A stretch of DNA of 63,725 nucleotides, the filler included, from Gemmatimonadota bacterium (GTDB taxonomy: Bacteria > 4572-55 > J002), in the NCBI GenBank assembly GCA_003697105.1. It is 3 parts of 3 records of this genome, joined end to end, with 100 filler letters (N's around TTAATTAATTAA, not from the genome) between each part and the next. Parts side by side here need not be neighbours in the genome. Positions count along the whole stretch, not along the records: positions 26,626 to 50,717 come from RFFQ01000047.1; 2 more parts are not named here. One strand, 5' to 3'. Numbering within the stretch: the first letter of the stretch is position 1; every line of letters starts with the position of its first letter. A program made the position numbers and the translations under genes. Shown piece after piece: positions 1-63,725 of the stretch. The notes under the pieces are model-generated. The model saw only the letters and a list, made by a program, of their open reading frames with translations. It was not told the origin of the DNA and did not search any database.

Positions 1-402
1 GCACAACTTTAACAACACCACCACAATTGATTGCTTCCATCACATTTTCCTGAAAACTTTAATTCATCAAATGCAATTCCTGTTACCAACCATTTATTTG
101 GGATGCAAGGTTTTCTATGTCTTTGAATTTGTTGAAGTTTAGTAGTATTCTGTTTATCTGATTAACTTGTACGCATTCGCAATTATGTTTGGTGTTCTGT
201 CACTTTGGTTTGGCTCTTCCGTAAAGATTGTGGGTTTACTTTTTACTGAAGACGTTTTACCTTCTTTGCCCGTTCTCAATACTATTTTATGAGGATTACT
301 CTCGGATGTGTAACTATTTGATTTATTGATCTTAAAATTCAAGTTCCAGCAGTTGCAATACACAAAAATTTATATCATCACACCTCTCGTCAAGGAGGTG
401 CG

Positions 403-943
403 ATGATGTCTCATTCCGATTATCAAAACCATTTGAACCAATGGCTACATCAGTATGAAGATGACTCTGTATTTCAGAACGCGCTGGATACGTTTCAGAA
501 AGAATTCATTATGTTCAGCGCACTAGATGTAGGTCCGGCGTTACCGATCCTTCAATCCACCTATTGTCCGCGAAAATACAGTGAACTTCGCGATCCGTTG
601 TGTATGCTGCGCAGTCTGCTCTTGCGCTGGCATGGCTGTAATTCCCGGAAAAGCCATGTCTATACCTGCCCGGTAAAACGACCGACCCATCGCGAAGGAA
701 AATACAGCTATCTCGTTAACCCGGAGAACTGCCCCCGCGGGGAAGATTGCCAACCCGACAGCTCCATCGGACTGCGGCCTACATCAAAACCGAGACCGAT
801 CCACGTGTTTTTACCTCGATACCCAGAGACACGCTAAATTCAAAGCGGTGATGAAACAGCGTAGCGCCTCCGAGCGAGTCAATGCCCTCAACGATCACTA
901 TCAGGTCGAACGCTCCTGTCACATTGGCTATCTCACCGAATAG
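403..943 (+). pseudogene. Degenerate DDE transposase remnant (frameshifted, probably internally deleted)
   Basis: ORF 403-837 has an RDPLCMLRSLLL segment and a Cys-rich insertion (YTCP...NCP...DCQP). Shifted frames continue YIKTETDPRVFTSIPRD and then FKAVMKQRSASERVN, an R-x3-E-R-x-N motif typical of IS4/IS5/IS1182-like C-termini. AAGGAGG RBS upstream. Confidence 0.6.
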
Positions 944-1026
944 ACCGCGCCAGAACATCTTCCAAAACCAATTCCTCCGCACAGATGACGCAATCCGTTC
1001 AACTTGACATACTAACAATATAAGAT

Positions 1027-1067
1027 AAGTCGGTAAATATTACGTTTAATTTAATATTTATCGGCTT
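1027..1067. other. AT-rich inverted repeat/hairpin downstream of the transposase remnant
   Basis: AAGTCGGTAAATATTA ... TAATATTTATCGGCTT, a 16-bp stem with G-U pairs. Confidence 0.4.
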
Positions 1068-1367
1068 CGACCCTCATTTTTCAAAAACAACACGCTCGAA
1101 GACGGATTGTCGCTGTCGAAGAAACAGAATGAAGTGCTACTCTGGTAATACTCTCGGATGTTTCTTCCAAGAGTTCTCTGGATCGGGTGTTGGGTAGAGA
1201 TCACGACTTCACACTGGCTCAATCTGGTAATTGTTGGAGGGAAGTAAGTTCCACTGTAACTGCAAGGTTCTCATTTGATTATTCGTACGTTCTCGCCCAA
1301 CAGTTGGAGAATGAGCCATAATACCGGCTGACCCGATTGAAAAAATATATTTATTTCATGCTTACTT

Positions 1368-1700
1368 TTACAAATTGGCAATGTGGCGGTCAATAAAACT
1401 CACGAGTGGATATTCCAATCGATAATGTTTTTTACCAAAATGATCGGCAAAATAGTCGAGACCGCCGTCAAATCCGTGCTCCCGAATATGGTCAATCAGC
1501 GGGTCGACGATTTCAGCAGTAAAGAGGACTTCAACCGCTTCATCTGACAATTTACCCCGTTCCTCCACCCCGGATTGGTGAAAAACGGTATGGCAATCAT
1601 GGCAAAAATAGTAAAAATAGATTCGCTCCGCGCCCAGTAAACCTTGATATGCCTTGTGCATAATATCACAATTTCGGCTTTTGCATTGCAGACAATTCAT
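1368..1700 (-). CDS. Small hypothetical protein with zinc-ribbon-like CxxC...CxxC
   Basis: MNCLQCKS...FCHDCH; ATG at 1700; co-oriented downstream of rnhA. Confidence 0.6.
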   Translation of the reverse strand: MNCLQCKSRNCDIMHKAYQGLLGAERIYFYYFCHDCHTVFHQSGVEERGKLSDEAVEVLFTAEIVDPLIDHIREHGFDGGLDYFADHFGKKHYRLEYPLVSFIDRHIANL

Positions 1701-1770
1701 CCGTAAACCCGTCCTCAAAAGAGTCAAAGAGGTTATTTCTAAAACGAGTGATAGAACTCGTGATCCTTTT

Positions 1771-2220
1771 TCACGTTATATAGGGTTGGTAAGCGGCGAC
1801 TGCCAGTTGGTCACAGCGCTCATTTTGGGGGTGTCCCGCATGTCCTTTAATCCATTCAAATGTGACCTGATGGATTTTCGCTAAATGATGAAGTTCTTGC
1901 CATAATTCCTTATTTTTGACCGGTTTCCGCTGCGAATTAATCCAGTTTTTCTGGATCCAACCGGTGATCCATTCGTTCATACCTTTGACCACGTAGCTGG
2001 AATCCGAGACGACTTTCACGGTGCAGGGACGGTTGAGTGTTTTTAAGCCTTCGATCACCGCCGTCAATTCCATCTGGTTGTTAGTGGTTTGGGGCGCTCC
2101 GCCGGAGAGCTCCTTCTCTTTTCCGCTTGCCACGTGGTGCAACACTGTGCCCCAACCGCCCGGACCTGGATTTCCGGTACACGCCCCGTCGGTATAGATG
2201 ATTACGTCATATTCTGCCAT
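1771..2220 (-). CDS. rnhA: Ribonuclease HI
   Basis: YTDGACTGNPGPGGWG, TTNNQMEL, SDSSYV, WIKGHAGHPQNERCDQLA motifs. Confidence 0.97.
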   Translation of the reverse strand: MAEYDVIIYTDGACTGNPGPGGWGTVLHHVASGKEKELSGGAPQTTNNQMELTAVIEGLKTLNRPCTVKVVSDSSYVVKGMNEWITGWIQKNWINSQRKPVKNKELWQELHHLAKIHQVTFEWIKGHAGHPQNERCDQLAVAAYQPYIT

Positions 2221-3590
2221 GCCACCTCCCGGTATTGTTTTGCCGCCGTTGCCGGATTTTCTGCTTGGATGATCCCCCGTCCGACAATGATACCATCCGC
2301 ACCCCCTTTGACAGCCGCCGCTGCCGTGACATAACGCTGGCCAAGCCCATCACCTTTGGCTTGCAGATTCACGCCGGGCATCAACAGGAGGAGATCATCT
2401 GCCATTTTGGTTTTCAATTTCCGAATTTCAGTCTCATTTTCGCCGAAACCGATGAACCCGGAGACCACCTCCCGCCGGTTTTTACCGATTTCCAGCACTT
2501 GACGGGTGTAGTTCTCACTGATCAGATTTCCGGCGGCAGACATTTTCGCCAGTAAAAATCCACTGCGGGGGGATTCCAGATCGCCGAATAGCCCGTCCAA
2601 AATAGCTTCTCCGGCAATCGCGTGGACTGTCACAAAGTCTGCCCAATCTGCTATCTTGTAAATTCCGGAGCGGAATTGTTTGCGGACGGTACTGCCAATA
2701 TCAGCAAATTTTCGATCTTCAAAAATGAGAACCTGAGATTCCCCGCACAGATCGGTCAATTTTTTCACAAAATCTTCGGAGAAATCCTGTAAAATATCCA
2801 CATGCGTTTTGACCATCACAATCTGATCCGCCGTTTGCTCCAAAATATGGAAAAATTCATCTGAGGTTTCCACATCGAGGGATAGAATCAGATTACTCTC
2901 TTTTTGGATCATCAAATCGACCAGTTTCCGGCTGAGGGGGTTGGTCATCAATTGGCGGCGTTCGGCAAGGGTTTTTACCGGTACGTTCCGTGTGGCTTGG
3001 ATGAAGGTCTGCACCGCTAGGCGTTGGTTATCGCGGATCCATTGGTGAGCTGTAAGCACGCTCAAAATTTCATCAATATGCAAAATGGCGGTGAGGGTAT
3101 AGCCCTTTTGGCGTAGCAGTTCCGCGCCGTTGGGGCTCCGATCCACCACGGTCACAATATCGGAAATTTTCAGCCCGCCGGCTTCCAATCCGGCGGCAGT
3201 TTCAAACTTACTCTCGCCGGTTGAAATGAGGTCATCAATCACCACGCATGTTTGCCCGGCCGTGAAGTTGCCTTCAATCAATTTTTTGGTGCCATAGGAT
3301 TTTGCCTCTTTGCGCATATAAATTAGGGGTTTGTTCCGTTTTACAGAGACAATCGCAGCCATCGGCAGGGCGGTGTAAGGGATACCCGTTACCAGATCAA
3401 ATGATTTATCTTCAAGGACTTGCAATAGCAAATCCGTAATTTGGGTCATTATGTCTGGGTACGAGACCACACCACGCAGATCGATGTAAAACGGGGAGGT
3501 TAACCCGGATTTCAGTTTGAATTCTCCAAATTTAATTGCACCGATCCGGTGGAGATCGAGGATGAGTTGTTCTTTTTTAGGATTCATCAT
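2202..3590 (-). CDS. pyrE-pyrF: Bifunctional orotate phosphoribosyltransferase / OMP decarboxylase (UMP synthase)
   Basis: N-terminal FKLKSG..SPFYIDLR, RKEAKSYG and VVIDDLISTG (PRPP loop); C-terminal KTHVD, FEDRKFADIG, PGV and IIVGRGI. Confidence 0.95.
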   Translation of the reverse strand: MMNPKKEQLILDLHRIGAIKFGEFKLKSGLTSPFYIDLRGVVSYPDIMTQITDLLLQVLEDKSFDLVTGIPYTALPMAAIVSVKRNKPLIYMRKEAKSYGTKKLIEGNFTAGQTCVVIDDLISTGESKFETAAGLEAGGLKISDIVTVVDRSPNGAELLRQKGYTLTAILHIDEILSVLTAHQWIRDNQRLAVQTFIQATRNVPVKTLAERRQLMTNPLSRKLVDLMIQKESNLILSLDVETSDEFFHILEQTADQIVMVKTHVDILQDFSEDFVKKLTDLCGESQVLIFEDRKFADIGSTVRKQFRSGIYKIADWADFVTVHAIAGEAILDGLFGDLESPRSGFLLAKMSAAGNLISENYTRQVLEIGKNRREVVSGFIGFGENETEIRKLKTKMADDLLLLMPGVNLQAKGDGLGQRYVTAAAAVKGGADGIIVGRGIIQAENPATAAKQYREVAWQNMT

Positions 3591-3605
3591 GGGGTTTCCT
3601 TGTTT

Positions 3606-4424
3606 CTACTTTTTCCCCTCAATTTCTTTCAGCAATTGCTGGGCTTCTTCTTTGCGGGCTTCGTCATCTTCGTCCTGAATCTTTAATTCAAGGATGGTGC
3701 GGAGTTGTTCGCGTGCTTTTTCATACTCTTTTTCATCGATCAAGAGGTGGGCGTAATCCAGACGGTACATGATAAAATCCGGACGAAGTTCAATGGCACG
3801 TTGGAACAAGCGACCGGCTTCTTTGCGGTTTCCCCAGCCAAGTCCCATTGGTTTGCGAATCCAACCGGGTTTTTCGGTCAGTTTGTGGTGAGTACGGGCA
3901 AGAATATAGTGGGCAATGCTATCATTGGGGTCCAGTTCAAGCGCTTTTTCGCAATCGGCTCTAACTTTTTTGACTAAACCGATGGTGGAAAACACACCTT
4001 TAAACAACGATATTTTACCTGTTGCCGCGGCACGCCGGGTGTAGCCGGTAGCACTTTCAGGATTGGCTTCAATTGCCTGATTCGCGTAATCTAAGGCAGT
4101 TTCATAATGCGATAGCTGGTCGTCTTTGTTTTCCAGATGTTCGCCGATGTCAATGTGTGCCCGGCTGATGCGCCAAAGCAAATCGAAGGTGCCGGGAAAA
4201 GCCTCCAGACCGGCTTGGTAGGCTTCCAGTGCTTTTTCATTGTCAAATGCCGCGTATGCCGCATCACCGGTCGCGATAAAATCGGCGACGGTGGATGCCT
4301 TCACGGTGGTTGAAACCCGGTTGGTGAGCGTATCTTTCTCTGCCGGCATCTCTTCTTGTGCCAATACCCATGCCGCCATGCAGAGTACCAACCCGGCTAC
4401 TAAAAAAGAACGATTGATTTTCAT
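3606..4424 (-). CDS. Exported TPR-repeat protein (RMDN/PTPIP51-like TPR array by resemblance)
   Basis: Signal peptide MKINRSFLVAG...VLA; repeated ALELDP/AIEANP/AIELRP TPR turns; GGAGAGGAG RBS before ATG 4424. Confidence 0.8.
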   Translation of the reverse strand: MKINRSFLVAGLVLCMAAWVLAQEEMPAEKDTLTNRVSTTVKASTVADFIATGDAAYAAFDNEKALEAYQAGLEAFPGTFDLLWRISRAHIDIGEHLENKDDQLSHYETALDYANQAIEANPESATGYTRRAAATGKISLFKGVFSTIGLVKKVRADCEKALELDPNDSIAHYILARTHHKLTEKPGWIRKPMGLGWGNRKEAGRLFQRAIELRPDFIMYRLDYAHLLIDEKEYEKAREQLRTILELKIQDEDDEARKEEAQQLLKEIEGKK

Positions 4425-4633
4425 CAGACTCTCCTCTCCGTTAAAATAAAAAATTAGGGGACTGGAATGCCAGACAGTATACCGACGAATATCCCTGAAA
4501 TCAAGTACAAAGTTGCTTTGGCTAAAAACTCTTGACATTTATCGCTATTTTTGGTGTTATTGGCAGGGCTTATCATTATTGGGTTCGCGTACGGACTCTT
4601 ACCAATTTCACCATACATTTTTTTGGAGGTGCT

Positions 4634-5071
4634 ATGATCAGTTTTTCCCTCAAAGTGATCATTTGTCTTGGCTTAATTATGCTCATCAGCACGTTGGTGG
4701 GCTGTAAACATGAGGAGGTCGGGACTCCGGGGGCACAAACCAAAACCCAACTAAGCGCTCAGGAGACCCAAGCCTTGATTCAGGCAAAAAAAGATGATCC
4801 GAATTTTATCATTGTGGATGTGCGTACCCCGCGCGAATATCAGGCAGGGCATATTGACGGGGCGATTAACATTGATTTTTATAACCCCTCTTTTGCCAGC
4901 CAATTGGAACAACTTGATCGGGACAAGGAATATCTAATTTACTGCCGTTCCGGCAATCGCAGTGGAAAAACCTATCAACTCATGACACAGAAACTCGGTT
5001 TTCAAAAGGTTTATCACCTTACCAAAGGGATGATCGATTGGAATCGGGAAAATTTACCTTTAGTCCGCTAA
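4634..5071 (+). CDS. Rhodanese-domain lipoprotein
   Basis: Lipobox LVGC; DVRTPREY..GHI.GA; active-site loop YCRSGNRS; GGAGG RBS. Confidence 0.9.
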   Translation: MISFSLKVIICLGLIMLISTLVGCKHEEVGTPGAQTKTQLSAQETQALIQAKKDDPNFIIVDVRTPREYQAGHIDGAINIDFYNPSFASQLEQLDRDKEYLIYCRSGNRSGKTYQLMTQKLGFQKVYHLTKGMIDWNRENLPLVR

Positions 5072-5084
5072 CAGTGGGGTGGTT

Positions 5085-5795
5085 ATGCTATTGGGTACCA
5101 TTGTGAATGTTATAGCGGTGCTGGTGGGCAGTGGGCTCGGCTTGTTGATTCATACTCGATTACCACAGCGCATTTCAGGCATTGTCTTTCAAGCGATTGG
5201 TGTGTTTATCCTATTCTTAGGGGTACGCATGGCGATGAACGGTCTGGACGCCCTGCCGGAAGAGAGCGGTGGTAACGGTATTATTATTCTGATTTTCAGT
5301 ATGGTGATCGGCTCCATTTGGGGAGAATGGATCAACCTCGATTCCTATCTGAACCGGTGGGGAGACCGCCTCAAAACACAGATCAACATCGGGCATGAAC
5401 ACTTCACGGAAGGACTGGTGACGGCATTTTTGCTCTTTTGTATGGGTTCCATGACCATTTTAGGTGCTATTGAGGAAGGGTTGGGCAACCCACCGACACT
5501 CTTGCTTGCTAAATCTGTGTTGGATGGTTTTGCCTCGATTGCCCTCGCCGCTTCGCTGGGGATTGGGGTCATGTTTTCCGTGATTCCGTTGTTGATTTAT
5601 CAGGGGGGGCTGACCGTATTCGCTATGGTTTTCCAAAATTCTGCCGCCCAACCCATCATCGATGAAATGACCGCCGTGGGTGGCGTATTGCTAATTGGCT
5701 TGGGCATCAACATCCTTGAGATCAAAACGTTGCGAATTTTAAATATGTTACCCAGTTTACTTATTGTCATTCTATTAGCTTATCTTTTCCTCTAA
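5085..5795 (+). CDS. DUF554 (YdfK-like) membrane protein
   Basis: GTIVN, LFCMGSMTILG and KSVLDG motifs; multiple TM helices; alternative GTG start at 5079. Confidence 0.9.
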   Translation: MLLGTIVNVIAVLVGSGLGLLIHTRLPQRISGIVFQAIGVFILFLGVRMAMNGLDALPEESGGNGIIILIFSMVIGSIWGEWINLDSYLNRWGDRLKTQINIGHEHFTEGLVTAFLLFCMGSMTILGAIEEGLGNPPTLLLAKSVLDGFASIALAASLGIGVMFSVIPLLIYQGGLTVFAMVFQNSAAQPIIDEMTAVGGVLLIGLGINILEIKTLRILNMLPSLLIVILLAYLFL

Positions 5796-5808
5796 TGGAG
5801 GTGATCCG

Positions 5809-6936
5809 GTGAAATGGTTATCACGGTTTTTCATTTGGGGGCTGATCGGAGTCATGTTGGCGGGGATTACGGCGGTAGCGAATCCCCGCGGGGGAGTTGA
5901 TCCCGCTGCCATTGACCCCTTGCAAGCAGATGCTGGGGATTTTCTGGATGTGGACCCGGGAGAATATGAGCGTTTGGCAAATCAAGCGTACCAACAGCAG
6001 GCGTACCGCAAAGCCGCCCAGTACTATCTGGCATATTTGCATTATAATTCCCAAGATTTTACCGCTATTTACAACCTCGCGTGCTGTTACGGTCTGATGG
6101 GGGAAGCCTATCATGCGGCCAAATATCTGGAACGGGCAGTTCGGGCTGGATTTGATGATATAGCGTGGGCGGCTCAAGACCCAGATTTTAACGCCGTCCG
6201 GCAGGATGTCCGGTTTGCCGCCACCCTCGATAGCTTGACTGTCTGGTTAAAAAAAGCAGAAGACCCACACCTCACCGCGATTTACCTCCGTGCAGATACC
6301 TTTTTGAAATGTGTAATCCATTTGCCGGTGGATTATGATTCCTCCCAAACCTACACCCTTGTCTTGGGGCTTCATGGTTACGGGGGTTCCGCAGAGCAGT
6401 TTATCAATCTGTGGGACCAGTTTGAGCAACCCGATTTTATCTATGCCGCTTTACAAGCTCCTTACGCCTTTCCTCTCGACGAAAAATTGGGTCACTCATG
6501 GCATCTGGATTTTACCCCTGAATTGCGGAAGGTGACCGCGCAAACCACCGGGGATTATGTGGCACGGGCAGTTACAGAACTGAAACGTCTCTATCCGGTG
6601 GGTGAGGTCTATCTAATGGGCTTCTCCCAAGGGGCGGCATATACGTTGATCAGCGGCATCCGTCATCCAGACCTATTTGCCGGATTGATTCCGTTTGGCG
6701 GCTGGCTGGATCAGGAGACACTGGATGAAGAGGAAATAACGGCGGCAAATCAGGTGCGTATTTTTATCGCTCATGGAAAGCAAGATCAACGGGTGAAATA
6801 TGCTGCCGGAACGACTGCCCGTGATGTGCTAAAAACCGCCGGTTATGATGTTACTTTTTACGCTTTTGATGGGGGGCATAGTGTTCCGGCAGAAGGGTTA
6901 CGAGCTGTTCAACAATGGATAAAACAGAAGGAGTAG
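5809..6936 (+). CDS. Exported TPR + alpha/beta-hydrolase (phospholipase/carboxylesterase family)
   Basis: YNLACCY TPR-end motif; LHGYG oxyanion, GFSQG nucleophile, HGKQD and GGH. Confidence 0.85.
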   Translation: MKWLSRFFIWGLIGVMLAGITAVANPRGGVDPAAIDPLQADAGDFLDVDPGEYERLANQAYQQQAYRKAAQYYLAYLHYNSQDFTAIYNLACCYGLMGEAYHAAKYLERAVRAGFDDIAWAAQDPDFNAVRQDVRFAATLDSLTVWLKKAEDPHLTAIYLRADTFLKCVIHLPVDYDSSQTYTLVLGLHGYGGSAEQFINLWDQFEQPDFIYAALQAPYAFPLDEKLGHSWHLDFTPELRKVTAQTTGDYVARAVTELKRLYPVGEVYLMGFSQGAAYTLISGIRHPDLFAGLIPFGGWLDQETLDEEEITAANQVRIFIAHGKQDQRVKYAAGTTARDVLKTAGYDVTFYAFDGGHSVPAEGLRAVQQWIKQKE

Positions 6937-6939
6937 TGT

Positions 6940-8634
6940 ATGCGTGTGTGCTGGATGTGGGTCCTCATCGGTTGGGGGTTGGGGAGCGTGTTGGTTAGCA
7001 GTCTTGCCACCGGTTCAACGGTACCGATCCGGTTTGCGGTTCTTGGAGATCGTACCGGTAAGCCAATTCCCGGTATTTACGAAGAGATCGTTCAGGAAGT
7101 CGCTCGGATGCGTCCCGATTTTGTAGTCACCGTCGGTGATATGATCGAAGGTTATACCGATGATGATGCGGAAATCCAGCAACAGTGGCAGGATTATTTT
7201 AAGCTGGTAGAACCCCTCACCATGCCCGTCTATTACACTCCCGGTAATCATGACATTTGGCACGAGCGCTCCGCCGAGATTTACCAGCAATATATTGGCC
7301 CGCCCTATTTCTCGTTTAATTACCGTGACTTACATGTGATTATCTTGGATAACAGCCGGGATCGCCGGATCGCGCTGGATCAATTATCTTGGTTGGAGGA
7401 TGACCTGCACCAGTACCGGGATATGCCGTATAAAATTGCCTTTATTCATCAACCCACGTGGTACCAGACCGTCGCCCGGGGCAAACCCGACCCTTTACAC
7501 CGCATTTTTGTGGAATACGGGGTACATGACGTGTTTACCGGACATTACCATGACTATTTTGTCGGGGAATACGACGGCGTGCGTTACACCAGCATCGGGA
7601 GTTCTGGAGCGCACCCTAAAAAAAGCCCCAGCGGGTTAACATTCCATTTTGCGTGGGTCACGGTTGATGCCGAAGGGGTGCATATCACACCGATCAAAAA
7701 CAATTCGGTGTTGCCGTGGGATTTAGTTACCGCTGAAGAACGTCAATTGGTACGCAATATTCAACGCCACGCCGCTACTTTTACCGCCCCGTTGACCGTT
7801 GATGAACATCTCCAAGCCGAACCGGCTGAGATCACGTTACACTTGCGGAATTTACACCCCACAGAATCCCTTAATAGTATTTTACGATGGCGACTTCCCG
7901 AGGGCTGGTCGATTGATCCGGTGGAGGTACCCGTGATGATCCTGCCGGAGGATGAAACAGAGCTGACCTTTTTAGTCCGCAGTGCCGGCAAGTCGGAATC
8001 TATCCCCAATTTTTCACTGGATTTCCCCTATGCCACGGGAAAAAGCTACCGGGTGGTTGAACCGATCTATTTGCACCGCCCGACGGTTGCCTATTATACA
8101 GAGGAATCCCCTCGTATTGATGGGCATTTGGAGGAAGCGTGCTGGCGCCATCCGGTTTATAAATTGTTTGACCCGGAGGGAAATCCCCTGCCGGTGGATT
8201 CCACCTTTTTCTATTTTGCCTACGATGCCGATAATTTTTACTTTGCGGCACTTTTACAAGATTTGCACATTGAAAAATTGACGGCTTATGTCACCGAACG
8301 AGATGGGCGGCTCTTTGCCGAAGACCGGGTCGGCTGGCGATTGCATCCGCCCGGGCAGGATGAGAGCTATACCGTGCAAGTGAATCCCTTGGGCACCATC
8401 TGGGATTACAGTGATAAGGAAGGCATGCGCTGGGATGGTGAGTTTGAAGTCAAAAGTTTTATTGGGGGTTACTTTTGGAGTGTCGAAATACGCATTCCAC
8501 GCAACCAATTTGGAGTTCAGGCATCTGCCAACCAACAGTGGGGGCTGGATTTCTGGCGGCACCAGAAGCGGTTTAAGGAAAACGCAGAATGGATGCCCGG
8601 TAGTCATTTTCCCGGGATGTTGATCTTGAAATGA
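6940..8634 (+). CDS. Exported calcineurin-like metallophosphoesterase with C-terminal Ig-like and CBM9-like sugar-binding domains
   Basis: GD, VGDM, PGNHD and GHYH metal motifs; PRIDGHLEEACW...YDADNFY...WSVEIRIP CBM9/DOMON-like pattern. Confidence 0.8.
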   Translation: MRVCWMWVLIGWGLGSVLVSSLATGSTVPIRFAVLGDRTGKPIPGIYEEIVQEVARMRPDFVVTVGDMIEGYTDDDAEIQQQWQDYFKLVEPLTMPVYYTPGNHDIWHERSAEIYQQYIGPPYFSFNYRDLHVIILDNSRDRRIALDQLSWLEDDLHQYRDMPYKIAFIHQPTWYQTVARGKPDPLHRIFVEYGVHDVFTGHYHDYFVGEYDGVRYTSIGSSGAHPKKSPSGLTFHFAWVTVDAEGVHITPIKNNSVLPWDLVTAEERQLVRNIQRHAATFTAPLTVDEHLQAEPAEITLHLRNLHPTESLNSILRWRLPEGWSIDPVEVPVMILPEDETELTFLVRSAGKSESIPNFSLDFPYATGKSYRVVEPIYLHRPTVAYYTEESPRIDGHLEEACWRHPVYKLFDPEGNPLPVDSTFFYFAYDADNFYFAALLQDLHIEKLTAYVTERDGRLFAEDRVGWRLHPPGQDESYTVQVNPLGTIWDYSDKEGMRWDGEFEVKSFIGGYFWSVEIRIPRNQFGVQASANQQWGLDFWRHQKRFKENAEWMPGSHFPGMLILK

Positions 8635-8721
8635 TCCGGAAGATGTTTTCTCAGACCCGGCGGGCAACCTGAAAAATTGAAATCTTAATGACTCACAGAC
8701 TCTAGGATAAAGAGGACGCCA

Positions 8722-9054
8722 ATGAACATACAAATTTTTGGCACAAAAAAATGTAAAGCCACCCAGAAAGCACTCCGCTTTTTTAAGGAACGGGGGATCA
8801 AGCCCCATTTTGTGGATTTGAATGAACAGACTATCAAAAAAGGGGAGCTAACCAACATCCGGCGCTCAATCCCGTTGGCGGAGTTGATCGATACCGGAGG
8901 CAAAGAGTATCAACGCCTGAATTTGAAATATTTGGTACACGATGTGGAGGAACAACTGCTGGCGCATCCGTTGCTTTTTAAGACACCGATTGTGCGCCAC
9001 GGATCACACGTCACGGTGGGTCACCAACCGGAGGTTTGGAAGTCATGGTTGTGA
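8722..9054 (+). CDS. ArsC/Spx family protein
   Basis: FGTKKCKATQKALRFFKER; HPLLFKTPIVR. Confidence 0.85.
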   Translation: MNIQIFGTKKCKATQKALRFFKERGIKPHFVDLNEQTIKKGELTNIRRSIPLAELIDTGGKEYQRLNLKYLVHDVEEQLLAHPLLFKTPIVRHGSHVTVGHQPEVWKSWL

Positions 9055-9840
9055 TTACAAATGCCGTAGAAAACGTGCCGGATTGTTCAGAAAATCGCGA
9101 GTGAGTTGGACATGCTCCACTGCCTCATAGGCTACTTCCTGAACCGGGTAGGGATCAAATTGCAGGATTGTGGCATCTGGAAATGCCATCAAAATGGGGG
9201 AATGTGTGGCAATGATAAACTGCGAGTGGTGCTCGACCATCGATTTTAAGAGGGAGAGAAAGGTCAATTGCCGTAAAGGAGAAAGGGGCGTTTCTGGCTC
9301 ATCCAGTAGGTACAGCCCGCCGGGTACGACCCGGGTTTGAAACAACTTGAGAAAGCTTTCCCCGTGTGAATTTGCATCCAGATTTTCCCCGTAACGGTGG
9401 ATCAGCGCCTGCCGTTGCCCAAGGGCGACCCCTTTTGCCAGCATCAAGCCGTAGCCGCTGAGGGTCTCCTCATAATAATCCGCATCTGCCTGAAGGTCTT
9501 GTTGCGTTTGCTGAAGCCGCCGGGCGAAATTGAAAAAATCTTCAGCGCGTAGGAAAAAGCCACGCCGCGTTTTTTTGCTCCAACTCAACCGCAAGTACGC
9601 CCCTAAACGGCGGGCATGCTCTAACGTATGATCTTGCTGAATGTCGATTCCTCCCACCGTGGGCAGTCCGGTAGCCGCCGCCAATCCTTCCAGCAAAGTT
9701 GACTTCCCGGAGCCATTTTCACCCACAAAAAACGTCACCGGACGGGTAAATTCTAGGGTAAGCTCATGAAAGAGCGGTAAACTAAAAGGGAAATGTGCCG
9801 GCAGACGATCCGTTTTGAGCCGTAACGAACGCAAATGCAT
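9055..9840 (-). CDS. ABC-type AAA ATPase (COG3910-like, stand-alone)
   Basis: Walker [15 protein letters not shown] signature, LLDEPE Walker B, ATHSP. Confidence 0.9.
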
Positions 9841-9844
9841 TAGA

Positions 9845-10249
9845 TTACACCTGTTGGGGGTGGGGGTCTAAGCCATCAGTTAGTGGATGCTCTTGAATGT
9901 GCAAATCATGAAACTCAAAAAAGCCCAAATTATCCAACACAAAATAGACCAGACTATCCCGCTTGAAAATGTAGGTAACCGGTAATTCACGGGTTTTAAG
10001 GAGGGCTTTCATAAGATACCCCACTGCCGTGGAATTGATGTACTCCAGATCGAACAGATCAAATACCAACCGCTCGCTCTCATTTGTGGCGAGCCACATT
10101 TCAATCAAATTGGATTCGCTGAAAAGCGCTTCTGCACCTGCGGCTTCCAAACTCCCTTTGATGGAAATGATCTGTGCCGTTGGTTCTGCTTCTACCCGGA
10201 CCCATTGGATGATTGTTTTGTCATGCTGAACTTCATGGATCGTGTGCAT
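9845..10249 (-). CDS. STAS-domain protein (anti-sigma-factor antagonist-like)
   Basis: IKGSL...[18 protein letters not shown] resembles the STAS D-L-x2-L-x-Y-I-x-S motif. Confidence 0.65.
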
Positions 10250-10430
10250 GGTTCCCCCGACGAAGTTGATGATGATTCGATTGCCTAAGTTTCAAGATGG
10301 AAACTCGCCATCTGCCAGAATTTACTAGCTGTTGATGACCATATCTTATTTTAGATGAGAATCTCTGCCATAAATTGGGAGATTTGAAGCGATTTCCTAA
10401 AATTACCGGATGGTGAGACCTAAAAATCCA

Positions 10431-11429
10431 TCAACTGGGCAACTGCTCCCTCAAAATAATGTGCCGTCCCAGCCCAACCAGAAATGCTACCCCACTATAA
10501 AAATAATAAAACCAATGCCACGGGATGACGCTCAGGGCAAAAAACAGCCCGCGTCTTTGCCAAAAAAAACGATAAACCGGTAGATTCAATCCGAAAAGGA
10601 TTACCGAAATCACTACCAGAAGGAGTCCTGCCACCCATGGGATAACCGGTAATAGCATGAATACCCCCACCCAAAGGAATATCAGAACGACACTAAACCG
10701 GTGGGAATAGCGTAAATTCAGATCGTTGGGAAGGTTTTTCTGGATCAAAATCAGCTCGACCCACGGGAGCGCTCGTTTGAAAAAATCGGTTTTAACCATC
10801 GATGCTGCGCTCCAATGTTTCAAATGTTTCACCTGAATCTGTTTGCAGAGCCGAATTTGATGCCCCGCTTGAATGAGCCGGTGACCCAATTCAATATCTT
10901 CAATGGAGGGTTGGGAGTATGTTTCATCAAACCCACCCACCGCTTGAAAAATAGACCGGCGGATACCACCACATGCCCCCCAAAACGTTGTTGCGGTTTC
11001 ATTGGAACATTGATGGACATAGTGATGAAACAGGTTTTTGTATTGGGAGATAAAATTAGGCTCATCTGGCTCATCATCATAAGACCCAATCAGCGCGGCG
11101 ACCTCCGCATGTTGGGTGAACATCGTATAAACCTGATCGATTATTGCCGGTGGAACAGCTATATCCGCATCGATAAAAAAAAGAATTTCATGCTGGGCAA
11201 GCGCCGCACCCCGATTGCGAGCATAAGCGGGTCCCCGGTTGGTGGGAAGTGAAACGGTTCGTACCGCAAATTGATTCGCAATCAAAGCGGATTCCCGATC
11301 ATCGCCATCGACCACAACAATGATCTCGGCAGGAGGAGGTTGAGTCTGGGTCAAATGGGTTAAGCACTGCCGAAATTTTTCACCACCCTGATAAACGGGA
11401 ACAATTACAGAAACCGGTAAAGAACGCAT
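10431..11429 (-). CDS. GT2 glycosyltransferase with C-terminal TM helices
   Basis: SVIVPVY, GPAYARNRG, FIDAD, GGFDE, IEDIELG. Confidence 0.93.
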   Translation of the reverse strand: MRSLPVSVIVPVYQGGEKFRQCLTHLTQTQPPPAEIIVVVDGDDRESALIANQFAVRTVSLPTNRGPAYARNRGAALAQHEILFFIDADIAVPPAIIDQVYTMFTQHAEVAALIGSYDDEPDEPNFISQYKNLFHHYVHQCSNETATTFWGACGGIRRSIFQAVGGFDETYSQPSIEDIELGHRLIQAGHQIRLCKQIQVKHLKHWSAASMVKTDFFKRALPWVELILIQKNLPNDLNLRYSHRFSVVLIFLWVGVFMLLPVIPWVAGLLLVVISVILFGLNLPVYRFFWQRRGLFFALSVIPWHWFYYFYSGVAFLVGLGRHIILREQLPS

Positions 11430-11560
11430 ATTCTAATTACCAAAAATCGATAAAATAATCTTGTGTTTTTGTGCCAATTGATGTTAATTAACTGCTTTGA
11501 AAAACAGTTATACACCAAAATTAACCAAAATACAACCCTAAACTTAGAAAGGAGTTTTTG

Positions 11561-11866
11561 ATGAAGGTCATGGTTGATGTATCTATTGTACCACTAGGTG
11601 TGGGATTATCTCTCTCCAAATATGTGGCAGAATGTGAAAAGGTCTTTTCTACGTTTGACATCAAAACCCATCTTCATCCGTACGGTACTATTCTGGAAGG
11701 GGAGTGGGATGAGGTTTTCGCCGCCATCAAAAAATGTCATGAGGTCTTGCACGAAATAGGTGTACCGCGGATCACCGCCAGTTTACGGGTCGGAACTCGC
11801 ACTGATAAGTCCCAGACGATGGAAGATAAACTTGCCAGTGTGAAAGATAAATTGAACTCAGCATAA
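11561..11866 (+). CDS. MTH1187/YkoF family thiamine-binding-like protein
   Basis: SIVPLG..SLSKYVA, GTILEGEWDEV, RTDK motifs; AAAGGAG RBS. Confidence 0.9.
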   Translation: MKVMVDVSIVPLGVGLSLSKYVAECEKVFSTFDIKTHLHPYGTILEGEWDEVFAAIKKCHEVLHEIGVPRITASLRVGTRTDKSQTMEDKLASVKDKLNSA

Positions 11867-11983
11867 AGCAAACGTTGGCAGTCGGAACATCAAGGCGTTG
11901 CCAAACCAACACCCTGTTTTTTTGCAGTTTGCTTTACCGTCAGTATTAGTCCCCCCTTAACTTTCGGAATCACTTACCTTTTT

Positions 11984-12016
11984 GGCTTCGGGAGTCACTA
12001 CCCGCTTCCCGAAGCC
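11984..12016. terminator. Hairpin, probable intrinsic terminator
   Basis: GGCTTCGGGA...TCCCGAAGCC 10-bp stem with T-rich flanks. Confidence 0.5.
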
Positions 12017-12083
12017 TTCTGATTTTCTCCTTATCTAAAAAACCATTGACAAATTTGTATTAATGCTGTTTTTTGTGCCAAAA

Positions 12084-12101
12084 TAGTTGCATAATCAACT
12101 A
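12084..12101. promoter_or_regulatory. Palindromic operator candidate for the adjacent MarR regulator
   Basis: TAGTTG-N6-CAACTA ending about 25 bp upstream of the marR ATG and enclosing a CATAAT -10-like hexamer. Confidence 0.55.
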
Positions 12102-12125
12102 ACTGTTAGATAGATAGCTCGACCC

Positions 12126-12584
12126 ATGATCGAACCGAAATCAACCGACGAACCGTTAGCTCGGTTCGTGTGGCGTACCGCACGCGCATTTGCCCACCAT
12201 TTAGGGCGGAGTTTCCATCAGGCGGGGTATGATGTCACCCCAGAGCAGTGGAAAATTTTGCGAAATTTATGGGAGCAAGACGGGCAATCCCAGCAACAAT
12301 TGGCGCACTGCTCAGTTAAAGATAAAGCCAGTATTACCAGATTGATAGACGGTTTAGAAAGACGGAATTTAGTAGTCCGTATTCCCGACCAGCACGACCG
12401 CCGGCAAAAGCGAATCTATCTCACGCATCGCGGAAAGGAATTACAGAAACCGCTTTCTGAAATTGTCAAACAGACCCAAGATGTGGCGCAAATGAATATC
12501 AATGAGGCCGATTTAGCCCTTTGTAAAGCCGTACTGCAACAGGTTTATGACAACTTAAACACCCCGCGCTCGGAGAACCCTTAA
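12126..12584 (+). CDS. MarR family transcriptional regulator
   Basis: TPEQW.IL..L, SITRLIDGLE...LVVR.PD..DRR...IYLT..G. Confidence 0.95.
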   Translation: MIEPKSTDEPLARFVWRTARAFAHHLGRSFHQAGYDVTPEQWKILRNLWEQDGQSQQQLAHCSVKDKASITRLIDGLERRNLVVRIPDQHDRRQKRIYLTHRGKELQKPLSEIVKQTQDVAQMNINEADLALCKAVLQQVYDNLNTPRSENP

Positions 12585-12741
12585 ACTCGTTAATCTATCA
12601 ACGAATCCGCGGTTCCATCCAAAAAAAGCTTGATCTATTTGAGGAATGCCGTTATCTATAAGTCCCCTATTAAAACGCTCAAAACGCTCATTTGTTTATC
12701 ATATACTCTTTTTTTAAATCGACCGATTCCGTGAGGACCCA

Positions 12742-13878
12742 ATGAAACGAATTTTGATCAATCTAGTTGCTGTGATGCTCATTGTGGGCGCCAGTTTTGC
12801 CACAATGCGTTTTTTAGCCGCCCAACATCAGGAACAACCCCGCCGGACACCACCACCTCGCCAAAAATTTGTGAATGTCTCGCCGGTTGAACTTCAGGCG
12901 GTGACGGCATCCATTAAGGCATACGGTACGCTGACATCCGCCCAACCGGTGACGTTGTTTAGCGAAGTGACCGGCACGTTGGTTGTCGGGGATGTGGCTT
13001 TCCGCCCAGCGACGTCCTTCCAAAAGGGGGAGGTGTTAATTCAAGTGGATGACCGTCCGGTCACACTCGACCTCAACTCGGCGAAAAGTGATCTGCTCAA
13101 TGCATTGGCATCCGTACTGCCGGAAATTCGGGCAGATTTCCCGGAAGCGTACCCGGTCTGGCAGGCTTATTTTGATGGGATTTCGTTTAGCCAACCTCTC
13201 GCGGAACTTCCGCCCGTGGACAATCAAAAAATCAAGCTATTTCTTTCGCGCTACAATGTCTATCGCTATTATTTCAACATCCGGGATTTAGAGATTCAAC
13301 GGGATAAGCACTATTTTTATGCCCCGTTTGACGGATCGATTGTCTCAGCAGAACTGCAACCGGGTTCAGCGGTGCGGGCAGGCTCGCAACTGGGCAAAAT
13401 CATTAATTTGGAAAATCTGGAAGTCGAAGTGAGCCTTTCCACTGCCGATGTTCAGTGGATTGACCGCCAACAACCGGTTCGGCTAACTTCCGCAGAAGTC
13501 GGTGGTGAATGGATGGGCCAGGTAGCACGGATTGGTAAAACCATTGACCCGCGCACGCAGACGGTGCAAATCTATATCACCCTGAACGCAACACCGGGGG
13601 ATGGACTTTATGAAGGTATCTTTCTGGAAGCGGACATTCCCGGACGGGTGATTGAACGTGCGGTAGAAGTCCCCCAGCGCGCCATTTATAATAACCGCTA
13701 TGTCTATCTGATTGAGAACGGGCGGTTGAAGCGCCAACCGGTGGAAATTGCCCGCAAACAGACGACCTCCGCTATTGTGACCGGTGGGTTAGCGGATGGC
13801 GATTCGCTGGTGGTAGAGGCGTTGCAAGGGGTGGTGCCCGGGATGCTCGCCAAAGTTCGTGAAGGAGGACGCCCCTAA
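12742..13878 (+). CDS. RND efflux periplasmic adaptor (MFP)
   Basis: N-terminal anchor, SEVTG, APFDG, IDPRTQT and GLADGD motifs. Confidence 0.92.
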   Translation: MKRILINLVAVMLIVGASFATMRFLAAQHQEQPRRTPPPRQKFVNVSPVELQAVTASIKAYGTLTSAQPVTLFSEVTGTLVVGDVAFRPATSFQKGEVLIQVDDRPVTLDLNSAKSDLLNALASVLPEIRADFPEAYPVWQAYFDGISFSQPLAELPPVDNQKIKLFLSRYNVYRYYFNIRDLEIQRDKHYFYAPFDGSIVSAELQPGSAVRAGSQLGKIINLENLEVEVSLSTADVQWIDRQQPVRLTSAEVGGEWMGQVARIGKTIDPRTQTVQIYITLNATPGDGLYEGIFLEADIPGRVIERAVEVPQRAIYNNRYVYLIENGRLKRQPVEIARKQTTSAIVTGGLADGDSLVVEALQGVVPGMLAKVREGGRP

Positions 13879-16800
13879 TGCGAAAAATTATAGCCTTTTT
13901 CATCCGGTTTCCCATCTGGACGAATGTCTTGATGTTCAGTTTGTTGGGGTTTGGGGTACTTTCCTTTGGACAGATGAAGTATGCTTTTTTTCCCGAAATG
14001 CCGCCGGATTTTATCTTTGTTCAAGTGCCGTTTCCCGGTGCCTCGCCCGAAGAAGTTGAAGAGGGTGTCGTACTCAAAATTGAGGAGAATCTGGAAGGAA
14101 TAGACGGTGTGGAGCGGGTGACGTCCGTCTCTCGCGAGAACATGGGGCAAGTTAGTGTGGAAGTTCGCAAAGGTGCGGATTTGGATAAGGTGCTGACTGA
14201 GGTTAAAAATGCCGTGGACCGGATTACCTCTTTCCCGCGCGATGCGGAACGCCCGACCATCTATGAACAACAAGGTCGCACGTTTGCCATCTCCTTTGTC
14301 CTTTTTGGGGATTCTGACCTGTATAACCTGAAAACCCTTGCTGAAGAACTACGAGATGACTTGCTGGCAACGGAAGAAATCTCCCAAGTAACCCTTCAAG
14401 GCGTGCCCGAACTGGAAATGTCCATTGAAGTCTCGGAAGCTGATTTACGGCGCTATGGCTTGACCTTCAATGAAATTCGGAATGCCGTCAGTGCCGAAAA
14501 TATCAATATTTCCGGTGGTAAATTTGAAACAAAAGACGAAGAAATTTTAATCCGGGCTTACGGGCGAGAATATTATGCCGCAGAGCTGGAAAAGCTGGTG
14601 GTGCGTGGGAATCCAGACGGTACTGCCATCCGGTTACGGGATGTCGCAACCGTAAAAGAGCAATGGGAGGACTCCCCCAACCGAACTTACTACAACGGGC
14701 GTAATGCTGTGATTGTGAGCGTCGATAAAACCCTCGATGAAGATATTTTAGCCATTGTCAAACGGGCGAAACAGGTGATGGCAGATTACGCCGCCAAACA
14801 TCCTCAAATTGGGGTTGAAGTCCTCCGCGACCAGACCATTTCGCTCCGGCAACGGATCGATTTGTTGACCCGAAATGGTATTTTAGGTCTGTTGTTGGTC
14901 GTTTTTATTGTGGGCTTTTTTATGAATTTACGCCTTTCGTTCTGGGTCTCGATGGGAATTCCCATTTCGTTTGCGGGGATGTTCCTAATTGCCGGCATGA
15001 TTCCGATCACGATCAACGTGATCTCACTTTTTGGGATGATTATTGTGATCGGGATTTTGGTGGATGATGCGATTGTCGTAGGTGAGAACATCTACGCCCA
15101 TTATGAAAATGGCTCCCCACCGCTGAAAGCCGCCGTGGATGGCACGGTTGAAATGCTCGCACCGGTAACTACCTCCGTTTTGACCACCGTAATTGCTTTT
15201 ACGCCATTTTTCTTTTTGGATGGTTTTTTGGGTAAATTTATTTGGCACATGGCAGTGGTGGTTATTGCTTGTCTGATCTTTTCGCTGGTGGAAGCCTTTT
15301 TTATTTTACCGGCACACCTTGCCCATTCTAAAGGGTTACATCCTCACGCGGAAGATAATCCGGTTCGGAAAGCCATTGATGGGTTTATCCACTTTATGAC
15401 GCACCGCATCTACAGCCCGCTGTTGCGGCTTGCTTTGCGCTACAAATGGGTGACCGTAATAGCTCCCGTATCGGGACTTCTGATCACCATTGGCTTAGTG
15501 CGGGGTGGTTTTATCGGCATGACCTATTTTCCGTACATTGATCGGGATAGCGTGCCCATCAACTTGACCCTGGTTTCTGGACGCCAAGAGAGCGATACAA
15601 AAGCCTTTTTAGATCGGATTGAACAGGCGGCATGGGAGGTCAACGCCGAACTCAAAGCCCAGCGTGCCGATGGCAAAGATGTGATCCTCTCGGTCCGGCA
15701 AGATGTTGGTTCCAATGACTTGGGAGACTCCGGCAGCCATGCCGGCAAGGTCACGCTGGAACTTCTCGATGGCGAAACCCGGGATATGAGTAGCCGGGAA
15801 ATCGCGCGGTTCGTCCAACAACGGGTGGGACTCATCCCGGAGGCTCAACAACTCACGTATGGGCGCACCGGCTTTTTTGGCAAACCGATCTCGATCAGCT
15901 TGTTAGGCAACGATATTGAACAACTGATGCGGGCAAAAGACCTCTTGGTGGCAGAGTTGGAAGCCTTCGAGACGCTGAAAGATGTCACCGATTCCAATCA
16001 GGAAGGGCGGCGGGAGATTAACATCCAACTGAAGCCTCGCGCCGAGTCATTGGGCTTGACCCTCAGTGATATTGCCGGACAAGTGCGGCAGGGCTTTTTC
16101 GGGCAGGAAATTCAACGAATCCAACGGGGCACGGATGAAATCCGAGTTTGGGTGCGGTACCGCCCGGAAGACCGGATGTCACTCAAGGATTTGGATCAGA
16201 TGCGTATCCGCACCCCCGATGACGCGGCGTACCCGTTCAGTGAACTGGCAACATACACCATTGACCGGGGCATTGTCACCATCAATCACCTCGATAAAAA
16301 ACGGGAAATCAAGGTCGAAGCGGATCAGGTGGATGTCAAGGATGACCTCCCCGAAATTATGAAAACGATTAAAACCGATGTGATTCCGCGGGTGCTGGCG
16401 CAGGTTAGTGGTGTAACAGTCTCTTTTGAAGGGCAATCGCGCAACCAACAAAAGACATCGCGCTCCATGCAACGAGCATTCCCGCTGGCACTGATCAGCA
16501 TGTTCATTTTGGTGATTTTGGTATTTCGGTCATATCTCCAAGCCGCGCTGATTTTCTCCCTGATTCCGGCCGGTATTATCGGAGCATTTTGGGGACACGG
16601 TATTCAGGGAATTCAGGTCAATATGCTGTCGTTGTACGGCATTATTGCGCTCTCCGGGATTATCATTAACGATAGTATTGTGTTTGTGGATCAGATCAAC
16701 CGGAATCTACGCAAAGGTATTCAGTTGTTTGATGCCGTCCACCGTGCCGGTATATCCCGGTTGCGCCCCATTATCCTCACTACGGCAACCACTGCGGCGG

Positions 16801-17147
16801 GATTAGCACCACTCATCCTAGAGAAATCCCGTCAAGCTCAATTTTTGATCCCGATGGCGGTGTCTGTAGCGTACGGGTTGGTGTTTGGTACGGTGATCCT
16901 GCTGTTCATCCTCCCTGCCGGATTTATGGTGTTGAACCGGTTCCGCATTATTGCTGCCTATCTGGTGGAGGGCTGGCGGCGATTGACTTGGAATGATTAC
17001 CAACCGAAACGAATTACCGCTGAAAACGTGGAGCCGCATGTTCGTGAATTGGCGGTACGGGACGATTTTTACTTGATTCCAGATCAACCCCCGGAAGAAC
17101 TGGAACTGAACGAAGAAGAGCGTCAACTCATGGAGGCAGGCTCATGA
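13878..17147 (+). CDS. RND efflux permease (AcrB/AcrD/AcrF family)
   Basis: 1089 aa; GASPEEVEE, GILVDDAIVVGENI and RLRPIILT motifs. Confidence 0.95.
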   Translation: MRKIIAFFIRFPIWTNVLMFSLLGFGVLSFGQMKYAFFPEMPPDFIFVQVPFPGASPEEVEEGVVLKIEENLEGIDGVERVTSVSRENMGQVSVEVRKGADLDKVLTEVKNAVDRITSFPRDAERPTIYEQQGRTFAISFVLFGDSDLYNLKTLAEELRDDLLATEEISQVTLQGVPELEMSIEVSEADLRRYGLTFNEIRNAVSAENINISGGKFETKDEEILIRAYGREYYAAELEKLVVRGNPDGTAIRLRDVATVKEQWEDSPNRTYYNGRNAVIVSVDKTLDEDILAIVKRAKQVMADYAAKHPQIGVEVLRDQTISLRQRIDLLTRNGILGLLLVVFIVGFFMNLRLSFWVSMGIPISFAGMFLIAGMIPITINVISLFGMIIVIGILVDDAIVVGENIYAHYENGSPPLKAAVDGTVEMLAPVTTSVLTTVIAFTPFFFLDGFLGKFIWHMAVVVIACLIFSLVEAFFILPAHLAHSKGLHPHAEDNPVRKAIDGFIHFMTHRIYSPLLRLALRYKWVTVIAPVSGLLITIGLVRGGFIGMTYFPYIDRDSVPINLTLVSGRQESDTKAFLDRIEQAAWEVNAELKAQRADGKDVILSVRQDVGSNDLGDSGSHAGKVTLELLDGETRDMSSREIARFVQQRVGLIPEAQQLTYGRTGFFGKPISISLLGNDIEQLMRAKDLLVAELEAFETLKDVTDSNQEGRREINIQLKPRAESLGLTLSDIAGQVRQGFFGQEIQRIQRGTDEIRVWVRYRPEDRMSLKDLDQMRIRTPDDAAYPFSELATYTIDRGIVTINHLDKKREIKVEADQVDVKDDLPEIMKTIKTDVIPRVLAQVSGVTVSFEGQSRNQQKTSRSMQRAFPLALISMFILVILVFRSYLQAALIFSLIPAGIIGAFWGHGIQGIQVNMLSLYGIIALSGIIINDSIVFVDQINRNLRKGIQLFDAVHRAGISRLRPIILTTATTAAGLAPLILEKSRQAQFLIPMAVSVAYGLVFGTVILLFILPAGFMVLNRFRIIAAYLVEGWRRLTWNDYQPKRITAENVEPHVRELAVRDDFYLIPDQPPEELELNEEERQLMEAGS

Positions 17148-19447
17148 ACATCATTCAGAGGTTAATCTATAGTTATAGCTGTTTTGTGCTGATTTTTGGA
17201 TTTGGCTTTGCAGGTGTGGCTTTAGCCCAACCGCGCACCGGAGCGATTTACGGGACGGTGACGAACTTCCACACCGGGGAACCGCTCCCAGGTGCAAATG
17301 TGACACTTGTGGGTATGAATTTAGGTACTATTAGCGATGAACAGGGAAACTTTACGCTCGATAATATTCCGGTAGGAACGGTGAGCGTACAGGCATCATT
17401 CATCGGGTTTACCCCGCAGATTAAAGCGGATATTGTGATTTCGCCGGTGCGGGCAAAACAGGTCGATTTTCAGTTGCAGGAACAGCCCATTGCCTTGGAC
17501 GAAATAGAAGTACACCCCGATTATTTTTTCAAGTTACCGGATGCTCCGCTCAGTACCCGCAGCCAATCCAATGAGGAAATTCGGCGCCTACCGGGCGGGT
17601 TTGAGGATGTGATCCGGGCGGTATCGATTCTACCGGGCGTGGCGCAAGTACAAGCCGGGCGAAATGATCTGATCATTCGGGGGGGTGCTCCCTCGGAAAA
17701 TCTCTATCTTGTGGAAGGGATCGAAGTCCGCAATATCAATCACTTCGGTACGCCGGGGGCAAGCGGGGGTCCCCTCAGCTATATCAATTTGGATTTTGTT
17801 CAAGAGACCACCTTTTCCACGGGGGGTTTTGGGGTGCAATACGGTGACCGGCTCTCCTCGGTGCTTTCGCTTGATCTCCGCGAAGGGCGTCGAGACCGGT
17901 TGGGTGGCAAAGCGACGATCTCTGCTACGCAATTTGGGCTAAATCTGGAAGCACCCTTGAGTGAAAAGAGTACCTATCTGTTCTCAGCACGGCGAAGCTA
18001 TCTGGATTTTATTTTCAAAGCAAACGGCTTTAGTTTTGTGCCGGAATATTGGGATTTTTTGGGTAAAATCGATTATGACCTCAATCCGCAGAGCAAAATC
18101 ACCGCATTGGGGATTCTGGCGTTGGATGATGTGAAATATTTTAATGATGATGCCGATGACCGCTTTGAAAATTCGCGAGTGATGGGAAGTGACCAAACCC
18201 AACTGGTGAGTGGTATCAACTGGCGGCATGTGTTCCGCCGGGGATTTTCCAATTTGACGCTAAGCCAGACCTACGTGAAGTATGATGTAGTCCAGCGGGA
18301 CTCCTTGCTAAATGATGTGTTCCGCAACAATGCCCTCGAACATGAAATCGCCTTGAGCGGAAATTACACGGTTGAATTATCGCGCCAACTTGAGATGGCC
18401 GTAGGAGCGCAGGGTAAGATGGTCCGGGTGGAAAATGACATCAAAATTCCGGGATACGAAACCTATTTTGGTGAATTTTTCAGTGTGGATGGGGTATTCG
18501 ATACAACGGCATTTAAGGGGGCCGTTTATGCTCAGCTTACGCCGCGAATCGGTAAATTACGGGCAACTGCCGGTATCCGGGTAGATTATCTTGACCTACT
18601 GGAGGTGCACCCACTTGCGATTTCACCCCGTTTTTCTGCTACTTACGCCTTGACGCCCGTGACCAATCTTAATTTTAGTGTGGGGCAATACCGGCAGGCT
18701 CCGGCGTATGTCTGGTTGATGATGAATCCGGCAAACCGGAACTTAAAACCGGCTGGGACAAACCAATTTATTCTGGGATTTGATCATCTATTGCGGGCAG
18801 ATACAAAAATCAGCCTTGAAGGTTACTACAAGCATTATTTGGATTATGCCACCAGTGTAGATCGACCGTATTTGGTGATGGTCAATACCGGCGCCGGGTT
18901 TGGGGGTAGTGATGATGGCTTTGCCGCCTTTGGGTTCGATGATCTGGTGAGTGAGGGCACGGGGCAGGCATACGGGGTTGAAGTGTTCTTGCAAAAGAAG
19001 CTCTCGGAAATTCCGTGTTACGGCATTTTAAGCCTGACGTACAATCGTGCCGATTTTACTGCCTTGGATGGTGTCGAACGCCCCAGCAGTTTCGATCAAC
19101 GGTGGATTTTCAATGTGGGCGGGGGTTACGTGTTTAACGAAAAATGGGAATTTGCATTGAAATTCCGGTTAGCTACCGGACGTCCTTATACCCCCTTTGA
19201 CGTGGATGGCACCCAATCGGTGGAGCATTACAATTCTGAACGGTTGGATACATACCACAGCCTAGATTTACGGCTAGACCGGCGCTGGCTATTTGACCGT
19301 TCTGTTCTGATTACCTACCTTGATATCCAAAATGTATATAACCACCCAGAAGACAACCCGCCCCGTTGGAATGCCCGCGAACAACGGGTAGAAGTGGATG
19401 AATCTATCGGTGTTCTCCCCTCGGTGGGTATTAGCTGGGGATTTTAG
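17144..19447 (+). CDS. TonB-dependent receptor with N-terminal carboxypeptidase-regulatory-like domain
   Basis: GEPLPGANV...SFIGF N-domain; plug LPGV...IIRGG.PSEN; C-terminal barrel ending ISWGF. Confidence 0.9.
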   Translation: MNIIQRLIYSYSCFVLIFGFGFAGVALAQPRTGAIYGTVTNFHTGEPLPGANVTLVGMNLGTISDEQGNFTLDNIPVGTVSVQASFIGFTPQIKADIVISPVRAKQVDFQLQEQPIALDEIEVHPDYFFKLPDAPLSTRSQSNEEIRRLPGGFEDVIRAVSILPGVAQVQAGRNDLIIRGGAPSENLYLVEGIEVRNINHFGTPGASGGPLSYINLDFVQETTFSTGGFGVQYGDRLSSVLSLDLREGRRDRLGGKATISATQFGLNLEAPLSEKSTYLFSARRSYLDFIFKANGFSFVPEYWDFLGKIDYDLNPQSKITALGILALDDVKYFNDDADDRFENSRVMGSDQTQLVSGINWRHVFRRGFSNLTLSQTYVKYDVVQRDSLLNDVFRNNALEHEIALSGNYTVELSRQLEMAVGAQGKMVRVENDIKIPGYETYFGEFFSVDGVFDTTAFKGAVYAQLTPRIGKLRATAGIRVDYLDLLEVHPLAISPRFSATYALTPVTNLNFSVGQYRQAPAYVWLMMNPANRNLKPAGTNQFILGFDHLLRADTKISLEGYYKHYLDYATSVDRPYLVMVNTGAGFGGSDDGFAAFGFDDLVSEGTGQAYGVEVFLQKKLSEIPCYGILSLTYNRADFTALDGVERPSSFDQRWIFNVGGGYVFNEKWEFALKFRLATGRPYTPFDVDGTQSVEHYNSERLDTYHSLDLRLDRRWLFDRSVLITYLDIQNVYNHPEDNPPRWNAREQRVEVDESIGVLPSVGISWGF

Positions 19448-19477
19448 TATTATTTGCAACTATTGGAGAGGGTTTTA

Positions 19478-20782
19478 ATGAAAAAATGGGGTTTTATCGT
19501 CACTTTAGTGCTATTCACATCAATAAGTTATGCCCAGACCCAAATGAAGGTGGAAGACGCTATCCGCATTGGTTTGGAACACAATTACGAGATTCAGATT
19601 GCCCGTAACACGGCTGCTATCAGCGATTATAATACCGGTAAAGGTACTGCCGGATTTTTACCCTCCGTGGAATTCTCCGCTAATTACACCGTAACCCAAT
19701 CCGGTGAGGAGGGGAATTCCTCCCAAAGTTTAGATGAATCCACCACCCGGCGACTCAGTGCGCGGGTGAACCTCAATTGGACGGTATTTGATGGTTTTCG
19801 GATGTTTATCAACCGGGATCGCTATCGATCTTTAGCACAACAAAGTGAATATCAATTACGCGCTACCATTGAGAATATGGTTGTAGCGATCTCTCGCGCC
19901 TATTTTGATCTGGTACAGCAGAGCCAACTACTGGAAGTTGCCCAAAGTTCGCTGGCAATTTCGCAGGAGCGGCTGGATAAGATCACCCTACGCAATGCGT
20001 TAGGGGGGGCATCCACGAGTGAGGTATTGCAGGCACAAGTGGCACTAAATGCGGATCAAACGGCGGTTTGGAATCAGGAACTCCAAGTGGAAATTGCCCG
20101 TAAAAACCTAAATGTGCTGCTGGGACGGCATCCACAAACACCCGTTATGGTTGAGAATGAAATTGAGGTGCCGGTACTCAATTTGACACTTGCACAACTG
20201 CTGGAACGGGCGACAGCACGCAATAGTTCCTTGCAAATTGCCCGGCAAGGGTTGCAGGTGGCGCGGCACGATGCCGGTTTGGCTGCATCCACCTTCTACC
20301 CGCGACTGTCGTTCAGCGGCGGTTATACCTATACGGATTTTTCACTTGTGAGTGATGAACTACCGGTGGATACGGAAACCACCACCAATGACCTCAGTGT
20401 GGGGCTGGTATTGTCCTACACCATTTTTAATGGTTTTCAACACAAAATCGATTGGCAAAATGCGAAAATACAAGCCCGTAATGCCGAAATGAATCTGATG
20501 GATGTGGAAAATCAACTGCAAAACTTGGTGGAGCAGACCTATGATGCTTATCAAACACGGATTGATATTGTCTCGTTAGAAACAGAAAATGTAGCGGTTG
20601 CCCGCCGAAATTTGCAGTTGGTGCAAGACCGGTATGAACTGGGGACGGTTTCCGCACTGGATTTTCGGGATGCCCAAGTCAGTTTGAGCCGGGCACAAAC
20701 AGCATTGATTGGTGCCCGTTATCAAGCGCGAATGACCTATCTGGAGTTGGAGCAACTCACCGGCAACATCACCTTTGACTAG
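19478..20782 (+). CDS. TolC family outer-membrane efflux protein
   Basis: Signal peptide; two OEP repeats (FLPSV..., FYPRL...), RYELG...LDFRDAQ. Confidence 0.93.
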   Translation: MKKWGFIVTLVLFTSISYAQTQMKVEDAIRIGLEHNYEIQIARNTAAISDYNTGKGTAGFLPSVEFSANYTVTQSGEEGNSSQSLDESTTRRLSARVNLNWTVFDGFRMFINRDRYRSLAQQSEYQLRATIENMVVAISRAYFDLVQQSQLLEVAQSSLAISQERLDKITLRNALGGASTSEVLQAQVALNADQTAVWNQELQVEIARKNLNVLLGRHPQTPVMVENEIEVPVLNLTLAQLLERATARNSSLQIARQGLQVARHDAGLAASTFYPRLSFSGGYTYTDFSLVSDELPVDTETTTNDLSVGLVLSYTIFNGFQHKIDWQNAKIQARNAEMNLMDVENQLQNLVEQTYDAYQTRIDIVSLETENVAVARRNLQLVQDRYELGTVSALDFRDAQVSLSRAQTALIGARYQARMTYLELEQLTGNITFD

Positions 20783-20803
20783 GAGGGGGGACAAGTCGTA
20801 TCT

Positions 20804-21469
20804 ATGTTAGCCGTCTTACAATCTCTGGAAGCTCGTTGGCTAGAGTTTGGGCTTTTGGCGTTTACCTCGCTGTTTACCATGATTAATCCGCTAGGGATCA
20901 TTCCGGTTTATACGACTCTGACCACCAATCTATCGGGTAAACAGGCGCACCGGGTGGCACTGAAAGCAGTACTTACCGCCCTGATCATTCTGGTACTGTT
21001 TGCGTTGACGGGTAAATTTATTTTTGATTTTTTCTCGATTTCGGTCAATAGCTTAAAGATTGTGGGTGGGGTGATTTTTTTTATGACCGGTTATGATATG
21101 CTTCAAGCACGTCTGAGCCGCACCAAAGATGATGGAGAAAGTCACGCCGATTATGCCAGTGATATTGCCATCACCCCTTTGGCGATCCCAATTACCTGTG
21201 GTCCGGGAGCCATTACGATGGTGATCATCTTGATGAAAGAGAGTGTACAGATCGAACAAAAAATCCTCCTTTTTTCGGCGATTTTCGCGGTTCTACTGGT
21301 GACCTATCTGCTTTTACTGAGTGCACGGAGAGTCATACAATTTTTGGGTGAGAGCGGCAACAAAGTGATGTTGCGGATCATGGGCTTAATCGTCATGGTG
21401 ATTTCTGTGGAATTCTTTTTTGCCGGTTTAAAACCCATTCTCCGGGATATTCTGATGATTCATCCCTAA
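20804..21469 (+). CDS. MarC family membrane protein
   Basis: INPLG, ITPLAIP..CGPGAI, RIMGLI. Confidence 0.93.
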   Translation: MLAVLQSLEARWLEFGLLAFTSLFTMINPLGIIPVYTTLTTNLSGKQAHRVALKAVLTALIILVLFALTGKFIFDFFSISVNSLKIVGGVIFFMTGYDMLQARLSRTKDDGESHADYASDIAITPLAIPITCGPGAITMVIILMKESVQIEQKILLFSAIFAVLLVTYLLLLSARRVIQFLGESGNKVMLRIMGLIVMVISVEFFFAGLKPILRDILMIHP

Positions 21470-21606
21470 ACCGTGATCAGAAATCGCTTATATTAAGGGC
21501 AAAAGATCAGAATAGCGCGAAAAGACTTTTTTTCATACCGGCGTGAAACACTTTTATAGCAAACGTTTCATAGGTATTCTTCAGGGCTGCGGAAATCGGC
21601 ATGTGG

Positions 21607-21635
21607 TTGACATTTTTTGGAAAATATGTTATATT
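21607..21635 (+). promoter_or_regulatory. Sigma70-type promoter
   Basis: TTGACA-N17-TATATT with TG extension. Confidence 0.6.
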
Positions 21636-21805
21636 CGCAATGTGTTTGCCAGATTTGCGGATATTTGAAAGATTGATCTGGTTAGCGAGCATCGAACTGT
21701 TTTAACAGTTTAAGTCGTTGATTTTGAAGGGTTTACAATGTTTTAGTGCCGGTATTGATTCCTCAAACGATTTAATTCATCATTTTCACTACGGTATGCC
21801 ATCAG

Positions 21806-21985
21806 ATGCTCTCGGAAAGTTTACTCGAAAAATGCGCTTGTCCCAAATGTCATGAGTCTTTGCGCTATGATGTCGATCCGGCGGATGAGACGAGCGGCAC
21901 GTTGACGTGCCCGGATTGTCGTTTGAAATATACAGTTGTCGATGATATTCCAAACCTGTTGGTAGAAGAGGCGGAATCGTTTTGA
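21806..21985 (+). CDS. Trm112/YcaR-like small zinc-binding protein (missing from ORF track, 59 aa)
   Basis: Manual translation: MLSESLLEKCACPKCHESL...LTCPDCRLKYTVVDDIPNLLVEEAESF. Confidence 0.85.
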   Translation: MLSESLLEKCACPKCHESLRYDVDPADETSGTLTCPDCRLKYTVVDDIPNLLVEEAESF

Positions 21986-22007
21986 GGGCACGGAAAGGAG
22001 TTTGATC

Positions 22008-22370
22008 GTGTTTGAATTTGAACAAGAACCCGTCTGGTATCAGGCGTTAGAACTGGCAGATCATTTGACCTTGTTGGCAAATTCAGTCTCCAAACAAGAC
22101 CAAGCGGCGCTCGGGGAGCCTATCCGGCGGTTTGGCATTGCTTTGGCTACAGATATTGCCGCAGCCTGTGGGGTAAGCGACCCCCCGCGCGAGAGCAAGT
22201 ATTATTACCAGATTGCCGAGGCGAATGTTTATAAGCTGGCAACGTTGATCAAAATTATGCTTCGCCGTGAATATCTGACGCTGGAACAATATCACAATGT
22301 AAGCCAGCAATTGGAGGATATTGCCGCCGCGCTGGTGCGGTTGTATGACCGCAATCGCCTTGAAAATTAG
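22008..22370 (+). CDS. Four-helix-bundle protein (23S rRNA IVP-like family), divergent
   Basis: FEQEPVWYQALEL...IRR....ATDIA pattern; AAGGAG RBS before GTG. Confidence 0.75.
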   Translation: MFEFEQEPVWYQALELADHLTLLANSVSKQDQAALGEPIRRFGIALATDIAAACGVSDPPRESKYYYQIAEANVYKLATLIKIMLRREYLTLEQYHNVSQQLEDIAAALVRLYDRNRLEN

Positions 22371-22434
22371 CTTCTCCTGCAGGTGTTGGAATTCATTTAT
22401 GTCTTCTAAACACACAAAGGGTGGAGCTTGATTA

Positions 22435-25400
22435 ATGAAGGGCACTAACATCTTTTTCTGGGCGATTCTTCTAAGCGCGCTGAGCCATGCGGTAAGTTTT
22501 GCGGAAATCCGCATCATTGAGGCGAACTCAAACCGTCTTTTAATCGACTACCGTCCTGAAACGGTAACGTTTCAGGAGCAATTTATCGAAGGAACGCGTT
22601 ATCACGTTCCTTTTTTTACAGAAGGCGAACTTTCTGCTGTTTATGGCGAACCGCAACTACCGGCACAGCGGATCAATGTCGCCATCCCCCCGAACAGCGA
22701 TGTCACGGTACAGATCGTTGACATCCAAACCCACCAACGTACCGGTATTCGCATCCCCCCGGCCGGTGCAAACCCCATTGAACCCAATCCGGCAATTTAC
22801 CAAACGGATCATCTCTTTCCGGCACAATGGCTTACTTCGGCTGTTTCCGTGTTCCGGCAACAACACTTTGCCAAAATTCTGCTGTTCCCCGTGCGTTACC
22901 ATCCGATGACCGAACGGGCGGTACTGCTAGACCGGATGACGTTTGAAATCCGTTTTCAAGGAGCAGATCGGATGGAAAGCCATGTTACCAAATCCGATCC
23001 GGCATACGAAGCGGTATATCGCTCGATGTTCCTCAATTATGAGCAAGGTAAAGCGTGGCGAACCCTCCCCCCAACCCCCTTACGGCAGAATGACGACCCG
23101 TTTAGCGAAGGGGTAGAATGGTTCAAAATTCATATCACAAAGACGGGTATGATCAAATTGACCTATGATCTGCTGGATGCGGCGGGTGTGCCGGTAAATA
23201 GCCTTGTGCCTCAAACGTTACGTATTTATTACGGCGGAGGGCGTGTCTTACCGGAGGATTTGCTGGCGACACCCCCAGAATTTCAACAAATACCGGTTCG
23301 TGTGATTGGCGATGCAGATAATTCCTTCGACCCGGGCGATGCGCTCATCTTCTGGGGAGAAGCCGTTGATGGCTTTGCAGTCAACCCCCAACGAGAATTA
23401 GAGCATTATGATCATCGCTATGCCAATGAAAATGCGTACTGGTTGACCTACGGTGTGACCGACCAACGCTTGCAAATGGATGAACGGTTGACCACGGAAC
23501 CGGTACAATTCACAGACATCACGGCTACACCGATGGTACGTCATTGGGAAGAAAACGCTGAGTTTTTGCCCCAGCTTTGGGGACGAGAGCACCTCTGGTG
23601 GGCGTGGCATTATATTCCGCAACGTCTCCGTGGTGGTGAGGGTGTCCCGGATACCTCGTATTTTACCCTCGATATTAATCACCCAGACCCGGCACAGGTA
23701 GCAACTTTGAATCTAAAAATGTATGGTATGCGGGATCGGAAAGTCTCCACCAGTGTGACCCATCATATTTTTGTCTATCTGAATGATGCTCTACTCGGCG
23801 AGCGTGAATGGGTGACAACCGGATCGGGATATTCCGGTGTATTAAGCACCATGCCAAATCCTGAGTTCCCAATCCCGGCAGGTGTGCTGCGGGATGGCGC
23901 TAACCAGTTGCGGATCGTTCATCCCCATGATATTGTGCCTCAGTCCAACCCGGATAACCAGTATATCGATTATTTTCAACTCTATTATAACCAGCAATTG
24001 CGTGCCCGTGATAATCAGTTGCACTTTTGGAGTCCTGCGGATGTAACCGGTGCGGTACGCTATCGCCTATCTGGATGGGATACTGACGAGGTAGATATTT
24101 ATGAGATTCGTTCTGCTTTTGAGGTGGTTAAGGTTCTTCCGAACGTGAACAGTGGTGGCATCATTGAATTTTACGCCGACAATGATCAGCCGTACGATAA
24201 GCAATATTTATTGCTCACCCCAGATCAATATCACATACCGACAATTGAAGCGGTAGAACGGGTTAGTCTCGCCAATTTACGGCAGGAGCCAACCGGAGCC
24301 GGAGAAACAAGTTATCTAATCATCAGCTACCCGGATTTTGTAGGTAACGTACAGCCGTTGGTGGAGAACTGTTTGGCTGATAAATACAGTGTGGTACTCG
24401 CTACACTGGATGATGTTTACAATGAGTTCAGTTGGGGCTTGCCGGATGTAACGGCGATTCGAAATTTCGTCCGCTACGCTTACGATCACTGGGAAAACCG
24501 CCCACCAGAATACGTGCTGTTGGTCGGCGATGGTGACTATGATTTTCGAGGTTTTACCGGACAGGATCAGGCAGAAATGCCGCCGTATTATGAAAATGAC
24601 GAATTTGATTTAGAAGATATTGTACCTGTTGATGATTGGTTTGTTTCCGTCAGTGGGGATGACCCCGATCTGGCGATTGGACGAATTCCGGCGAGTAGCC
24701 GGGGTGAAGTGGATATTATCGTAGATAAGATTGTGCAGTATCGTCGGAATCCCGAGTATGGGCTGTGGCGAAATACGATAATCATGGCGGCAGATGATGA
24801 GTCTGAAAAAGAGGAAGAAGACCCCATTGGGTTGCGTCACGTGCAGGATACCGAAAAAATGGTGGCGAACCCATCAGATCAAATTCGGGTCGTACCCTAC
24901 CTGCTGGATAAACAAAAAATTTATATGACGGAATACAATCTGGCGCCCGGTGGCACTAAACCGGATGCCAGTGCCGCCCTAATCGAGGCCTGGAACGCCG
25001 GAGGCTTGGTGGTCAACTGGATTGGACACGGCAACTATGAAGTGTGGGCGCACGAACGACTCTTTCACGGGTCTGATGTGACAAAATTGCGAAATGGGTA
25101 TCGTCTGCCGGTGATGTCTTCATTTTCCTGCGATGTGGGACGTTTTGATGGTCAAGATTGTATGGCGGAAAAGCTCCTTCGTGCCAGTCAGGGTGGTGCC
25201 GTTGGGTGTGTTGCCAGTGCTCGTTTAGCCACTTCAAATGCCAATTACCAACTCAATAAAAATTTCTATGCCGCGTTGTTTAGTGAGGTTCGCGAGGTGG
25301 GTAAAGCGCTGTTGACCGGTAAAGAAAATACCGGAGGAAATGACCGTAACAAAAAACGATACATGTATTTTGGTGATCCTTCCATGCCTTTGGGGATGGT

Positions 25401-26436
25401 ACGCTCCTTTATTTCTTTACATGATTTAGCAGGTCGCACATTTGCCAAAGGGGATACTGTCGTACTGCGGGGTACGATCAATGACTTTTCCAATTTTGAC
25501 GGCACGGTGTCGATTCTCGTCCGTGATACCGCAATTGAAAAAGAATACGCCAATATCCACAATCAGAGCCGTACGGTCACATACACCCTGCCGGGTCAAC
25601 GGATTTATCAGGGGGATGTAGAGGTCATCAATGGGGAATTTGAAGCGCCATTTATTGTGCCCATGAATGCGCGTTCTGGAGAGTTGGGGCGAATCACGGT
25701 TTATGCTTGGGATGAGGTCAACCGGTTAGAAGCTGCGGGGTATGCCGATTCCGTGCATTTTGCCGGATTTAACCCGCATACCCCGGCGGATACCACAGGT
25801 CCGGATGTCGTGCTGTATTATCAAGGTCGCCCGTTGGGACCAGGTGAAGCGCTACCCGCCGGTGCCACTTTAGCTGCGGTGCTCTCAGATATACACGGTA
25901 TCAACATGACCGGAGAAGAGGGACGGCAGATTGCCTTGCGTTTTGATGACCAAGGTTGGATCGATGTATCATCTGACTTTCGTTACGATCTCAATAGCTT
26001 CCAGCAGGGTACGGTCTCATTTACCCTTGACCCCACGCTGGAAGAAGGGCGGCACCAACTGATGTTTCGCGTCTCAGATAATTTTGGTAATGTCACCGAA
26101 ACTCATTTTGATATTCGGGTGAGCGCGGATGTGGCGTTGGATGTGAGCCATGTTTACAACTATCCCAACCCGTTTGAAGATGAGACACAGTTTGTCGGTT
26201 TGCTCCACAGCAATGAGGTCTTAAATACCGAAATTCTTATCCAAATTTTTACGGTTGCCGGGCGTAAGATTCGGGAAATCCATACGACGTACCGTGCGGA
26301 TGAATTCCCCACGTGGGATGGCCGGGATGATGATGGAGATGAAGTTGCCAACGGTACATACATCTATAAATTTATCGTCACCACAAGTGGCGGTGAACAA
26401 GTGGAAAAAATCGGCAAAGCCGTCGTGCTACGGTGA
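22435..26436 (+). CDS. PorU-like C25 (gingipain-clan) cysteine protease/sortase with propeptide and C-terminal FlgD-Ig/CTD
   Basis: VYNEFSWG.PD..AIRNF, LLVGDG.YD, AIGRIP; catalytic NWIGHG and SCDVGRFD; C-terminal YNYPNPF...WDGRDDDGDEVANGTYIY. Confidence 0.88.
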   Translation: MKGTNIFFWAILLSALSHAVSFAEIRIIEANSNRLLIDYRPETVTFQEQFIEGTRYHVPFFTEGELSAVYGEPQLPAQRINVAIPPNSDVTVQIVDIQTHQRTGIRIPPAGANPIEPNPAIYQTDHLFPAQWLTSAVSVFRQQHFAKILLFPVRYHPMTERAVLLDRMTFEIRFQGADRMESHVTKSDPAYEAVYRSMFLNYEQGKAWRTLPPTPLRQNDDPFSEGVEWFKIHITKTGMIKLTYDLLDAAGVPVNSLVPQTLRIYYGGGRVLPEDLLATPPEFQQIPVRVIGDADNSFDPGDALIFWGEAVDGFAVNPQRELEHYDHRYANENAYWLTYGVTDQRLQMDERLTTEPVQFTDITATPMVRHWEENAEFLPQLWGREHLWWAWHYIPQRLRGGEGVPDTSYFTLDINHPDPAQVATLNLKMYGMRDRKVSTSVTHHIFVYLNDALLGEREWVTTGSGYSGVLSTMPNPEFPIPAGVLRDGANQLRIVHPHDIVPQSNPDNQYIDYFQLYYNQQLRARDNQLHFWSPADVTGAVRYRLSGWDTDEVDIYEIRSAFEVVKVLPNVNSGGIIEFYADNDQPYDKQYLLLTPDQYHIPTIEAVERVSLANLRQEPTGAGETSYLIISYPDFVGNVQPLVENCLADKYSVVLATLDDVYNEFSWGLPDVTAIRNFVRYAYDHWENRPPEYVLLVGDGDYDFRGFTGQDQAEMPPYYENDEFDLEDIVPVDDWFVSVSGDDPDLAIGRIPASSRGEVDIIVDKIVQYRRNPEYGLWRNTIIMAADDESEKEEEDPIGLRHVQDTEKMVANPSDQIRVVPYLLDKQKIYMTEYNLAPGGTKPDASAALIEAWNAGGLVVNWIGHGNYEVWAHERLFHGSDVTKLRNGYRLPVMSSFSCDVGRFDGQDCMAEKLLRASQGGAVGCVASARLATSNANYQLNKNFYAALFSEVREVGKALLTGKENTGGNDRNKKRYMYFGDPSMPLGMVRSFISLHDLAGRTFAKGDTVVLRGTINDFSNFDGTVSILVRDTAIEKEYANIHNQSRTVTYTLPGQRIYQGDVEVINGEFEAPFIVPMNARSGELGRITVYAWDEVNRLEAAGYADSVHFAGFNPHTPADTTGPDVVLYYQGRPLGPGEALPAGATLAAVLSDIHGINMTGEEGRQIALRFDDQGWIDVSSDFRYDLNSFQQGTVSFTLDPTLEEGRHQLMFRVSDNFGNVTETHFDIRVSADVALDVSHVYNYPNPFEDETQFVGLLHSNEVLNTEILIQIFTVAGRKIREIHTTYRADEFPTWDGRDDDGDEVANGTYIYKFIVTTSGGEQVEKIGKAVVLR

Positions 26437-26442
26437 AAAGAC

Positions 26443-26525
26443 GAAGGATGAAGGCGGAAGGATGAAGGCGGAAGGATGAAGGCGGAAGGATGAAGGCGGA
26501 AGGATGAAGGCGGAAGGATGAAGGA
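26443..26525 (+). repeat. Tandem repeat (GAAGGAT-GAAGGCG) x5 plus a partial copy, running into the contig end
   Basis: Read directly from the sequence. Confidence 0.95.
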
Positions 26526-26625
26526 NNNNNNNNNNNNNNNNNNNNNNNNNNNNNNNNNNNNNNNNNNNNTTAATTAATTAANNNNNNNNNNNNNNNNNNN
26601 NNNNNNNNNNNNNNNNNNNNNNNNN
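26526..26625. other. Assembly spacer (Ns with TTAATTAATTAA six-frame stop linker)
   Basis: N44-TTAATTAATTAA-N44. Confidence 0.98.
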
Positions 26626-26835
26626 GGCTTAACGATTGAACCGGTTGCGTTCATTGTGGTGAGTCATGGCAAACCCACCCTGTTACCCCTCGCACAAACA
26701 GAAGCCACGTTAAGTAAAGTCATCGACCTTGTGCCGGATGTGTTGGGTAAATTAGCCAATCTGGGAGGTAAAACCACAGATCAATCCGAACCGGCGGTTG
26801 ATACCGATTTTGATGAAGATACCATTGGTGCGTAA
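26626..26835 (+). CDS. 3' part of a YtfJ/GerW family protein (5' end lost in gap; not in ORF track)
   Basis: Manual translation: GLTIEPVAFIVVSHG...LSKVIDLVPDVLGK. Confidence 0.7.
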   Translation, partial: GLTIEPVAFIVVSHGKPTLLPLAQTEATLSKVIDLVPDVLGKLANLGGKTTDQSEPAVDTDFDEDTIGA

Positions 26836-26924
26836 TTTGTTTTTACCAGCCACTTTCCAGTTGATGTGTTTTAGATCGATTGAAAGTGGCTGTTTTACAT
26901 TCATTTCGATACCACTTTGAACGT

Positions 26925-27341
26925 ATGAGAACACTTGGGATTGATTACGGGGAAACGCGCATCGGGATTGCCATTAGTGACCCGATGAAACTGTTCGCGC
27001 AGGGGTTGGATACGCTCACACCCACCGGAAAAAAAGACTTGTGGCGGTCATTTTTTGCCATTTTCGATGAGTATTCGGATATCGATCAGGTGGTGGTCGG
27101 CTTCCCCTACAATATGGATGGTACCACCGGCACGATGGGGGAAAAAGTAACGGAGTTTATCGATCAGTTTAAGCGCCGTTTTCCAAAAATTCCGGTTGTT
27201 TGCTGGGATGAGCGCCTCACAAGTCAAGCTGCCGAGCGAACCATGCGTGAGGCAAATCGTAAAACCAAAGGTCGCAAACACGAAATTGATAAACTGGCGG
27301 CTATCTTTATCCTGCAAAGTTATTTAGATGCCCAACGTTGA
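26925..27341 (+). CDS. ruvX: Holliday junction resolvase-like / pre-16S rRNA nuclease YqgF
   Basis: LGIDYGETRIGIAISD, VVGFP, WDERLTS, IDKLAAIFILQSYL. Confidence 0.95.
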   Translation: MRTLGIDYGETRIGIAISDPMKLFAQGLDTLTPTGKKDLWRSFFAIFDEYSDIDQVVVGFPYNMDGTTGTMGEKVTEFIDQFKRRFPKIPVVCWDERLTSQAAERTMREANRKTKGRKHEIDKLAAIFILQSYLDAQR

Positions 27342-27348
27342 GACCATT

Positions 27349-28254
27349 ATGAAGTTTTTTGTTACAGGCGGTAGCGGATTTTTAGGGCACCATTTGGTAC
27401 AAAAATTAGTCGAACAACGCCTACCGGTGGTGGGTAGTTTTTTTCAACATGCCATACCGGTGGACTCGCTGAAGCAAGTGCGGGTGGATGTCACCGATCC
27501 AAAAGCAGTGTCCGCGGCAATCCACGCTGCGGAACCCGATGTGATTGTCCATTGTGCCGCACTCGCACAGCCGGATTTCTGCGAGAAACACCCGGAGCGA
27601 GCTCGTGCCGTTAATCTGGAAGGGACTCGCCATGTACTGGCCGCCGCCAAAGCCGCCCAATTGCGGTTTGTCTATTTATCATCTGATCTAGTCTTTGATG
27701 GTGAAAAAGGGTACTACACAGAAGATGACCCGCTACCTCCGCCGCAAAACGTCTATGTGGAAACTAAGCAGCGTGCCGAACGCTTAACCTTAGCATACGA
27801 AAACGGTTTGGTGATTCGTCCCGCACTCATGTACGGCTTTGACGGTGTAAGACCCGGACGAAATTTTTTTGAGATCATGTTTCAGCGTTTTCAACGCGGC
27901 GAAGCGGTAAAGTTGTTTGTAGATCAATACCGTACCCCCTCTCAAGTACGAAATTTGGCGGACGTGATTATCGAACTCGCCCAAACCCGCGAGACCGGCA
28001 TATTGCATGCGGGTGGCGCCGAACGCATCTCACGTTACGAGATGGGCATCCGAACATGCAAAATCTTTGGGTTTGACACGGCATTGGCAGTCCCCACCCG
28101 TATGGCGGATATTCAACTGGCGGCAAGTCGACCCCGGGACTGCTCTTTGGATACAACTCGGGTACAACAGATTTTACGACAAACCCATTTGATGACGGTC
28201 ACCCGCGGACTCCAAGATTTGAAATCAATATTTCCTTATTCTGTGGCGTCTTAA
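27349..28254 (+). CDS. Extended SDR, dTDP-4-dehydrorhamnose reductase (RmlD)-like
   Basis: TGGSGFLG, SSDLVFDG, YxxxK (YVETK), DQYRTP, RPRDCSLD. Confidence 0.88.
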   Translation: MKFFVTGGSGFLGHHLVQKLVEQRLPVVGSFFQHAIPVDSLKQVRVDVTDPKAVSAAIHAAEPDVIVHCAALAQPDFCEKHPERARAVNLEGTRHVLAAAKAAQLRFVYLSSDLVFDGEKGYYTEDDPLPPPQNVYVETKQRAERLTLAYENGLVIRPALMYGFDGVRPGRNFFEIMFQRFQRGEAVKLFVDQYRTPSQVRNLADVIIELAQTRETGILHAGGAERISRYEMGIRTCKIFGFDTALAVPTRMADIQLAASRPRDCSLDTTRVQQILRQTHLMTVTRGLQDLKSIFPYSVAS

Positions 28255-28267
28255 CCTTGATCTTTCG

Positions 28268-29113
28268 ATGAATAATTTAGCTGCCCGTGTTATCAGTGGG
28301 GTCATATTTGTTCCATTCTTTATTTGGCTTATTCGAACGGGGGAATATTTATTTCTCGGCTTTGTTATCGCGCTGGTTGGTGTCGGGTTGGTTGAATTTT
28401 ATGGATTTACGGAAGCTAAAGGTGCTAAACCGAACCGCATTTTAGGACTTTTCTGTGCCACGATGCTCTGTTTGGGGGCATTTTTCCGTATCGATGATAT
28501 TTTCTCATTGATTCTGACCGCATTTATATTTATAATTCCGGCGGAAAAAGTTTTCCGTCAAGAATCCAACAATGCTCTTTTTGATATTGGAGCCACCTTA
28601 ACAGGTGTCTTATTTGTGGGTTGGCTCGGGTCGTATTTAATCCGGCTGCGGGAGTTCACCCCGGCGATAGGTTATAGTTATCAAGTCGGTGCGGACGCGG
28701 TCTTGTTATGTGTTCTGGTAACATGGGCATGTGACACATTCGCATATTTTACCGGTAAATATATGGGACGCCACCCGCTCAATAAAATTAGCCCTAAAAA
28801 AACATGGGAAGGCGCCATCGGTGGTTTGGTTTTTGCCGTTTTAGCGGCATTAGCCACTCAATTTTGGGGGTTTTCCAGCTTAAATGCGCATTTGACATGG
28901 TGGAACTTGGTTATCATTGGGCTTATTGGCGGGATATTTGGCCCGGTTGGCGATCTGACCGAATCCATATTTAAACGCGATGCTAATATTAAAGAATCGG
29001 CGACATTTATTCCCGGTCATGGGGGAGTTTTAGACCGGTTTGACAGCATGCTTTTTACTACGCCGTTCATTTTTTATTACTTAAAGTTTTTTGTGTTTCC
29101 TTTCGTTGACTAA
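28268..29113 (+). CDS. cdsA: Phosphatidate cytidylyltransferase
   Basis: DTFAYF.G, ISPKKTWEG, GDL.ES.FKR...IK, PGHGGVLDRFDS. Confidence 0.96.
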   Translation: MNNLAARVISGVIFVPFFIWLIRTGEYLFLGFVIALVGVGLVEFYGFTEAKGAKPNRILGLFCATMLCLGAFFRIDDIFSLILTAFIFIIPAEKVFRQESNNALFDIGATLTGVLFVGWLGSYLIRLREFTPAIGYSYQVGADAVLLCVLVTWACDTFAYFTGKYMGRHPLNKISPKKTWEGAIGGLVFAVLAALATQFWGFSSLNAHLTWWNLVIIGLIGGIFGPVGDLTESIFKRDANIKESATFIPGHGGVLDRFDSMLFTTPFIFYYLKFFVFPFVD

Positions 29114-29127
29114 AGGAGGAGCAACCG

Positions 29128-29430
29128 GTGTTTCCGACAGACGAAATCAAAGCGAAAGTTGCCCAACTACCTGAAGACGAGCGTAAAAAGCACGAAGAGG
29201 TGTTAATGCACGCTGATATTATTGCCGCAGACCTATATATTTATAACCAAGAGTTGATGGATAAGGCAGTAGCAGAGCACAAAGTAGTGGCAATGGCCGG
29301 TCATTTGATCAAACGGGCAAATCAGTTATTTAAAACCAAAATCCCAGAAGGGATGGACCCGAAAATTGCCGTCGGTTACTTCAAAGAAGCACTTAACGTT
29401 CATATTGGCAAGGGTCAAAAAATTTTCTAA
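29128..29430 (+). CDS. Hypothetical alpha-helical protein
   Basis: 100-aa ORF with AAGGAG RBS inside the cdsA-tpiA operon. Confidence 0.7.
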   Translation: MFPTDEIKAKVAQLPEDERKKHEEVLMHADIIAADLYIYNQELMDKAVAEHKVVAMAGHLIKRANQLFKTKIPEGMDPKIAVGYFKEALNVHIGKGQKIF

Positions 29431-29451
29431 CCCTGAAACACAGGTGGTAAA

Positions 29452-30210
29452 ATGTCTCAACAACGGACGCCAATTATTGCCGGCAATTGGAAGATGAATA
29501 AGACCGCCTCCGAAGCGGCAGAACTGGCAAAGACGCTGGTTCAACTAGACCGGAAACCAAATCGGGAAATTTTACTATGCCCGGCGTTTACTGCTTTACC
29601 GGCGGTTTATGCCCACATAAAGGATACTGAGATTCAATTGGGTGCGCAAAATTTGCATTGGGAAAAACGCGGCGCCTATACCGGGGAAATTTCGGCAGAA
29701 ATGCTGATCGATTGCGGCTGTACCTATGTCATCATTGGTCATTCCGAACGACGGCAGTATTTTGGCGAAACAAATGAAACCGTCAATAAACGGATAAATG
29801 CCGCATTAAACGCCGGTTTGAAGCCGATTGTCTGCGTCGGTGAATCCTTAACTGAACGAGAATCTGGTCAAACCGAACAGGTTGTGGCGGATCATATTCG
29901 GGGGGGGCTGGCAGGATTGTCTGAAGCCCAACTTGCTCACGTGGTCATTGCCTACGAACCTGTTTGGGCAATTGGTACCGGCAAAACGGCTACCCCTGAT
30001 CAGGCGAATGCAGTTCACGCCTATATTCGTCAGATACTTACAGACATGTACAATTCAGCGGTCGCCCAGACCATCCGTATCCAGTACGGTGGAAGCGTGA
30101 AACCCACGAATGTGAATGAACTGATGGCACAACCCGATATTGATGGCGCGCTGGTGGGCGGTGCCAGCCTTGAAGCGGAATCATTTATCAACATCATCAA
30201 TTTTGAATAG
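29452..30210 (+). CDS. tpiA: Triosephosphate isomerase
   Basis: AGNWKMN, GHSERR, AYEPVWAIGTG, YGGSV, LVGGASL. Confidence 0.98.
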   Translation: MSQQRTPIIAGNWKMNKTASEAAELAKTLVQLDRKPNREILLCPAFTALPAVYAHIKDTEIQLGAQNLHWEKRGAYTGEISAEMLIDCGCTYVIIGHSERRQYFGETNETVNKRINAALNAGLKPIVCVGESLTERESGQTEQVVADHIRGGLAGLSEAQLAHVVIAYEPVWAIGTGKTATPDQANAVHAYIRQILTDMYNSAVAQTIRIQYGGSVKPTNVNELMAQPDIDGALVGGASLEAESFINIINFE

Positions 30211-30226
30211 GAGGACAGTTTTAGGA

Positions 30227-30682
30227 ATGACCTTATTAATTATTCTTCACGTATTGATCTCTTTAGCCCTTATTTTGGTGATCTTGCTTCAATCCGGGAA
30301 AGGTGGCGGGCTGGCAGGGACATTTGGCGGCGGCGAAAGCGCAACGGTGTTTGGCAGCCGCGGAGCTACCACCGCTCTTACTAAAGCCACCACCGGTCTT
30401 GCGATTGCGTTTATGCTGGTGGCGATGATTATCACCTGGGTTTCGGGTCTCAACAGCGAGAGCAAAAGTGTATTAAAAGAGCGGTTGCAAAGTCAGGGCG
30501 TGACCGGTACTCAGGCACCACAGCCCTTCCAACCCGTGAGCCAACCCCAACCCACCCCCGCTCAAACACCGGCGGCTCAACCGGATGTACCTTCCACTCC
30601 CGATGCTCAAGCCACACCGGCTCCGGCAGAACAACCTGCTGAAACAGAGGCATCTGGTGAGGGGAATAACACGGGAAATTAG
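30227..30682 (+). CDS. secG: Preprotein translocase subunit SecG with Pro/Gln/Ala-rich tail
   Basis: ILLQSGKGGGLAGTFGG; follows tpiA, a conserved synteny. Confidence 0.93.
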   Translation: MTLLIILHVLISLALILVILLQSGKGGGLAGTFGGGESATVFGSRGATTALTKATTGLAIAFMLVAMIITWVSGLNSESKSVLKERLQSQGVTGTQAPQPFQPVSQPQPTPAQTPAAQPDVPSTPDAQATPAPAEQPAETEASGEGNNTGN

Positions 30683-30703
30683 TACATACCCTCCATGCTT
30701 ATG

Positions 30704-30740
30704 AAAAAGCCTTACGACCTTCAATCGTGAGGCTTTTTTT
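30704..30740 (+). terminator. Intrinsic terminator after secG
   Basis: AAAAAGCCTTACGA...TCGTGAGGCTTTTTTT. Confidence 0.85.
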
Positions 30741-30771
30741 GTACTATTTGGTATAGGTTTCTATTGGCACA

Positions 30772-31608
30772 ATGGCTAAATCGACATCACACTGGAAAAT
30801 CCAACTTCACGAAATCATTTTTGAAGCTGATACACCTGCCGGAAAAACGTTCGACATTGTATTGATCATCACCATTTTGCTGAGTGTGTTGGCGGTAATG
30901 CTGGAAAGCATCGCTGAAATTCGGCAAAGCTATGGTCGCCCGTTACGGGTTATGGAATGGGGTTTTACTCTGCTGTTCACTGTGGAATACGTGTTACGGT
31001 TACTATGCGTGGGGCGTCCGTGGAAATATGCCTTTAGTTTTTACGGGATAGTTGATTTTCTGGCGGTGATTCCCACCTATTTCAGTTTGATTGTACCCGG
31101 CACACATTACCTATTGACCATCCGTATCCTTCGTATTTTGCGAGTCTTTCGGGTTTTAAAACTGGTCTCTTATTTGGAGGAAGCCCATATTTTGACGAAG
31201 GCGCTCCGTTCCAGCCGGCGCAAAATTACCGTCTTCATTTATACGGTTCTAATTCTCGTCATATTAGTGGGATCAATCATGTACGTTATTGAAGGTGAAG
31301 CCCATGGTTTTACCAGCATTCCCCGTAGTATTTATTGGGCGATTGTCACCGTGACAACTGTCGGGTATGGAGATATTTCTCCCCAAACCAGTATGGGACA
31401 AATGTTGGCGGCGGTGTTGATGATTTTGGGATATGGTATTATCGCCGTGCCCACCGGTATTGTCACGGTTGAACTCGCCCACGCTTCTGGACCCCCGATT
31501 TCCACCCAAGCTTGCCAGCAGTGTAATTGGGATCGCCATGATGCCGATGCTCGATTTTGCAAGCGTTGTGGAACCCCCCTATACGATAATGAAAAAAACG
31601 AGTCCTAA
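30772..31608 (+). CDS. Voltage-gated potassium channel (ion transporter)
   Basis: S4 RILRILRVFRVLK; selectivity filter TVGYGD; C-terminal zinc ribbon. Confidence 0.95.
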   Translation: MAKSTSHWKIQLHEIIFEADTPAGKTFDIVLIITILLSVLAVMLESIAEIRQSYGRPLRVMEWGFTLLFTVEYVLRLLCVGRPWKYAFSFYGIVDFLAVIPTYFSLIVPGTHYLLTIRILRILRVFRVLKLVSYLEEAHILTKALRSSRRKITVFIYTVLILVILVGSIMYVIEGEAHGFTSIPRSIYWAIVTVTTVGYGDISPQTSMGQMLAAVLMILGYGIIAVPTGIVTVELAHASGPPISTQACQQCNWDRHDADARFCKRCGTPLYDNEKNES

Positions 31609-31666
31609 ACCGGACTCGCTTTTAACATAACCACACCTAATTTATATACTGGAAACTGCCGGCAGG

Positions 31667-32293
31667 TTATTCGCTTTTTTCACCATAAACAGGGTGCGCA
31701 ATTTTTTGGACGTATTCGGCAAAATCAAAGCCTTTAAAATTTGGGCTTTCTTCATTATGGCAAGCCTTACATGTTTCTTCTGTGGGGATTTTCAAACCGA
31801 TGGACGCCCGAAGCGCATCCTTTTCCTCACCATCTTCCATTCCGGCAAGTTTTTTCTTATCTTTTAAGGCTTTTACATACTTACCCCCCGCTCCATGGCA
31901 GGATTCACAACTGACACCTTCCTCCATGCTGTATTTGGATTTAGAGCCTTCTGCCCCACCGAGCACTGCCGCATCCATACCATATCCGGTCACGTGACAT
32001 TTTAAGCATTGCTCTGCTTTTTGGGGGTCTTCAATGCCCTTTTCGGCAGCAATCTTTTTGGCTTCTTCCCCACCAAGGGTTTCATACGCTTTAGCATGTC
32101 TTTCACCTGCCCAGATGTCGTAAGCGCTGAATGTGGCGCCTTTATCAGCTACCTTGCCGTTGTGGCACTTCTTACAACTCTCCGCACCCATGTATTCAAC
32201 CGGAGAACTTTCCTCCGAATTCCCGTTTGGAATGGAGACGAACATCGCTCCTACCAGTACGCCTGCCAGCAACAAACCTGTAAATCGCTTCAT
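31667..32293 (-). CDS. Periplasmic tetraheme cytochrome c (c554-like domain)
   Basis: Signal peptide; CKKCH, CLKCH, CESCH, CKACH; YMGAESC and GVSCESCHG patterns. Confidence 0.9.
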   Translation of the reverse strand: MKRFTGLLLAGVLVGAMFVSIPNGNSEESSPVEYMGAESCKKCHNGKVADKGATFSAYDIWAGERHAKAYETLGGEEAKKIAAEKGIEDPQKAEQCLKCHVTGYGMDAAVLGGAEGSKSKYSMEEGVSCESCHGAGGKYVKALKDKKKLAGMEDGEEKDALRASIGLKIPTEETCKACHNEESPNFKGFDFAEYVQKIAHPVYGEKSE

Positions 32294-32482
32294 TTTACCC
32301 TCCTTAGGTTGATGAAGTGAGTAGAAATACTGACGTTAATTGAGTATAACAAAACCATTGGCTACCTAGCCAGTTGGGAAAATTTACCATAAATAAAAAA
32401 AGCTGTCAATGTAATTCTCACGTCGGTACGGGTAATACTGTAAACTATAATGAACTTTTGTATAGAATATGGAACAAACACC

Positions 32483-32511
32483 TTGACATTACCTTCTCAA
32501 AATCGTAAATT
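32483..32511 (+). promoter_or_regulatory. Sigma70-type promoter of the kinase operon
   Basis: TTGACA-N17-TAAATT. Confidence 0.55.
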
Positions 32512-32574
32512 TCAGAGTAAACCATCTATAACTTTGATATTGAACTCGTGATCTACCGGCGGTGAAAATCAGAC

Positions 32575-34086
32575 ATGCTCAAATTACGCATCAGCTATAA
32601 GATAATTATTGGCGTTGGGTTTATTACCAGTGTCGCCATCATCGTATTTTCGTATTTGATTTTACGCTCCCAATGCCAAGGTATGGTATCCCAACTGCGG
32701 TTAAGTGGGTATCAGTTGAGTGAAACAATCAAAAGTAGTACACGCCATGATATGTTGACCGCCGATCAGGAAAATGTCCACCGCACCATTGACCAAATTG
32801 GGATGCAAAAAGGGATCAATAAGGTTCGTATTTTCAATAAGATCGGCATGATCATGTATTCGTCCGATAAAGATGAAATTAATACGATGGTCGATAAAAA
32901 CGCCGAAGCGTGTTATGTATGCCATGCGGCGGATCAGCCCTTAGAAAAGCTCTCTATCCCGGAACGGACACGAATATTTAAAGGGAATGATGGGCACCGA
33001 AGTTTAGGGATTATCAACCCTATTTATAACGAGCCTAGTTGTTGGCAGGGGGACTGCCATGCCCACCCGAAAGACCAAAAAGTATTGGGTGTATTGGATA
33101 TTACCCTGTCATTAGAAGATACGGATCGCTTAATTGCTCTAAACCGGAAGCGGATGGTCATTTTCGGAATCGTCGTGCTCACCCTGGTGAGCGTTATATT
33201 ATGGCGATTGGTTCAAAAATTAGTCGGTGAGCCGGTGAAAATGTTAGTTGAAGCCACAAAGGTGATTGCCAGTGGAAATCTCAATCACAAAATCAAAATT
33301 AATTCTCGTGATGAACTAGGAGACCTGGCACAGGCATTCAATGTGATGACAGAAAAACTAGTGGAAGCCCAACATCAGGTTTACCAGCAAGATAAGTTGG
33401 CGTCATTAGGGCGTTTAGCCGCCGGTGTGGCACACGAGATCAACAATCCGCTTACCGGAATCCTGACATACAGTAGTTTTTTGCTCAAACGGAGTGAACA
33501 CTATCCTGAGATTAAAGACGATCTGGATGTTATTGTGCGGGAAACAAAACGATGCCGGGACATCGTTAAAGGCTTACTCGATTTTGCCCGACAAGTACCT
33601 TCCAAAAAAAGCCATCTCAATATTAATGACGTCATCTGCCATAGCCTTGATCTGCTGGAAAATCAACTGTTATTGCACCATATCCACGTCGAAAAAGAGC
33701 TTAGCCCCACCGTACCGGATATTATTGCCGACGCCAATCAGATGGAGCAAGTATTTATCAACCTGATTGTCAACGCGGCAGACGCCATCGGAGAACAAAA
33801 AAACGGTGTCCTCCGCATTAAAAGTGAAGCTCAGATGATCAATTTCCGAAATTATGTGAAAATTGACCTCAGTGATAATGGATGCGGTATGTCCGAAGAC
33901 CAACTCTCCAAAATTTTTGAGCCTTTTTATACCACCAAAGGGCAAAAAGGAACAGGCTTAGGACTCGCTGTCGTCTGGGGAATTATGGAAAAACATGGGG
34001 GAAAAATCAAGGTTGAAAGCCAACCGGGGCAGGGCACCACTTTTACCTTGCTTTTTCCCGTCGATGGCGAACAATCATCACTTTGA
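32575..34086 (+). CDS. Sensor histidine kinase with heme-c-binding periplasmic domain and HAMP
   Basis: Two TM helices; CYVCH and CWQGDCH in the periplasmic part; AHEINNPL H-box, N/G boxes. Confidence 0.93.
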   Translation: MLKLRISYKIIIGVGFITSVAIIVFSYLILRSQCQGMVSQLRLSGYQLSETIKSSTRHDMLTADQENVHRTIDQIGMQKGINKVRIFNKIGMIMYSSDKDEINTMVDKNAEACYVCHAADQPLEKLSIPERTRIFKGNDGHRSLGIINPIYNEPSCWQGDCHAHPKDQKVLGVLDITLSLEDTDRLIALNRKRMVIFGIVVLTLVSVILWRLVQKLVGEPVKMLVEATKVIASGNLNHKIKINSRDELGDLAQAFNVMTEKLVEAQHQVYQQDKLASLGRLAAGVAHEINNPLTGILTYSSFLLKRSEHYPEIKDDLDVIVRETKRCRDIVKGLLDFARQVPSKKSHLNINDVICHSLDLLENQLLLHHIHVEKELSPTVPDIIADANQMEQVFINLIVNAADAIGEQKNGVLRIKSEAQMINFRNYVKIDLSDNGCGMSEDQLSKIFEPFYTTKGQKGTGLGLAVVWGIMEKHGGKIKVESQPGQGTTFTLLFPVDGEQSSL

Positions 34087-34110
34087 ACCAAATGGAGTAA
34101 CTCTGCCTTC

Positions 34111-34848
34111 ATGGGAAAACCATATGATATACTGATTATAGATGACGAAGAGGTGGTGGTCAATGCCACTATTAAAATTATGAGCCTCGAAGGGTTCACG
34201 GTGGATAGCGCCTTGGATGCCAAAACCGGTTTGGAAAAATTGGCAACACAGCAATATCGTCTTCTACTTACCGATTTAATGTTGCCCGATATGTCCGGCT
34301 ATGAAGTTATCACGTACATGAAAGCAAAGGGAATACAAATTCCGATCATTCTGATTACCGGTTATGCGACACTCGATAATGCGGTTAAAGCCATGAAAAT
34401 GGGGATTTTTGATTTTATTCCCAAACCCTTTGAAATTGAGGAACTGCTAGGTGTAACCCTGAGAGCCTGGCGCGTTCAAGCGGACGATATCCCTGCTGAC
34501 CCACCGTGTCCCTCGCGGCGCTATTTGGGCAAACATGCTTGGGTAGATATCGATTCCGACGGTAGGGCGCATATCGGTGCTGCGGCACTCTTCCGAAAAA
34601 CCGTAGGTACGATCAACCATATTCATTTCCCGGCAAGGGGTCAGGAGGTAAAACAAGGCGGGCAGTGTTTAAAATTCCAAACGGATGATACCTATCAGCA
34701 TACCCTTTGGTCACCGCTCAGTGGTATCGTGATCGAGACAAATCATACGATTCAACAGCACCCCACTCGCCTAAAAGATGAAAATCCGTGGCTGGTTCAG
34801 CTTCTTCCCAGTAACATGGATGCTGAAATTAAACATTTGACGTTATGA
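34111..34848 (+). CDS. Response regulator receiver fused to a GcvH-like domain
   Basis: IIDDE, TDLMLP, ITG and KPF; C-terminal HAWV...G.A.IG...SPLSG.V.E.N...W. Confidence 0.85.
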   Translation: MGKPYDILIIDDEEVVVNATIKIMSLEGFTVDSALDAKTGLEKLATQQYRLLLTDLMLPDMSGYEVITYMKAKGIQIPIILITGYATLDNAVKAMKMGIFDFIPKPFEIEELLGVTLRAWRVQADDIPADPPCPSRRYLGKHAWVDIDSDGRAHIGAAALFRKTVGTINHIHFPARGQEVKQGGQCLKFQTDDTYQHTLWSPLSGIVIETNHTIQQHPTRLKDENPWLVQLLPSNMDAEIKHLTL

Positions 34849-34905
34849 CCTGCATCATTGGGATTCATTTATATATACTACATTTTAGTCGTCATGGAGG
34901 CTATC

Positions 34906-36030
34906 ATGGTTGCCCTAATTGTCATTTTATGTATCGTCGCTTTTATCACGGCGGATGTGCTCATCCGAGTGATACTGCAACGCCTCGCTGAAGCTAAATT
35001 ACGCAAAGAGCGACAAGCGGCGTTGGAAACCGGTCTCCGCTTGGATTTTGCCGATGAAGCAAAAACACTGAAACGAGTGGAGGTGACCAACCCCAAAGCG
35101 AAAATTTTAGCAGTAGATGATGAAGAGGTTGTCCTCTCCAGTTTTCGGAAGATTCTAGTGCTTGCCGGATATTCTATTGATACTGTGGAAACCGGTCAGG
35201 AAGCTTTGATGCTGGTTCAACATCATGATTACGATTTCGTCTTCACCGACCTCAAAATGCCAGAGATGGATGGCGTCGAGGTGGTCAAGGGGGTCAAACA
35301 CCTCCGCCCAGACATCGATGTGATCGTCATTACGGGCTACGCCACCATTGAAACCGCCGTCGAAACAATGAAATATGGCGCAATGGACTACGTCCAGAAA
35401 CCTTTCACCGAAGATGAATTGGTCGATTTTGTCAATAAGACCTACATCCGGCGCCAAGACCGGTTGGAACGGCAAATCAAACCGAAAATCCATTTAGTGA
35501 CACCTACCAGCGGTGAATCTCCTGACAAACACACCTTTAATGTCCCCGCCGGTATTTTCATCGCTCCCGAACATACTTGGGTCAGCATCCAGCTCAACGG
35601 GATGGCCCGCGTAGGGCTTGATGATTTTGCACAAAAAATCATCGGTGAAATTGATGACGTGAAACTCCCGAAAATCGATCAAGTTGTGAAGAAGGGAGAA
35701 CCCCTGTTTACGATCAAACACCTTTCTAACTCGATTCAATTTTTTGCCCCGATTAGCGGAAAAGTAACCGCTATCAATACAGAATTGATAAGTGATATTG
35801 ATGCCATCAAATACAAGCCGTACGCCGAGGGGTGGATTTGTAACATCGAACCGGAACGGCTAACCGAAGAATTGCCTTCCCTGAAAATTGGTGCAGATGC
35901 GCTCGCGTGGTATCAACAGGAAGTCGATACGTATATCGATTTAGTCAAAAAAATCAGTGATCCGGATGCGTTTTGGACCACAATTTCCAAAATGTTTTTT
36001 CAGCCAAAAACGGAGTCGGGAAAGGAGTGA
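34906..36030 (+). CDS. Membrane-anchored response regulator receiver fused to a GcvH-like domain
   Basis: N-terminal TM; VDDE, TDLKMP, KPF; HTWV...RVGLDDFAQ...APISGKVTAIN...PYAEGWI; GGAGG RBS. Confidence 0.88.
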   Translation: MVALIVILCIVAFITADVLIRVILQRLAEAKLRKERQAALETGLRLDFADEAKTLKRVEVTNPKAKILAVDDEEVVLSSFRKILVLAGYSIDTVETGQEALMLVQHHDYDFVFTDLKMPEMDGVEVVKGVKHLRPDIDVIVITGYATIETAVETMKYGAMDYVQKPFTEDELVDFVNKTYIRRQDRLERQIKPKIHLVTPTSGESPDKHTFNVPAGIFIAPEHTWVSIQLNGMARVGLDDFAQKIIGEIDDVKLPKIDQVVKKGEPLFTIKHLSNSIQFFAPISGKVTAINTELISDIDAIKYKPYAEGWICNIEPERLTEELPSLKIGADALAWYQQEVDTYIDLVKKISDPDAFWTTISKMFFQPKTESGKE

Positions 36031-36035
36031 GGTAA

Positions 36036-36833
36036 ATGCACCCCCAAAGTAATAGCGAGGGTTACGCCATTTTAACCGACCTGACCAAGTGTATCGGCTG
36101 CGAAGCGTGTGTACAAGCTTGCAAAACGATCAACGAACTACCACCGGCAGAACATCCTTCTAAACTATCTGCGACCACCTGGACATACATTGATCGTCGG
36201 GAGGGTGTGAACATCCGCCGGCAGTGCCTGCACTGTCTTGATCCGGCCTGTGCCTCTGTCTGTCCGGTGGCGGCATTACATAAAACTGAGACTGGGGCGG
36301 TGATATACGATTTCAACCGGTGTATCGGATGCCGCTACTGTCTGTTAGCCTGTCCGTTTGAAATTCCCAAATATGAGTGGGATAAAGCGTTGCCGCGGGT
36401 GCAAAAGTGCATCCTTTGCTATGAAAAACGGGTATCCAAAGGCGAAGAACCGGCATGTACCGCCATCTGTCCCACCGGGGCGACCCTTTTCGGCAAACGT
36501 AACGAACTTCTCGATGTTGCTCGCCAACGGATCAAAGATCATCCTGAAATATACGTGAATCATATCTACGGTGTGGCAGAAGCGGGCGGCACATCCGTGC
36601 TGTACCTCTCTGATGTACCCTTCGAGCAGTTAGGGTTTAAAACCGCGCAAACCACCCCCTACCCCCAACTAACATGGAATATCTTACGCCATATCCCCAC
36701 CGTCGTTAGTGTGGGGGGTGTCGGTATGTTGGGCACCTGGTGGATTATCCATCGACGGATGCTGATCGAAAAGGTCAATAACGGCGAACTCTCCGAGGAA
36801 GAAGCTTTCGGAAAGCGAGGTGAAACCCCATGA
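36036..36833 (+). CDS. 4x[4Fe-4S] electron-transfer subunit (HybA/HmcB-like) with C-terminal TM anchor
   Basis: CIGCEACVQAC, CLHCLDPACASVCP, CIGCRYCLLACP, CILC...PACTAICP; YG..EAGGTSVLY. Confidence 0.92.
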   Translation: MHPQSNSEGYAILTDLTKCIGCEACVQACKTINELPPAEHPSKLSATTWTYIDRREGVNIRRQCLHCLDPACASVCPVAALHKTETGAVIYDFNRCIGCRYCLLACPFEIPKYEWDKALPRVQKCILCYEKRVSKGEEPACTAICPTGATLFGKRNELLDVARQRIKDHPEIYVNHIYGVAEAGGTSVLYLSDVPFEQLGFKTAQTTPYPQLTWNILRHIPTVVSVGGVGMLGTWWIIHRRMLIEKVNNGELSEEEAFGKRGETP

Positions 36834-38374
36834 AGATAAAAATTACCTTTTGGCGGGTTATCGCTCTGCTGATTTTACTTGCTGGATTGTACGCTACTTT
36901 TCTGCGCTTCACGCGCGGTTTGGGGGCGGTAACGAACCTTTCGGATCAATTCCCGTGGGGCTTATGGATTGGTTTTGATGTATTGGTCGGGGTGGGGTTA
37001 GCCGCCGGGGGGTTCACGATTGCCGCTATCGTTCATATTTTCAATATCGAAACATACGAGTCGATTAGTCGCCCCACCTTATTGACGGCGTTTTTGGGCT
37101 ATTTGTTGGTTGCAACTGCTATTATGTTCGATATTGGGCAACCGCATCGAATTTGGCATCCAATCATCATGTGGAATCCGCATTCCGTGATGTTTGAAGT
37201 CGCGTGGTGTGTCACCCTTTATCTGACCGTCCTGGCACTGGAATTTAGCCCGATTGTCTTTGAAAAATTCAATCTCAACGTTCCGCTGAAAGTGATGCGA
37301 ACCATTTATTTGCCGTTGGTTATTTTAGGAGTATTGCTTTCCATGCTCCACCAATCCTCACTCGGTACCGTATATGTGATTGTCCCGGATAAACTCTACG
37401 GGTTGTGGTATTCGCCGATGTTGCCGATTTTCTTCTTTATTTCAGCCATCTCGGTGGGACTCGCAATGACGATCTTTGAGTCATTCCTTAGTTACCGTGC
37501 CTTTGGTAAACGCCTCGAATTAAATATCCTAGTGGGGTTAGCACGGGTGTTAGTGGTTATCTTAGCCGTTTACCTGATCCTCAAGTTTCAGGATTTACGC
37601 TTACGGGGCAATCTACCGCTTGTCTTTCAACTCACTGAGGAAAGTGTTCTCTTTTGGGGTGAGATCGGCTTAGGCGTGTTCTTACCGATGATCCTGTTGT
37701 TTATTCCCCAAGTACGAGTAAAACGGGCAGGCTTATTTTTCTCCGCACTATTGGTGATAATGGGCTTCATCCTGAATCGACTCAACGTGAGCATTACCGG
37801 CATGTTACACAATGAAACATACTTTCCCAAATGGACTGAAGTCGCCATCACCCTAAGTTTTGTCACGGTTGGTTTCATCGTATTTGCTTTAGCGGTGAAA
37901 TATCTGGATATTTTCCCAACGGAAGAAATCGACCCGCATAATCCCCCGCCACTGGAACAGATAGGGCTTTCGGGTCGCGTCATTCTAGGCATGTGGGGAG
38001 TCGTGCTCGCTGGATTTATCATCTATGGTCTGGCTAAAGATAACCGGCTCGAACACCCGGTTGAAGCTGCCGCCATTGAACGCAAAACCGACCCGCTGCG
38101 TGAACTCGAATTTACTAATTTGCCAGCAGACATCGTCTATGACAAAAGTGATATGGGAACTGTGACATTCAGTCATGAGACACATCTATTGTTGGTAGAT
38201 AACCCCCAGTGCCAGCCATGCCACCCCAAGTTGTATGACTATAACATTACCCCCAAACAGCAGACCCCGCTGGTGGGTGACGTTATGCACGAATCTCAAT
38301 CCTGCGGGCACTGCCATAACGGTACGATGGCGTTCAGCATCGAGGAAGAATGTACGCTATGTCATGTAGAGTAA
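36830..38374 (+). CDS. NrfD/HybB/HmcC-like quinone-reactive membrane subunit fused to a C-terminal triheme c7-like domain
   Basis: TNLSDQFPWGLWIGFD, GLAAGGF, LHQSSLG; C-terminal FSHETH with CQPCH, CGHCH, CTLCH. Confidence 0.9.
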   Translation: MKIKITFWRVIALLILLAGLYATFLRFTRGLGAVTNLSDQFPWGLWIGFDVLVGVGLAAGGFTIAAIVHIFNIETYESISRPTLLTAFLGYLLVATAIMFDIGQPHRIWHPIIMWNPHSVMFEVAWCVTLYLTVLALEFSPIVFEKFNLNVPLKVMRTIYLPLVILGVLLSMLHQSSLGTVYVIVPDKLYGLWYSPMLPIFFFISAISVGLAMTIFESFLSYRAFGKRLELNILVGLARVLVVILAVYLILKFQDLRLRGNLPLVFQLTEESVLFWGEIGLGVFLPMILLFIPQVRVKRAGLFFSALLVIMGFILNRLNVSITGMLHNETYFPKWTEVAITLSFVTVGFIVFALAVKYLDIFPTEEIDPHNPPPLEQIGLSGRVILGMWGVVLAGFIIYGLAKDNRLEHPVEAAAIERKTDPLRELEFTNLPADIVYDKSDMGTVTFSHETHLLLVDNPQCQPCHPKLYDYNITPKQQTPLVGDVMHESQSCGHCHNGTMAFSIEEECTLCHVE

Positions 38375-38476
38375 TCGATATAAATATATTTATGTAACAT
38401 GATGATATTAAAAATGTTAATACGTGTAACACACCAACATCAAAACCTGTTTTGGATGATTTCTAATCAAAAAACC

Positions 38477-38505
38477 TTGACTTTAACGAGTTCATGATAT
38501 ATTAT
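38477..38505 (+). promoter_or_regulatory. Sigma70-type promoter for the Sec-cytochrome/rhodanese/porin operon
   Basis: TTGACT-N17-TATTAT, about 200 nt upstream of ATG 38712. Confidence 0.65.
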
Positions 38506-38711
38506 TCAAGCAATAAGCGGAGTTGAAACTCCACTAATTGGAGTGTCAATTTAAGTAGGGTGTGTCGTTCATTTATCCGGCTTTATAATACCTTGTATGC
38601 CACACCATCCCTACTTGAAGATTGTTACGTTCTAGACCGGTCTTTTCCTGCGTTGAACGGTACCTTCAACGTGTTACGTTCTCTCATTTTTCATGTTAAG
38701 GAAGGTGAGTC

Positions 38712-40061
38712 ATGATCTTTAAACGTACGATTTTGTTCGTGGCTGTGATGGCATTAACCCTGTTCATCTGGCTTTCCGGATGTACGGATAAGTATCCTAC
38801 GGAAGAGGAAAAACAAGATCAGGTCGCGATGTCCAGTTGTACGACGTGCCACTTGAATGAAACGGTGCTCAAGGAGTTCGTTGGTAGTGATTTAGTACCT
38901 CCTCCCGGTTCTGGCGAAGGCTGAGGTGGTTCAGTGTCGGGGGTCCCGGCATGGAAGACAATTTTTGTGAATGCTGACTTTTTGGAAACCGTGCATGGCA
39001 GTATGGCGTGTGAAGACTGTCACGCCGGTAATCCAAAGAGCTTCACTCTGGAAGGCGCCCACGAAGGGCTGATCGCCCTGCCCAGTGAAAATGCCGTGGC
39101 GAGTTGCGGTGGCTGTCACGCTGATGTGACCGAGAAGTTTGCCACCAGCTTGCATTATAACCAAGAAGGTTATTTTCACTGGTTTGAGGAACGAGCCGGT
39201 TACGACCTGGCAAGTGATGCCCACAAATTACAGGAATTTGGCGCAGAATGCGGTAGCTGCCATACCTCCTGCGGGGATTGCCATATCGGACGTCCCAAAT
39301 CGAATGGCGGCGGGTTAGGCAATGGCGGCCATCTGTTTCAGGGGACGCCAAGCATGACCGACAACTGTACCGCCTGCCACGGCTCACGCGTGGGTGAAGA
39401 GTACACCGGTGCGCATACCAGTCAAGGCATTAAAGCGGATGTGCATTACATCCCCAATGCCAAACGGTGCGAATTCTGCCACAGCGGGGCGGAAATGCAC
39501 GGTGACGGCAATATCTATGTGGATCGCTATGATGCGGATATGGTACATGCCGTTAAGTGCGAGGATTGCCATGAGTCAGCGCGTAATGCCAACTTTTACC
39601 ACACCGTGCACTGGGCAGGTGGAGAGTCCAGTGGTAATAAGTTGCAATGCCAGGTTTGCCATTCCCAGTCCTACAAGAACTGTAACGGCTGCCATGTGGG
39701 TGGCGATGGTATCACTGGTTCATCCTATCTGACCTTTGAAATTGGTCGGAATTATATGAAGAGTGAACGCCATGATTTTGATTACATGGTAGTTCGCCAT
39801 ATCCCAATTGCACCGGATACCTACGCCGAATGGGGGGAATCGGATTTAGCCAACTATACGGCACATCCCACGTGGAAGCTCGCTACACCGCATAATATCC
39901 AGCGGTGGACCGAACAAACCACGGTTGAAGAAGGCGAATCCTGCGGCAGTTCCTGCCATGATAGTGACATTTATCTGCGCGAAAGTGACATCGAGCTGTA
40001 TAACGCCAGCGGTTACGAAGAACTGGAACGCATCGCCAACCAACCGGTGTTTATGGATTAG
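38712..40061 (+). CDS. Multiheme cytochrome c lipoprotein with in-frame UGA (candidate selenocysteine, GEG-U-GG); 449 aa if read through
   Basis: ORFs 38712-38924 and 38934-40061 are in the same frame, separated only by TGA 38922-38924. Lipobox LSGC and 1 CxxCH lie upstream; 9 CxxCH and 1 Cx3CH lie downstream; the downstream ORF has no signal peptide of its own. Confidence 0.8.
38930..38956 (+). promoter_or_regulatory. Candidate bacterial SECIS hairpin
   Basis: TTCAGTGTCGGG-GGT-CCCGGCATGGAA: 12-position stem with one mismatch and a G-initiated apical loop about 17 nt after the UGA. Confidence 0.7.
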
Positions 40062-40068
40062 TTTACCC

Positions 40069-40104
40069 GACCTCGCGGGAACGCCTTTCGCGAGGTCTAT
40101 TTTA
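40069..40104 (+). terminator. Hairpin after the Sec-cytochrome gene (terminator or stabiliser)
   Basis: GACCTCGCG...CGCGAGGTC followed by a T-rich tract. Confidence 0.55.
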
Positions 40105-40189
40105 TTTATCTTTATCATTATACGGTGCTACCTAATTTCATTTCGTTTAACCATATATTTATTTATATCTAATATTTTAGGAGGTTTTC

Positions 40190-41227
40190 ATGTTGTCCAA
40201 AAAATTATTTCTGGTGCTAATATTAACGTTTACGCTAAGCATGTTTATGTTGGGGTGTGATGATGATGACAATGGGAGTGGCGATACCGTCGATGAAACG
40301 GCACTGCTGTTAGCCGCCGGTGATGCCTATTTTGGTAGCTACCTGACCACTGCTGGGGAAAGCCCCAACATCTCCATCACAGAACTCTACGGGTTGCTCA
40401 CGGATACCGATACCACAAATGATCCGTATCTTCTGGATTTTCGTTCGGAAAGCGATTTTAACGCGGGGCATATCAACGGGGCGGTGCACATGTCTTTGTC
40501 AGAATTACCGGACGCCGTGGATACATTGCCGACAGACAAAACGATTGTTACGATCTGCTATATGGGGCAAACCGCCAGCCACGCGGCGGCATTTATCAAT
40601 TTGATTGCCCAAGACCCAGACTATTCCGGCTTACATGCGCGTAATTTACTGTTTGGGATGAGTGCGGTCGGTACGCCATCCGGACCGTACATCCAGAATT
40701 GGGTCAATACCATTGCCACGGATGAATGGGTTGATCAATTGGAGACCACTCCCCACACCGCAACCCAAACCTATGATCTGCCGACCATCAATACGGGGGA
40801 AAACACCCTGGCAGAAATTCTGAAAGCACGTTGGACGGAATATCTGACAAGCAATGGGAATTGGGCAAACCTGACCAACACCGCAGACGTTTTTGTAAAC
40901 AATAGTAATTATTTTATTATCAACTATTGGCCCCAAAGTGAGTATGAAAATCCGGGACACATTCCAGGTGCCTATTGCTTTCCACCCAAAACGTCAATCC
41001 AATCGGATGCGGATCTGAACAAACTGCCATTGGATCAAGACATTATTGTTTATTGCTACACAGGACAAACATCTGCCCAATTAGCGGCATATCTGCGGTT
41101 ATTGGGCTACAAAGCCTGGAGTCTGGCATGGGGCGTCAATGGGTTTGCCTATCATGCCTTAGATGGCATTGGGCACCAATACAGTCCTCCGGTAGATGAC
41201 CATTCTGCCATTTTGTGGACACCTTAA
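40190..41227 (+). CDS. Tandem-rhodanese lipoprotein (sulfur/selenium transferase-like)
   Basis: Lipobox MLGC-DDDD; two rhodanese domains with GHINGA/CYMGQTA and GHIPGA/CYTGQTS active-site loops. Confidence 0.9.
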   Translation: MLSKKLFLVLILTFTLSMFMLGCDDDDNGSGDTVDETALLLAAGDAYFGSYLTTAGESPNISITELYGLLTDTDTTNDPYLLDFRSESDFNAGHINGAVHMSLSELPDAVDTLPTDKTIVTICYMGQTASHAAAFINLIAQDPDYSGLHARNLLFGMSAVGTPSGPYIQNWVNTIATDEWVDQLETTPHTATQTYDLPTINTGENTLAEILKARWTEYLTSNGNWANLTNTADVFVNNSNYFIINYWPQSEYENPGHIPGAYCFPPKTSIQSDADLNKLPLDQDIIVYCYTGQTSAQLAAYLRLLGYKAWSLAWGVNGFAYHALDGIGHQYSPPVDDHSAILWTP

Positions 41228-41245
41228 CCGTTTCATTTCGCAACT

Positions 41246-41279
41246 CCGGGGTCTGGATACCCCCAGACTCCGGTTTTTT
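41246..41279 (+). terminator. Intrinsic terminator-like hairpin between the rhodanese and porin genes
   Basis: CCGGGGTCTGG...CCAGACTCCGG-TTTTTT. Confidence 0.7.
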
Positions 41280-41293
41280 CAAGGCGGTGAATC

Positions 41294-42496
41294 ATGATGA
41301 AAAAGATTATCAGTTTGATATGCCTGTTGTTGATAGTTGGTCTTTGGACTCAAGGCTGGAGCCAAACGTGGGAAACACGCGGGAAACTTACGACTGCGAT
41401 TTACGCGTTTGAAGATTCGATTCAGCACCAGCGGGTTTACGAAACTGTACGGTTTGAAGCAAAACATGACAAATTCCGGTTTAACTTTGCCGGACGTGCC
41501 ATGATGGATATGAATTCCGACGATGAAACCGACGATGAGCGGTTGCTCAAGGCGCACAGTGCCTCTATTTCGGGGGATGGGCTGTTCAATGGTCTGTTGG
41601 ATTTCACGGTGGGACGGCAGTTTTTGCACCCCGGCTTGGTGTTTGGCAGTCTGGATGGGGTGAATCTGGTTTGGCATCCCATGGAAAAGTTGGATTGGCA
41701 GATGTACGGTGGGGTAGAAAGCCACCTCTACCGGAGCTTTAAAATCTACAACAGTGATGATGCCACCGTTTACGGAACTGCCCTGCGCTACCGTGATGTG
41801 TTCAACTCCACCATTCAATTGGTCTATTTCAATAAAAGTACCGCGGATGAAACCCAATGGGAAATCGCCGGAGTGAATCTCAATAATCGCTCTCTGTCGT
41901 GGTTGAATCTCTCATTGCAAGCCCATAACGATCTGGTCAATGAGCGCCTACACCGGTTGTACGGGCAAGTCCGTCTCATCCCCTCAGAGCGCTACAATCT
42001 GGTTTTCCGGTACAAACAGCAATACCCGCAAGTTTACGGGGATTCATTCTTTAAAATTTTTGATATTAAACAATATGAGCAACTGAGTTTTGGCGCAAAT
42101 TACTTTATCACCGCTAAATACGCGCTCATGGCGGATTATCAGATGGTCAGTTTAGCTGATGGGGAAGGCAATGCCAATCGATTGTATATCACCCTTAGTG
42201 ATTTGAACGGGTCAATCGGGTTCATCTATGAAAGCGGGGATTTGGGTGATGAAACGGGATTTTTGTTTGATTATGGCTATGATGTCACGGAGAAGTTAAC
42301 CGTATCCGCGAGTGTGGACTTCTCGCGGTATCGTCTGGAAGAGGTTTATGATTACGAACGCCAAGTTGGAAATGCGTTTAAGCTGGCGTATAAATTCAGC
42401 AACAATCTGCGGGCAGATGTCGAATATCAATTTTTGAACAATTATGTGAAATACGAAGACCATCGACTTTTAGCTCACATCCATTTTATGTGGTAA
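41294..42496 (+). CDS. Outer-membrane beta-barrel (porin-like) protein
   Basis: Signal peptide; alternating aromatic-rich beta strands; GRQF and LDG motifs; C-terminal aromatic residue (HIHFMW); next to multiheme cytochromes. Confidence 0.75.
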   Translation: MMKKIISLICLLLIVGLWTQGWSQTWETRGKLTTAIYAFEDSIQHQRVYETVRFEAKHDKFRFNFAGRAMMDMNSDDETDDERLLKAHSASISGDGLFNGLLDFTVGRQFLHPGLVFGSLDGVNLVWHPMEKLDWQMYGGVESHLYRSFKIYNSDDATVYGTALRYRDVFNSTIQLVYFNKSTADETQWEIAGVNLNNRSLSWLNLSLQAHNDLVNERLHRLYGQVRLIPSERYNLVFRYKQQYPQVYGDSFFKIFDIKQYEQLSFGANYFITAKYALMADYQMVSLADGEGNANRLYITLSDLNGSIGFIYESGDLGDETGFLFDYGYDVTEKLTVSASVDFSRYRLEEVYDYERQVGNAFKLAYKFSNNLRADVEYQFLNNYVKYEDHRLLAHIHFMW

Positions 42497-42509
42497 AGAA
42501 GGTGAACCC

Positions 42510-43376
42510 ATGAAAAAACTTATCTATCTTGGAATTTGTGTCCTTTGGGGGATGGGGAGTGTGGCTGCCGCTACCGAAGCCTCGTTTTCACATAAGCTCC
42601 ATACCGGCATGGGGTTAGGTTGTGAGACGTGTCATGATGCCGCCTTCACTAGCGAAACATCTGCAGATGATCTCATTCCCAATTTTGATGAGGTCTGCTT
42701 GATGTGCCATGAAGCCAGCGATATTGCAAAAACCCAATTTGAGCCTGTTGCCTTCAAAGCCGATTTCCCGCATAAGAGTCACGCCACCAGCGCAGAGGAT
42801 TGCATGACCTGCCACCAAGGAATTGACCAAAAAGAGGCGACAGATGGCACATATCATCTGCCAACAGGGCAAACGTGCAACGGTTGCCATGCCGGTGCCG
42901 ACGTTGCCGAGCAAAAAGATGATTGTTACCAATGCCATAATCTGGAGATGGTGCTGATGCCAGCAAATCACACTGTTGGTTGGAAAAATGGGCACGGTAT
43001 GACCGTCCACATGGAGACCGCGGCCTCCTGCGGACACTGCCATAATACCGAAACCTATTGCACCAATTGTCATCAGGGAGATAATCTGGATGCCACAGTT
43101 CATCCACTAAATTACCGCAAAACACACGGGATTCGTGCCAAAGGGAATCAGGATAATTGCCAAACGTGCCATCAGGAACAAGCCTTTTGTGTGGATTGTC
43201 ATCGCTCGGAAATGGTTATCCCCTCCAACCATACGTACGCTAACTGGGTTAGTGCTGAAGGTGGGCGTCATGCTAAATCGGCACAGTATGACCTCGATAG
43301 GTGTATGAGTTGCCATAACGATGCCTACACCGAATCCGTTTGTATGGGATGTCATGCCACACCATCAGAGGATTAA
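42510..43376 (+). CDS. Periplasmic 11-heme cytochrome c
   Basis: Signal peptide; 11 CxxCH counted; FSHKLH/FPHKSH c3/c7-like starts. Confidence 0.92.
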   Translation: MKKLIYLGICVLWGMGSVAAATEASFSHKLHTGMGLGCETCHDAAFTSETSADDLIPNFDEVCLMCHEASDIAKTQFEPVAFKADFPHKSHATSAEDCMTCHQGIDQKEATDGTYHLPTGQTCNGCHAGADVAEQKDDCYQCHNLEMVLMPANHTVGWKNGHGMTVHMETAASCGHCHNTETYCTNCHQGDNLDATVHPLNYRKTHGIRAKGNQDNCQTCHQEQAFCVDCHRSEMVIPSNHTYANWVSAEGGRHAKSAQYDLDRCMSCHNDAYTESVCMGCHATPSED

Positions 43377-43391
43377 GGAAATCATTCCATC

Positions 43392-45914
43392 ATGCGAAAT
43401 ACCCTGATTTTCTCCATAGGACTTCTTATATATTTCGCCGCATTGAGCTGGGCACAGGTGGATGATGACGAGTGCCTGATGTGCCATAGTGATGACAGTG
43501 ACCCGGCGCTGTACGTGGATGTAAATCAATTTATTGATACCGTACACGAGGGGTTTAGCTGTACGGATTGTCACAGCGATATTGAGGAAATTCCCCATGC
43601 TGAAGAGGTCGCCCCAGCAAATTGCGGTTTTTGCCATGACGACGTCGTAACGGCATTTCAGGAGAGTTATCACGGGCAGGTATTGGCACAAGGTGATAAA
43701 AACGCCCCGACCTGCGGCAGTTGCCATAATCATCACCGGATTCTACCGGCAAGCCATCTCAACGCCCCAACCCATCCCCTAAAAACGGGTGTGATGTGCG
43801 GGCAGTGCCATAAACAAGATGGTTCGGATTGGATTCATCGGGAGGCGAATACCGGTGGTAAGGTCAATTGTATTACTTGCCACACCGCCCATGAGGTACA
43901 ACCAGCAAGCCATCCGCAATCGACGATCAACAGCCGGAAAATGACCCAAACGTGCCGGAAGTGCCATACCCAATTGGAAGAACTCCATGCTGGGAAGGTT
44001 CGGGCGGAGGTCTTTCAACGTCCGGTGGATGAAATACCCGCCTGCACCACCTGTCACCAGCCCCATGCCAGCGCGAAATCAACGGATTTAGCAACTGAAA
44101 CCTGTTTGGCATGTCATGGCGAGGGGGCGGATTCTACGCTGTATGTCAACCATGAACAACTCAATGAATCCATTCATTGCAACTTTGATTGTATTGATTG
44201 CCACACGTCCATTACCACGTTGCCCCATGCTGAGAAGCTTCCAGATGCCGATTGTAGCTTTTGCCATGAGGATGCGGTCGCGGATTATGAGATCAGTATT
44301 CATGCAGAAGGACGCCGAGCCGGACTAGAAGCCGCAACATGTACCGATTGTCACGGAGCGCACGATATTCAAGCGTGCGAGGAGACCAGTGCCCAAGCCA
44401 ACCGGATGAATTTATCTGAAACATGTGGGCGTTGCCACTCCCGCCCGGAGGTCATCGCCCTTTTTCACCGGAAAGGTAGCGACCCCATTGAAAATTATAA
44501 ACAGGGCGTTCATGGTAAAAAACTGGCAGATGATCCTTCTGCCACCGTAGCTACCTGTATTGATTGTCATGGTAGCCATAAAATTTTGCCGTCAACGAAT
44601 CCGGAGTCATCATTTAACATTTTAAACATCTCGAAAACATGCGGGAAATGCCATAAAGAGGAAAGTGCTGAATATACGGAAAGTATCCACTGGGAGGCGC
44701 TCTCTTTCGGACATTATGAATCTCCAACGTGTAATGATTGTCATGGGGAGCACAATATTATTTCCCCGGAGGCAGAGTACGCGGTAACCCACCCGACACT
44801 GGTTTCCACAGAATTGTGCGCCAAGTGCCATTCCAACGAGCTGATCATGTCCCGGTTTGGGCTGGACCCTACCCGGTTTAATTCCTATATGAAAACGTAC
44901 CATGGTCTGGCGATTTTGAAAGGTTCACCGGATGCTGCCAACTGTACCAGTTGCCATGAAGTACATGCCATCCGGGCAGCGAGTGATACATTGTCCAGTG
45001 TGCATCCTCGTAATCTGAATGAAACGTGCGGGAAATGTCATGAGAATGTGACGGCCAATTTCACCCAAATTGAGATGCACCCCCGCGATCAAAAATCGCG
45101 GAATCCGGTCGCTTATCTGATTAAAATCATCTATTTCTGGCTGATTGGTCTGACCATCGGTGGAATGGTCCTTCATAATCTTATCATCTTTTTGTATTAC
45201 GTGGTGAATAAATGGCGTAAAGAACGGAGTCAACGACTGGTTCAACGGTTTCACCTAATTGATGTGATCAACCATTTACTGCTTATCGTGAGTTTTACCG
45301 TACTGGTGGTGACCGGCTTTGCGCTCAAATTTCCCGAAGATTTATGGGTAAAAGCACTGGTACTCCTGGGCTTGACCGAGCCGATCCGTGCATCATTACA
45401 CCGAATGGCGGCGGTGATCCTTGTGATCAGTGCCATCAGCCAAGCCCTCTATTTTATCCTGCACCCCAGAGGACGACACGATTTGCGGGCACTGCGCCCA
45501 ACGATTAATGATCTAACCGGATTCTTCAAAAACATGATGTACTACTTGCGCTTGCGCAAAGATAAACCCAAATTCGACCGGTACGATTATACCGAAAAAG
45601 CCGAATATCTAGCACTGATTTGGGGGACTGCTGTGATGGCAATCACCGGATTTATCCTCTGGTTTCCGGCAATTTTTATGGCATATCTGCCCAGTTGGGC
45701 GTTTGAAGTGAGTGAAGTCGTCCATTATTATGAAGCATGGTTGGCAACACTGGCGATCCTCATTTGGCACGGCTTTTTTGTCTTTCTACACCCCGAAAAA
45801 TATCCGTTAAGTTTAACGTGGATTGATGGCAAAATCACTGAAGACGAGTTTGAGCATCATCATGCCTTAGAAGCTGAGCGATTAAAAGCGAAAGAGACGA
45901 AAGAATCCGAATGA
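43392..45914 (+). CDS. 19-heme cytochrome c fused to a C-terminal cytochrome b (FdnI-type) membrane domain; CbcL-like architecture
   Basis: 19 CxxCH counted; C-terminal TM region with His ligands (INHLL, LHRMA, EKAEYLALIWG, VHYYEA..A...I..WH). Confidence 0.9.
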   Translation: MRNTLIFSIGLLIYFAALSWAQVDDDECLMCHSDDSDPALYVDVNQFIDTVHEGFSCTDCHSDIEEIPHAEEVAPANCGFCHDDVVTAFQESYHGQVLAQGDKNAPTCGSCHNHHRILPASHLNAPTHPLKTGVMCGQCHKQDGSDWIHREANTGGKVNCITCHTAHEVQPASHPQSTINSRKMTQTCRKCHTQLEELHAGKVRAEVFQRPVDEIPACTTCHQPHASAKSTDLATETCLACHGEGADSTLYVNHEQLNESIHCNFDCIDCHTSITTLPHAEKLPDADCSFCHEDAVADYEISIHAEGRRAGLEAATCTDCHGAHDIQACEETSAQANRMNLSETCGRCHSRPEVIALFHRKGSDPIENYKQGVHGKKLADDPSATVATCIDCHGSHKILPSTNPESSFNILNISKTCGKCHKEESAEYTESIHWEALSFGHYESPTCNDCHGEHNIISPEAEYAVTHPTLVSTELCAKCHSNELIMSRFGLDPTRFNSYMKTYHGLAILKGSPDAANCTSCHEVHAIRAASDTLSSVHPRNLNETCGKCHENVTANFTQIEMHPRDQKSRNPVAYLIKIIYFWLIGLTIGGMVLHNLIIFLYYVVNKWRKERSQRLVQRFHLIDVINHLLLIVSFTVLVVTGFALKFPEDLWVKALVLLGLTEPIRASLHRMAAVILVISAISQALYFILHPRGRHDLRALRPTINDLTGFFKNMMYYLRLRKDKPKFDRYDYTEKAEYLALIWGTAVMAITGFILWFPAIFMAYLPSWAFEVSEVVHYYEAWLATLAILIWHGFFVFLHPEKYPLSLTWIDGKITEDEFEHHHALEAERLKAKETKESE

Positions 45915-46027
45915 TGAGATACATCTTAACTGGAGATGAAGACTGTTTTATGTGCCACGCTGACCCGGAATTGGTTACCGAACGAGATAGGCAGGAAATC
46001 TCATTACCCGTAGATTCAAAACATTAG
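45911..46027 (+). pseudogene. 38-aa remnant of another multiheme cytochrome N-terminus
   Basis: MMRYILTGDEDCFMCHADPELVTERDRQEISLPVD resembles DDECLMCHSD...LYVD of the upstream gene; no signal peptide. Confidence 0.55.
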
Positions 46028-46382
46028 GTATTGAAAGCCCGTTTTGGTCTGAAATAAAAGCGCCCACCGGCGTACACCACGCTTCGGAATATTATTCAGG
46101 GTGTCAATAAGATGTTGAATAATGAGACGATGAATGCCGGCAGCGAGTTGAAAACCTATTTCATCGGTGGGGTTTGAGGGAGGTTTTCCTTTTTGGTTGG
46201 GTACGGTTTTATTCTGTTCATTGAGAGCAGTTCGCAACCGGCATAACTACGATTATTTTGATTATCTATGTAATGTTGTTCGTGTATGGTTTAGGTGATG
46301 TTTTTTCAAGGTGTGACTTTTATCAAGGAGGGTGTGTGATGAAATGGCTGTTGCCTAGCATATTCGGTGGTTGAGCGGATTG

Positions 46383-46416
46383 AAAACCGGAGACATTTAT
46401 GAGTCTCCGGTTTTTT
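46383..46416 (+). terminator. Intrinsic terminator-like hairpin upstream of the NapC-like gene
   Basis: AAAACCGGAGAC...GTCTCCGGTTTTTT. Confidence 0.75.
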
Positions 46417-46492
46417 AGTTAAAGTGTACACAAATAAATGACTTAGTAAATTTTTATTATTATAAACTCTTTGAATAGGAAAGGTAGTGGGA

Positions 46493-48508
46493 ATGAGCGA
46501 AAAAAAAGTAAAGAAACCCCGCAACTGGAAAAAAATTGGGCTGATATCGGGTGCGGGGCTGGTGTTATTCGTGCTGTTGTTTGCCGGTTCGGTGCATTAT
46601 ACTTCTAAACCGTCGTTTTGCCGGACCTGCCATTACATGGAATCCTTTTATCAGAGTTGGAAAGAGTCTTCTCATAGCAATGTCACGTGTACAGATTGTC
46701 ACTATCCACCAGGACTAAAGTACAAACTTCGGGGCAAAATGGAAGGGTTAGTGCAAGTGGTCAAGTACACAACCCATGCCTACCGGAAATCCAAACCGTG
46801 GGCAGAAATCCCTGATGAAAGTTGTTTGCGTTCCGGCTGCCACCAGCGGCAGTTACTGGAAGGAAAGGGAGAAGAAGAGTTCAAAGGGGTTCATTTTAGC
46901 CATAAACCCCACCTAACCCAGCTCCGGCGCGGTAAAAAACTGCGTTGTACCAGTTGCCATTCCCAAATTGTTCAAGGATCACACATGGTGGTGACGGAAA
47001 ACACCTGTTTTGTCTGCCACTTTAAGAAAGGGGAAAAATACGAGGAACATAGTGAATGCCGGTTATGCCATACCGATGCGCGCATGTTGGCAAACTCGCA
47101 GGCAGGCACCCTCCGCTATGACCATACAATGGTCATCGAAAACAAAATGAACTGTCAGGAATGCCATAGCGAGACCATTTCCGGTGACGGCGCCGTACTT
47201 AAAGAACAATGTTTTGTCTGTCACTTTGAAAATGAACGGCTCGCCCGCTTTAACGATACGGATTTTCTACATAAAACCCACATCACCGACCACAAAGTTG
47301 AGTGTTTCCAATGCCATTTGCCGATTGAACATAAAATTTCCCACCGGGATATTGAGGCCGTGTCGGATTGTAAAACCTGCCATGAGCACACACACGTCCC
47401 TCAAAAAGATTTGCTAGCAGGTATTGGAGGAAAAGGTGTGGAATCCAAACCAAACCCGATGTTTGAAATCGGGTTGAATTGCCGGGGGTGTCATATTTTA
47501 CACGGATATTCCACTAACGAACTGGAAGAAGTCACCTACAAAGCCGATCCGCAAGCATGTGAGAAGTGTCATGGTAAAGGGTTCGGAAATTTGATGAAAC
47601 AATGGGAAACCATCACCGAAGCCAAAATCAACCGGTTAGAAAAATGGTACCAAACCGTTCGCACCAAGACCCGCACAGGGGATCGACAAACCGAGATCGA
47701 TGAACTTCTGGCGGCCGCTGAATTTAATATTGATCTAGTTAAGCAAGGCAAAAGTGTCCATAATGTGAGCTATGCCGACGCCCTGTTAAACACGGCGTAT
47801 GACAATATGAGCACCGCTTTGCAACTTGCCGGATCCACCTACCAATTACCGGCATCATTTAAGGAAACCTCCCAAAAAGTGCCATCAGATTGTGCCGCGT
47901 GCCATGCTAGTCTGCCAGTGAATGAGGTCAACATTTGGGGAATTTCATTCTCCCATGAGCGCCACGTGGTAAAACACGACTTACCCTGCCAAAAATGTCA
48001 CTCCAACATGAGACAGCACGGTGAATTGATTCTCAACCGGAAAAAGTGTTTGAATTGCCATCACCAAGAACAAAAGGAAAAAACTTGCAAGGATTGCCAT
48101 GAAGAAGCCGACGCCTTCTTCTACGGAACCACAACACTCGTCGCAGATGCGGAACCCGACCTGATGGCAGAGGTGCTGGACTGCTATTCTTGCCATTCTG
48201 GGAAAGGCGGTAAAATTGTTCGTCCCAGCGGGCAAACCTGTATCGATTGCCATGACGATGGATATGACGAACTGCTCGAAGAGTGGCAAGGGAACATCCA
48301 AACCCTATTGAGTGAAATCACAACACTGCGGAAACAGGTTAATGTGAAGGCGCTCAACGAATCACAGAAAAAACAATTAACCCGCATCGATCAGAAAATT
48401 GCGGCAGTAGATCAAGATGGAAGTTCCGGAATGCACAACTATTTTCTGATCGATTCCATGCTCACCCAAGTCAAGGAGGAATTGCAAGCATTACAACCCA
48501 GCAGCTAA
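46493..48508 (+). CDS. Membrane-anchored multiheme cytochrome c with NapC/NirT-like N-terminus (17 CxxCH + 1 Cx4CH)
   Basis: N-terminal TM; TSKPSFCRTCH.M...YQSWKESSH..VTCTDCH; motifs counted by eye. Confidence 0.9.
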   Translation: MSEKKVKKPRNWKKIGLISGAGLVLFVLLFAGSVHYTSKPSFCRTCHYMESFYQSWKESSHSNVTCTDCHYPPGLKYKLRGKMEGLVQVVKYTTHAYRKSKPWAEIPDESCLRSGCHQRQLLEGKGEEEFKGVHFSHKPHLTQLRRGKKLRCTSCHSQIVQGSHMVVTENTCFVCHFKKGEKYEEHSECRLCHTDARMLANSQAGTLRYDHTMVIENKMNCQECHSETISGDGAVLKEQCFVCHFENERLARFNDTDFLHKTHITDHKVECFQCHLPIEHKISHRDIEAVSDCKTCHEHTHVPQKDLLAGIGGKGVESKPNPMFEIGLNCRGCHILHGYSTNELEEVTYKADPQACEKCHGKGFGNLMKQWETITEAKINRLEKWYQTVRTKTRTGDRQTEIDELLAAAEFNIDLVKQGKSVHNVSYADALLNTAYDNMSTALQLAGSTYQLPASFKETSQKVPSDCAACHASLPVNEVNIWGISFSHERHVVKHDLPCQKCHSNMRQHGELILNRKKCLNCHHQEQKEKTCKDCHEEADAFFYGTTTLVADAEPDLMAEVLDCYSCHSGKGGKIVRPSGQTCIDCHDDGYDELLEEWQGNIQTLLSEITTLRKQVNVKALNESQKKQLTRIDQKIAAVDQDGSSGMHNYFLIDSMLTQVKEELQALQPSS

Positions 48509-48716
48509 TTTCCCGCTAAGACCCATACTGGGCGATATTTCAGCGAGCCATCATTCTTTTGAGGGAGCCGAATACCGCTGATACGGTGACAGTGGGTTTG
48601 TGGAGAACTCCTGTCACCGTATCACAACGGTTTCAGCGCACGACCGATCACCATCCCGCTCAGGATGGGTGTTGAAGACCTACCCAACCATCATCAAGCC
48701 AGGAGGTGACTTTTAG

Positions 48717-49463
48717 ATGAAGCAATCGCTTATGAAATTGCCCGAACCTTTTATCCGGCTGTTACTTGTTTTTATTGTTTTTGTAGGTTTTACGGTAGTC
48801 ACCTGGGCATATGTCATCCCGCCATCCCTGAAGGATCGCGCCTACCATAAATCAACAACTATTGAACGCGAGATGGCAAAACCGATTTCCTATGCCGGCT
48901 CGAGTATCTGTTTTGATTGCCATGAAGACACGTATGACACAAAAAGATCGGGAGCCCATTTGAATCTCTCTTGCGAAACGTGTCATGGGCCTTCGTGGTT
49001 ACATTCAGAAGACCCCCTTGAAGTGACACCAGAAGTACCCCGCGACCGACAAGGTTGCGCCCGCTGTCATGAGTACGATACCGCCCGTCCAACGGGTTTT
49101 CCGCAGGTCAATGTGGCAGCGCACAATCCCGATGACCCATGCATTTCGTGCCACAACCCACATGATCCCGAACCATTAGTTACACCAGAAGAATGTGAAT
49201 CGTGCCATGCCGAAATTGCCCGAACCAAAGCCGTCTCTCCTCACTCCTCCCTTGAATGTGTGACCTGTCATGAAACGCCAGAAGCGCATAAAATTACCCC
49301 TCGGGTGGTTCGACCCTCTAAACCCAACGCCAGAAGCGCCTGCGGTCAGTGCCATGCAGAAAATGCCGAGAATCCCAAAGCCCCCAAAATTAACATAACC
49401 ACGCACGAAGAAAAATATGTGTGTTGGCAGTGTCACTATCCCCATATGCCGGAGGTGAACTAA
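48717..49463 (+). CDS. Membrane-anchored octaheme cytochrome c
   Basis: N-terminal TM; 8 CxxCH; AGGAGG RBS. Confidence 0.9.
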   Translation: MKQSLMKLPEPFIRLLLVFIVFVGFTVVTWAYVIPPSLKDRAYHKSTTIEREMAKPISYAGSSICFDCHEDTYDTKRSGAHLNLSCETCHGPSWLHSEDPLEVTPEVPRDRQGCARCHEYDTARPTGFPQVNVAAHNPDDPCISCHNPHDPEPLVTPEECESCHAEIARTKAVSPHSSLECVTCHETPEAHKITPRVVRPSKPNARSACGQCHAENAENPKAPKINITTHEEKYVCWQCHYPHMPEVN

Positions 49464-50200
49464 TGGATCGACGAAATTTTTTAGGAAAGTTTACCGCCAG
49501 TGTCATTGCGTCTGGCGGTATTATCGGATGGTTGTTAAGCGGCTCTAAAGCCAAAGCCGCAACGCCGGAAGGATACAACCCCCAAGACCATTACTACGGA
49601 ATGGGAATCAATATTGACCAGTGCATCGGCTGTGGGCAGTGCATGGAAGCCTGTCGCACAGAAAATCATGTACCGACTGATTTCTTCTGCCGAACATGGG
49701 TGGAACGGTACACCTTCAAAACCGATGGGGAAGTGCTGGTAGAGAACATCGCCCATAATCCCGAAGCGATCACCGAAAAAGATATTTTACGGAGTTTTTT
49801 CGTCCCCAAATTGTGTAATCAGTGTGAAAACGCTCCCTGTGTTCAGGTTTGCCCCGTAGAAGCCACTTTTAAAACAGAAGATGGCGTCATCCTTGTGGAT
49901 GAAAATCGCTGCATCGGCTGCCGTTATTGCGTCCAAGCGTGCCCATACGGTGCCCGTTATATTCATCCGGAGAAACATGTCGCTGATAAATGTACGTTCT
50001 GCTACCATCGGATAACAAAAGGGTTATTGCCCGCTTGTGTGGAAGTTTGCCCCACCCAAGCCCGTGTCTTTGGTGATATGAAAAAAGGTGCAAGTCCATT
50101 GGCTCGGTTACGCCGGATGTTTAAAACCCACGTGCTAAAACCGGGTTTGAATACACAACCCAAAGTTTTTTACGCCAATCTTGATGGAGAAGTCAGATGA
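49463..50200 (+). CDS. Tat-exported NrfC/DsrO-like 4x[4Fe-4S] protein
   Basis: MDRRNFL twin-arginine signal; CIGCGQCMEAC, CNQCENAPCVQVCP, CIGCRYCVQACP, KCTFC. Confidence 0.93.
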   Translation: MDRRNFLGKFTASVIASGGIIGWLLSGSKAKAATPEGYNPQDHYYGMGINIDQCIGCGQCMEACRTENHVPTDFFCRTWVERYTFKTDGEVLVENIAHNPEAITEKDILRSFFVPKLCNQCENAPCVQVCPVEATFKTEDGVILVDENRCIGCRYCVQACPYGARYIHPEKHVADKCTFCYHRITKGLLPACVEVCPTQARVFGDMKKGASPLARLRRMFKTHVLKPGLNTQPKVFYANLDGEVR

Positions 50201-50717
50201 ATCCAGCCCATACCGAAAAATTTGCCGAATTATTGAAGCAAGTCTCAGGGTATATCTATCCCAACGAGATTGAAATCTACTGGTCAGTTTTGATCGTGGT
50301 TTACCCCTTTGTCACAGGGCTTGTTGCCGGCGCATTCATCTTAGCCTCGTTAGTGAAAGTGTTTAACATTAAAGAAGTTCAACCCACGTATCGCCTCTCC
50401 TTACTGACCGCTCTGGCATTTTTACTGGTTGCCCCCTTACCGTTACTCATGCATTTGGGGCATCCGAGCCGGTTTTACGAAATTCTGCTAACCCCCAACC
50501 CCACATCTGCCATGGCAATGTTTGGCTTTGTTTACGCCTGGTATTTAATGGTCGTCCTACTCTTGGAAATCTGGTTCGTGTACCGTAAAGATATGGTCCG
50601 GTGGGCGGAAACCGCCAAATTCCCGCTCAATTGGGTTTACCGCGTGCTGACACTATTCTCCAAAGATACCTCGGAGAGCACCCTTGCCTTTGATCAAAAA
50701 GCCGTAAAAGTTATCAC
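50197..50717 (+). CDS. NrfD/PsrC-family membrane subunit (3' truncated by gap)
   Basis: WSVLIVVYPFVTGLVAG, HLGHPSRF, TSAMAMFG. Confidence 0.88.
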
Positions 50718-50817
50718 NNNNNNNNNNNNNNNNNNNNNNNNNNNNNNNNNNNNNNNNNNNNTTAATTAATTAANNNNNNNNNNNNNNNNNNNNNNNNNNN
50801 NNNNNNNNNNNNNNNNN
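50718..50817. other. Assembly spacer (Ns with TTAATTAATTAA linker)
   Basis: N44-TTAATTAATTAA-N44. Confidence 0.98.
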
Positions 50818-50858
50818 AGTTCGGGAGTTGGGGAGTTTGACAAGTTCGGGAGTTGGGG
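50818..50858. repeat. Short tandem repeat array (GGGAGTT-core units), left arm
   Basis: AGTTCGGGAGTTGGGGAGTTTGACAAGTTCGGGAGTTGGGG at the contig start. Confidence 0.85.
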
Positions 50859-50915
50859 TAAACTTTATCAAAAATTTAAATTGGCACTAAGTCTCAACTT
50901 TATTCAGGAAGCATC

Positions 50916-51107
50916 ATGAATCTAAAAGTGATTAAATTATATGAGCAGTACATTCGTAATGCACAAGGTGAAATTGAATTTGTGGTTTTGCCCTATTCTA
51001 TTTATTTGCAACTAGTAGATCAAATTGAAAATAAACAAGTTAGTAATGAAGCCCCATCGCCAGCATTCACCCTAGATGATGCACTAAAATATACCGATGA
51101 TAAGTAG
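50916..51107 (+). CDS. Small AT-rich hypothetical protein, antitoxin-like by resemblance
   Basis: 63 aa; QYIRNAQGEIEFVVLPYSIYLQL pattern; AGGA RBS. Confidence 0.6.
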   Translation: MNLKVIKLYEQYIRNAQGEIEFVVLPYSIYLQLVDQIENKQVSNEAPSPAFTLDDALKYTDDK

Positions 51108-51108
51108 C

Positions 51109-51244
51109 ACTCATGAACCTCCCCAACTCATCAAACTCACAAACTCCCCAACTCCCCAACTCATCAAACTCATCAAACTCCCCAACTCCCCAACTCCCAA
51201 ACTCGCAAACTCCCAAACTCCCGAACTCCCAAACTCATCAAACT
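51109..51244. repeat. Tandem array of 8-9 bp AACTC-core units (AACTCCCC/AACTCCCA/AACTCATCA), inverted relative to 50818-50858
   Basis: Read directly; roughly 15 degenerate units. Confidence 0.9.
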
Positions 51245-51258
51245 AAGGATCATGTCTA

Positions 51259-52452
51259 ATGGGTAAACATCCGGTATTAAAACGCATAAAAAAACACGAG
51301 GAAACACTGATTAGTATTCGGCGTCATTTACACCGGCATCCAGAACTCTCCAATCAGGAGGAGAACACGGCGGCGTATGTGGCGGAGATGCTCCATAATC
51401 TTGATCTAAAGGTACAGACTCATATTTCGCCCGGTCATGGCGTTACCGGTTTATTGGATGTTGGGGCAAAACGGACTGTGGCGATCCGCTCGGATATGGA
51501 TGCCCTGCCCATCTTGGAAGCGCGAGAATCTTCGTACCGTTCCCAAAATGAAGGCGTGATGCACGCTTGTGGGCATGATTGTCACATGACGATTGCGTTG
51601 GGAGCGGCACTTGTCTTTACCGAGATGCGGGATCAATTGGCGGCGAACATCAAATTTATATTCCAACCAGCGGAAGAATTACCACCGGGTGGGGCACGCT
51701 TCATGATTGAGGAAGGGGTACTTCAAAATCCACCGGTGGAGGCGGTGTTTGGCTATCACATGGACCCCTTTATTCCCGTGGGTCAAATTGGCATTAAAGA
51801 TGGTGCTTTAATGGCGAACGCCGATTATTTTTACATTACCATTTACGCCGAGGGGGGGCATGCCGCCTACCCGCATCGAGGGCAGGATGGTGTCCTCATC
51901 GGGAGTATGGTAGTGCAAGCTTTACAAAATATCACCAGCCGGGAGATTGAAGCGACCCGTCCGGCAGTAGTCAGCATTGGCGAATTTAAAGCCGGAGATG
52001 CGCCCAATGTACTGGCACATAAAGTTGAAATGAGCGGCACGGCACGTTCATTTGATGATGAAGTTCGGGTACAAATTCCACAACGTATTGATAATATTCT
52101 CAAACACTTAACCAGTATGATGGGTGCTAGTTACGAATTTCAATATCATGAAGGATACCCGGCAGTGGACTTGAACCCCCAAATCAATCAATATGTTCGG
52201 TCTGCGGTTCGAGATGTGCTGGGTGAAGACGCTTTGCTAGAGTTGACTGTGCCCAAAATGGGAGGCGAAGATTTAGGCTATTTCTTGCGGGAAGTCCCGG
52301 GTACTATGCTTCGAGTGGGGGTTTATAATCCTGACAAGGATTGCATCTACCCTTTGCACCATCCCCGCTTTGATGTAGATGAAAATTCACTGCTATACGG
52401 TACAGCAACCCTGATTCAGAGCATCCTGAATTACGTCCATGACCGAAGGTAA
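51259..52452 (+). CDS. M20D family amidohydrolase
   Basis: RRHLHRHPELS, RSDMDALP, MHACGHD, FQPAEE, GEDL, HHPRF. Confidence 0.95.
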   Translation: MGKHPVLKRIKKHEETLISIRRHLHRHPELSNQEENTAAYVAEMLHNLDLKVQTHISPGHGVTGLLDVGAKRTVAIRSDMDALPILEARESSYRSQNEGVMHACGHDCHMTIALGAALVFTEMRDQLAANIKFIFQPAEELPPGGARFMIEEGVLQNPPVEAVFGYHMDPFIPVGQIGIKDGALMANADYFYITIYAEGGHAAYPHRGQDGVLIGSMVVQALQNITSREIEATRPAVVSIGEFKAGDAPNVLAHKVEMSGTARSFDDEVRVQIPQRIDNILKHLTSMMGASYEFQYHEGYPAVDLNPQINQYVRSAVRDVLGEDALLELTVPKMGGEDLGYFLREVPGTMLRVGVYNPDKDCIYPLHHPRFDVDENSLLYGTATLIQSILNYVHDRR

Positions 52453-52459
52453 CGACCTC

Positions 52460-53155
52460 ATGAAACAGACACTCGCTATCGAATATATCTTAGTGGGAAG
52501 CATCTTAACTTTAGCGATTTTATCGGTAGGTGCCATTGGCATTCATCTAGCAACGCAAGGGTGGGGGGAATTCAAAGCCTACTTACCCCTGTTTATCGCC
52601 CCCTTTTTGGGCTGGTGGACAAACTGGATCGCCCTGCGGATGCTGTTCCGTCCTTACGAACCCCCGGCATTGAAAGGGTTAAGCCAATTTCAAGGGGTGA
52701 TACCGCGACGCCGCGAACAGATCGCCAATAAAGTAGGCGCCATGATCGAGCGAAAATTGCTCACCCACGATGACTTGCAACATGTAGTGAAAGAGATGGA
52801 CCTTGACGGGGCGGTGCGTTCCGCCGTCAATACTATCATCGACCGGGAATTGAGCAATACAGTTATTCCCTCCGGTATTTTGAGGAGCGGCATCTTGCGT
52901 TCTATGAAAGAAGCAATTATCAAAAAAATTCTGGATAATATGGAACATGTACATGAGGAAACGATCCCAGAACTGTTGGCAAAAATCGATATTCACCAGA
53001 TGGTGACCGAACGGCTGAACAGTTTCACCAATGAAGAGTTGGAATCAACGGTGCTCAGTGTGGCAGAACGGGAACTTAAACATTTGGTGTTGCTCGGTGG
53101 TGGGATCGGCTTAGTGATCGGGCTGATTCAAACAGCACTCAACTTGTGGCTTTAA
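52460..53155 (+). CDS. DUF445 family membrane protein
   Basis: GWWTNWIALRMLFRP, QGVIPRRR, EL..L..LGG.IG..IG. Confidence 0.88.
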   Translation: MKQTLAIEYILVGSILTLAILSVGAIGIHLATQGWGEFKAYLPLFIAPFLGWWTNWIALRMLFRPYEPPALKGLSQFQGVIPRRREQIANKVGAMIERKLLTHDDLQHVVKEMDLDGAVRSAVNTIIDRELSNTVIPSGILRSGILRSMKEAIIKKILDNMEHVHEETIPELLAKIDIHQMVTERLNSFTNEELESTVLSVAERELKHLVLLGGGIGLVIGLIQTALNLWL

Positions 53156-53172
53156 TCAGGGGAGAAAGAGAG

Positions 53173-53856
53173 ATGGCAACCGCCCAAATTTTAGTAGTTG
53201 ACGATGAAGATAGCATCCTGCGCTTGATGACCTTTTTGCTGAAATCTGCCGGATATAATGTAAGCACTGCCAAAAATGGGGAAACGGCATTGGAAAAGAT
53301 AAAATCCAATGCCTATGAATTAATTGTGTTAGATTATATGATGCCGCGTATCGACGGCTATCACATCTTGAAAATTGTCAAAAATCAGTATCCCCAAACC
53401 GGGGTGATCATCGTCACCGGTAAAGGGGATGAAAATGTTGCCGTGGATTTGATGAAAGCCGGTGCCGACGATTACGTCACCAAACCGTTTGAAGGTCCCA
53501 AGCTGGTCGAGACCGTTAAGCGGGTTTTAGAAATACGTAAAAAACGGATTAACCAAGCAAGTAAAGTTCAAAAAACAAAAGAATTGGCTTTTGTTGGTAG
53601 TATTGCGACCGGTGTGAATGAGGACGTGACCTATCAAGGTGTACATTATCACATTCAAACGGAAGATATGGGCAAAGAGGCGTGTATTATTCGATCTACG
53701 GTTTTCGCCAAAGGTATCATCGTTGCCAAGCGCGAAGTGGACTATAGGAAGGTCGCCCAACAAGAAAACCTCCGTGAGATCGTGACCGTTCTCGTGCGGA
53801 GGCTTCATAAATATATGCGGGAAAGTCTATTAAATGGTCAATTTAAACTTGATTAA
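53173..53856 (+). CDS. Response regulator receiver with an uncharacterised C-terminal domain
   Basis: VVDDE, LDYMMP, VTG, KPF; C-terminal YHIQTED domain. Confidence 0.88.
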   Translation: MATAQILVVDDEDSILRLMTFLLKSAGYNVSTAKNGETALEKIKSNAYELIVLDYMMPRIDGYHILKIVKNQYPQTGVIIVTGKGDENVAVDLMKAGADDYVTKPFEGPKLVETVKRVLEIRKKRINQASKVQKTKELAFVGSIATGVNEDVTYQGVHYHIQTEDMGKEACIIRSTVFAKGIIVAKREVDYRKVAQQENLREIVTVLVRRLHKYMRESLLNGQFKLD

Positions 53857-56501
53857 ATGTTAAACTCCTCCATATTATCCGCTTTATCGGTAATAAAGTC
53901 CGATCCTTCTTTATCGATGATCCCTTTGTAAAGTTCGCGCGATTTAAATATTTTCACCAATTCTCCATCCATTCGTCCACCACCCACTTCTTCCTCTTCC
54001 AGTATCCGAAATGCCTTTTCAATGGGCATCCCCGGCTTATAGACCCGTTTAGAAGTCAGTGCATCAAAAATATCAGCAACCATCATAATTCGGCATTGGG
54101 GATTGAGCTTTTCTGCCGTCCACCCGCGGGGATAGCCCGTTCCATTGAGTGCCTCGTGGTGTGCGCCGGCAATGTAAGGCACATCTTTCATGTGTTTCGG
54201 GAATGGAATCGCGTCCAAGATGCGGATGGAATGAACCACGTGGCTTTTCATTAAGCGCCGTTCTTCGTCGGTTAAGCTACCTCGCCGGATCGAGAGGTTT
54301 TTCACTTCGATGTCTGTCAAGAATGGCAAGTGATTACCTTCCGTATCTTCATACGTTTTTGCCGCAATCTCTTTCAGTTTCTCAATTTTTTCATCGGACA
54401 TATAGCCCCACACCCCGGGCACATTACAATCAAATACATATTGAAGATTGTCCCGAAGCTCTTTGACTTGCGCTTCGTATTGGGCGTGTAGTTTCTCTTT
54501 TTCGGCGTCATCATCGGTTTGAGCCAGTTGCTTCCACAGATTGGCTTCATAATACTTTTCGACATATTGGAAACGGCTCTTGATAGCATCCAGTTGCTCA
54601 TCCAGCAATTTATTGGCTTTACCCATAATGTACTCCGGCACGCTAACCTTACCGATGTCGTGCAGATAGGCGGCAACGGACAGTTCTTCCAGTTCCTGTG
54701 CGGTGAATGAAATCTCCGCGTAGGGTCCTTCATCCACCTGATTGATAGCATGGGCAATCGCCATCGTGTAGTCATGAACCCGTTGAGAGTGTCCAGACGT
54801 ACTTTTATCGCGGGCATCGATCAAGTAGGCGGAAAAATGCACAATGGAGTTCAACATCGCTTTTAATTCTTGTAGCAGATCGGCATTCTGGATCGCCACA
54901 GCCGCTTGCGAAGCTAATGATGTGGCGATACTCCGACTATCTTCATCAAAGCCAATGGTGTTCCCTTTTCCGTCAGAAGCATTCATCAATTGCAGAACAC
55001 CCATTACGCCTTCGCGGTCCACCATCGGTAAGGCAAGCATAGAGGTGGTTTTGTAGCCGGTATTCTGGTCAAGTTGGGTATTGAATTGGTAGGGGGAATC
55101 TGCTGGAAGATGATATACATCCGCCAGGTTTAGTGTTTCTCCGGTGGTTGCCACATAGCCAGCTATCGTCTTTTCATCCAGGGGGATAATTTGTTCTTCA
55201 AAGGCTTCACCACGGACTAAGAGCTGTGGATTTTGCGATAACCGGAAGTGTAACCCATCCTCTCGCACAATAAAGAGGTTGGCAGCTTCCGCTTTGGTCA
55301 ATGCCCGGGCTTCTTCCAGAATCCGGTCGAGAAGCACATCCAAATCATGCTCCCGCGAAAGCGCAATTCCCACCTGATTCAGCCGTTCCAACGAGGTAAT
55401 CAACTCTTCCAATTCATCGGTCATGTGGTTGAAGGCGGATCCCAACACTCCGATTTCATCTTCGCTTTCAACAGCGACCCGCTGGCTAAAATCACCTTTA
55501 CTGACGGCGTTCGCCATATCGACCAATTTGAGAACCGGCGTCGTGATCGCATTTGAGAGGATGTATCCGAAAATCACCGCTAGAATCAGTGCCACAAGTG
55601 CAGATTGGGTCACCGAAACCGTGGATTGGCGCTTTAGTTTAACCACTTGGCTGTATGGGATAGAGATCGAAATGAGCCCCGGGGTACTTTCCGTTTCGCC
55701 CGTATAGGTTTTAAATTTGAAATACCCAAATTTGTATGGCTCTTCTCCAATCTCTTCGACACGGCTCGTCAGCTTATCTAAAAACGGTAGAAGGGCACGG
55801 TGGACGTTCAGCCACTCTTGCCGGGATTCTTCCGGAAAGGTCGATCCGACCAATTGGTCTCCGAGATAAATATTGACATTATTCCCCGTGATGCGGGCAA
55901 TTTTCTGCGCTAACCCATCATCGATCCGAAATCCGACAATCACTACCCCAAACGGATCGGCATGAGTGCGTACCGGAGCAAACCCTTTAACAATAATGCC
56001 ATGTTTGGTGGAACGAACGGATGAGGTCTCGGCAAATCGCAAGGCTTCCATAATTTTCGGGTCTTGGGGTTTGGTGAGAAATTGCCGGTGATCCGGAATA
56101 GCTTGGTAACTCTTAGCGACAATATTTCCATGAATATCAGCAACTTCAAAGGTTACAGCGGTGATAAAATCCAACCGGCTCTGCTCGCGGCGAATATTCA
56201 CAAACTGGAGGAGTTCATATTGTTTGATGGGGTTTTCATCCATTTCCAGCAGAGCATTTTGCAAGGAGGGTAATTGGGAGACCCGGATAGCCAAATCCCG
56301 TGCTTGATTGGCAAAATCATTGTGAATCTCTTCGGCAACGGCGAGGGATTCTTGCAATCGATTTTCTAGACTTTCTTCAATTTCCCCCGTTACACTGGTC
56401 ATGGCGCGGTAGGTTAGAATGGCAACCGGTAAAGTCACGATCAGTGTAAATGCCAACACTAATTTGGTACGGAGCTTTAAATTTTTAAAGAACTGAAACA
56501 T
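53853..56501 (-). CDS. Membrane HAMP-GAF-HD-GYP cyclic dinucleotide phosphodiesterase
   Basis: Two TM helices with Cache-like region, HAMP (DEIGVL), GAF, GHSQRV, LHDIGK, HHEALNGTGYP, ADIFDALT..R.YK. Confidence 0.92.
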   Translation of the reverse strand: MFQFFKNLKLRTKLVLAFTLIVTLPVAILTYRAMTSVTGEIEESLENRLQESLAVAEEIHNDFANQARDLAIRVSQLPSLQNALLEMDENPIKQYELLQFVNIRREQSRLDFITAVTFEVADIHGNIVAKSYQAIPDHRQFLTKPQDPKIMEALRFAETSSVRSTKHGIIVKGFAPVRTHADPFGVVIVGFRIDDGLAQKIARITGNNVNIYLGDQLVGSTFPEESRQEWLNVHRALLPFLDKLTSRVEEIGEEPYKFGYFKFKTYTGETESTPGLISISIPYSQVVKLKRQSTVSVTQSALVALILAVIFGYILSNAITTPVLKLVDMANAVSKGDFSQRVAVESEDEIGVLGSAFNHMTDELEELITSLERLNQVGIALSREHDLDVLLDRILEEARALTKAEAANLFIVREDGLHFRLSQNPQLLVRGEAFEEQIIPLDEKTIAGYVATTGETLNLADVYHLPADSPYQFNTQLDQNTGYKTTSMLALPMVDREGVMGVLQLMNASDGKGNTIGFDEDSRSIATSLASQAAVAIQNADLLQELKAMLNSIVHFSAYLIDARDKSTSGHSQRVHDYTMAIAHAINQVDEGPYAEISFTAQELEELSVAAYLHDIGKVSVPEYIMGKANKLLDEQLDAIKSRFQYVEKYYEANLWKQLAQTDDDAEKEKLHAQYEAQVKELRDNLQYVFDCNVPGVWGYMSDEKIEKLKEIAAKTYEDTEGNHLPFLTDIEVKNLSIRRGSLTDEERRLMKSHVVHSIRILDAIPFPKHMKDVPYIAGAHHEALNGTGYPRGWTAEKLNPQCRIMMVADIFDALTSKRVYKPGMPIEKAFRILEEEEVGGGRMDGELVKIFKSRELYKGIIDKEGSDFITDKADNMEEFNI

Positions 56502-56516
56502 CAGTAGTGCCTCAAT

Positions 56517-59243
56517 CTATTTTTTAGGTTTAGAGTGAGTCAACTCAGAGTCCGGGATGCCCAAATCCAAGAGATAGTTTTGATCGACTAACACATCACG
56601 ACTCCGGCTGCCATTGTTGGGTCCAACAATACCGTCTGCTTCCAGAAAATCGAGTAAACGCCCAGCACGGGCATAGCCGATACCTAATTTTCGTTGTAAA
56701 TAGGAGACCGACGCTTGTTGTTCCCGGATGACCAGTTGCAGGGCTTCGGCGTATTTTTCATCTTTGTCCATCCACGTATGTTGGATAGAAGAGGATTCCA
56801 CAATTTCTTGGAATGAGATTTTCTCCTCGATGTGCCAATTGCTATTTTTCTTTTTGATCCATTCGACAATCCGGTTGACTTCTGACGTGGAGACATACGA
56901 TCCGTGCAGGCGAAAAGGTTTACCTCGCCATGCTGGTAGAAAGAGCATATCCCCCCGTCCGAGCAATTGTTCCGCCCCATTCATATCTAAAATAGTGCGG
57001 CTATCAATCTTAGACGCTACCTGAAAGGCAATCCGGCTAGGGAAATTGGCTTTGATGGTACCCGTAATCACATCAACAGAGGGTCGTTGAGTGGCAATAA
57101 CGAGATGGATCCCTACCGCCCGCGCCATCTGCGCCAGCCGTGCCAGATAGGTTTCGATTTCGCGGGCACTGGTCATCATCAAATCTGCCAGCTCATCCAC
57201 AATCACCAACAAATAGGGCAACGGTTTCGGGTGTTCAGTCGTCTCTCCAAACCGGAGTCGGTATTGGGTGGATGTTTTGGAGCGTACAATACGATTATAA
57301 CTATCAATATCGCGCACGCCTGCCGCGGCTAACAACTTGTATCGTTTTTCCATTTGTGCGACAGCCCATGAGAGGGCGGTAACGGCTTCTGTGGGTTGGG
57401 TCACAATCGGAGCGACCAAATGGGGTATGCCGTTGTAAACACTCAATTCCAACCGCTTTGGGTCAATCATTAAAAATTTCACATCATCGGGGGATGCCCG
57501 GAACAGAACGCTACAAATGATGGTGTTCAAACAGACACTTTTTCCGGAACCAGTTGCCCCGGCAATCAGCAGATGGGGCATATCGGTAATATCGGAAACA
57601 AACGGCAATCCCGCAACATCCATGCCCAGTGCGATGGTCAATTTACTATCAACGGTCGTGAATTCCCGCGAGCTAAGGATATCGCGTAAGTACACAATTT
57701 GTCCCTTTTCATTCGGAATTTCAATCCCAACGGCTTCTTTTCCCGGAATCGGGGCGATAATCCGCACCGGATGGGCTTTCATCCGCATCGCTAGATCATC
57801 TGCCAGATTCACAATTTTACTGATTTTTACACCGGGTTCAGGACAAAACTCGTATAGCGTGATCAACGGACCAGGGTTTACATCGCTGACTTCTCCCTCA
57901 ACGCCAAACTCGCGTAATTTATCCTCTAAAATGCGTCCTTTGCGCTCCATTTCGCTTTTTTGAGCCTTAAAATCGGTTTTACCGGCGCGCTTCAGGATGT
58001 CCAGCGTTGGATAGACATAATCTGGGGTATTTTCCGGTGTCGTGGCGGGTCTTTCGGTGGGGGTGCCGGGTTGGGAGGTCTGGGTCGCCGGTTTTGCTTT
58101 AGCGGCGGGCTTCGGTTTAGCGCGTTTTACCGGTTCTTTCTTTGGTTGTGGTAGCGGCTCTTCCGCCACGTTTTGCGGGTCTTCTTCGCCATCCAAACCA
58201 ACCTCCCACAGCGGTTGGGACACCGTTTGGTGGTAAGGAGGAGGTATATCTTCAATTTCGTATTCGGCTTCTTCCAATTCAAGATCATCAACGGGACGGC
58301 GCCCTGGCGAGTAGGGGAAATTTACCTCATCCAGCTCAGGCTCTTGGCGGCGGAAAGATGGAAAGCGAAATGATTTTATCCGGTGAAACGTCTCCCTAAA
58401 CTTAAACTCCGTCACCACAAATAGCAGGGTCAGCATCAGGCATGTGATAAAAACCACCAACGAACCGATTTTGCCCAGCACGGCTTGGGTACTCCATAGG
58501 ATCAAATAGCCCAGTTTTCCTCCGAGATGCGTCAGCGGGGGTATAATGGTTGCCAATAACAAATAACCTAGAAAAACACAGCAGATACCCACCCCGACAC
58601 GAAACGCTTTTTCCTCATACTCATTACGGAAATGCAGAATACCCAAGCAACCTACGTAGAGAGAGATCAGAAATGCCAGCAGCCCCAATAACCATACTAA
58701 CACCCGCCCCAGTTGGTAATCGAGACGGTAAAACGGTGGGCGTAATGTCCGAACAATATCATTCACGGCAACGCGAAGCGAATCCGCCTGTTCCACAATC
58801 TTTAGGGTCACCGGTGGAGTGACCGGTTTGGTGTGGGCACTATCCACTTGCACATTACCGATCCATTTTAGCTGAGTACCTTCCCGCCGGATAATCTCTA
58901 ACCGCTGTCCCGGTTCGAGCTTGGTGTTGAGGGTATCCAGTACGACCGCTTCGGAGCCATTGATGTGCGAGATCGTTCCGGCGATTTCCGGTGCGGGGTT
59001 GGTCAAAAATGTACCTAAACTGACCAAAATGAAGGTGGCAATTGCCAGCAGAATAACACCCCGAAATTGATCACGTTTGTCCGGGGGCAGTTGAACCCGC
59101 ATTTTGGCTGGAGCGCTAGGGGTATTCTCCCGCCGGGTTATTGCCTGTTCCGAGCGGGGGGTCGTCGCTGGATTTCCGGCACGAAACGCCTCCATTGCTT
59201 CCCGATAAAATTCTCGTACCTTATGTTTATCGTCATTCGCCAT
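56517..59243 (-). CDS. ftsK: DNA translocase FtsK
   Basis: PHLLIAGATGSGKS, IDPKRLEL, VDELADLM, ATQRPSVDVITG; gamma domain LQRKLGIGYARAGR; alternative start 59255. Confidence 0.97.
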   Translation of the reverse strand: MANDDKHKVREFYREAMEAFRAGNPATTPRSEQAITRRENTPSAPAKMRVQLPPDKRDQFRGVILLAIATFILVSLGTFLTNPAPEIAGTISHINGSEAVVLDTLNTKLEPGQRLEIIRREGTQLKWIGNVQVDSAHTKPVTPPVTLKIVEQADSLRVAVNDIVRTLRPPFYRLDYQLGRVLVWLLGLLAFLISLYVGCLGILHFRNEYEEKAFRVGVGICCVFLGYLLLATIIPPLTHLGGKLGYLILWSTQAVLGKIGSLVVFITCLMLTLLFVVTEFKFRETFHRIKSFRFPSFRRQEPELDEVNFPYSPGRRPVDDLELEEAEYEIEDIPPPYHQTVSQPLWEVGLDGEEDPQNVAEEPLPQPKKEPVKRAKPKPAAKAKPATQTSQPGTPTERPATTPENTPDYVYPTLDILKRAGKTDFKAQKSEMERKGRILEDKLREFGVEGEVSDVNPGPLITLYEFCPEPGVKISKIVNLADDLAMRMKAHPVRIIAPIPGKEAVGIEIPNEKGQIVYLRDILSSREFTTVDSKLTIALGMDVAGLPFVSDITDMPHLLIAGATGSGKSVCLNTIICSVLFRASPDDVKFLMIDPKRLELSVYNGIPHLVAPIVTQPTEAVTALSWAVAQMEKRYKLLAAAGVRDIDSYNRIVRSKTSTQYRLRFGETTEHPKPLPYLLVIVDELADLMMTSAREIETYLARLAQMARAVGIHLVIATQRPSVDVITGTIKANFPSRIAFQVASKIDSRTILDMNGAEQLLGRGDMLFLPAWRGKPFRLHGSYVSTSEVNRIVEWIKKKNSNWHIEEKISFQEIVESSSIQHTWMDKDEKYAEALQLVIREQQASVSYLQRKLGIGYARAGRLLDFLEADGIVGPNNGSRSRDVLVDQNYLLDLGIPDSELTHSKPKK

Positions 59244-59266
59244 GATGTTCTTCACCTACCCTGGGG

Positions 59267-60379
59267 CTAGAAATCCCGTTGGATCATATAATCTGCCCAC
59301 ATGGACAAAATGGCTTTGGGTTCCGAATCCGGTAAGGTCTGCAATCGATCCAGACCCTGCTTTACATACATCTGGGCACGTTGTTTCACGTATGCCAAAC
59401 TGCCGGTATCATGGAATATCTGTTTAACGGCTTCAATTTGGTCTGGTTTCGCCCCGGCATTCCCCAGGGTCTCCCGGAGCTGTTGCGCTTGCTTTTCAGA
59501 AGCCTGTTGTATCGCATGGTGTACAATCATCGTCAATTTGCCTTCCCGAATGTCCGAGCCAACCGGTTTACCCAGCTTTTGCTCATCTGCCACAATCCCC
59601 AACAGGTCATCTTGCAGTTGAAAACCGATGCCGCACAATTCCGCAAACTCCACAAGTGCCGGGATGTAAGGGTGTTCGGTCTGTTGTAAACCGATAGTTG
59701 CCCCAGCACGCGCCGCATAGCCATATAACACCGCGGTCTTTTGTCGCAACATATTGATGATGTCTTGTTCGGTGAGCTGTTGCACCCGTTGCCGGAGGGG
59801 CACATTGGTAAACTGCACGTCCAGCATTTGACCGGCAACCAGAGCAGTGGTGATGTTGCTCTCTAGCTCCTTGATTAAAAAAAGCGTAATCGCCGGGTCG
59901 ATCTGAGATTCATAATACACATCGCACAACAAGGAATTCACCCATCCTTGCAGAACATCTCCGGCTAAAATAGCAACGGAAACACCGTAATGGAGAGCCT
60001 CTTCCGGTGGTAAACCCCATGTTTGTAACGCTTGCCGCCGAAAATTTTCGTGGGCGGTCAATCCAGAACGGCGTGTTAAATCACGGTCAATAACATCATC
60101 GTGCATCAGGGTCCACGTATGGAAGATTTCAATAGCCGCCGCCGCCGGTAAGACCGCCGTTTCGTCGCCACCCACCGCACCGCAACAGAGCATCATCAGT
60201 GCCGGACGGAGTCCCTTACCGCCAATAGTAAGATAACTATCGACGGCATCAAAGATGTGCTGGGGACGAAAGCACTCCCGATCGCGGTGCTGGTAAATGT
60301 AATCATAAGTCCGGTCACGTCGTTTTTTAAGTTCTGCTAAAAAAGTTTCGTTGGTATTCACGGGTGATTCATTCCTCAA
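59267..60379 (-). CDS. Polyprenyl diphosphate synthase (short-chain, GGPP-synthase-like)
   Basis: GGKGLRP, FARM HDDVID, GQMLD, KT, SARM FQLQDDLL, GKPVGSDIREGK; start may be GTG 60361. Confidence 0.92.
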   Translation of the reverse strand: MRNESPVNTNETFLAELKKRRDRTYDYIYQHRDRECFRPQHIFDAVDSYLTIGGKGLRPALMMLCCGAVGGDETAVLPAAAAIEIFHTWTLMHDDVIDRDLTRRSGLTAHENFRRQALQTWGLPPEEALHYGVSVAILAGDVLQGWVNSLLCDVYYESQIDPAITLFLIKELESNITTALVAGQMLDVQFTNVPLRQRVQQLTEQDIINMLRQKTAVLYGYAARAGATIGLQQTEHPYIPALVEFAELCGIGFQLQDDLLGIVADEQKLGKPVGSDIREGKLTMIVHHAIQQASEKQAQQLRETLGNAGAKPDQIEAVKQIFHDTGSLAYVKQRAQMYVKQGLDRLQTLPDSEPKAILSMWADYMIQRDF

Positions 60380-60596
60380 AGGGGTCTAAGGAGGTTGTAC
60401 CATCGGGGTTGGGGGTAAGTTGCAACACCCGTTGTTCTGCGGCTTGTAATTGTTTACGGCATTCGGCGATCAGGTGGATGCCCCGTTCATATTGCTGAAG
60501 TAAGTCATCCAGAGGTGTATCACCCATCTCCAGACGTTCGACAATGGTTTCCAGTTCGGCAAATGCCGCTTCAAGTTTGATGTTTTCCGTGTTCAT
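60369..60596 (-). CDS. xseB: Exodeoxyribonuclease VII small subunit
   Basis: LEAAFAELETIVERLE.G..PLD.....YERG..L...C...L..AEQRV. Confidence 0.93.
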   Translation of the reverse strand: MNTENIKLEAAFAELETIVERLEMGDTPLDDLLQQYERGIHLIAECRKQLQAAEQRVLQLTPNPDGTTSLDPFEE

Positions 60597-60613
60597 TTTG
60601 GTTCGTTTTATCC

Positions 60614-61855
60614 TCAAGGATGGGTCGCCTGAACAACGCATTCTGCCGAGCCGTGGGCAAACTGCACCGTCACCGTGTCTTCAATCGCCAACTGACCGGC
60701 GCGGGTGATAATCTGGTCTCCCTTGCGGGTGACACTGTAACCCCGTTCTAAAATCGCTAACGGGTTGAGGGAGTTGACCAAGCTGACCAGATGCTGAAGT
60801 TGACTTTGTTTTTGGTGTAATCGATGTTGGATGGCGCGGGCTAACGCCTGTTCGCGGGCATCCAGTTGTTGCATTTTGAGCTGAATGTACTGTGCCGGTC
60901 GTTTGAGGGTCGGGCTGTTTTGGTAGCGATCCAGTTGCTCGCGTAATGCCGCTAACCGGCGGGTAATGGCACTGTAAAGCCGATCTTGTACGTCATTCAG
61001 ACCGGCAAGAATCTCGTGTGTGTCCGGTGAAACCAATTCAGCCGCGGCAGAGGGTGTCGGGGCACGCAAATCGGCGACAAAATCACTAATGGTAAAATCG
61101 GTTTCGTGACCGACGGCAGAGACCACCGGAATTTGTGATTCAAATATCGCGCGGGCGACGACTTCCTCATTAAATGCCCATAAATCTTCCAGCGAACCCC
61201 CACCCCGTCCAACAATCAGCACATCAACCGGTATAGTGGCTTGATTGAAATCAGCAATAGCTGTAGCGATCTCATGGGCGGCGGCATCTCCTTGCACCCG
61301 CACCGGACGCAGAATTACCGGAATATGGGGGGCACGCCGGCGTAGAATATTCAAAATATCGCGCACGGCGGCTCCCGTTGGGGAGGTAATCACGCCGATG
61401 ATACGCGGGAATGCCGGTATAGGACGTTTGGTAGTGGCTTCAAAAAGTCCTTCTGCCCCTAATTTTTGTTTGAGTCGTTCAAATTCAGTGTGTAGATTGC
61501 CGACGCCCAGAGGGATCAGTTCCCGCACGTTCAGTTGGTAGCTCCCATTGGGGGGATAGACCGAAATCTCGCCCCGGACAATGACTTGCATTCCATTTTG
61601 GGGGCGAAAGGTCAAGGTGCGGTTGGCGTAGCGGAAAAAGGTACAGCGCAATGTTGCGTTTTCATCCTTGAGCGAAAAATACATGTGCCCGGACGAATGG
61701 TGCGTAAAATTGGAAATTTCGCCAGTGATGAGCAGATTCGGAAGCGCACCTTCCAATACCTCTCGAATAACCGCTGTGATTTCTGAAACCGAAAGAGGAT
61801 GAACCGCTGCCGGAGGTGCCGTCTCCTGAGATGGTGTAAAATGTGGGTACTTCAT
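60614..61855 (-). CDS. xseA: Exodeoxyribonuclease VII large subunit
   Basis: GEISNF...SSGHMYFSLKD, RGGGSLEDLWAFN, SAVGHETD, APTPSAAAE. Confidence 0.97.
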   Translation of the reverse strand: MKYPHFTPSQETAPPAAVHPLSVSEITAVIREVLEGALPNLLITGEISNFTHHSSGHMYFSLKDENATLRCTFFRYANRTLTFRPQNGMQVIVRGEISVYPPNGSYQLNVRELIPLGVGNLHTEFERLKQKLGAEGLFEATTKRPIPAFPRIIGVITSPTGAAVRDILNILRRRAPHIPVILRPVRVQGDAAAHEIATAIADFNQATIPVDVLIVGRGGGSLEDLWAFNEEVVARAIFESQIPVVSAVGHETDFTISDFVADLRAPTPSAAAELVSPDTHEILAGLNDVQDRLYSAITRRLAALREQLDRYQNSPTLKRPAQYIQLKMQQLDAREQALARAIQHRLHQKQSQLQHLVSLVNSLNPLAILERGYSVTRKGDQIITRAGQLAIEDTVTVQFAHGSAECVVQATHP

Positions 61856-62077
61856 TAATAAGCTCTATTGTGCCAAAGGGCAAAATACCTGTAAAAATAT
61901 AGGGCAAATATACCACCTCCCTACAGGGGTGTCAACGCTTTTCCGTGTTGGGACGGTGGTTCTATCCCTCTGTCCCGAAACGCTCTTTCAATGTGACCCC
62001 CCTCCCCCCAAAACCACCATTATGTTGGACTCAACGGGTTAAATCCTTTCAAAGCCGAAAATGTGGCGAACCTATTG

Positions 62078-63523
62078 TTAGATATCCGAATGGGGGGTCG
62101 TCGTGGCATCTGGTGATATGGCTTGTTTGACAAAAGCGAGGGCTTCTTCACGGGAGGTGATCGTTCCGGCAGCGTATTCTTCGGCGAGCTGGCGCAGTAA
62201 TCTGCCGATCTCCGCGCCCGGCGGTACCCCGGCATTGATCAGATCGGTACCATTCAGAAGGGGTGGGTTTGGTTGGGGTTGGTAGTAGTAATCTAACATT
62301 TGGCGGATCAAGTCGATTAGATTCTGGCGCCGTGTTTGCCAGTTAGATTTGCCGCGGGTTGCGGAGATGTCCGCCAGGGCATGGAGTAAAATGACGACAC
62401 CATCCTTTTCTGTGTCTCGAAAATAGCGATGGTATGCTCGCCGGCTAAGATGATCCCGTTCCGCCAATAAACCAAGGGGGCGTAAATGAGACCGAATGAC
62501 ATTTTGGACAAACTTCGTTTCGGTATTGCTAAGTCGAAAACGTTTCGTAATGGCTCTCGATTGGTGTGCCCCCACCTTCTCGTGCTGGTAAAAATGGATG
62601 ATGCCATCCGCATCTTTGGACTGTGTCGTGGCTTTACCCACATCATGTAACAGCATAGTGAATTTCAACATATCGCTTATGCACCGTGTACTTGCCATCG
62701 GCTGTTTAAGGACGTGCCGCACGGCCTCCCCATGTGTTGGAAATAAATCATCAATGCTCAGTAGAATTGCCTCTAGTTCCGCCAGAGCTAACCGGGTATG
62801 TGCCCACACATCCGTGTGATGGTAGTTGTTTTGTTCGATGTTGCGTAAGCGGTCACATTCCGGCAATAAGACCCGTACTAGCCCCAACTTATCCATAACA
62901 TCTACATATTGGTGGGCTTTATCATGCTGTAAAATGATGAAAAATTCCTCGGTGATGCGTTCCATCGCCGGGTAGATCAATCGATTGGCTTCGGCGGCGA
63001 TCCACTGCTGGGTTTGCGGCTCCAGATGAAACCCCAACATAGCGGTGAAGCGAATAGCGCGCAGGATACGCACCGGGTCTGCTTGCAACGCGGCTTTAGA
63101 AACGGCTCGAATTTGCCGCCGTGACAAATCCGCGTGCCCATTGGTGGGATCGATGAGTTGTGCCGGCTCGAAGGGTCCATTTAGCGGTAGCGCCATCGCA
63201 TTGATAGTTAAGTCCCGAGCAAAGAGGTCGGCTTCCAACATCTTCTGCCGGAAGTTTGAAATGTCAATTATCATTTTCGACTCTCGCAGGACAATTCGAG
63301 CCGTTTCTACGGTTTCAAACAGCGGAATGTACGTACCATTCAGTTGGTCGGCAATATGTTGGCCCACTTCAAAAGCTCGCTCTGGGACGATCAGATCGAT
63401 GTCCTTTGCGGGTCGTCCGAGTAACCAATCGCGCACGGTACCCCCCACCAACCAGATAGGCAACCCCGTTTGACGAGAGATGGAGCGTAGCGATTCGATA
63501 ATATCCATCGGGAAATGCGACAT
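62078..63523 (-). CDS. CCA-adding enzyme / poly(A) polymerase family nucleotidyltransferase with HD domain
   Basis: LVGGTVRD, DID, RDLTINAMA, DPVRILR, HH.DVW.H, LLHDVGK. Confidence 0.92.
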   Translation of the reverse strand: MSHFPMDIIESLRSISRQTGLPIWLVGGTVRDWLLGRPAKDIDLIVPERAFEVGQHIADQLNGTYIPLFETVETARIVLRESKMIIDISNFRQKMLEADLFARDLTINAMALPLNGPFEPAQLIDPTNGHADLSRRQIRAVSKAALQADPVRILRAIRFTAMLGFHLEPQTQQWIAAEANRLIYPAMERITEEFFIILQHDKAHQYVDVMDKLGLVRVLLPECDRLRNIEQNNYHHTDVWAHTRLALAELEAILLSIDDLFPTHGEAVRHVLKQPMASTRCISDMLKFTMLLHDVGKATTQSKDADGIIHFYQHEKVGAHQSRAITKRFRLSNTETKFVQNVIRSHLRPLGLLAERDHLSRRAYHRYFRDTEKDGVVILLHALADISATRGKSNWQTRRQNLIDLIRQMLDYYYQPQPNPPLLNGTDLINAGVPPGAEIGRLLRQLAEEYAAGTITSREEALAFVKQAISPDATTTPHSDI

Positions 63524-63537
63524 GGTGTATTTCCGGG

Positions 63538-63725
63538 TTAATGTTGGGCACGGATACGGACGGCAACATCAGGTACGTCGGTTGTAATGCCTGTTATTTG
63601 GGGTAGTTGCGTAAGCTCTCGTAGCATTGATTCTGTGTTGACCGTCCAGATATAGAGCGGCATTTGGTATGTTTTCGCTTGATCTAACAGATCACGATGG
63701 AGTAAGCTCCAATGTAAGTCCAAAC
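63538..63725 (-). CDS. C-terminal part of a glycerophosphodiester phosphodiesterase-like protein (truncated by window edge)
   Basis: YIWTVN...GITTDVP motif. Confidence 0.75.
   Translation of the reverse strand, partial: LDLHWSLLHRDLLDQAKTYQMPLYIWTVNTESMLRELTQLPQITGITTDVPDVAVRIRAQH

Follow-up and report, generated by a model that had tools for sequence, protein, structure and literature searches.

The window examined here, a stretch of 63,725 nucleotides from a Gemmatimonadota bacterium (GCA_003697105.1), carries a five-gene cluster (38712-45914, plus strand) with a core that is conserved across phyla in related loci: a selenocysteine-containing multihaem cytochrome (SecCyt) and a tandem rhodanese (Rhod). 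We read the cluster, by analogy, as a molybdenum-free, envelope-spanning reductase of sulfane sulfur (polysulfide, S0, possibly thiosulfate or tetrathionate), and give this reading an about even chance of being correct. If true, sulfur compounds would probably be respired without the usual molybdenum enzyme, by a Sec-haem protein and a sulfur carrier. The five co-oriented genes follow one another as SecCyt, Rhod, a β-barrel protein, an 11-haem cytochrome (Hem11) and a haem/cytochrome b fusion (CytbMHC), all of them where a sequence-only reading of this DNA had placed them. That reading had proposed a candidate trans-envelope sulfur/selenium respiration system. As a whole the proposal was partly supported: the parts list proved Ext-like, with no Ext orthology detected, but the conserved unit was narrower and comprised SecCyt and the rhodanese. 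It had also noted that no molybdoenzyme or hydrogenase catalytic subunit was present, and none was found among the 29 window proteins scanned.

SecCyt (38712-40061, 449 aa) has ten CXXCH motifs, one CX3CH motif and a lipoprotein signal that ends in LSGC. Its frame is open only with readthrough of an in-frame TGA (38922-38924), which corresponds to residue 71 in the motif GEG-U-GG. Comparison of 80 related loci revealed TGA at the equivalent position in 66, Cys in 12 and neither in two. A SECIS-like hairpin with an 8-bp stem and a GGU loop (38934-38952) starts 12 nt after the TGA. Its folding energy was -14.2 kcal/mol (z -2.11), and 6 of 200 shuffles folded equally well. Across 67 sequences, 78.8% of the cells were paired and seven of the eight pairs showed compensatory changes; none of 500 shuffles scored as high, and slid controls were 40-51% paired. 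In the ten genomes of relatives tested, selB was above the cut-off in all five of the TGA type and in none of the five of the Cys type. Judged from these comparisons, the TGA almost certainly encodes selenocysteine, and the expected Sec-cytochrome lipoprotein is borne out. Were the TGA a true stop, the locus would encode two proteins, a monohaem lipoprotein of 70 aa and, from the GTG at 38934, a cytochrome of 375 aa. Gene callers do split the family: most of the 120 homologues listed begin just past the TGA, and many family representatives begin at profile position 74-77. Nevertheless, we regard a true stop as very improbable, since the frame and the peptide similarity span the TGA in 66 of the 80 loci, Cys stands there instead in 12, the hairpin on its 3' side covaries, selB tracks the TGA type, and the 375-aa piece would have no signal peptide.

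Searches of species genomes matched SecCyt relatives in at least 570 stretches, and relatives made up 214 representative clusters at E<=1e-30. They belong to Calditrichota, KSB1, Chloroflexota, Bacteroidota and other taxa; the lineage of the window is not Geobacter. Our literature searches turned up no account of this family of selenoproteins; a 2026 selenoproteome review counts the OTR family among selenoprotein families.

By profile and model comparison, SecCyt is distantly related to octahaem tetrathionate reductase (OTR). The Shewanella oneidensis enzyme (PDB 1sp3; NCBIfam TIGR04315) was its best match in both respects. The family profile matched 1sp3 at E 3e-8, and Foldseek ranked OTR first for the SecCyt model (E 0.039). 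Superposition with VIA gave Z 8.8 and an rmsd of 4.2 Å over 258 residues (next row, Z 4.5), with model residues 92-449 lying on 1sp3 chain residues 1-427. The TIGR04315 model gave no match to SecCyt at E<=0.01. OTR cleaves S-S bonds. SecCyt differs from OTR in having 11 haem motifs instead of eight, an additional N-terminal module that bears haem 1 and the Sec loop, a lipid anchor signal and a rhodanese neighbour. The Sec loop was modelled with moderate confidence (pLDDT 60-72). Outside the haem motifs, the family retains nine invariant His residues and one more in 42 of 48 sequences; with 11 haem motifs and only nine invariant His, at least one haem would have no conserved His as distal ligand. 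Nitrite and hydroxylamine are further substrates of OTR-family enzymes (PMC13510729), so by analogy a nitrogen substrate may be possible for SecCyt.

Rhod (40190-41227, 345 aa) contains two rhodanese stretches (Pfam, E 1.1e-26), each with one active-site Cys, in the loops CYMGQT (C123) and CYTGQT (C289). A lipobox, MLGC, is followed directly after the lipid Cys by an acidic DDDD run. The tandem-rhodanese lipoprotein with two CY(M/T)GQT loops was therefore correctly recognised from the sequence. Both active-site Cys residues were invariant in 49 of 49 SecCyt neighbours. In 69 of the 80 loci, which span about ten phyla, a rhodanese relative lay within 2.5 kb of SecCyt and in the same orientation (60 downstream, 9 upstream), and cytochrome and rhodanese were fused in two of ten long family representatives scanned (P0188 and P0210, the latter with Tyr at the Sec position). 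Of the two loci with neither Sec nor Cys, L011 also lacks a rhodanese and L041 has only a weak single-domain rhodanese match. The barrel, the 11-haem cytochrome and the haem/cytochrome b protein accompanied SecCyt in only 16, 14 and 11 of the 80 loci, respectively. The anticipated conservation of the gene association thus held for SecCyt and the rhodanese, and only in a subset of loci for the other components; on this evidence the former two are the conserved core, to which particular lineages have added the barrel and 11-haem pair.

The companions of this core that would serve quinol varied between lineages. Loci labelled Dehalococcoidia have the order rhodanese, SecCyt, FeS protein, cytochrome b561, and in P0144 a SecCyt-type cytochrome is fused directly to a cytochrome b. 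Terminal reductases have this kind of layout, in which one pair is joined to differing quinol modules. The PhsABC thiosulfate reductase, which consists of a catalytic subunit, an FeS subunit and a cytochrome b, resembles the Dehalococcoidia-type loci in its three parts. In Wolinella succinogenes, the rhodanese-type sulfur carrier Sud supplies the polysulfide reductase Psr. The catalytic subunit in both of these systems is a molybdopterin enzyme, whereas here it would be a haem/Sec protein. Taken together, the OTR match, the shortfall of His ligands and the varied quinol modules argue for a catalytic role of SecCyt rather than that of a wire.

The Geobacter sulfurreducens cluster extHIJKLMNOPQS (ExtKL is MccSep; PDB 9wt8/9wt9) is made up of the same kinds of parts as the window cluster (PMC13510729, PMC5877670). 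Both contain a Sec multihaem cytochrome, a rhodanese, an outer-membrane barrel, periplasmic cytochromes with 10-12 haems and a membrane module of the b type, and neither includes a molybdoenzyme. In MccSep, as in SecCyt, a Gly-containing loop bears the Sec and a SECIS hairpin follows. Homology was not detected in any of our comparisons. The ExtKL model NF040886 gave no match and stayed under its cut-off in five of five genomes bearing a window-type SecCyt gene. The hhalign probability was 4.9% for the SecCyt family against ExtKL and 0.8% for the barrel family against ExtI, and BLASTP gave E 4.5 for SecCyt and ExtKL, E 0.35 for Rhod and ExtH, and no match for the barrel and ExtI. The SecCyt family profile (A3) had no match to 9wt8/9wt9 at E<=1. 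These results fit the suggestion of a system analogous and possibly non-orthologous to ext outside Geobacter. As part of our best reading, we consider it about an even call that the cluster is Ext-like yet convergent.

The two Sec cytochromes also differ in construction. SecCyt has 11 haem motifs and MccSep five; Sec is residue 71 of 449 (GEGUGG) in the former and U325 (DGUP), within the Ig-like domain at the C-terminus, in the latter. SecCyt is a lipoprotein, whereas MccSep forms a soluble tetramer in the periplasm; the window cluster has a CbcL-type fusion as its membrane module, and ext a Rieske protein with cytochrome b; and the taxa are different, being Desulfobacterota and Nitrospirota in the case of MccSep. 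The Sec of MccSep is paired with a haem-ligating Cys (PMC13510729), but the SecCyt family has no free invariant Cys beyond Sec71 and the lipid Cys, so its chemistry could not equal that of MccSep. ExtKL/MccSep, a five-haem selenoprotein, has been identified as a polysulfide reductase that S0 respiration requires (PMC13510729), which strengthens the sulfur reading for SecCyt by analogy only. The same comparison raises the first proposal made for ext, namely a reductase of selenite or tellurite for respiration or detoxification, in which Rhod would carry selenium. MccSep reduces selenite too, and selenite and tellurite are reduced less when ExtI is lost (PMC13510729 and PMC5877670, respectively); selenium carriage by rhodaneses appears in the title of a work cited in PMC5877670. 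However, MccSep prefers polysulfide, with a sevenfold higher Vmax/K0.5 (PMC13510729), the breadth of the SecCyt family makes a common substrate likelier than a trace metalloid, and homology to the Ext proteins was undetected. We therefore hold a metalloid reductase to be improbable.

The barrel protein (41294-42496, 400 aa) was predicted by AlphaFold2 as a signal helix, in keeping with its signal peptide, followed by 22 strands (mean pLDDT 87.3). Foldseek returned 329 matches at E<=0.001, outer-membrane barrels throughout among the matches listed, and the protein had no match in Pfam or NCBIfam, MtrB/PioB included, at E<=0.01. Its homologues turned up solely next to SecCyt-type clusters, within loci of the Calditrichota-like and KSB1-like kinds. 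Hem11 (42510-43376, 288 aa) is a periplasmic cytochrome with the 11 CXXCH motifs previously counted; it gave no match to the DmsE/MtrA family at E<=0.01. Of the 16 loci with a barrel gene, 14 have an 11-haem gene directly next to it, and the contigs of the remaining two end within 300 nt. Modelling of the porin and 11-haem complex, which the sequence-only reading had advised, gave an ipSAE of 0.62 (runs 0.63, 0.62 and 0.61) against 0.00 for the best control; of 80 solved complexes, 58 attained the mark for this score, compared with 2 of 110 mismatched pairs. The runs agreed in at least 82% of contacts, with partner pLDDT of at least 70. Contacts involved lumen-facing residues on nearly all strands, and the C-terminal half of Hem11 is predicted to lie inside the barrel lumen. 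Resemblance to the solved MtrAB complex may account for part of the score. On the three points on which that reading had staked its proposal beforehand, we found a predicted barrel, a conserved association and parts that are not plain orthologues of a characterised complex.

A barrel gene beside a periplasmic multihaem cytochrome is also the arrangement of porin-cytochrome conduits (Shewanella MtrCAB, PDB 6r2q; Geobacter Pcc/Ext), which share a lipoprotein cytochrome with the window cluster. The window differs from these in its 400-residue barrel of 22 predicted strands without an MtrB/PioB match, and in a lipoprotein cytochrome that bears Sec and accompanies a rhodanese. The likeness invites another explanation, in which the barrel, Hem11 and a surface-located SecCyt would form an MtrCAB- or Pcc/Ext-like conduit for extracellular transfer of electrons onto insoluble metals or electrodes, with SecCyt as the terminal Fe(III)/Mn(IV) reductase and Rhod an accessory. 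The supported barrel/Hem11 model would suit it, as would a CbcL-type CytbMHC (a family known from metal reducers, PMC6295460), Pfam MtrC/MtrF-domain matches of 27 bits, under the gathering cut-off of 30, and the OTR/MccA-like folds common to the OcwA/OmhA Fe(III) reductases (PMC10376724). One family representative, P0275, has cell-wall-binding CWB2 domains, which imply surface display. Yet the SecCyt-rhodanese unit occurs without a barrel in 64 of the 80 loci, outer-sphere electron transfer to minerals needs neither an invariant Sec/Cys nor two rhodanese Cys residues, and Sec/Cys and the rhodanese are jointly absent in L011. Metal reduction as the main role seems quite unlikely.

CytbMHC (43392-45914, 840 aa) contains 19 CXXCH motifs, then hydrophobic segments and a HydC/FdnI-type cytochrome b domain (Ni_hydr_CYTB, residues 620-802, E 1.9e-13), as the described fusion of cytochrome b to 19 haems requires. 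By architecture, an N-terminal multi-CXXCH domain with a HydC/FdnI-like cytochrome b, it matches the CbcL/MtrH/MtoC family, whose ranges of 3 to 23 CXXCH and 416-1034 aa include it and which was previously recorded in Calditrichaeota and Ignavibacteriae (PMC6295460). A crude hydropathy scan showed five hydrophobic segments, against the usual six helices. CbcL/MtoC-type proteins occur in oxidisers and reducers with no telling feature (PMC6295460), which leaves room for the opposite direction: SecCyt and Rhod could oxidise thiosulfate, sulfide or external sulfur, like the His/Cys-haem enzymes TsdA and SoxAX, and pass electrons inward to the quinone pool via CytbMHC. Tetrathionate/thiosulfate chemistry is reversible in related cytochromes, the mechanism of MccSep was likened by its authors to reversed TsdA/SoxAX (PMC13510729), and the window DNA was present in hot-spring metagenome runs, all from one study that is possibly the source sample. 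We nonetheless judge oxidation unlikely. The nearest characterised relatives are reductases (OTR by fold, MccSep/Ext by architecture), and neither Sox nor Dsr genes turned up in the scan of 29 window proteins. Close by are HmcBC-like and NrfCD-like modules, which typically belong to anaerobic reductive chains. These modules comprise, upstream, an HmcB-like 4Fe-4S protein (36036-36833) and an HmcC/NrfD-like membrane protein (36830-38374) whose tail is of the c7 trihaem type and, downstream, an NrfC-like FeS protein (49421-50200) and an NrfD-like protein interrupted by a run of N (50197-50769). An NrfH-like 17-haem cytochrome (46487-48508) and an 8-haem cytochrome (48717-49463) also lie downstream, all on the plus strand.

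In the preferred reading, that of sulfane-sulfur reduction, SecCyt and Rhod would form the catalytic unit. The two invariant Cys residues of Rhod would carry the sulfane sulfur in persulfide or polysulfide form. Sec71, on its glycine-rich loop beside the modelled OTR-like haem core, would attack the Rhod-bound sulfur or free polysulfide, and the haem chain would reduce the Se-S adduct with release of sulfide. Electrons from quinol would enter via CytbMHC and traverse the periplasm and outer membrane via Hem11 threaded in the 22-strand barrel; given this path, we propose that reduction takes place at or near the cell surface. We infer the substrate, the direction of electron flow, the surface location and the roles of Sec and the rhodanese Cys residues, the substrate from the analogy with OTR and MccSep and from the rhodanese partner.

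The proposal of a single promoter fared less evenly. The region's best sigma-70-like match (38477-38505, plus strand; TTGACT, 17-nt spacer, TATTAT; 10 of 12 positions) does precede SecCyt, with a leader of about 205 nt in which an Rfam search found no match. However, the 17 promoter-like sites in the region are no excess over shuffles (13.9 +/- 3.9), and putative terminator-like hairpins follow the first two genes: one of 12 pairs with a T-rich tail between SecCyt and Rhod (40069-40097) and one of 11 pairs with a T-run between Rhod and the barrel gene (41246-41273), both on the plus strand. For these reasons, we can only infer a single transcript for the five genes. Further upstream on the same strand are a HAMP histidine kinase (32575-34086) and two response-regulator/GcvH-like fusions (34111-34848 and 34858-36030). 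Counterparts of the response-regulator/GcvH-like, HmcB and HmcC proteins, with 61-73% identity, also adjoin the cluster in locus L003.

The five co-oriented genes described by the sequence-only reading were found at their expected positions, all on the + strand. Gene 1, encoding the candidate selenocytochrome SecCyt, extends from 38712 to 40061 and has 449 codons, open only when the TGA at 38922-38924 is read through. Gene 2 (Rhod, 40190-41227) encodes a lipoprotein of two rhodanese domains with the loops CYMGQT and CYTGQT. Gene 3 (41294-42496) encodes a candidate barrel protein, gene 4 (Hem11, 42510-43376) a protein with 11 CXXCH motifs, and gene 5 (CytbMHC, 43392-45914) a protein in which 19 CXXCH motifs precede a Ni_hydr_CYTB/FdnI-type membrane domain.

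The in-frame TGA was examined in relatives of SecCyt. A scan of one genome per species gave at least 570 matched stretches, from which 80 loci were kept. The aligned position was TGA in 66 of these loci, a Cys codon in 12 and neither in two (L011 and L041), and the peptide similarity among the loci extended across the TGA. In the window, a SECIS-like hairpin of 8 bp with a G/U-containing triloop (38934-38952) begins 12 nt past the TGA. Folded within 39 nt, it reached -14.2 kcal/mol (z -2.11), and 6 of 200 shuffles folded equally well. When 70 nt around the TGA were folded, no signal appeared (z 0.06), and the hairpin was apparent only at 39 nt and in the alignment. Among 67 aligned sequences, 78.8% of the cells were paired versus 67.2% in shuffles, a count lowered by a minority of sequences whose hairpin is in a register shifted by three bases. 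In this alignment, seven of the eight pairs had compensatory changes on both sides. None of 500 shuffles attained the observed values, and slid partners gave 40-51%. The selB gene scored over the curated cut-off in all five TGA-form genomes among the relatives, versus none of five Cys-form genomes. Set beside these observations, the reading of the TGA as a true stop codon seems very improbable, and its assignment to selenocysteine is close to certain from the comparative sequence evidence. Most of 120 listed homologues covered about 83% of the SecCyt query and many representatives started at profile position 74-77; gene callers evidently truncate the family at the TGA.

The two exceptional loci had GEIRGG (L011) and ARGGDG (L041) at the selenocysteine position, and both retained a barrel gene and an 11-haem-type neighbour. 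In the metagenome protein P0006, the C-terminus ran into the N-terminal module of a second copy, with a CLTCH haem motif, and ended in GSGEG. This suggests, from the protein sequence, that tandem selenocytochrome genes were merged up to the next TGA.

SecCyt has the lipoprotein signal LSGC, ten CXXCH motifs and one CX3CH motif, and the putative Sec71 lies in GEGUGG. In an alignment of 48 sequences, the lipid Cys, Sec/Cys71-G-G and all motif Cys and His residues were invariant (C411 in 46 of 48). Nine non-motif His residues were also invariant, and a tenth was present in 42 of the 48 sequences. Since eleven haems face nine invariant non-motif His residues and this tenth one, we infer that at least one haem lacks a conserved distal His, as expected of a catalytic haem. 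Apart from Sec71 and the lipid Cys, there was no invariant free Cys in the family. The family comprised 1891 representative clusters at E<=0.001, a number that fell to 712 at E<=1e-10 and to 214 at E<=1e-30, with a range that included Calditrichota, KSB1, Krumholzibacteriota, Ignavibacteria, Bacteroidota, Chloroflexota, Phycisphaerae and others. The taxon labels of the loci are those of deposited MAG titles and may be wrong. Additional domains were seen in two representatives: P0275 has three CWB2 cell-wall-binding repeats, and P0177 has a CarboxypepD_reg domain. These domains hint at cell-surface display in other lineages.

A PDB search with the single SecCyt sequence found nothing at E<=1. 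With the family profile, octahaem tetrathionate reductase (OTR, PDB 1sp3) was reached at E 3e-8. The AlphaFold2 model of SecCyt (mean pLDDT 85.9, pTM 0.79) aligned with 1sp3 by VIA at Z 8.8, with an rmsd of 4.2 Å over 258 residues, and the next chain scored 4.5. Foldseek alone gave a weak match to OTR (E 0.039), and TIGR04315, the HMM of the OTR family, had no SecCyt match at E<=0.01. On the strength of the family profile and the VIA score of the predicted structure, SecCyt is best described as a remote relative of OTR. OTR has eight haems, of which the catalytic one is lysine-ligated. By comparison, SecCyt has 11 haem motifs, three more, and an additional N-terminal module containing haem 1 and the selenocysteine loop.

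The cytochrome-rhodanese association, for which the sequence-only reading had proposed a survey, was conserved in other genomes. In 69 of the 80 loci, a relative of Rhod was encoded on the same strand no more than 2.5 kb from the SecCyt gene, downstream of it in 60 and upstream in nine, and one further locus had it 5.3 kb away. It was absent from the other ten loci, three of which are on contigs that end within 300 nt. In Rhod itself, PF00581 matched two stretches (Pfam E 1.1e-26), and both domains bear the motif C-[YF]-[TS]-G-[QH]-[TS]. The two active-site cysteines were invariant in all 49 aligned neighbours; classical tandem rhodaneses typically keep only the C-terminal active-site Cys. Fusions of the cytochrome with a rhodanese were seen in two of ten long representatives scanned from an exhaustive search (P0188 and P0210), which probably explains the name 'thiosulfate/3-mercaptopyruvate sulfurtransferase' on some members. 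The P0210 fusion has a Tyr at the selenocysteine position, which counts against a simple picture. At L011, where selenocysteine or cysteine is lost, there was no rhodanese within 5-8 kb; at L041, with neither residue, the rhodanese match was weak and single-domain. The lipid Cys of Rhod is followed by DDDD, and of the 41 homologues whose lipobox could be recognised, 26 had at least two D/E residues in the five positions after the Cys. This acidic run presumably resembles the surface-export signal of Bacteroidota lipoproteins.

The cytochrome-rhodanese pair was also found in other surroundings. In loci labelled Dehalococcoidia, the genes after the pair encode an HmcB-like FeS protein and a cytochrome b561. 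In P0144, the sole longer form from a word-index search, the cytochrome is fused directly to a cytochrome b. A constant catalytic pair with interchangeable quinol modules is the build of terminal reductases. The cluster might instead run in the oxidative direction with the same parts, which we consider rather unlikely. Regulators were often near the pair, including a sigma-54 PAS activator (17 loci), LysR (10 loci) and TetR (six loci), and a TPR protein was near it in 12 loci.

The sequence-only reading had likened the cluster to the Geobacter ext cluster as an analogous, possibly non-orthologous system, and HMM comparison detected no homology between SecCyt and ExtKL (MccSep). SecCyt had no NCBIfam match at E<=0.01, including NF040886 (cut-off 250 bits). 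NF040886 scored over its cut-off in none of five genomes bearing a window-type gene. Among 301 genomes sampled across the phylum to which another genome, G001, belongs, it did so in 33, and the best-scoring matches in that sample had one TGA each. As an ext reference we used L095, a locus whose ExtKL matched PDB 9wt8/9wt9 at 894 bits. Against this ExtKL, SecCyt gave a BLASTP E of 4.5 and its family an hhalign probability of 4.9%, and the SecCyt family profile found nothing at E<=1 in 9wt8/9wt9. Rhod against ExtH of L095 gave a BLASTP E of 0.35. The barrel protein against ExtI of L095 gave nothing at E<=10 by BLASTP, and its family gave 0.8% by hhalign. A metalloid reductase on the Ext plan is a distinctly improbable reading of the cluster. 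The cluster is an Ext-like design assembled from different proteins.

PMC13510729 describes MccSep/ExtKL as having five conserved CXXCH motifs and, in a C-terminal Ig-like domain, a Sec that lies in a DGUP loop next to a Cys-ligated haem. This set of features is absent from SecCyt, with its ten CXXCH motifs, its CX3CH motif and its Sec at residue 71. The same paper reports that MccSep acts as a polysulfide reductase and that its Sec is essential, and it lists 637 homologues. MccSep, from Desulfobacterota and Nitrospirota, was the first haem-selenocysteine polysulfide reductase to be described, in 2026. What the SecCyt system and MccSep have in common is a haem chain, a selenocysteine and a rhodanese partner. 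Judging from the alignment, the chemistry of SecCyt must differ from that of MccSep because SecCyt has no conserved partner Cys.

Gene 3 was taken as a β-barrel by the sequence-only reading, and the structural prediction agreed. The AlphaFold2 model (pLDDT 87.3) consisted of a signal helix and 22 strands, and the C-terminal residue is aromatic. Foldseek gave 329 matches at E<=0.001, and all those listed were outer-membrane barrels. The protein had no Pfam or NCBIfam match at E<=0.01, the MtrB/PioB family included. In the ESM Atlas, its relatives were in clusters unnamed or called 'porin family' from Calditrichota, Thermodesulfobacteriota and Ignavibacteriota, with no common Pfam family. Complex prediction for the barrel and Hem11, another suggestion of that reading, gave a score of 0.62 (runs 0.63, 0.62 and 0.61) versus 0.00 for the best of three controls; the 0.62 mark was attained by 58 of 80 solved complexes and by two of 110 mismatched pairs. 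Contact agreement between the runs was at least 82%, and the partner pLDDT was at least 70. On the barrel side, the predicted contacts involved lumen-facing residues in nearly every strand; on the Hem11 side, they involved residues 132-282. The prediction supports binding of Hem11 in the barrel, and its score may lean on a likeness to MtrAB.

Porin-cytochrome conduits of the Mtr/Pcc type have a barrel gene beside a lumen-filling multihaem cytochrome, an arrangement that is matched here by prediction only. Hem11 had no match to the DmsE family (MtrA/DmsE) at E<=0.01. In CbcL, MtrH and MtoC, an N-terminal domain with 3-23 CXXCH motifs is joined to a HydC/FdnI-like dihaem cytochrome b (PMC6295460). 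Going by this family description, gene 5 fits the same architecture, with its 19 CXXCH motifs and its matches to PF01292 (E 1.9e-13) and TIGR01583 (E 1.7e-12). A metal-reducing conduit, to which these likenesses might point, is an unlikely function for the cluster. Barrel homologues were present in 16 of the 80 loci, mostly labelled Calditrichota or KSB1 with a few others. An 11-haem gene adjoined the barrel gene in 14 of these 16, and the other two contigs end there. The full five-gene set was found in six of the 80 loci (L002, L008, L009, L012, L018 and L019).

We read the cluster as a molybdenum-free reductase of sulfane sulfur, to which we give an even chance. This reading is supported by the relationship with OTR, by the obligate rhodanese neighbour and by MccSep as a precedent. 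In the proposed mechanism, the rhodanese cysteines would carry persulfide or polysulfide, and Sec71 would attack this rhodanese-borne sulfur. The haem chain would then reduce the Se-S adduct, with electrons passing from quinol to gene 5 and on to the Hem11-barrel conduit. A version with thiosulfate fits equally well: the rhodanese would take the sulfane sulfur off thiosulfate, and the persulfide so formed would be reduced by the cytochrome. The probability that this reading and its rivals leave over falls to other substrates such as nitrite.

The literature searched, which was incomplete and without supplements, contained no description of the SecCyt family. A 2026 selenoproteome review includes ExtKL, a GSU2204-type family and OTR among the cytochrome-type selenoprotein families, and SecCyt matched none of the models of these families at E<=0.01. 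SecCyt appears to be a selenoprotein family missing from the catalogues. By description, the nearest lead within the literature searched is a multihaem protein of Dethiobacter alkaliphilus, DealDRAFT_1917. PMC10376724 calls it 'misidentified as thiosulfate sulfurtransferase' and reports that its gene is in a cluster with rhodanese genes and that its expression rises on thiosulfate.

The route of sulfur respiration in bacteria that lack the polysulfide or thiosulfate molybdoenzymes has been an open question. If the function proposed for the cluster is true, it would point to convergence in using Sec on haem for S-S chemistry and would supply a gene marker of sulfur respiration across many uncultured lineages. 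Hundreds of truncated gene calls and some 'thiosulfate sulfurtransferase' mislabels would also be put right. A broader proposal, which we hold tentatively and with less than even confidence, is that SecCyt is a second, independently evolved haem-Sec sulfur reductase: derived from OTR, fed by a rhodanese, placed at the cell surface and receiving electrons across both membranes via a new 22-strand porin-cytochrome. If this is true, the occurrence of the cytochrome-rhodanese pair across about ten phyla would make it a major unrecognised molybdenum-free route of sulfur or thiosulfate respiration.

A single promoter had been proposed for the five genes. The promoter-like site at 38477 was the best in the region, but such sites were no commoner than in shuffles. 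There are also strong terminator-like hairpins between genes 1 and 2 (40069-40097, with a T-rich tail) and between genes 2 and 3 (41246-41273, with a T-run). The counts in the promoter and terminator scan were not above those of shuffles, so the scan does not settle the operon structure. Because of these promoter counts and the hairpins after genes 1 and 2, a common transcript for all five genes is only plausible. Through the hairpins, the catalytic pair may be transcribed at a level different from that of the conduit. The promoter-like site is separated from the start codon by about 205 nt of leader (38506-38711), which contains an inverted repeat (38516-38535, on the minus strand in the scan listing). 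Rfam gave no family at gathering score over the whole window, and 38350-39050, a stretch that includes both the leader and the SECIS region, had no match at E<=1. No tRNA was found in the window.

The flanks hold further regulatory and respiratory genes. Upstream, a HAMP histidine kinase (32575-34086) is followed by two adjacent genes (34111-34848 and 34858-36030) that encode fusions of a response-regulator receiver with a GcvH-like (lipoyl-type) domain. Such an output domain is unusual among response regulators. Relatives of these fusions at 53-61% identity were beside the cytochrome cluster in L003, L012 and L061, and a sulfur-linked regulator is possible. Directly upstream of the cluster (36036-38374) are an HmcB-like 4Fe-4S protein and an HmcC/NrfD-like membrane protein with a C-terminal c7-type trihaem domain. 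A counterpart of this pair adjoins the cluster in L003 at 66-73% identity, and the pair may be a second quinol entry point. Downstream, a second respiratory set (46487-50769) consists of two cytochromes, one NrfH-like with 17 haems (673 aa) and one with 8 haems, together with an NrfC-like FeS protein and an NrfD-like protein. The frame of the NrfD-like protein enters the N stretch near 50720-50770 (an assembly gap).

A cytochrome c554-like gene with four CXXCH motifs is also upstream of the cluster on the minus strand (31667-32293), and such a gene was near the cluster in eight of 81 loci, with the window counted. Elsewhere in the window there are a SusC-like TonB receptor (17144-19447), an RND pump and a C25 (gingipain-type) peptidase of 1333 aa (22435-26436) with a propeptide and a C-terminal Ig-like domain. 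The receptor, peptidase and pump point to an FCB-group diderm host. The sequencing runs listed as containing this DNA included no RNA runs and two DNA runs, both from one hot-springs metagenome study, which is possibly the source sample.

Follow-up and report, generated by a model that had tools for sequence, protein, structure and literature searches.

A probable selenocysteine-containing eleven-haem lipoprotein, remotely related to octahaem tetrathionate reductase, encoded by a Gemmatimonadota bacterium

In Sud/Psr-type sulfur delivery, a rhodanese-like sulfur carrier feeds the polysulfide reductase. The octahaem tetrathionate reductase (OTR) known from Shewanella (PDB 1sp3; TIGR04315) has a Lys ligand at haem 2. 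A 2026 review lists TIGR04315 as a selenoprotein family (PMC13188914). The multihaem cytochrome MccSep/ExtKL of Geobacter sulfurreducens (PDB 9WT8; NF040886) was shown only recently to be essential for sulfur respiration in Geobacter; it reduces polysulfide, with its selenocysteine (Sec) acting as nucleophile beside the catalytic haem, and it also reduces selenite (PMC13510729). The bacterial SECIS element (bSECIS) is described in the review as having a G first in a small apical loop at 16-37 nt from the UGA (PMC13188914).

Here, we analyse a window of 63,725 nucleotides (63.7 kb), which is the whole stretch of DNA under study and joins three parts of the genome of a Gemmatimonadota bacterium (GCA_003697105.1); all positions count along this window. 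The region 38712-40061 very probably is a single gene for a Sec-containing 11-haem lipoprotein, a remote relative of OTR, in which the UGA at 38922-38924 would be decoded as Sec with a downstream hairpin. The family to which it belongs is distinct from MccSep/ExtKL, large, unannotated and routinely split by gene callers. Public annotations truncate the protein, with loss of its export signal, one haem and the predicted Sec; metabolic reconstructions of the uncultured groups that carry it miss a probable terminal reductase, and selenoproteome surveys would undercount.

Gene layout and conservation of the UGA codon

The predicted selenoprotein gene (38712..40061, plus strand, as are all features below) encodes an 11-haem c-type cytochrome lipoprotein of 449 residues with one UGA read through and ends with the stop codon TAG at 40059-40061, a layout backed by its homologues. 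An initial annotation of this DNA had pointed out that an ORF of 70 aa (38712-38924) and one of 375 aa (38934-40061) share one frame, and indeed their sole separator is the TGA at 38922-38924, in the context PPPGSGEG-TGA-GGSVSG. The 70-aa part contains, as described there, a signal peptide with the lipobox LSGC at its end (38712..38783), of which Cys24 is shared by every one of the 70 aligned members, and one CxxCH motif upstream of the UGA (C43-T-T-C-H47; 38838..38852), which lines up with the first haem motif of the OTR family. The 375-aa part has nine CxxCH motifs, one CxxxCH motif and no signal peptide, also in agreement with the earlier description, so that the 10-11 haems claimed at first can be stated as 11 motifs, one before the UGA and ten after it. 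Haem motifs 2-11 form the cytochrome body (38925..40058), which has an OTR-like fold in the model (residues 92-426). The UGA (38922..38924) corresponds to residue 71, in GEG-U-GG, and the loop with this predicted Sec is placed by AlphaFold with moderate confidence (pLDDT 69-78); that it sits on a flexible arm, perhaps as a substrate carrier, as suggested in the initial annotation, is conjecture. Across the family alignment, 11 haem motifs are conserved versus 10 His outside the motifs, neither Lys nor Met is conserved, and the sole conserved free Cys/Sec is at position 71. Directly past the stop codon, a consensus scan marks a hairpin with a T run behind it that resembles a terminator (40069..40097), although the scan counts no more of these than in shuffles.

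Members of the family are present in 579 or more species-level genomes, with labels that include Calditrichota, KSB1, Chloroflexota, Thermodesulfobacteriota, Planctomycetota, and others. All 80 loci (species genomes) kept from the 579 confirmed relatives were used for a tally of the codon aligned with the UGA, a comparison that the initial annotation had called for. The codon is TGA in 69 loci, while nine loci encode Cys there and two encode Arg, and both flanks are conserved (consensus G-E-G-U-G-G-x-V-x-P-L-E-x-W); for 3 of the 69 TGA loci the automatic alignment was shifted by 2 codons. The Cys forms use TGC or TGT and have two origins in the tree, inside or beside Sec clades, and all nine Cys loci have one continuous ORF across the site. 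The expectation that gene callers would split the gene is borne out by the database, in which 118 of the 120 listed relatives start just past the TGA position and cover 76-84% of the query, while the remaining two, a Cys form and an Arg form, span the full length. A check of the codon in raw reads had also been suggested; a second metagenome run (X2) contains the stretch with the same TGA and two other base differences, so that an assembly slip at 38922-38924 can be discounted. X2 belongs to the same study as another run, X1, which may be where this DNA came from. No RNA dataset among the listed sequencing runs contains the stretch.

The downstream hairpin, the Sec machinery and other readings of the UGA

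The SECIS-like hairpin TTCAGTGTCGGG-GGT-CCCGGCATGGAA (38930..38956) consists of a 7-bp core helix (38935-38941/38945-38951) that starts 10 nt after the TGA, a GGU loop (38942-38944) and an outer 3-bp helix past a 1x1 mismatch. The loop begins 17 nt past the UGA, just as first noted. In its position directly 3' of the UGA, its small loop and the leading G, the hairpin resembles bacterial SECIS elements, and +17 nt lies within the range quoted in the review; the initial annotation likened the loop to the GGUC-containing one of E. coli fdhF. It differs from them in that two registers exist across family lineages, with the loop formed either by G-N-U in columns 21-23 or by U-G-G-A-A in columns 23-27, and in that Rfam gives no match at gathering thresholds in the 63.7-kb window.

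Covariation, which had been proposed as a check, is found for the complete core helix: all seven pairs show double changes among 70 ungapped TGA sequences, and none of 500 shuffles matches the observed values. In the same 70 sequences, helix columns 14-20/24-30 are paired in 76% versus 42-51% for slid partners. At least six of the seven pairs, in either register, are formed in 63 of 70 TGA genes, but in just one of the nine Cys genes and in neither of the two Arg genes. The helix of the window is intact (7/7 pairs) despite a different peptide, SGVPA replacing xPLEx. RNAalifold returns no consensus structure for all 70 TGA sequences together, likely because the two hairpin registers coexist. 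Taken by itself, the hairpin of the window is modest evidence only, and its significance derives from the comparison with relatives: the 71-nt MFE fold around the UGA does not outperform shuffled sequences (z -0.22), a 39-nt fold reaches z -2.11 with 6 of 200 shuffles equally good, and against synonymous recodings of the same peptide the difference is not significant (z -1.16, p 0.117).

Genes for Sec insertion follow the form of the codon to a large extent. For selB, eight of the nine TGA-type genomes have a gene that scores above the cut-off, as do one of the nine Cys-type genomes and both Arg-type genomes, and tRNA-Sec and selA are each present in 4 of 5 TGA-type genomes. The TGA-type genomes in which a component is missing (selB 1/9, selA 1/5, tRNA-Sec 1/5) are MAGs of which the completeness is not known. 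ARAGORN predicts no tRNA gene in the 63.7-kb window, and the case for Sec decoding in the window's own organism draws on its relatives. Twelve other in-frame TGA read-through candidates occur in the window, none of them convincing.

The conserved TGA, the Cys substitutes, the covariation of the hairpin, the co-occurrence with selB and the TGA in the second run together strongly support the selenoprotein reading that had been put forward. It is very hard to see the TGA instead as a true stop that leaves a separate 70-aa lipoprotein and a 375-aa cytochrome, or as the mark of a pseudogene or an assembly error. Such a stop would fit with the two ORFs annotated by gene callers everywhere and with the GTG start available at 38934, but this GTG sits within the hairpin, and the downstream ORF would lack a signal peptide although cytochrome c maturation attaches c-type haem only after export. 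Other points against this reading are that 69 of 80 species retain the frame and the residues on either side of the TGA, that the nine Cys-type relatives have continuous ORFs, and that the second run has the TGA as well. That the UGA is translated as Trp, Gly, Cys or Arg instead of Sec, through near-cognate decoding or a reassigned code, likewise has a very small probability. The two relatives that encode Arg at the site would agree with it; however, TGA terminates 11 of the 40 long ORFs in the window and is thus an ordinary stop there, the substitutes are nearly all Cys, selB goes with the TGA form as described above, and a covarying hairpin occupies the usual position of a bacterial SECIS. 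One of the Cys-type genomes does contain selB.

Relation to OTR and to MccSep/ExtKL

The family is a remote homologue of the OTR family, with significant similarity both between profiles and in fold. Aligned with OTR by hhalign, it gives 98.4%, E 9.6e-15 over 235 columns, and a search of PDB sequences with the family profile (hmmsearch) finds 1sp3 at E 3.1e-8. VIA-align superimposes 252 residues on OTR with Z 8.7 and rmsd 4.2, the next row having Z 4.4. Foldseek reports nothing from the PDB at E<=0.001, and its similarity to OTR is weak on its own (E 0.068). With the window protein as query, phmmer finds 0 matches to PDB sequences at E<=1. TIGR04315 (cut-off 375 bits) does not match the window protein and matches 5 of 70 members weakly (best E 2.3e-4), with scores far under that cut-off.

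Eight haem motifs of the family correspond to OTR haems and three are extra, giving 11 motifs versus the 8 haems of OTR. Haem motifs 1 and 2 align between the two families, and OTR too has GenBank-annotated Sec and Cys forms, in both families with the Sec between these two motifs. The Sec positions differ in the alignment: the predicted Sec in GEG-U-GG lies about 20 residues upstream of the NxF-C/U column of OTR, where the new family has Leu or other residues, and hhalign puts Leu91 of the window protein, rather than Sec/Cys, in this column, all at low local confidence. A lipoprotein anchor and a linked rhodanese set the new family apart from OTR, and no Lys is conserved in it.

There are likenesses to MccSep/ExtKL as well. 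The gene for that protein is also split at its UGA by gene callers, and its cluster, described as ExtH to ExtS, includes genes for ExtH, a rhodanese, and ExtI, which is porin-like. According to the published descriptions, both proteins can be called multihaem cytochrome c selenoproteins with genes beside a rhodanese and a porin-like gene (PMC13510729; PMC5877670). It is nevertheless extremely improbable that the window gene belongs to this published polysulfide reductase family. MccSep has five haems, with Sec325 in a D-G-U-P loop of a C-terminal Ig-like domain (PMC13510729), whereas the window protein has eleven haem motifs and its predicted Sec at residue 71 in GEG-U-GG. MccSep has a His/Cys-ligated haem by way of a second conserved Cys, which the new family lacks. 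The MccSep chains (9WT8/9WT9) are present in the PDB sequence library and are matched neither by the window protein nor by the family profile (E<=10). NF040886 does not match the window protein at E<=0.1 and matches 1 of 70 members at E 0.0049, for a cut-off of 250 bits, and in five genomes with family members it yields sub-threshold matches only. MccSep is not among the 10 listed VIA-align rows with Z>=2, an absence that is no evidence in either direction.

The family is not covered by any NCBIfam model, nor does it appear among the haem selenoproteins tabulated in the accessible part of the 2026 review (PMC13188914). We found no earlier description of it in the literature, including the accessible parts of PMC13188914, PMC9312934, PMC13326102, and PMC12013277; the supplements of PMC13510729 and selenoproteome surveys could list relatives.

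Gene neighbourhood and possible function

The gene is followed by one for a two-domain rhodanese lipoprotein (40190..41227), in which the active-site residues C123 and C289 are both invariant among 47 aligned homologues. This rhodanese is a conserved neighbour, adjoining the cytochrome in 61 of 80 loci (TGA 53/69, Cys 8/9, Arg 0/2). Next come a probable outer-membrane beta-barrel (41294..42496), a lead based on a signal peptide, C-terminal aromatic residues and porin-like look-alikes and placed in no Pfam or NCBIfam family, a multihaem c-type cytochrome of 288 aa with c7/c3-type domains (42510..43376), and an 840-aa protein in which a multihaem cytochrome c is joined to a membrane domain of cytochrome b561 type (43392..45914). 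On the upstream side, an HmcB-like 4Fe-4S protein (36036-36833) and an HmcC/NrfD-like membrane subunit, predicted to interact with quinone and fused to a trihaem c7 domain (36830-38374), are encoded, both with scores under the equivalog cut-offs. As in the Sud/Psr system, a rhodanese-family protein is thus encoded together with a putative terminal reductase and, here, a membrane NrfD-type quinol module; the difference is that the reductase would be a haem/Sec protein rather than a molybdoenzyme.

From the homology to OTR and the gene neighbours, the likely function of the protein is the Sec-dependent reduction of sulfane sulfur or polythionates. In a possible mechanism, Sec71 would be the active-site nucleophile next to an OTR-like catalytic haem 2, and the two-domain rhodanese lipoprotein would pass sulfane sulfur, as persulfide, polysulfide or polythionate, to it. 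The Se-S bond formed in this way would then be reduced to sulfide, with quinol-pool electrons that may arrive by way of the HmcBC-like module, the remaining multihaem cytochromes and the porin-like barrel encoded alongside. We give this combination of steps about an even chance of being correct. We infer the location beside haem 2 from an OTR alignment whose confidence is low just around Sec71. Because the gene is so closely paired with that of a rhodanese, selenium-assisted sulfur transfer to a haem enzyme becomes a directly testable model. In a bolder and rather doubtful variant, Sec71 itself would serve the OTR-like haem 2 as its sixth (distal) ligand or as its covalent partner in catalysis, making a natural His/Sec-type site in a surface- or periplasm-facing lipoprotein that would take sulfane sulfur directly from the rhodanese; if true, sulfur respiration in many uncultured phyla would have a second haem-selenium route, one that evolved independently.

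The protein could also be a real selenoprotein with another task, such as TsdA-like thiosulfate or sulfide oxidation, selenite or tellurite reduction, reactions of nitrite or hydroxylamine, or the reduction of metals outside the cell, which we consider possible but somewhat unlikely. OTR and other multihaem enzymes are promiscuous for nitrogen and sulfur substrates, and MccSep reduces selenite besides polysulfide (PMC13510729). Such roles would also be in line with weak matches to cytochromes of selenite/tellurite Ext operons (ExtM in 41 of 70 members) and with the resemblance of the window cluster to a porin-cytochrome conduit, while the close linkage to a rhodanese whose two catalytic Cys are both invariant points to the handling of sulfane sulfur. 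As to direction, the evidence does not separate reduction from oxidation. Further upstream on the same strand (32575..36030), the locus encodes a histidine kinase and two response regulators fused to GcvH-like (lipoyl-type) domains.

The split reading frame and codon 71 in relatives

The stretch 38712-40061 (+) of the window sequence reads as a single frame interrupted once, by the TGA at 38922-38924 (PPPGSGEG-TGA-GGSVSG), and the arrangement is exactly that of the initial annotation, two ORFs in one frame split by one TGA. A Shine-Dalgarno-like AAGGAAGGTGAG lies upstream of the ATG at 38712. The 70 residues before the TGA carry haem motif 1 (C43-T-T-C-H47) and, ahead of it, a signal peptide that closes with the lipobox LSGC (Cys24). 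In the 378 residues that follow the TGA there are nine CxxCH motifs, one CxxxCH and no export signal; both parts had been described in this way and both descriptions hold in the sequence. TGA terminates 11 of the 40 long ORFs of the window and is therefore a normal stop codon in this organism.

With the read-through protein as database query 1405 relatives were found. Of the 120 listed, 118 span just 76-84% of the query because their start falls right after the TGA position, which bears out the prediction that gene callers split this gene. The two full-length relatives among the 120 carry Cys (P0020) and Arg (P0062) at residue 71. Scanning a single genome per species gave at least 599 pattern matches and at least 579 confirmed relatives; the 80 best of these were retained as loci, and a complete ORF was delimited for 74. 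In these 80 loci the codon aligned with residue 71 is TGA in 69, TGC or TGT in nine and an Arg codon in two; three of the 69 (L064, L078, and L080) had been misplaced by two codons in the automatic alignment and were realigned by eye from the printed context. The proposed inspection of this codon in homologues thus returned TGA or Cys in 78 loci, with conservation on both sides (G-E-G-U-G-G-x-V-x-P-L-E-x-W-E-K), and lipoprotein signals are present in the upstream parts. The window stretch occurs in two sequencing runs of one hot-springs metagenome study, X1, which may be the source of the window DNA, and X2. In the second run, X2, with contigs at a depth of ~27, two other positions differ from the window and the TGA is kept, which answers the call to verify it in sequencing data.

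The database relative P0007 begins right after a presumed UGA, and at its C-terminus the N-terminal module appears once more, in frame (C-L-T-C-H ... GGGSGEG and a stop). This layout points to tandem copies or to a fusion protein that would have two Sec sites.

No tRNA and no Rfam match was found in the 63,725 nt of the window. In the genomes of relatives, which are MAGs that may be incomplete, selB (TIGR00475) scores above the curated cut-off in 8/9 TGA-type, 1/9 Cys-type and 2/2 Arg-type genomes, while tRNA-Sec and selA are each above cut-off in four of five TGA-type genomes, with the same reservation about completeness.

The hairpin downstream of the UGA

The hairpin TTCAGTGTCGGG-GGT-CCCGGCATGGAA (38930-38956) had been claimed as SECIS-like, with a G-first GGU loop about 17 nt 3' of the UGA, and its distance and leading G agree with the bSECIS description in PMC13188914. 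The GTG start of the 375-aa ORF (38934) lies inside it, one base ahead of the core helix. Taken alone the window hairpin is merely suggestive: the fold of 71 nt has a z of -0.22 against shuffles and that of 39 nt a z of -2.11, with 6/200 shuffles equally good, and the comparison with synonymous recodings gives z -1.16 (p 0.117).

The proposed covariation analysis speaks more clearly. The 48 nt from the TGA onward give an ungapped alignment of 70 TGA-type genes, and a 7-bp helix (columns 14-20/24-30, loop G21-N-U23) has 76% of its cells paired, compared to 42-51% in a control that slides the partners by 1-3 columns. Both partners have changed in each of the seven pairs (41 cells), and none of 500 shuffles attains any of five covariation measures; related sequences can outdo shuffles without structure, but the slid control preserves relatedness and is also clearly lower. 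In some lineages the helix has moved two columns (16-22/28-34, loop UGGAA). RNAalifold returned no consensus structure for the pooled 70 TGA-type sequences, probably because the two registers coexist across lineages. At least six of seven pairs, in either register, are found in 63/70 TGA genes, 1/9 Cys genes and 0/2 Arg genes. The window peptide at the helix differs from that of its relatives (S-G-V-P-A versus x-P-L-E-x), and yet all 7/7 pairs are retained through changes from CUCC/GGAG to CGGG/CCCG.

A 12-bp GC-rich hairpin with a T run after it (40069-40097) directly follows the stop codon, in the gap that separates the cytochrome gene from the rhodanese gene, and may be a terminator or attenuator; in the terminator-type scan that covers it, the hairpin count is not higher than in shuffles.

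Relation to known multihaem families

Pfam finds just generic multihaem domains in the window protein and NCBIfam has no match at E<=0.01, while across 70 aligned sequences (the window protein and 69 from related loci) NCBIfam gives weak matches only, including TIGR04315 in five and NF040886 in one. AlphaFold2 on this alignment produced a model with mean pLDDT 88.6 and pTM 0.82, in which the haem-1 module (residues 41-60) exceeds pLDDT 90 and the Sec loop has a pLDDT of 69-78. The best PDB row in Foldseek is 1sp3, the Shewanella octahaem cytochrome of the octahaem tetrathionate reductase (OTR) family, at a weak E of 0.068; in VIA-align, 1sp3_A is top among 48,161 chains (Z 8.7, rmsd 4.2, 252 residues aligned, model 92-426; next row Z 4.4), and the family profile matches 1sp3 at E 3.1e-8. 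Ten genuine TIGR04315 members were taken from a sample of 201 genomes of one phylum and aligned, and profile-profile comparison of the family with them reached a probability of 98.4% (E 9.6e-15, 235 columns).

Haem motifs 1 and 2 of both families align at high confidence, and the Sec candidate lies in the same segment between them as in OTR, where in three inspected Sec-type genes TGA takes the place of Cys in N-N-F-C. However, it lies ~20 residues earlier, and the OTR Cys column is Leu here, in a stretch aligned at low confidence. Conserved in the family are 11 haem motifs but just 10 non-motif His, with no conserved Lys or Met in the alignment and no free Cys besides position 71 and the lipobox; therefore at least one haem lacks a conserved sixth-ligand His. 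In the same phylum sample, 12 of 30 matches above the TIGR04315 cut-off have one in-frame TGA, which in the three inspected (L087, L090, and L091) stands in place of the Cys of N-N-F-C (N-S-F-U-I-T), and one genome (G013) combines an OTR-type Sec gene with a member of the present family.

Identity with MccSep/ExtKL (NF040886), the published Geobacter multihaem selenoenzyme, was rejected. MccSep binds five haems, of which the catalytic one is His/Cys-ligated, and its Sec325 is part of a C-terminal Ig-like domain (PMC13510729), whereas the family has 11 haem motifs and its Sec candidate at residue 71; neither the window protein nor the family profile (E<=10) matched MccSep in a PDB sequence library that includes its chains. 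The table of a 2026 review (PMC13188914) names ExtKL, the GSU2204 family (NF041027) and OTR (TIGR04315) as known haem selenoprotein families, and in the NCBIfam search none of their models covers the present family. No earlier description was found in the literature searched. We regard it as a selenoprotein family in its own right, related to OTR, linked to a rhodanese and with 11 haems.

Gene neighbourhood, possible function and loss of Sec

Homologues of the window rhodanese (40190-41227) were found by tblastn in at least 53/69 TGA and at least 8/9 Cys loci and in 0/2 Arg loci, counts that are lower bounds since several of the 80 loci end early, mostly directly downstream of the cytochrome gene and on the same strand. 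The rhodaneses are lipoproteins of two, sometimes four, domains, and in an alignment of 47 of them neither catalytic Cys varies. Genes around this pair in the window code for an HmcB-like 4Fe-4S protein, an HmcC/NrfD-like membrane subunit with a C-terminal trihaem c7 domain (36830-38374), a probable outer-membrane barrel (porin-like, a lead only), two more multihaem cytochromes and a two-component system. One of these cytochromes is an 840-aa fusion with a cytochrome b561-type membrane domain (43392-45914); this fusion and that at 36830-38374 are both unusual. Downstream of the histidine kinase, two adjoining response regulators (34111-34848 and 34858-36030) are fused to GcvH-like (lipoyl-type) domains, an unusual output for a receiver domain, and homologues of the first occur near family members in 5/80 loci (L002, L003, L013, L077, and L080).

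From homology and gene linkage we infer that the rhodanese could hand sulfane sulfur to Sec71, beside an OTR-like catalytic haem, and that electrons passing along the haems would reduce the Se-S intermediate, a model that conceptually resembles the Sec-based mechanism proposed for MccSep (PMC13510729). Alternatively, the protein may carry out oxidative sulfur chemistry, reduce selenite or act on nitrogen oxyanions.

In a maximum-likelihood tree of 70 full-length members (Sec column removed; quick search with SH-aLRT as the sole branch support; rooted at the midpoint just for drawing), the Cys forms make up two groups, a clade of seven labelled Ignavibacteriota/Bacteroidota and a pair nested among Sec forms, and each Arg form adjoins a Sec form. 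One or two base changes lead from TGA to AGA, or to CGG via CGA. The Arg loci L011 (CGG) and L041 (AGA) are without an adjacent rhodanese and keep the homologues of the barrel and of a 288-aa cytochrome, and both genomes retain selB; in these two cases loss of Sec and of the rhodanese may go together. In the nested Cys pair, L006 and L009, the hairpin is mostly kept (7/7 and 5/7 pairs) and the adjoining rhodanese ORFs are short (102 and 78 aa; the eight Cys loci with rhodanese include L006 but not L009), a pattern consistent with a recent change from Sec to Cys and decay of the partner gene.
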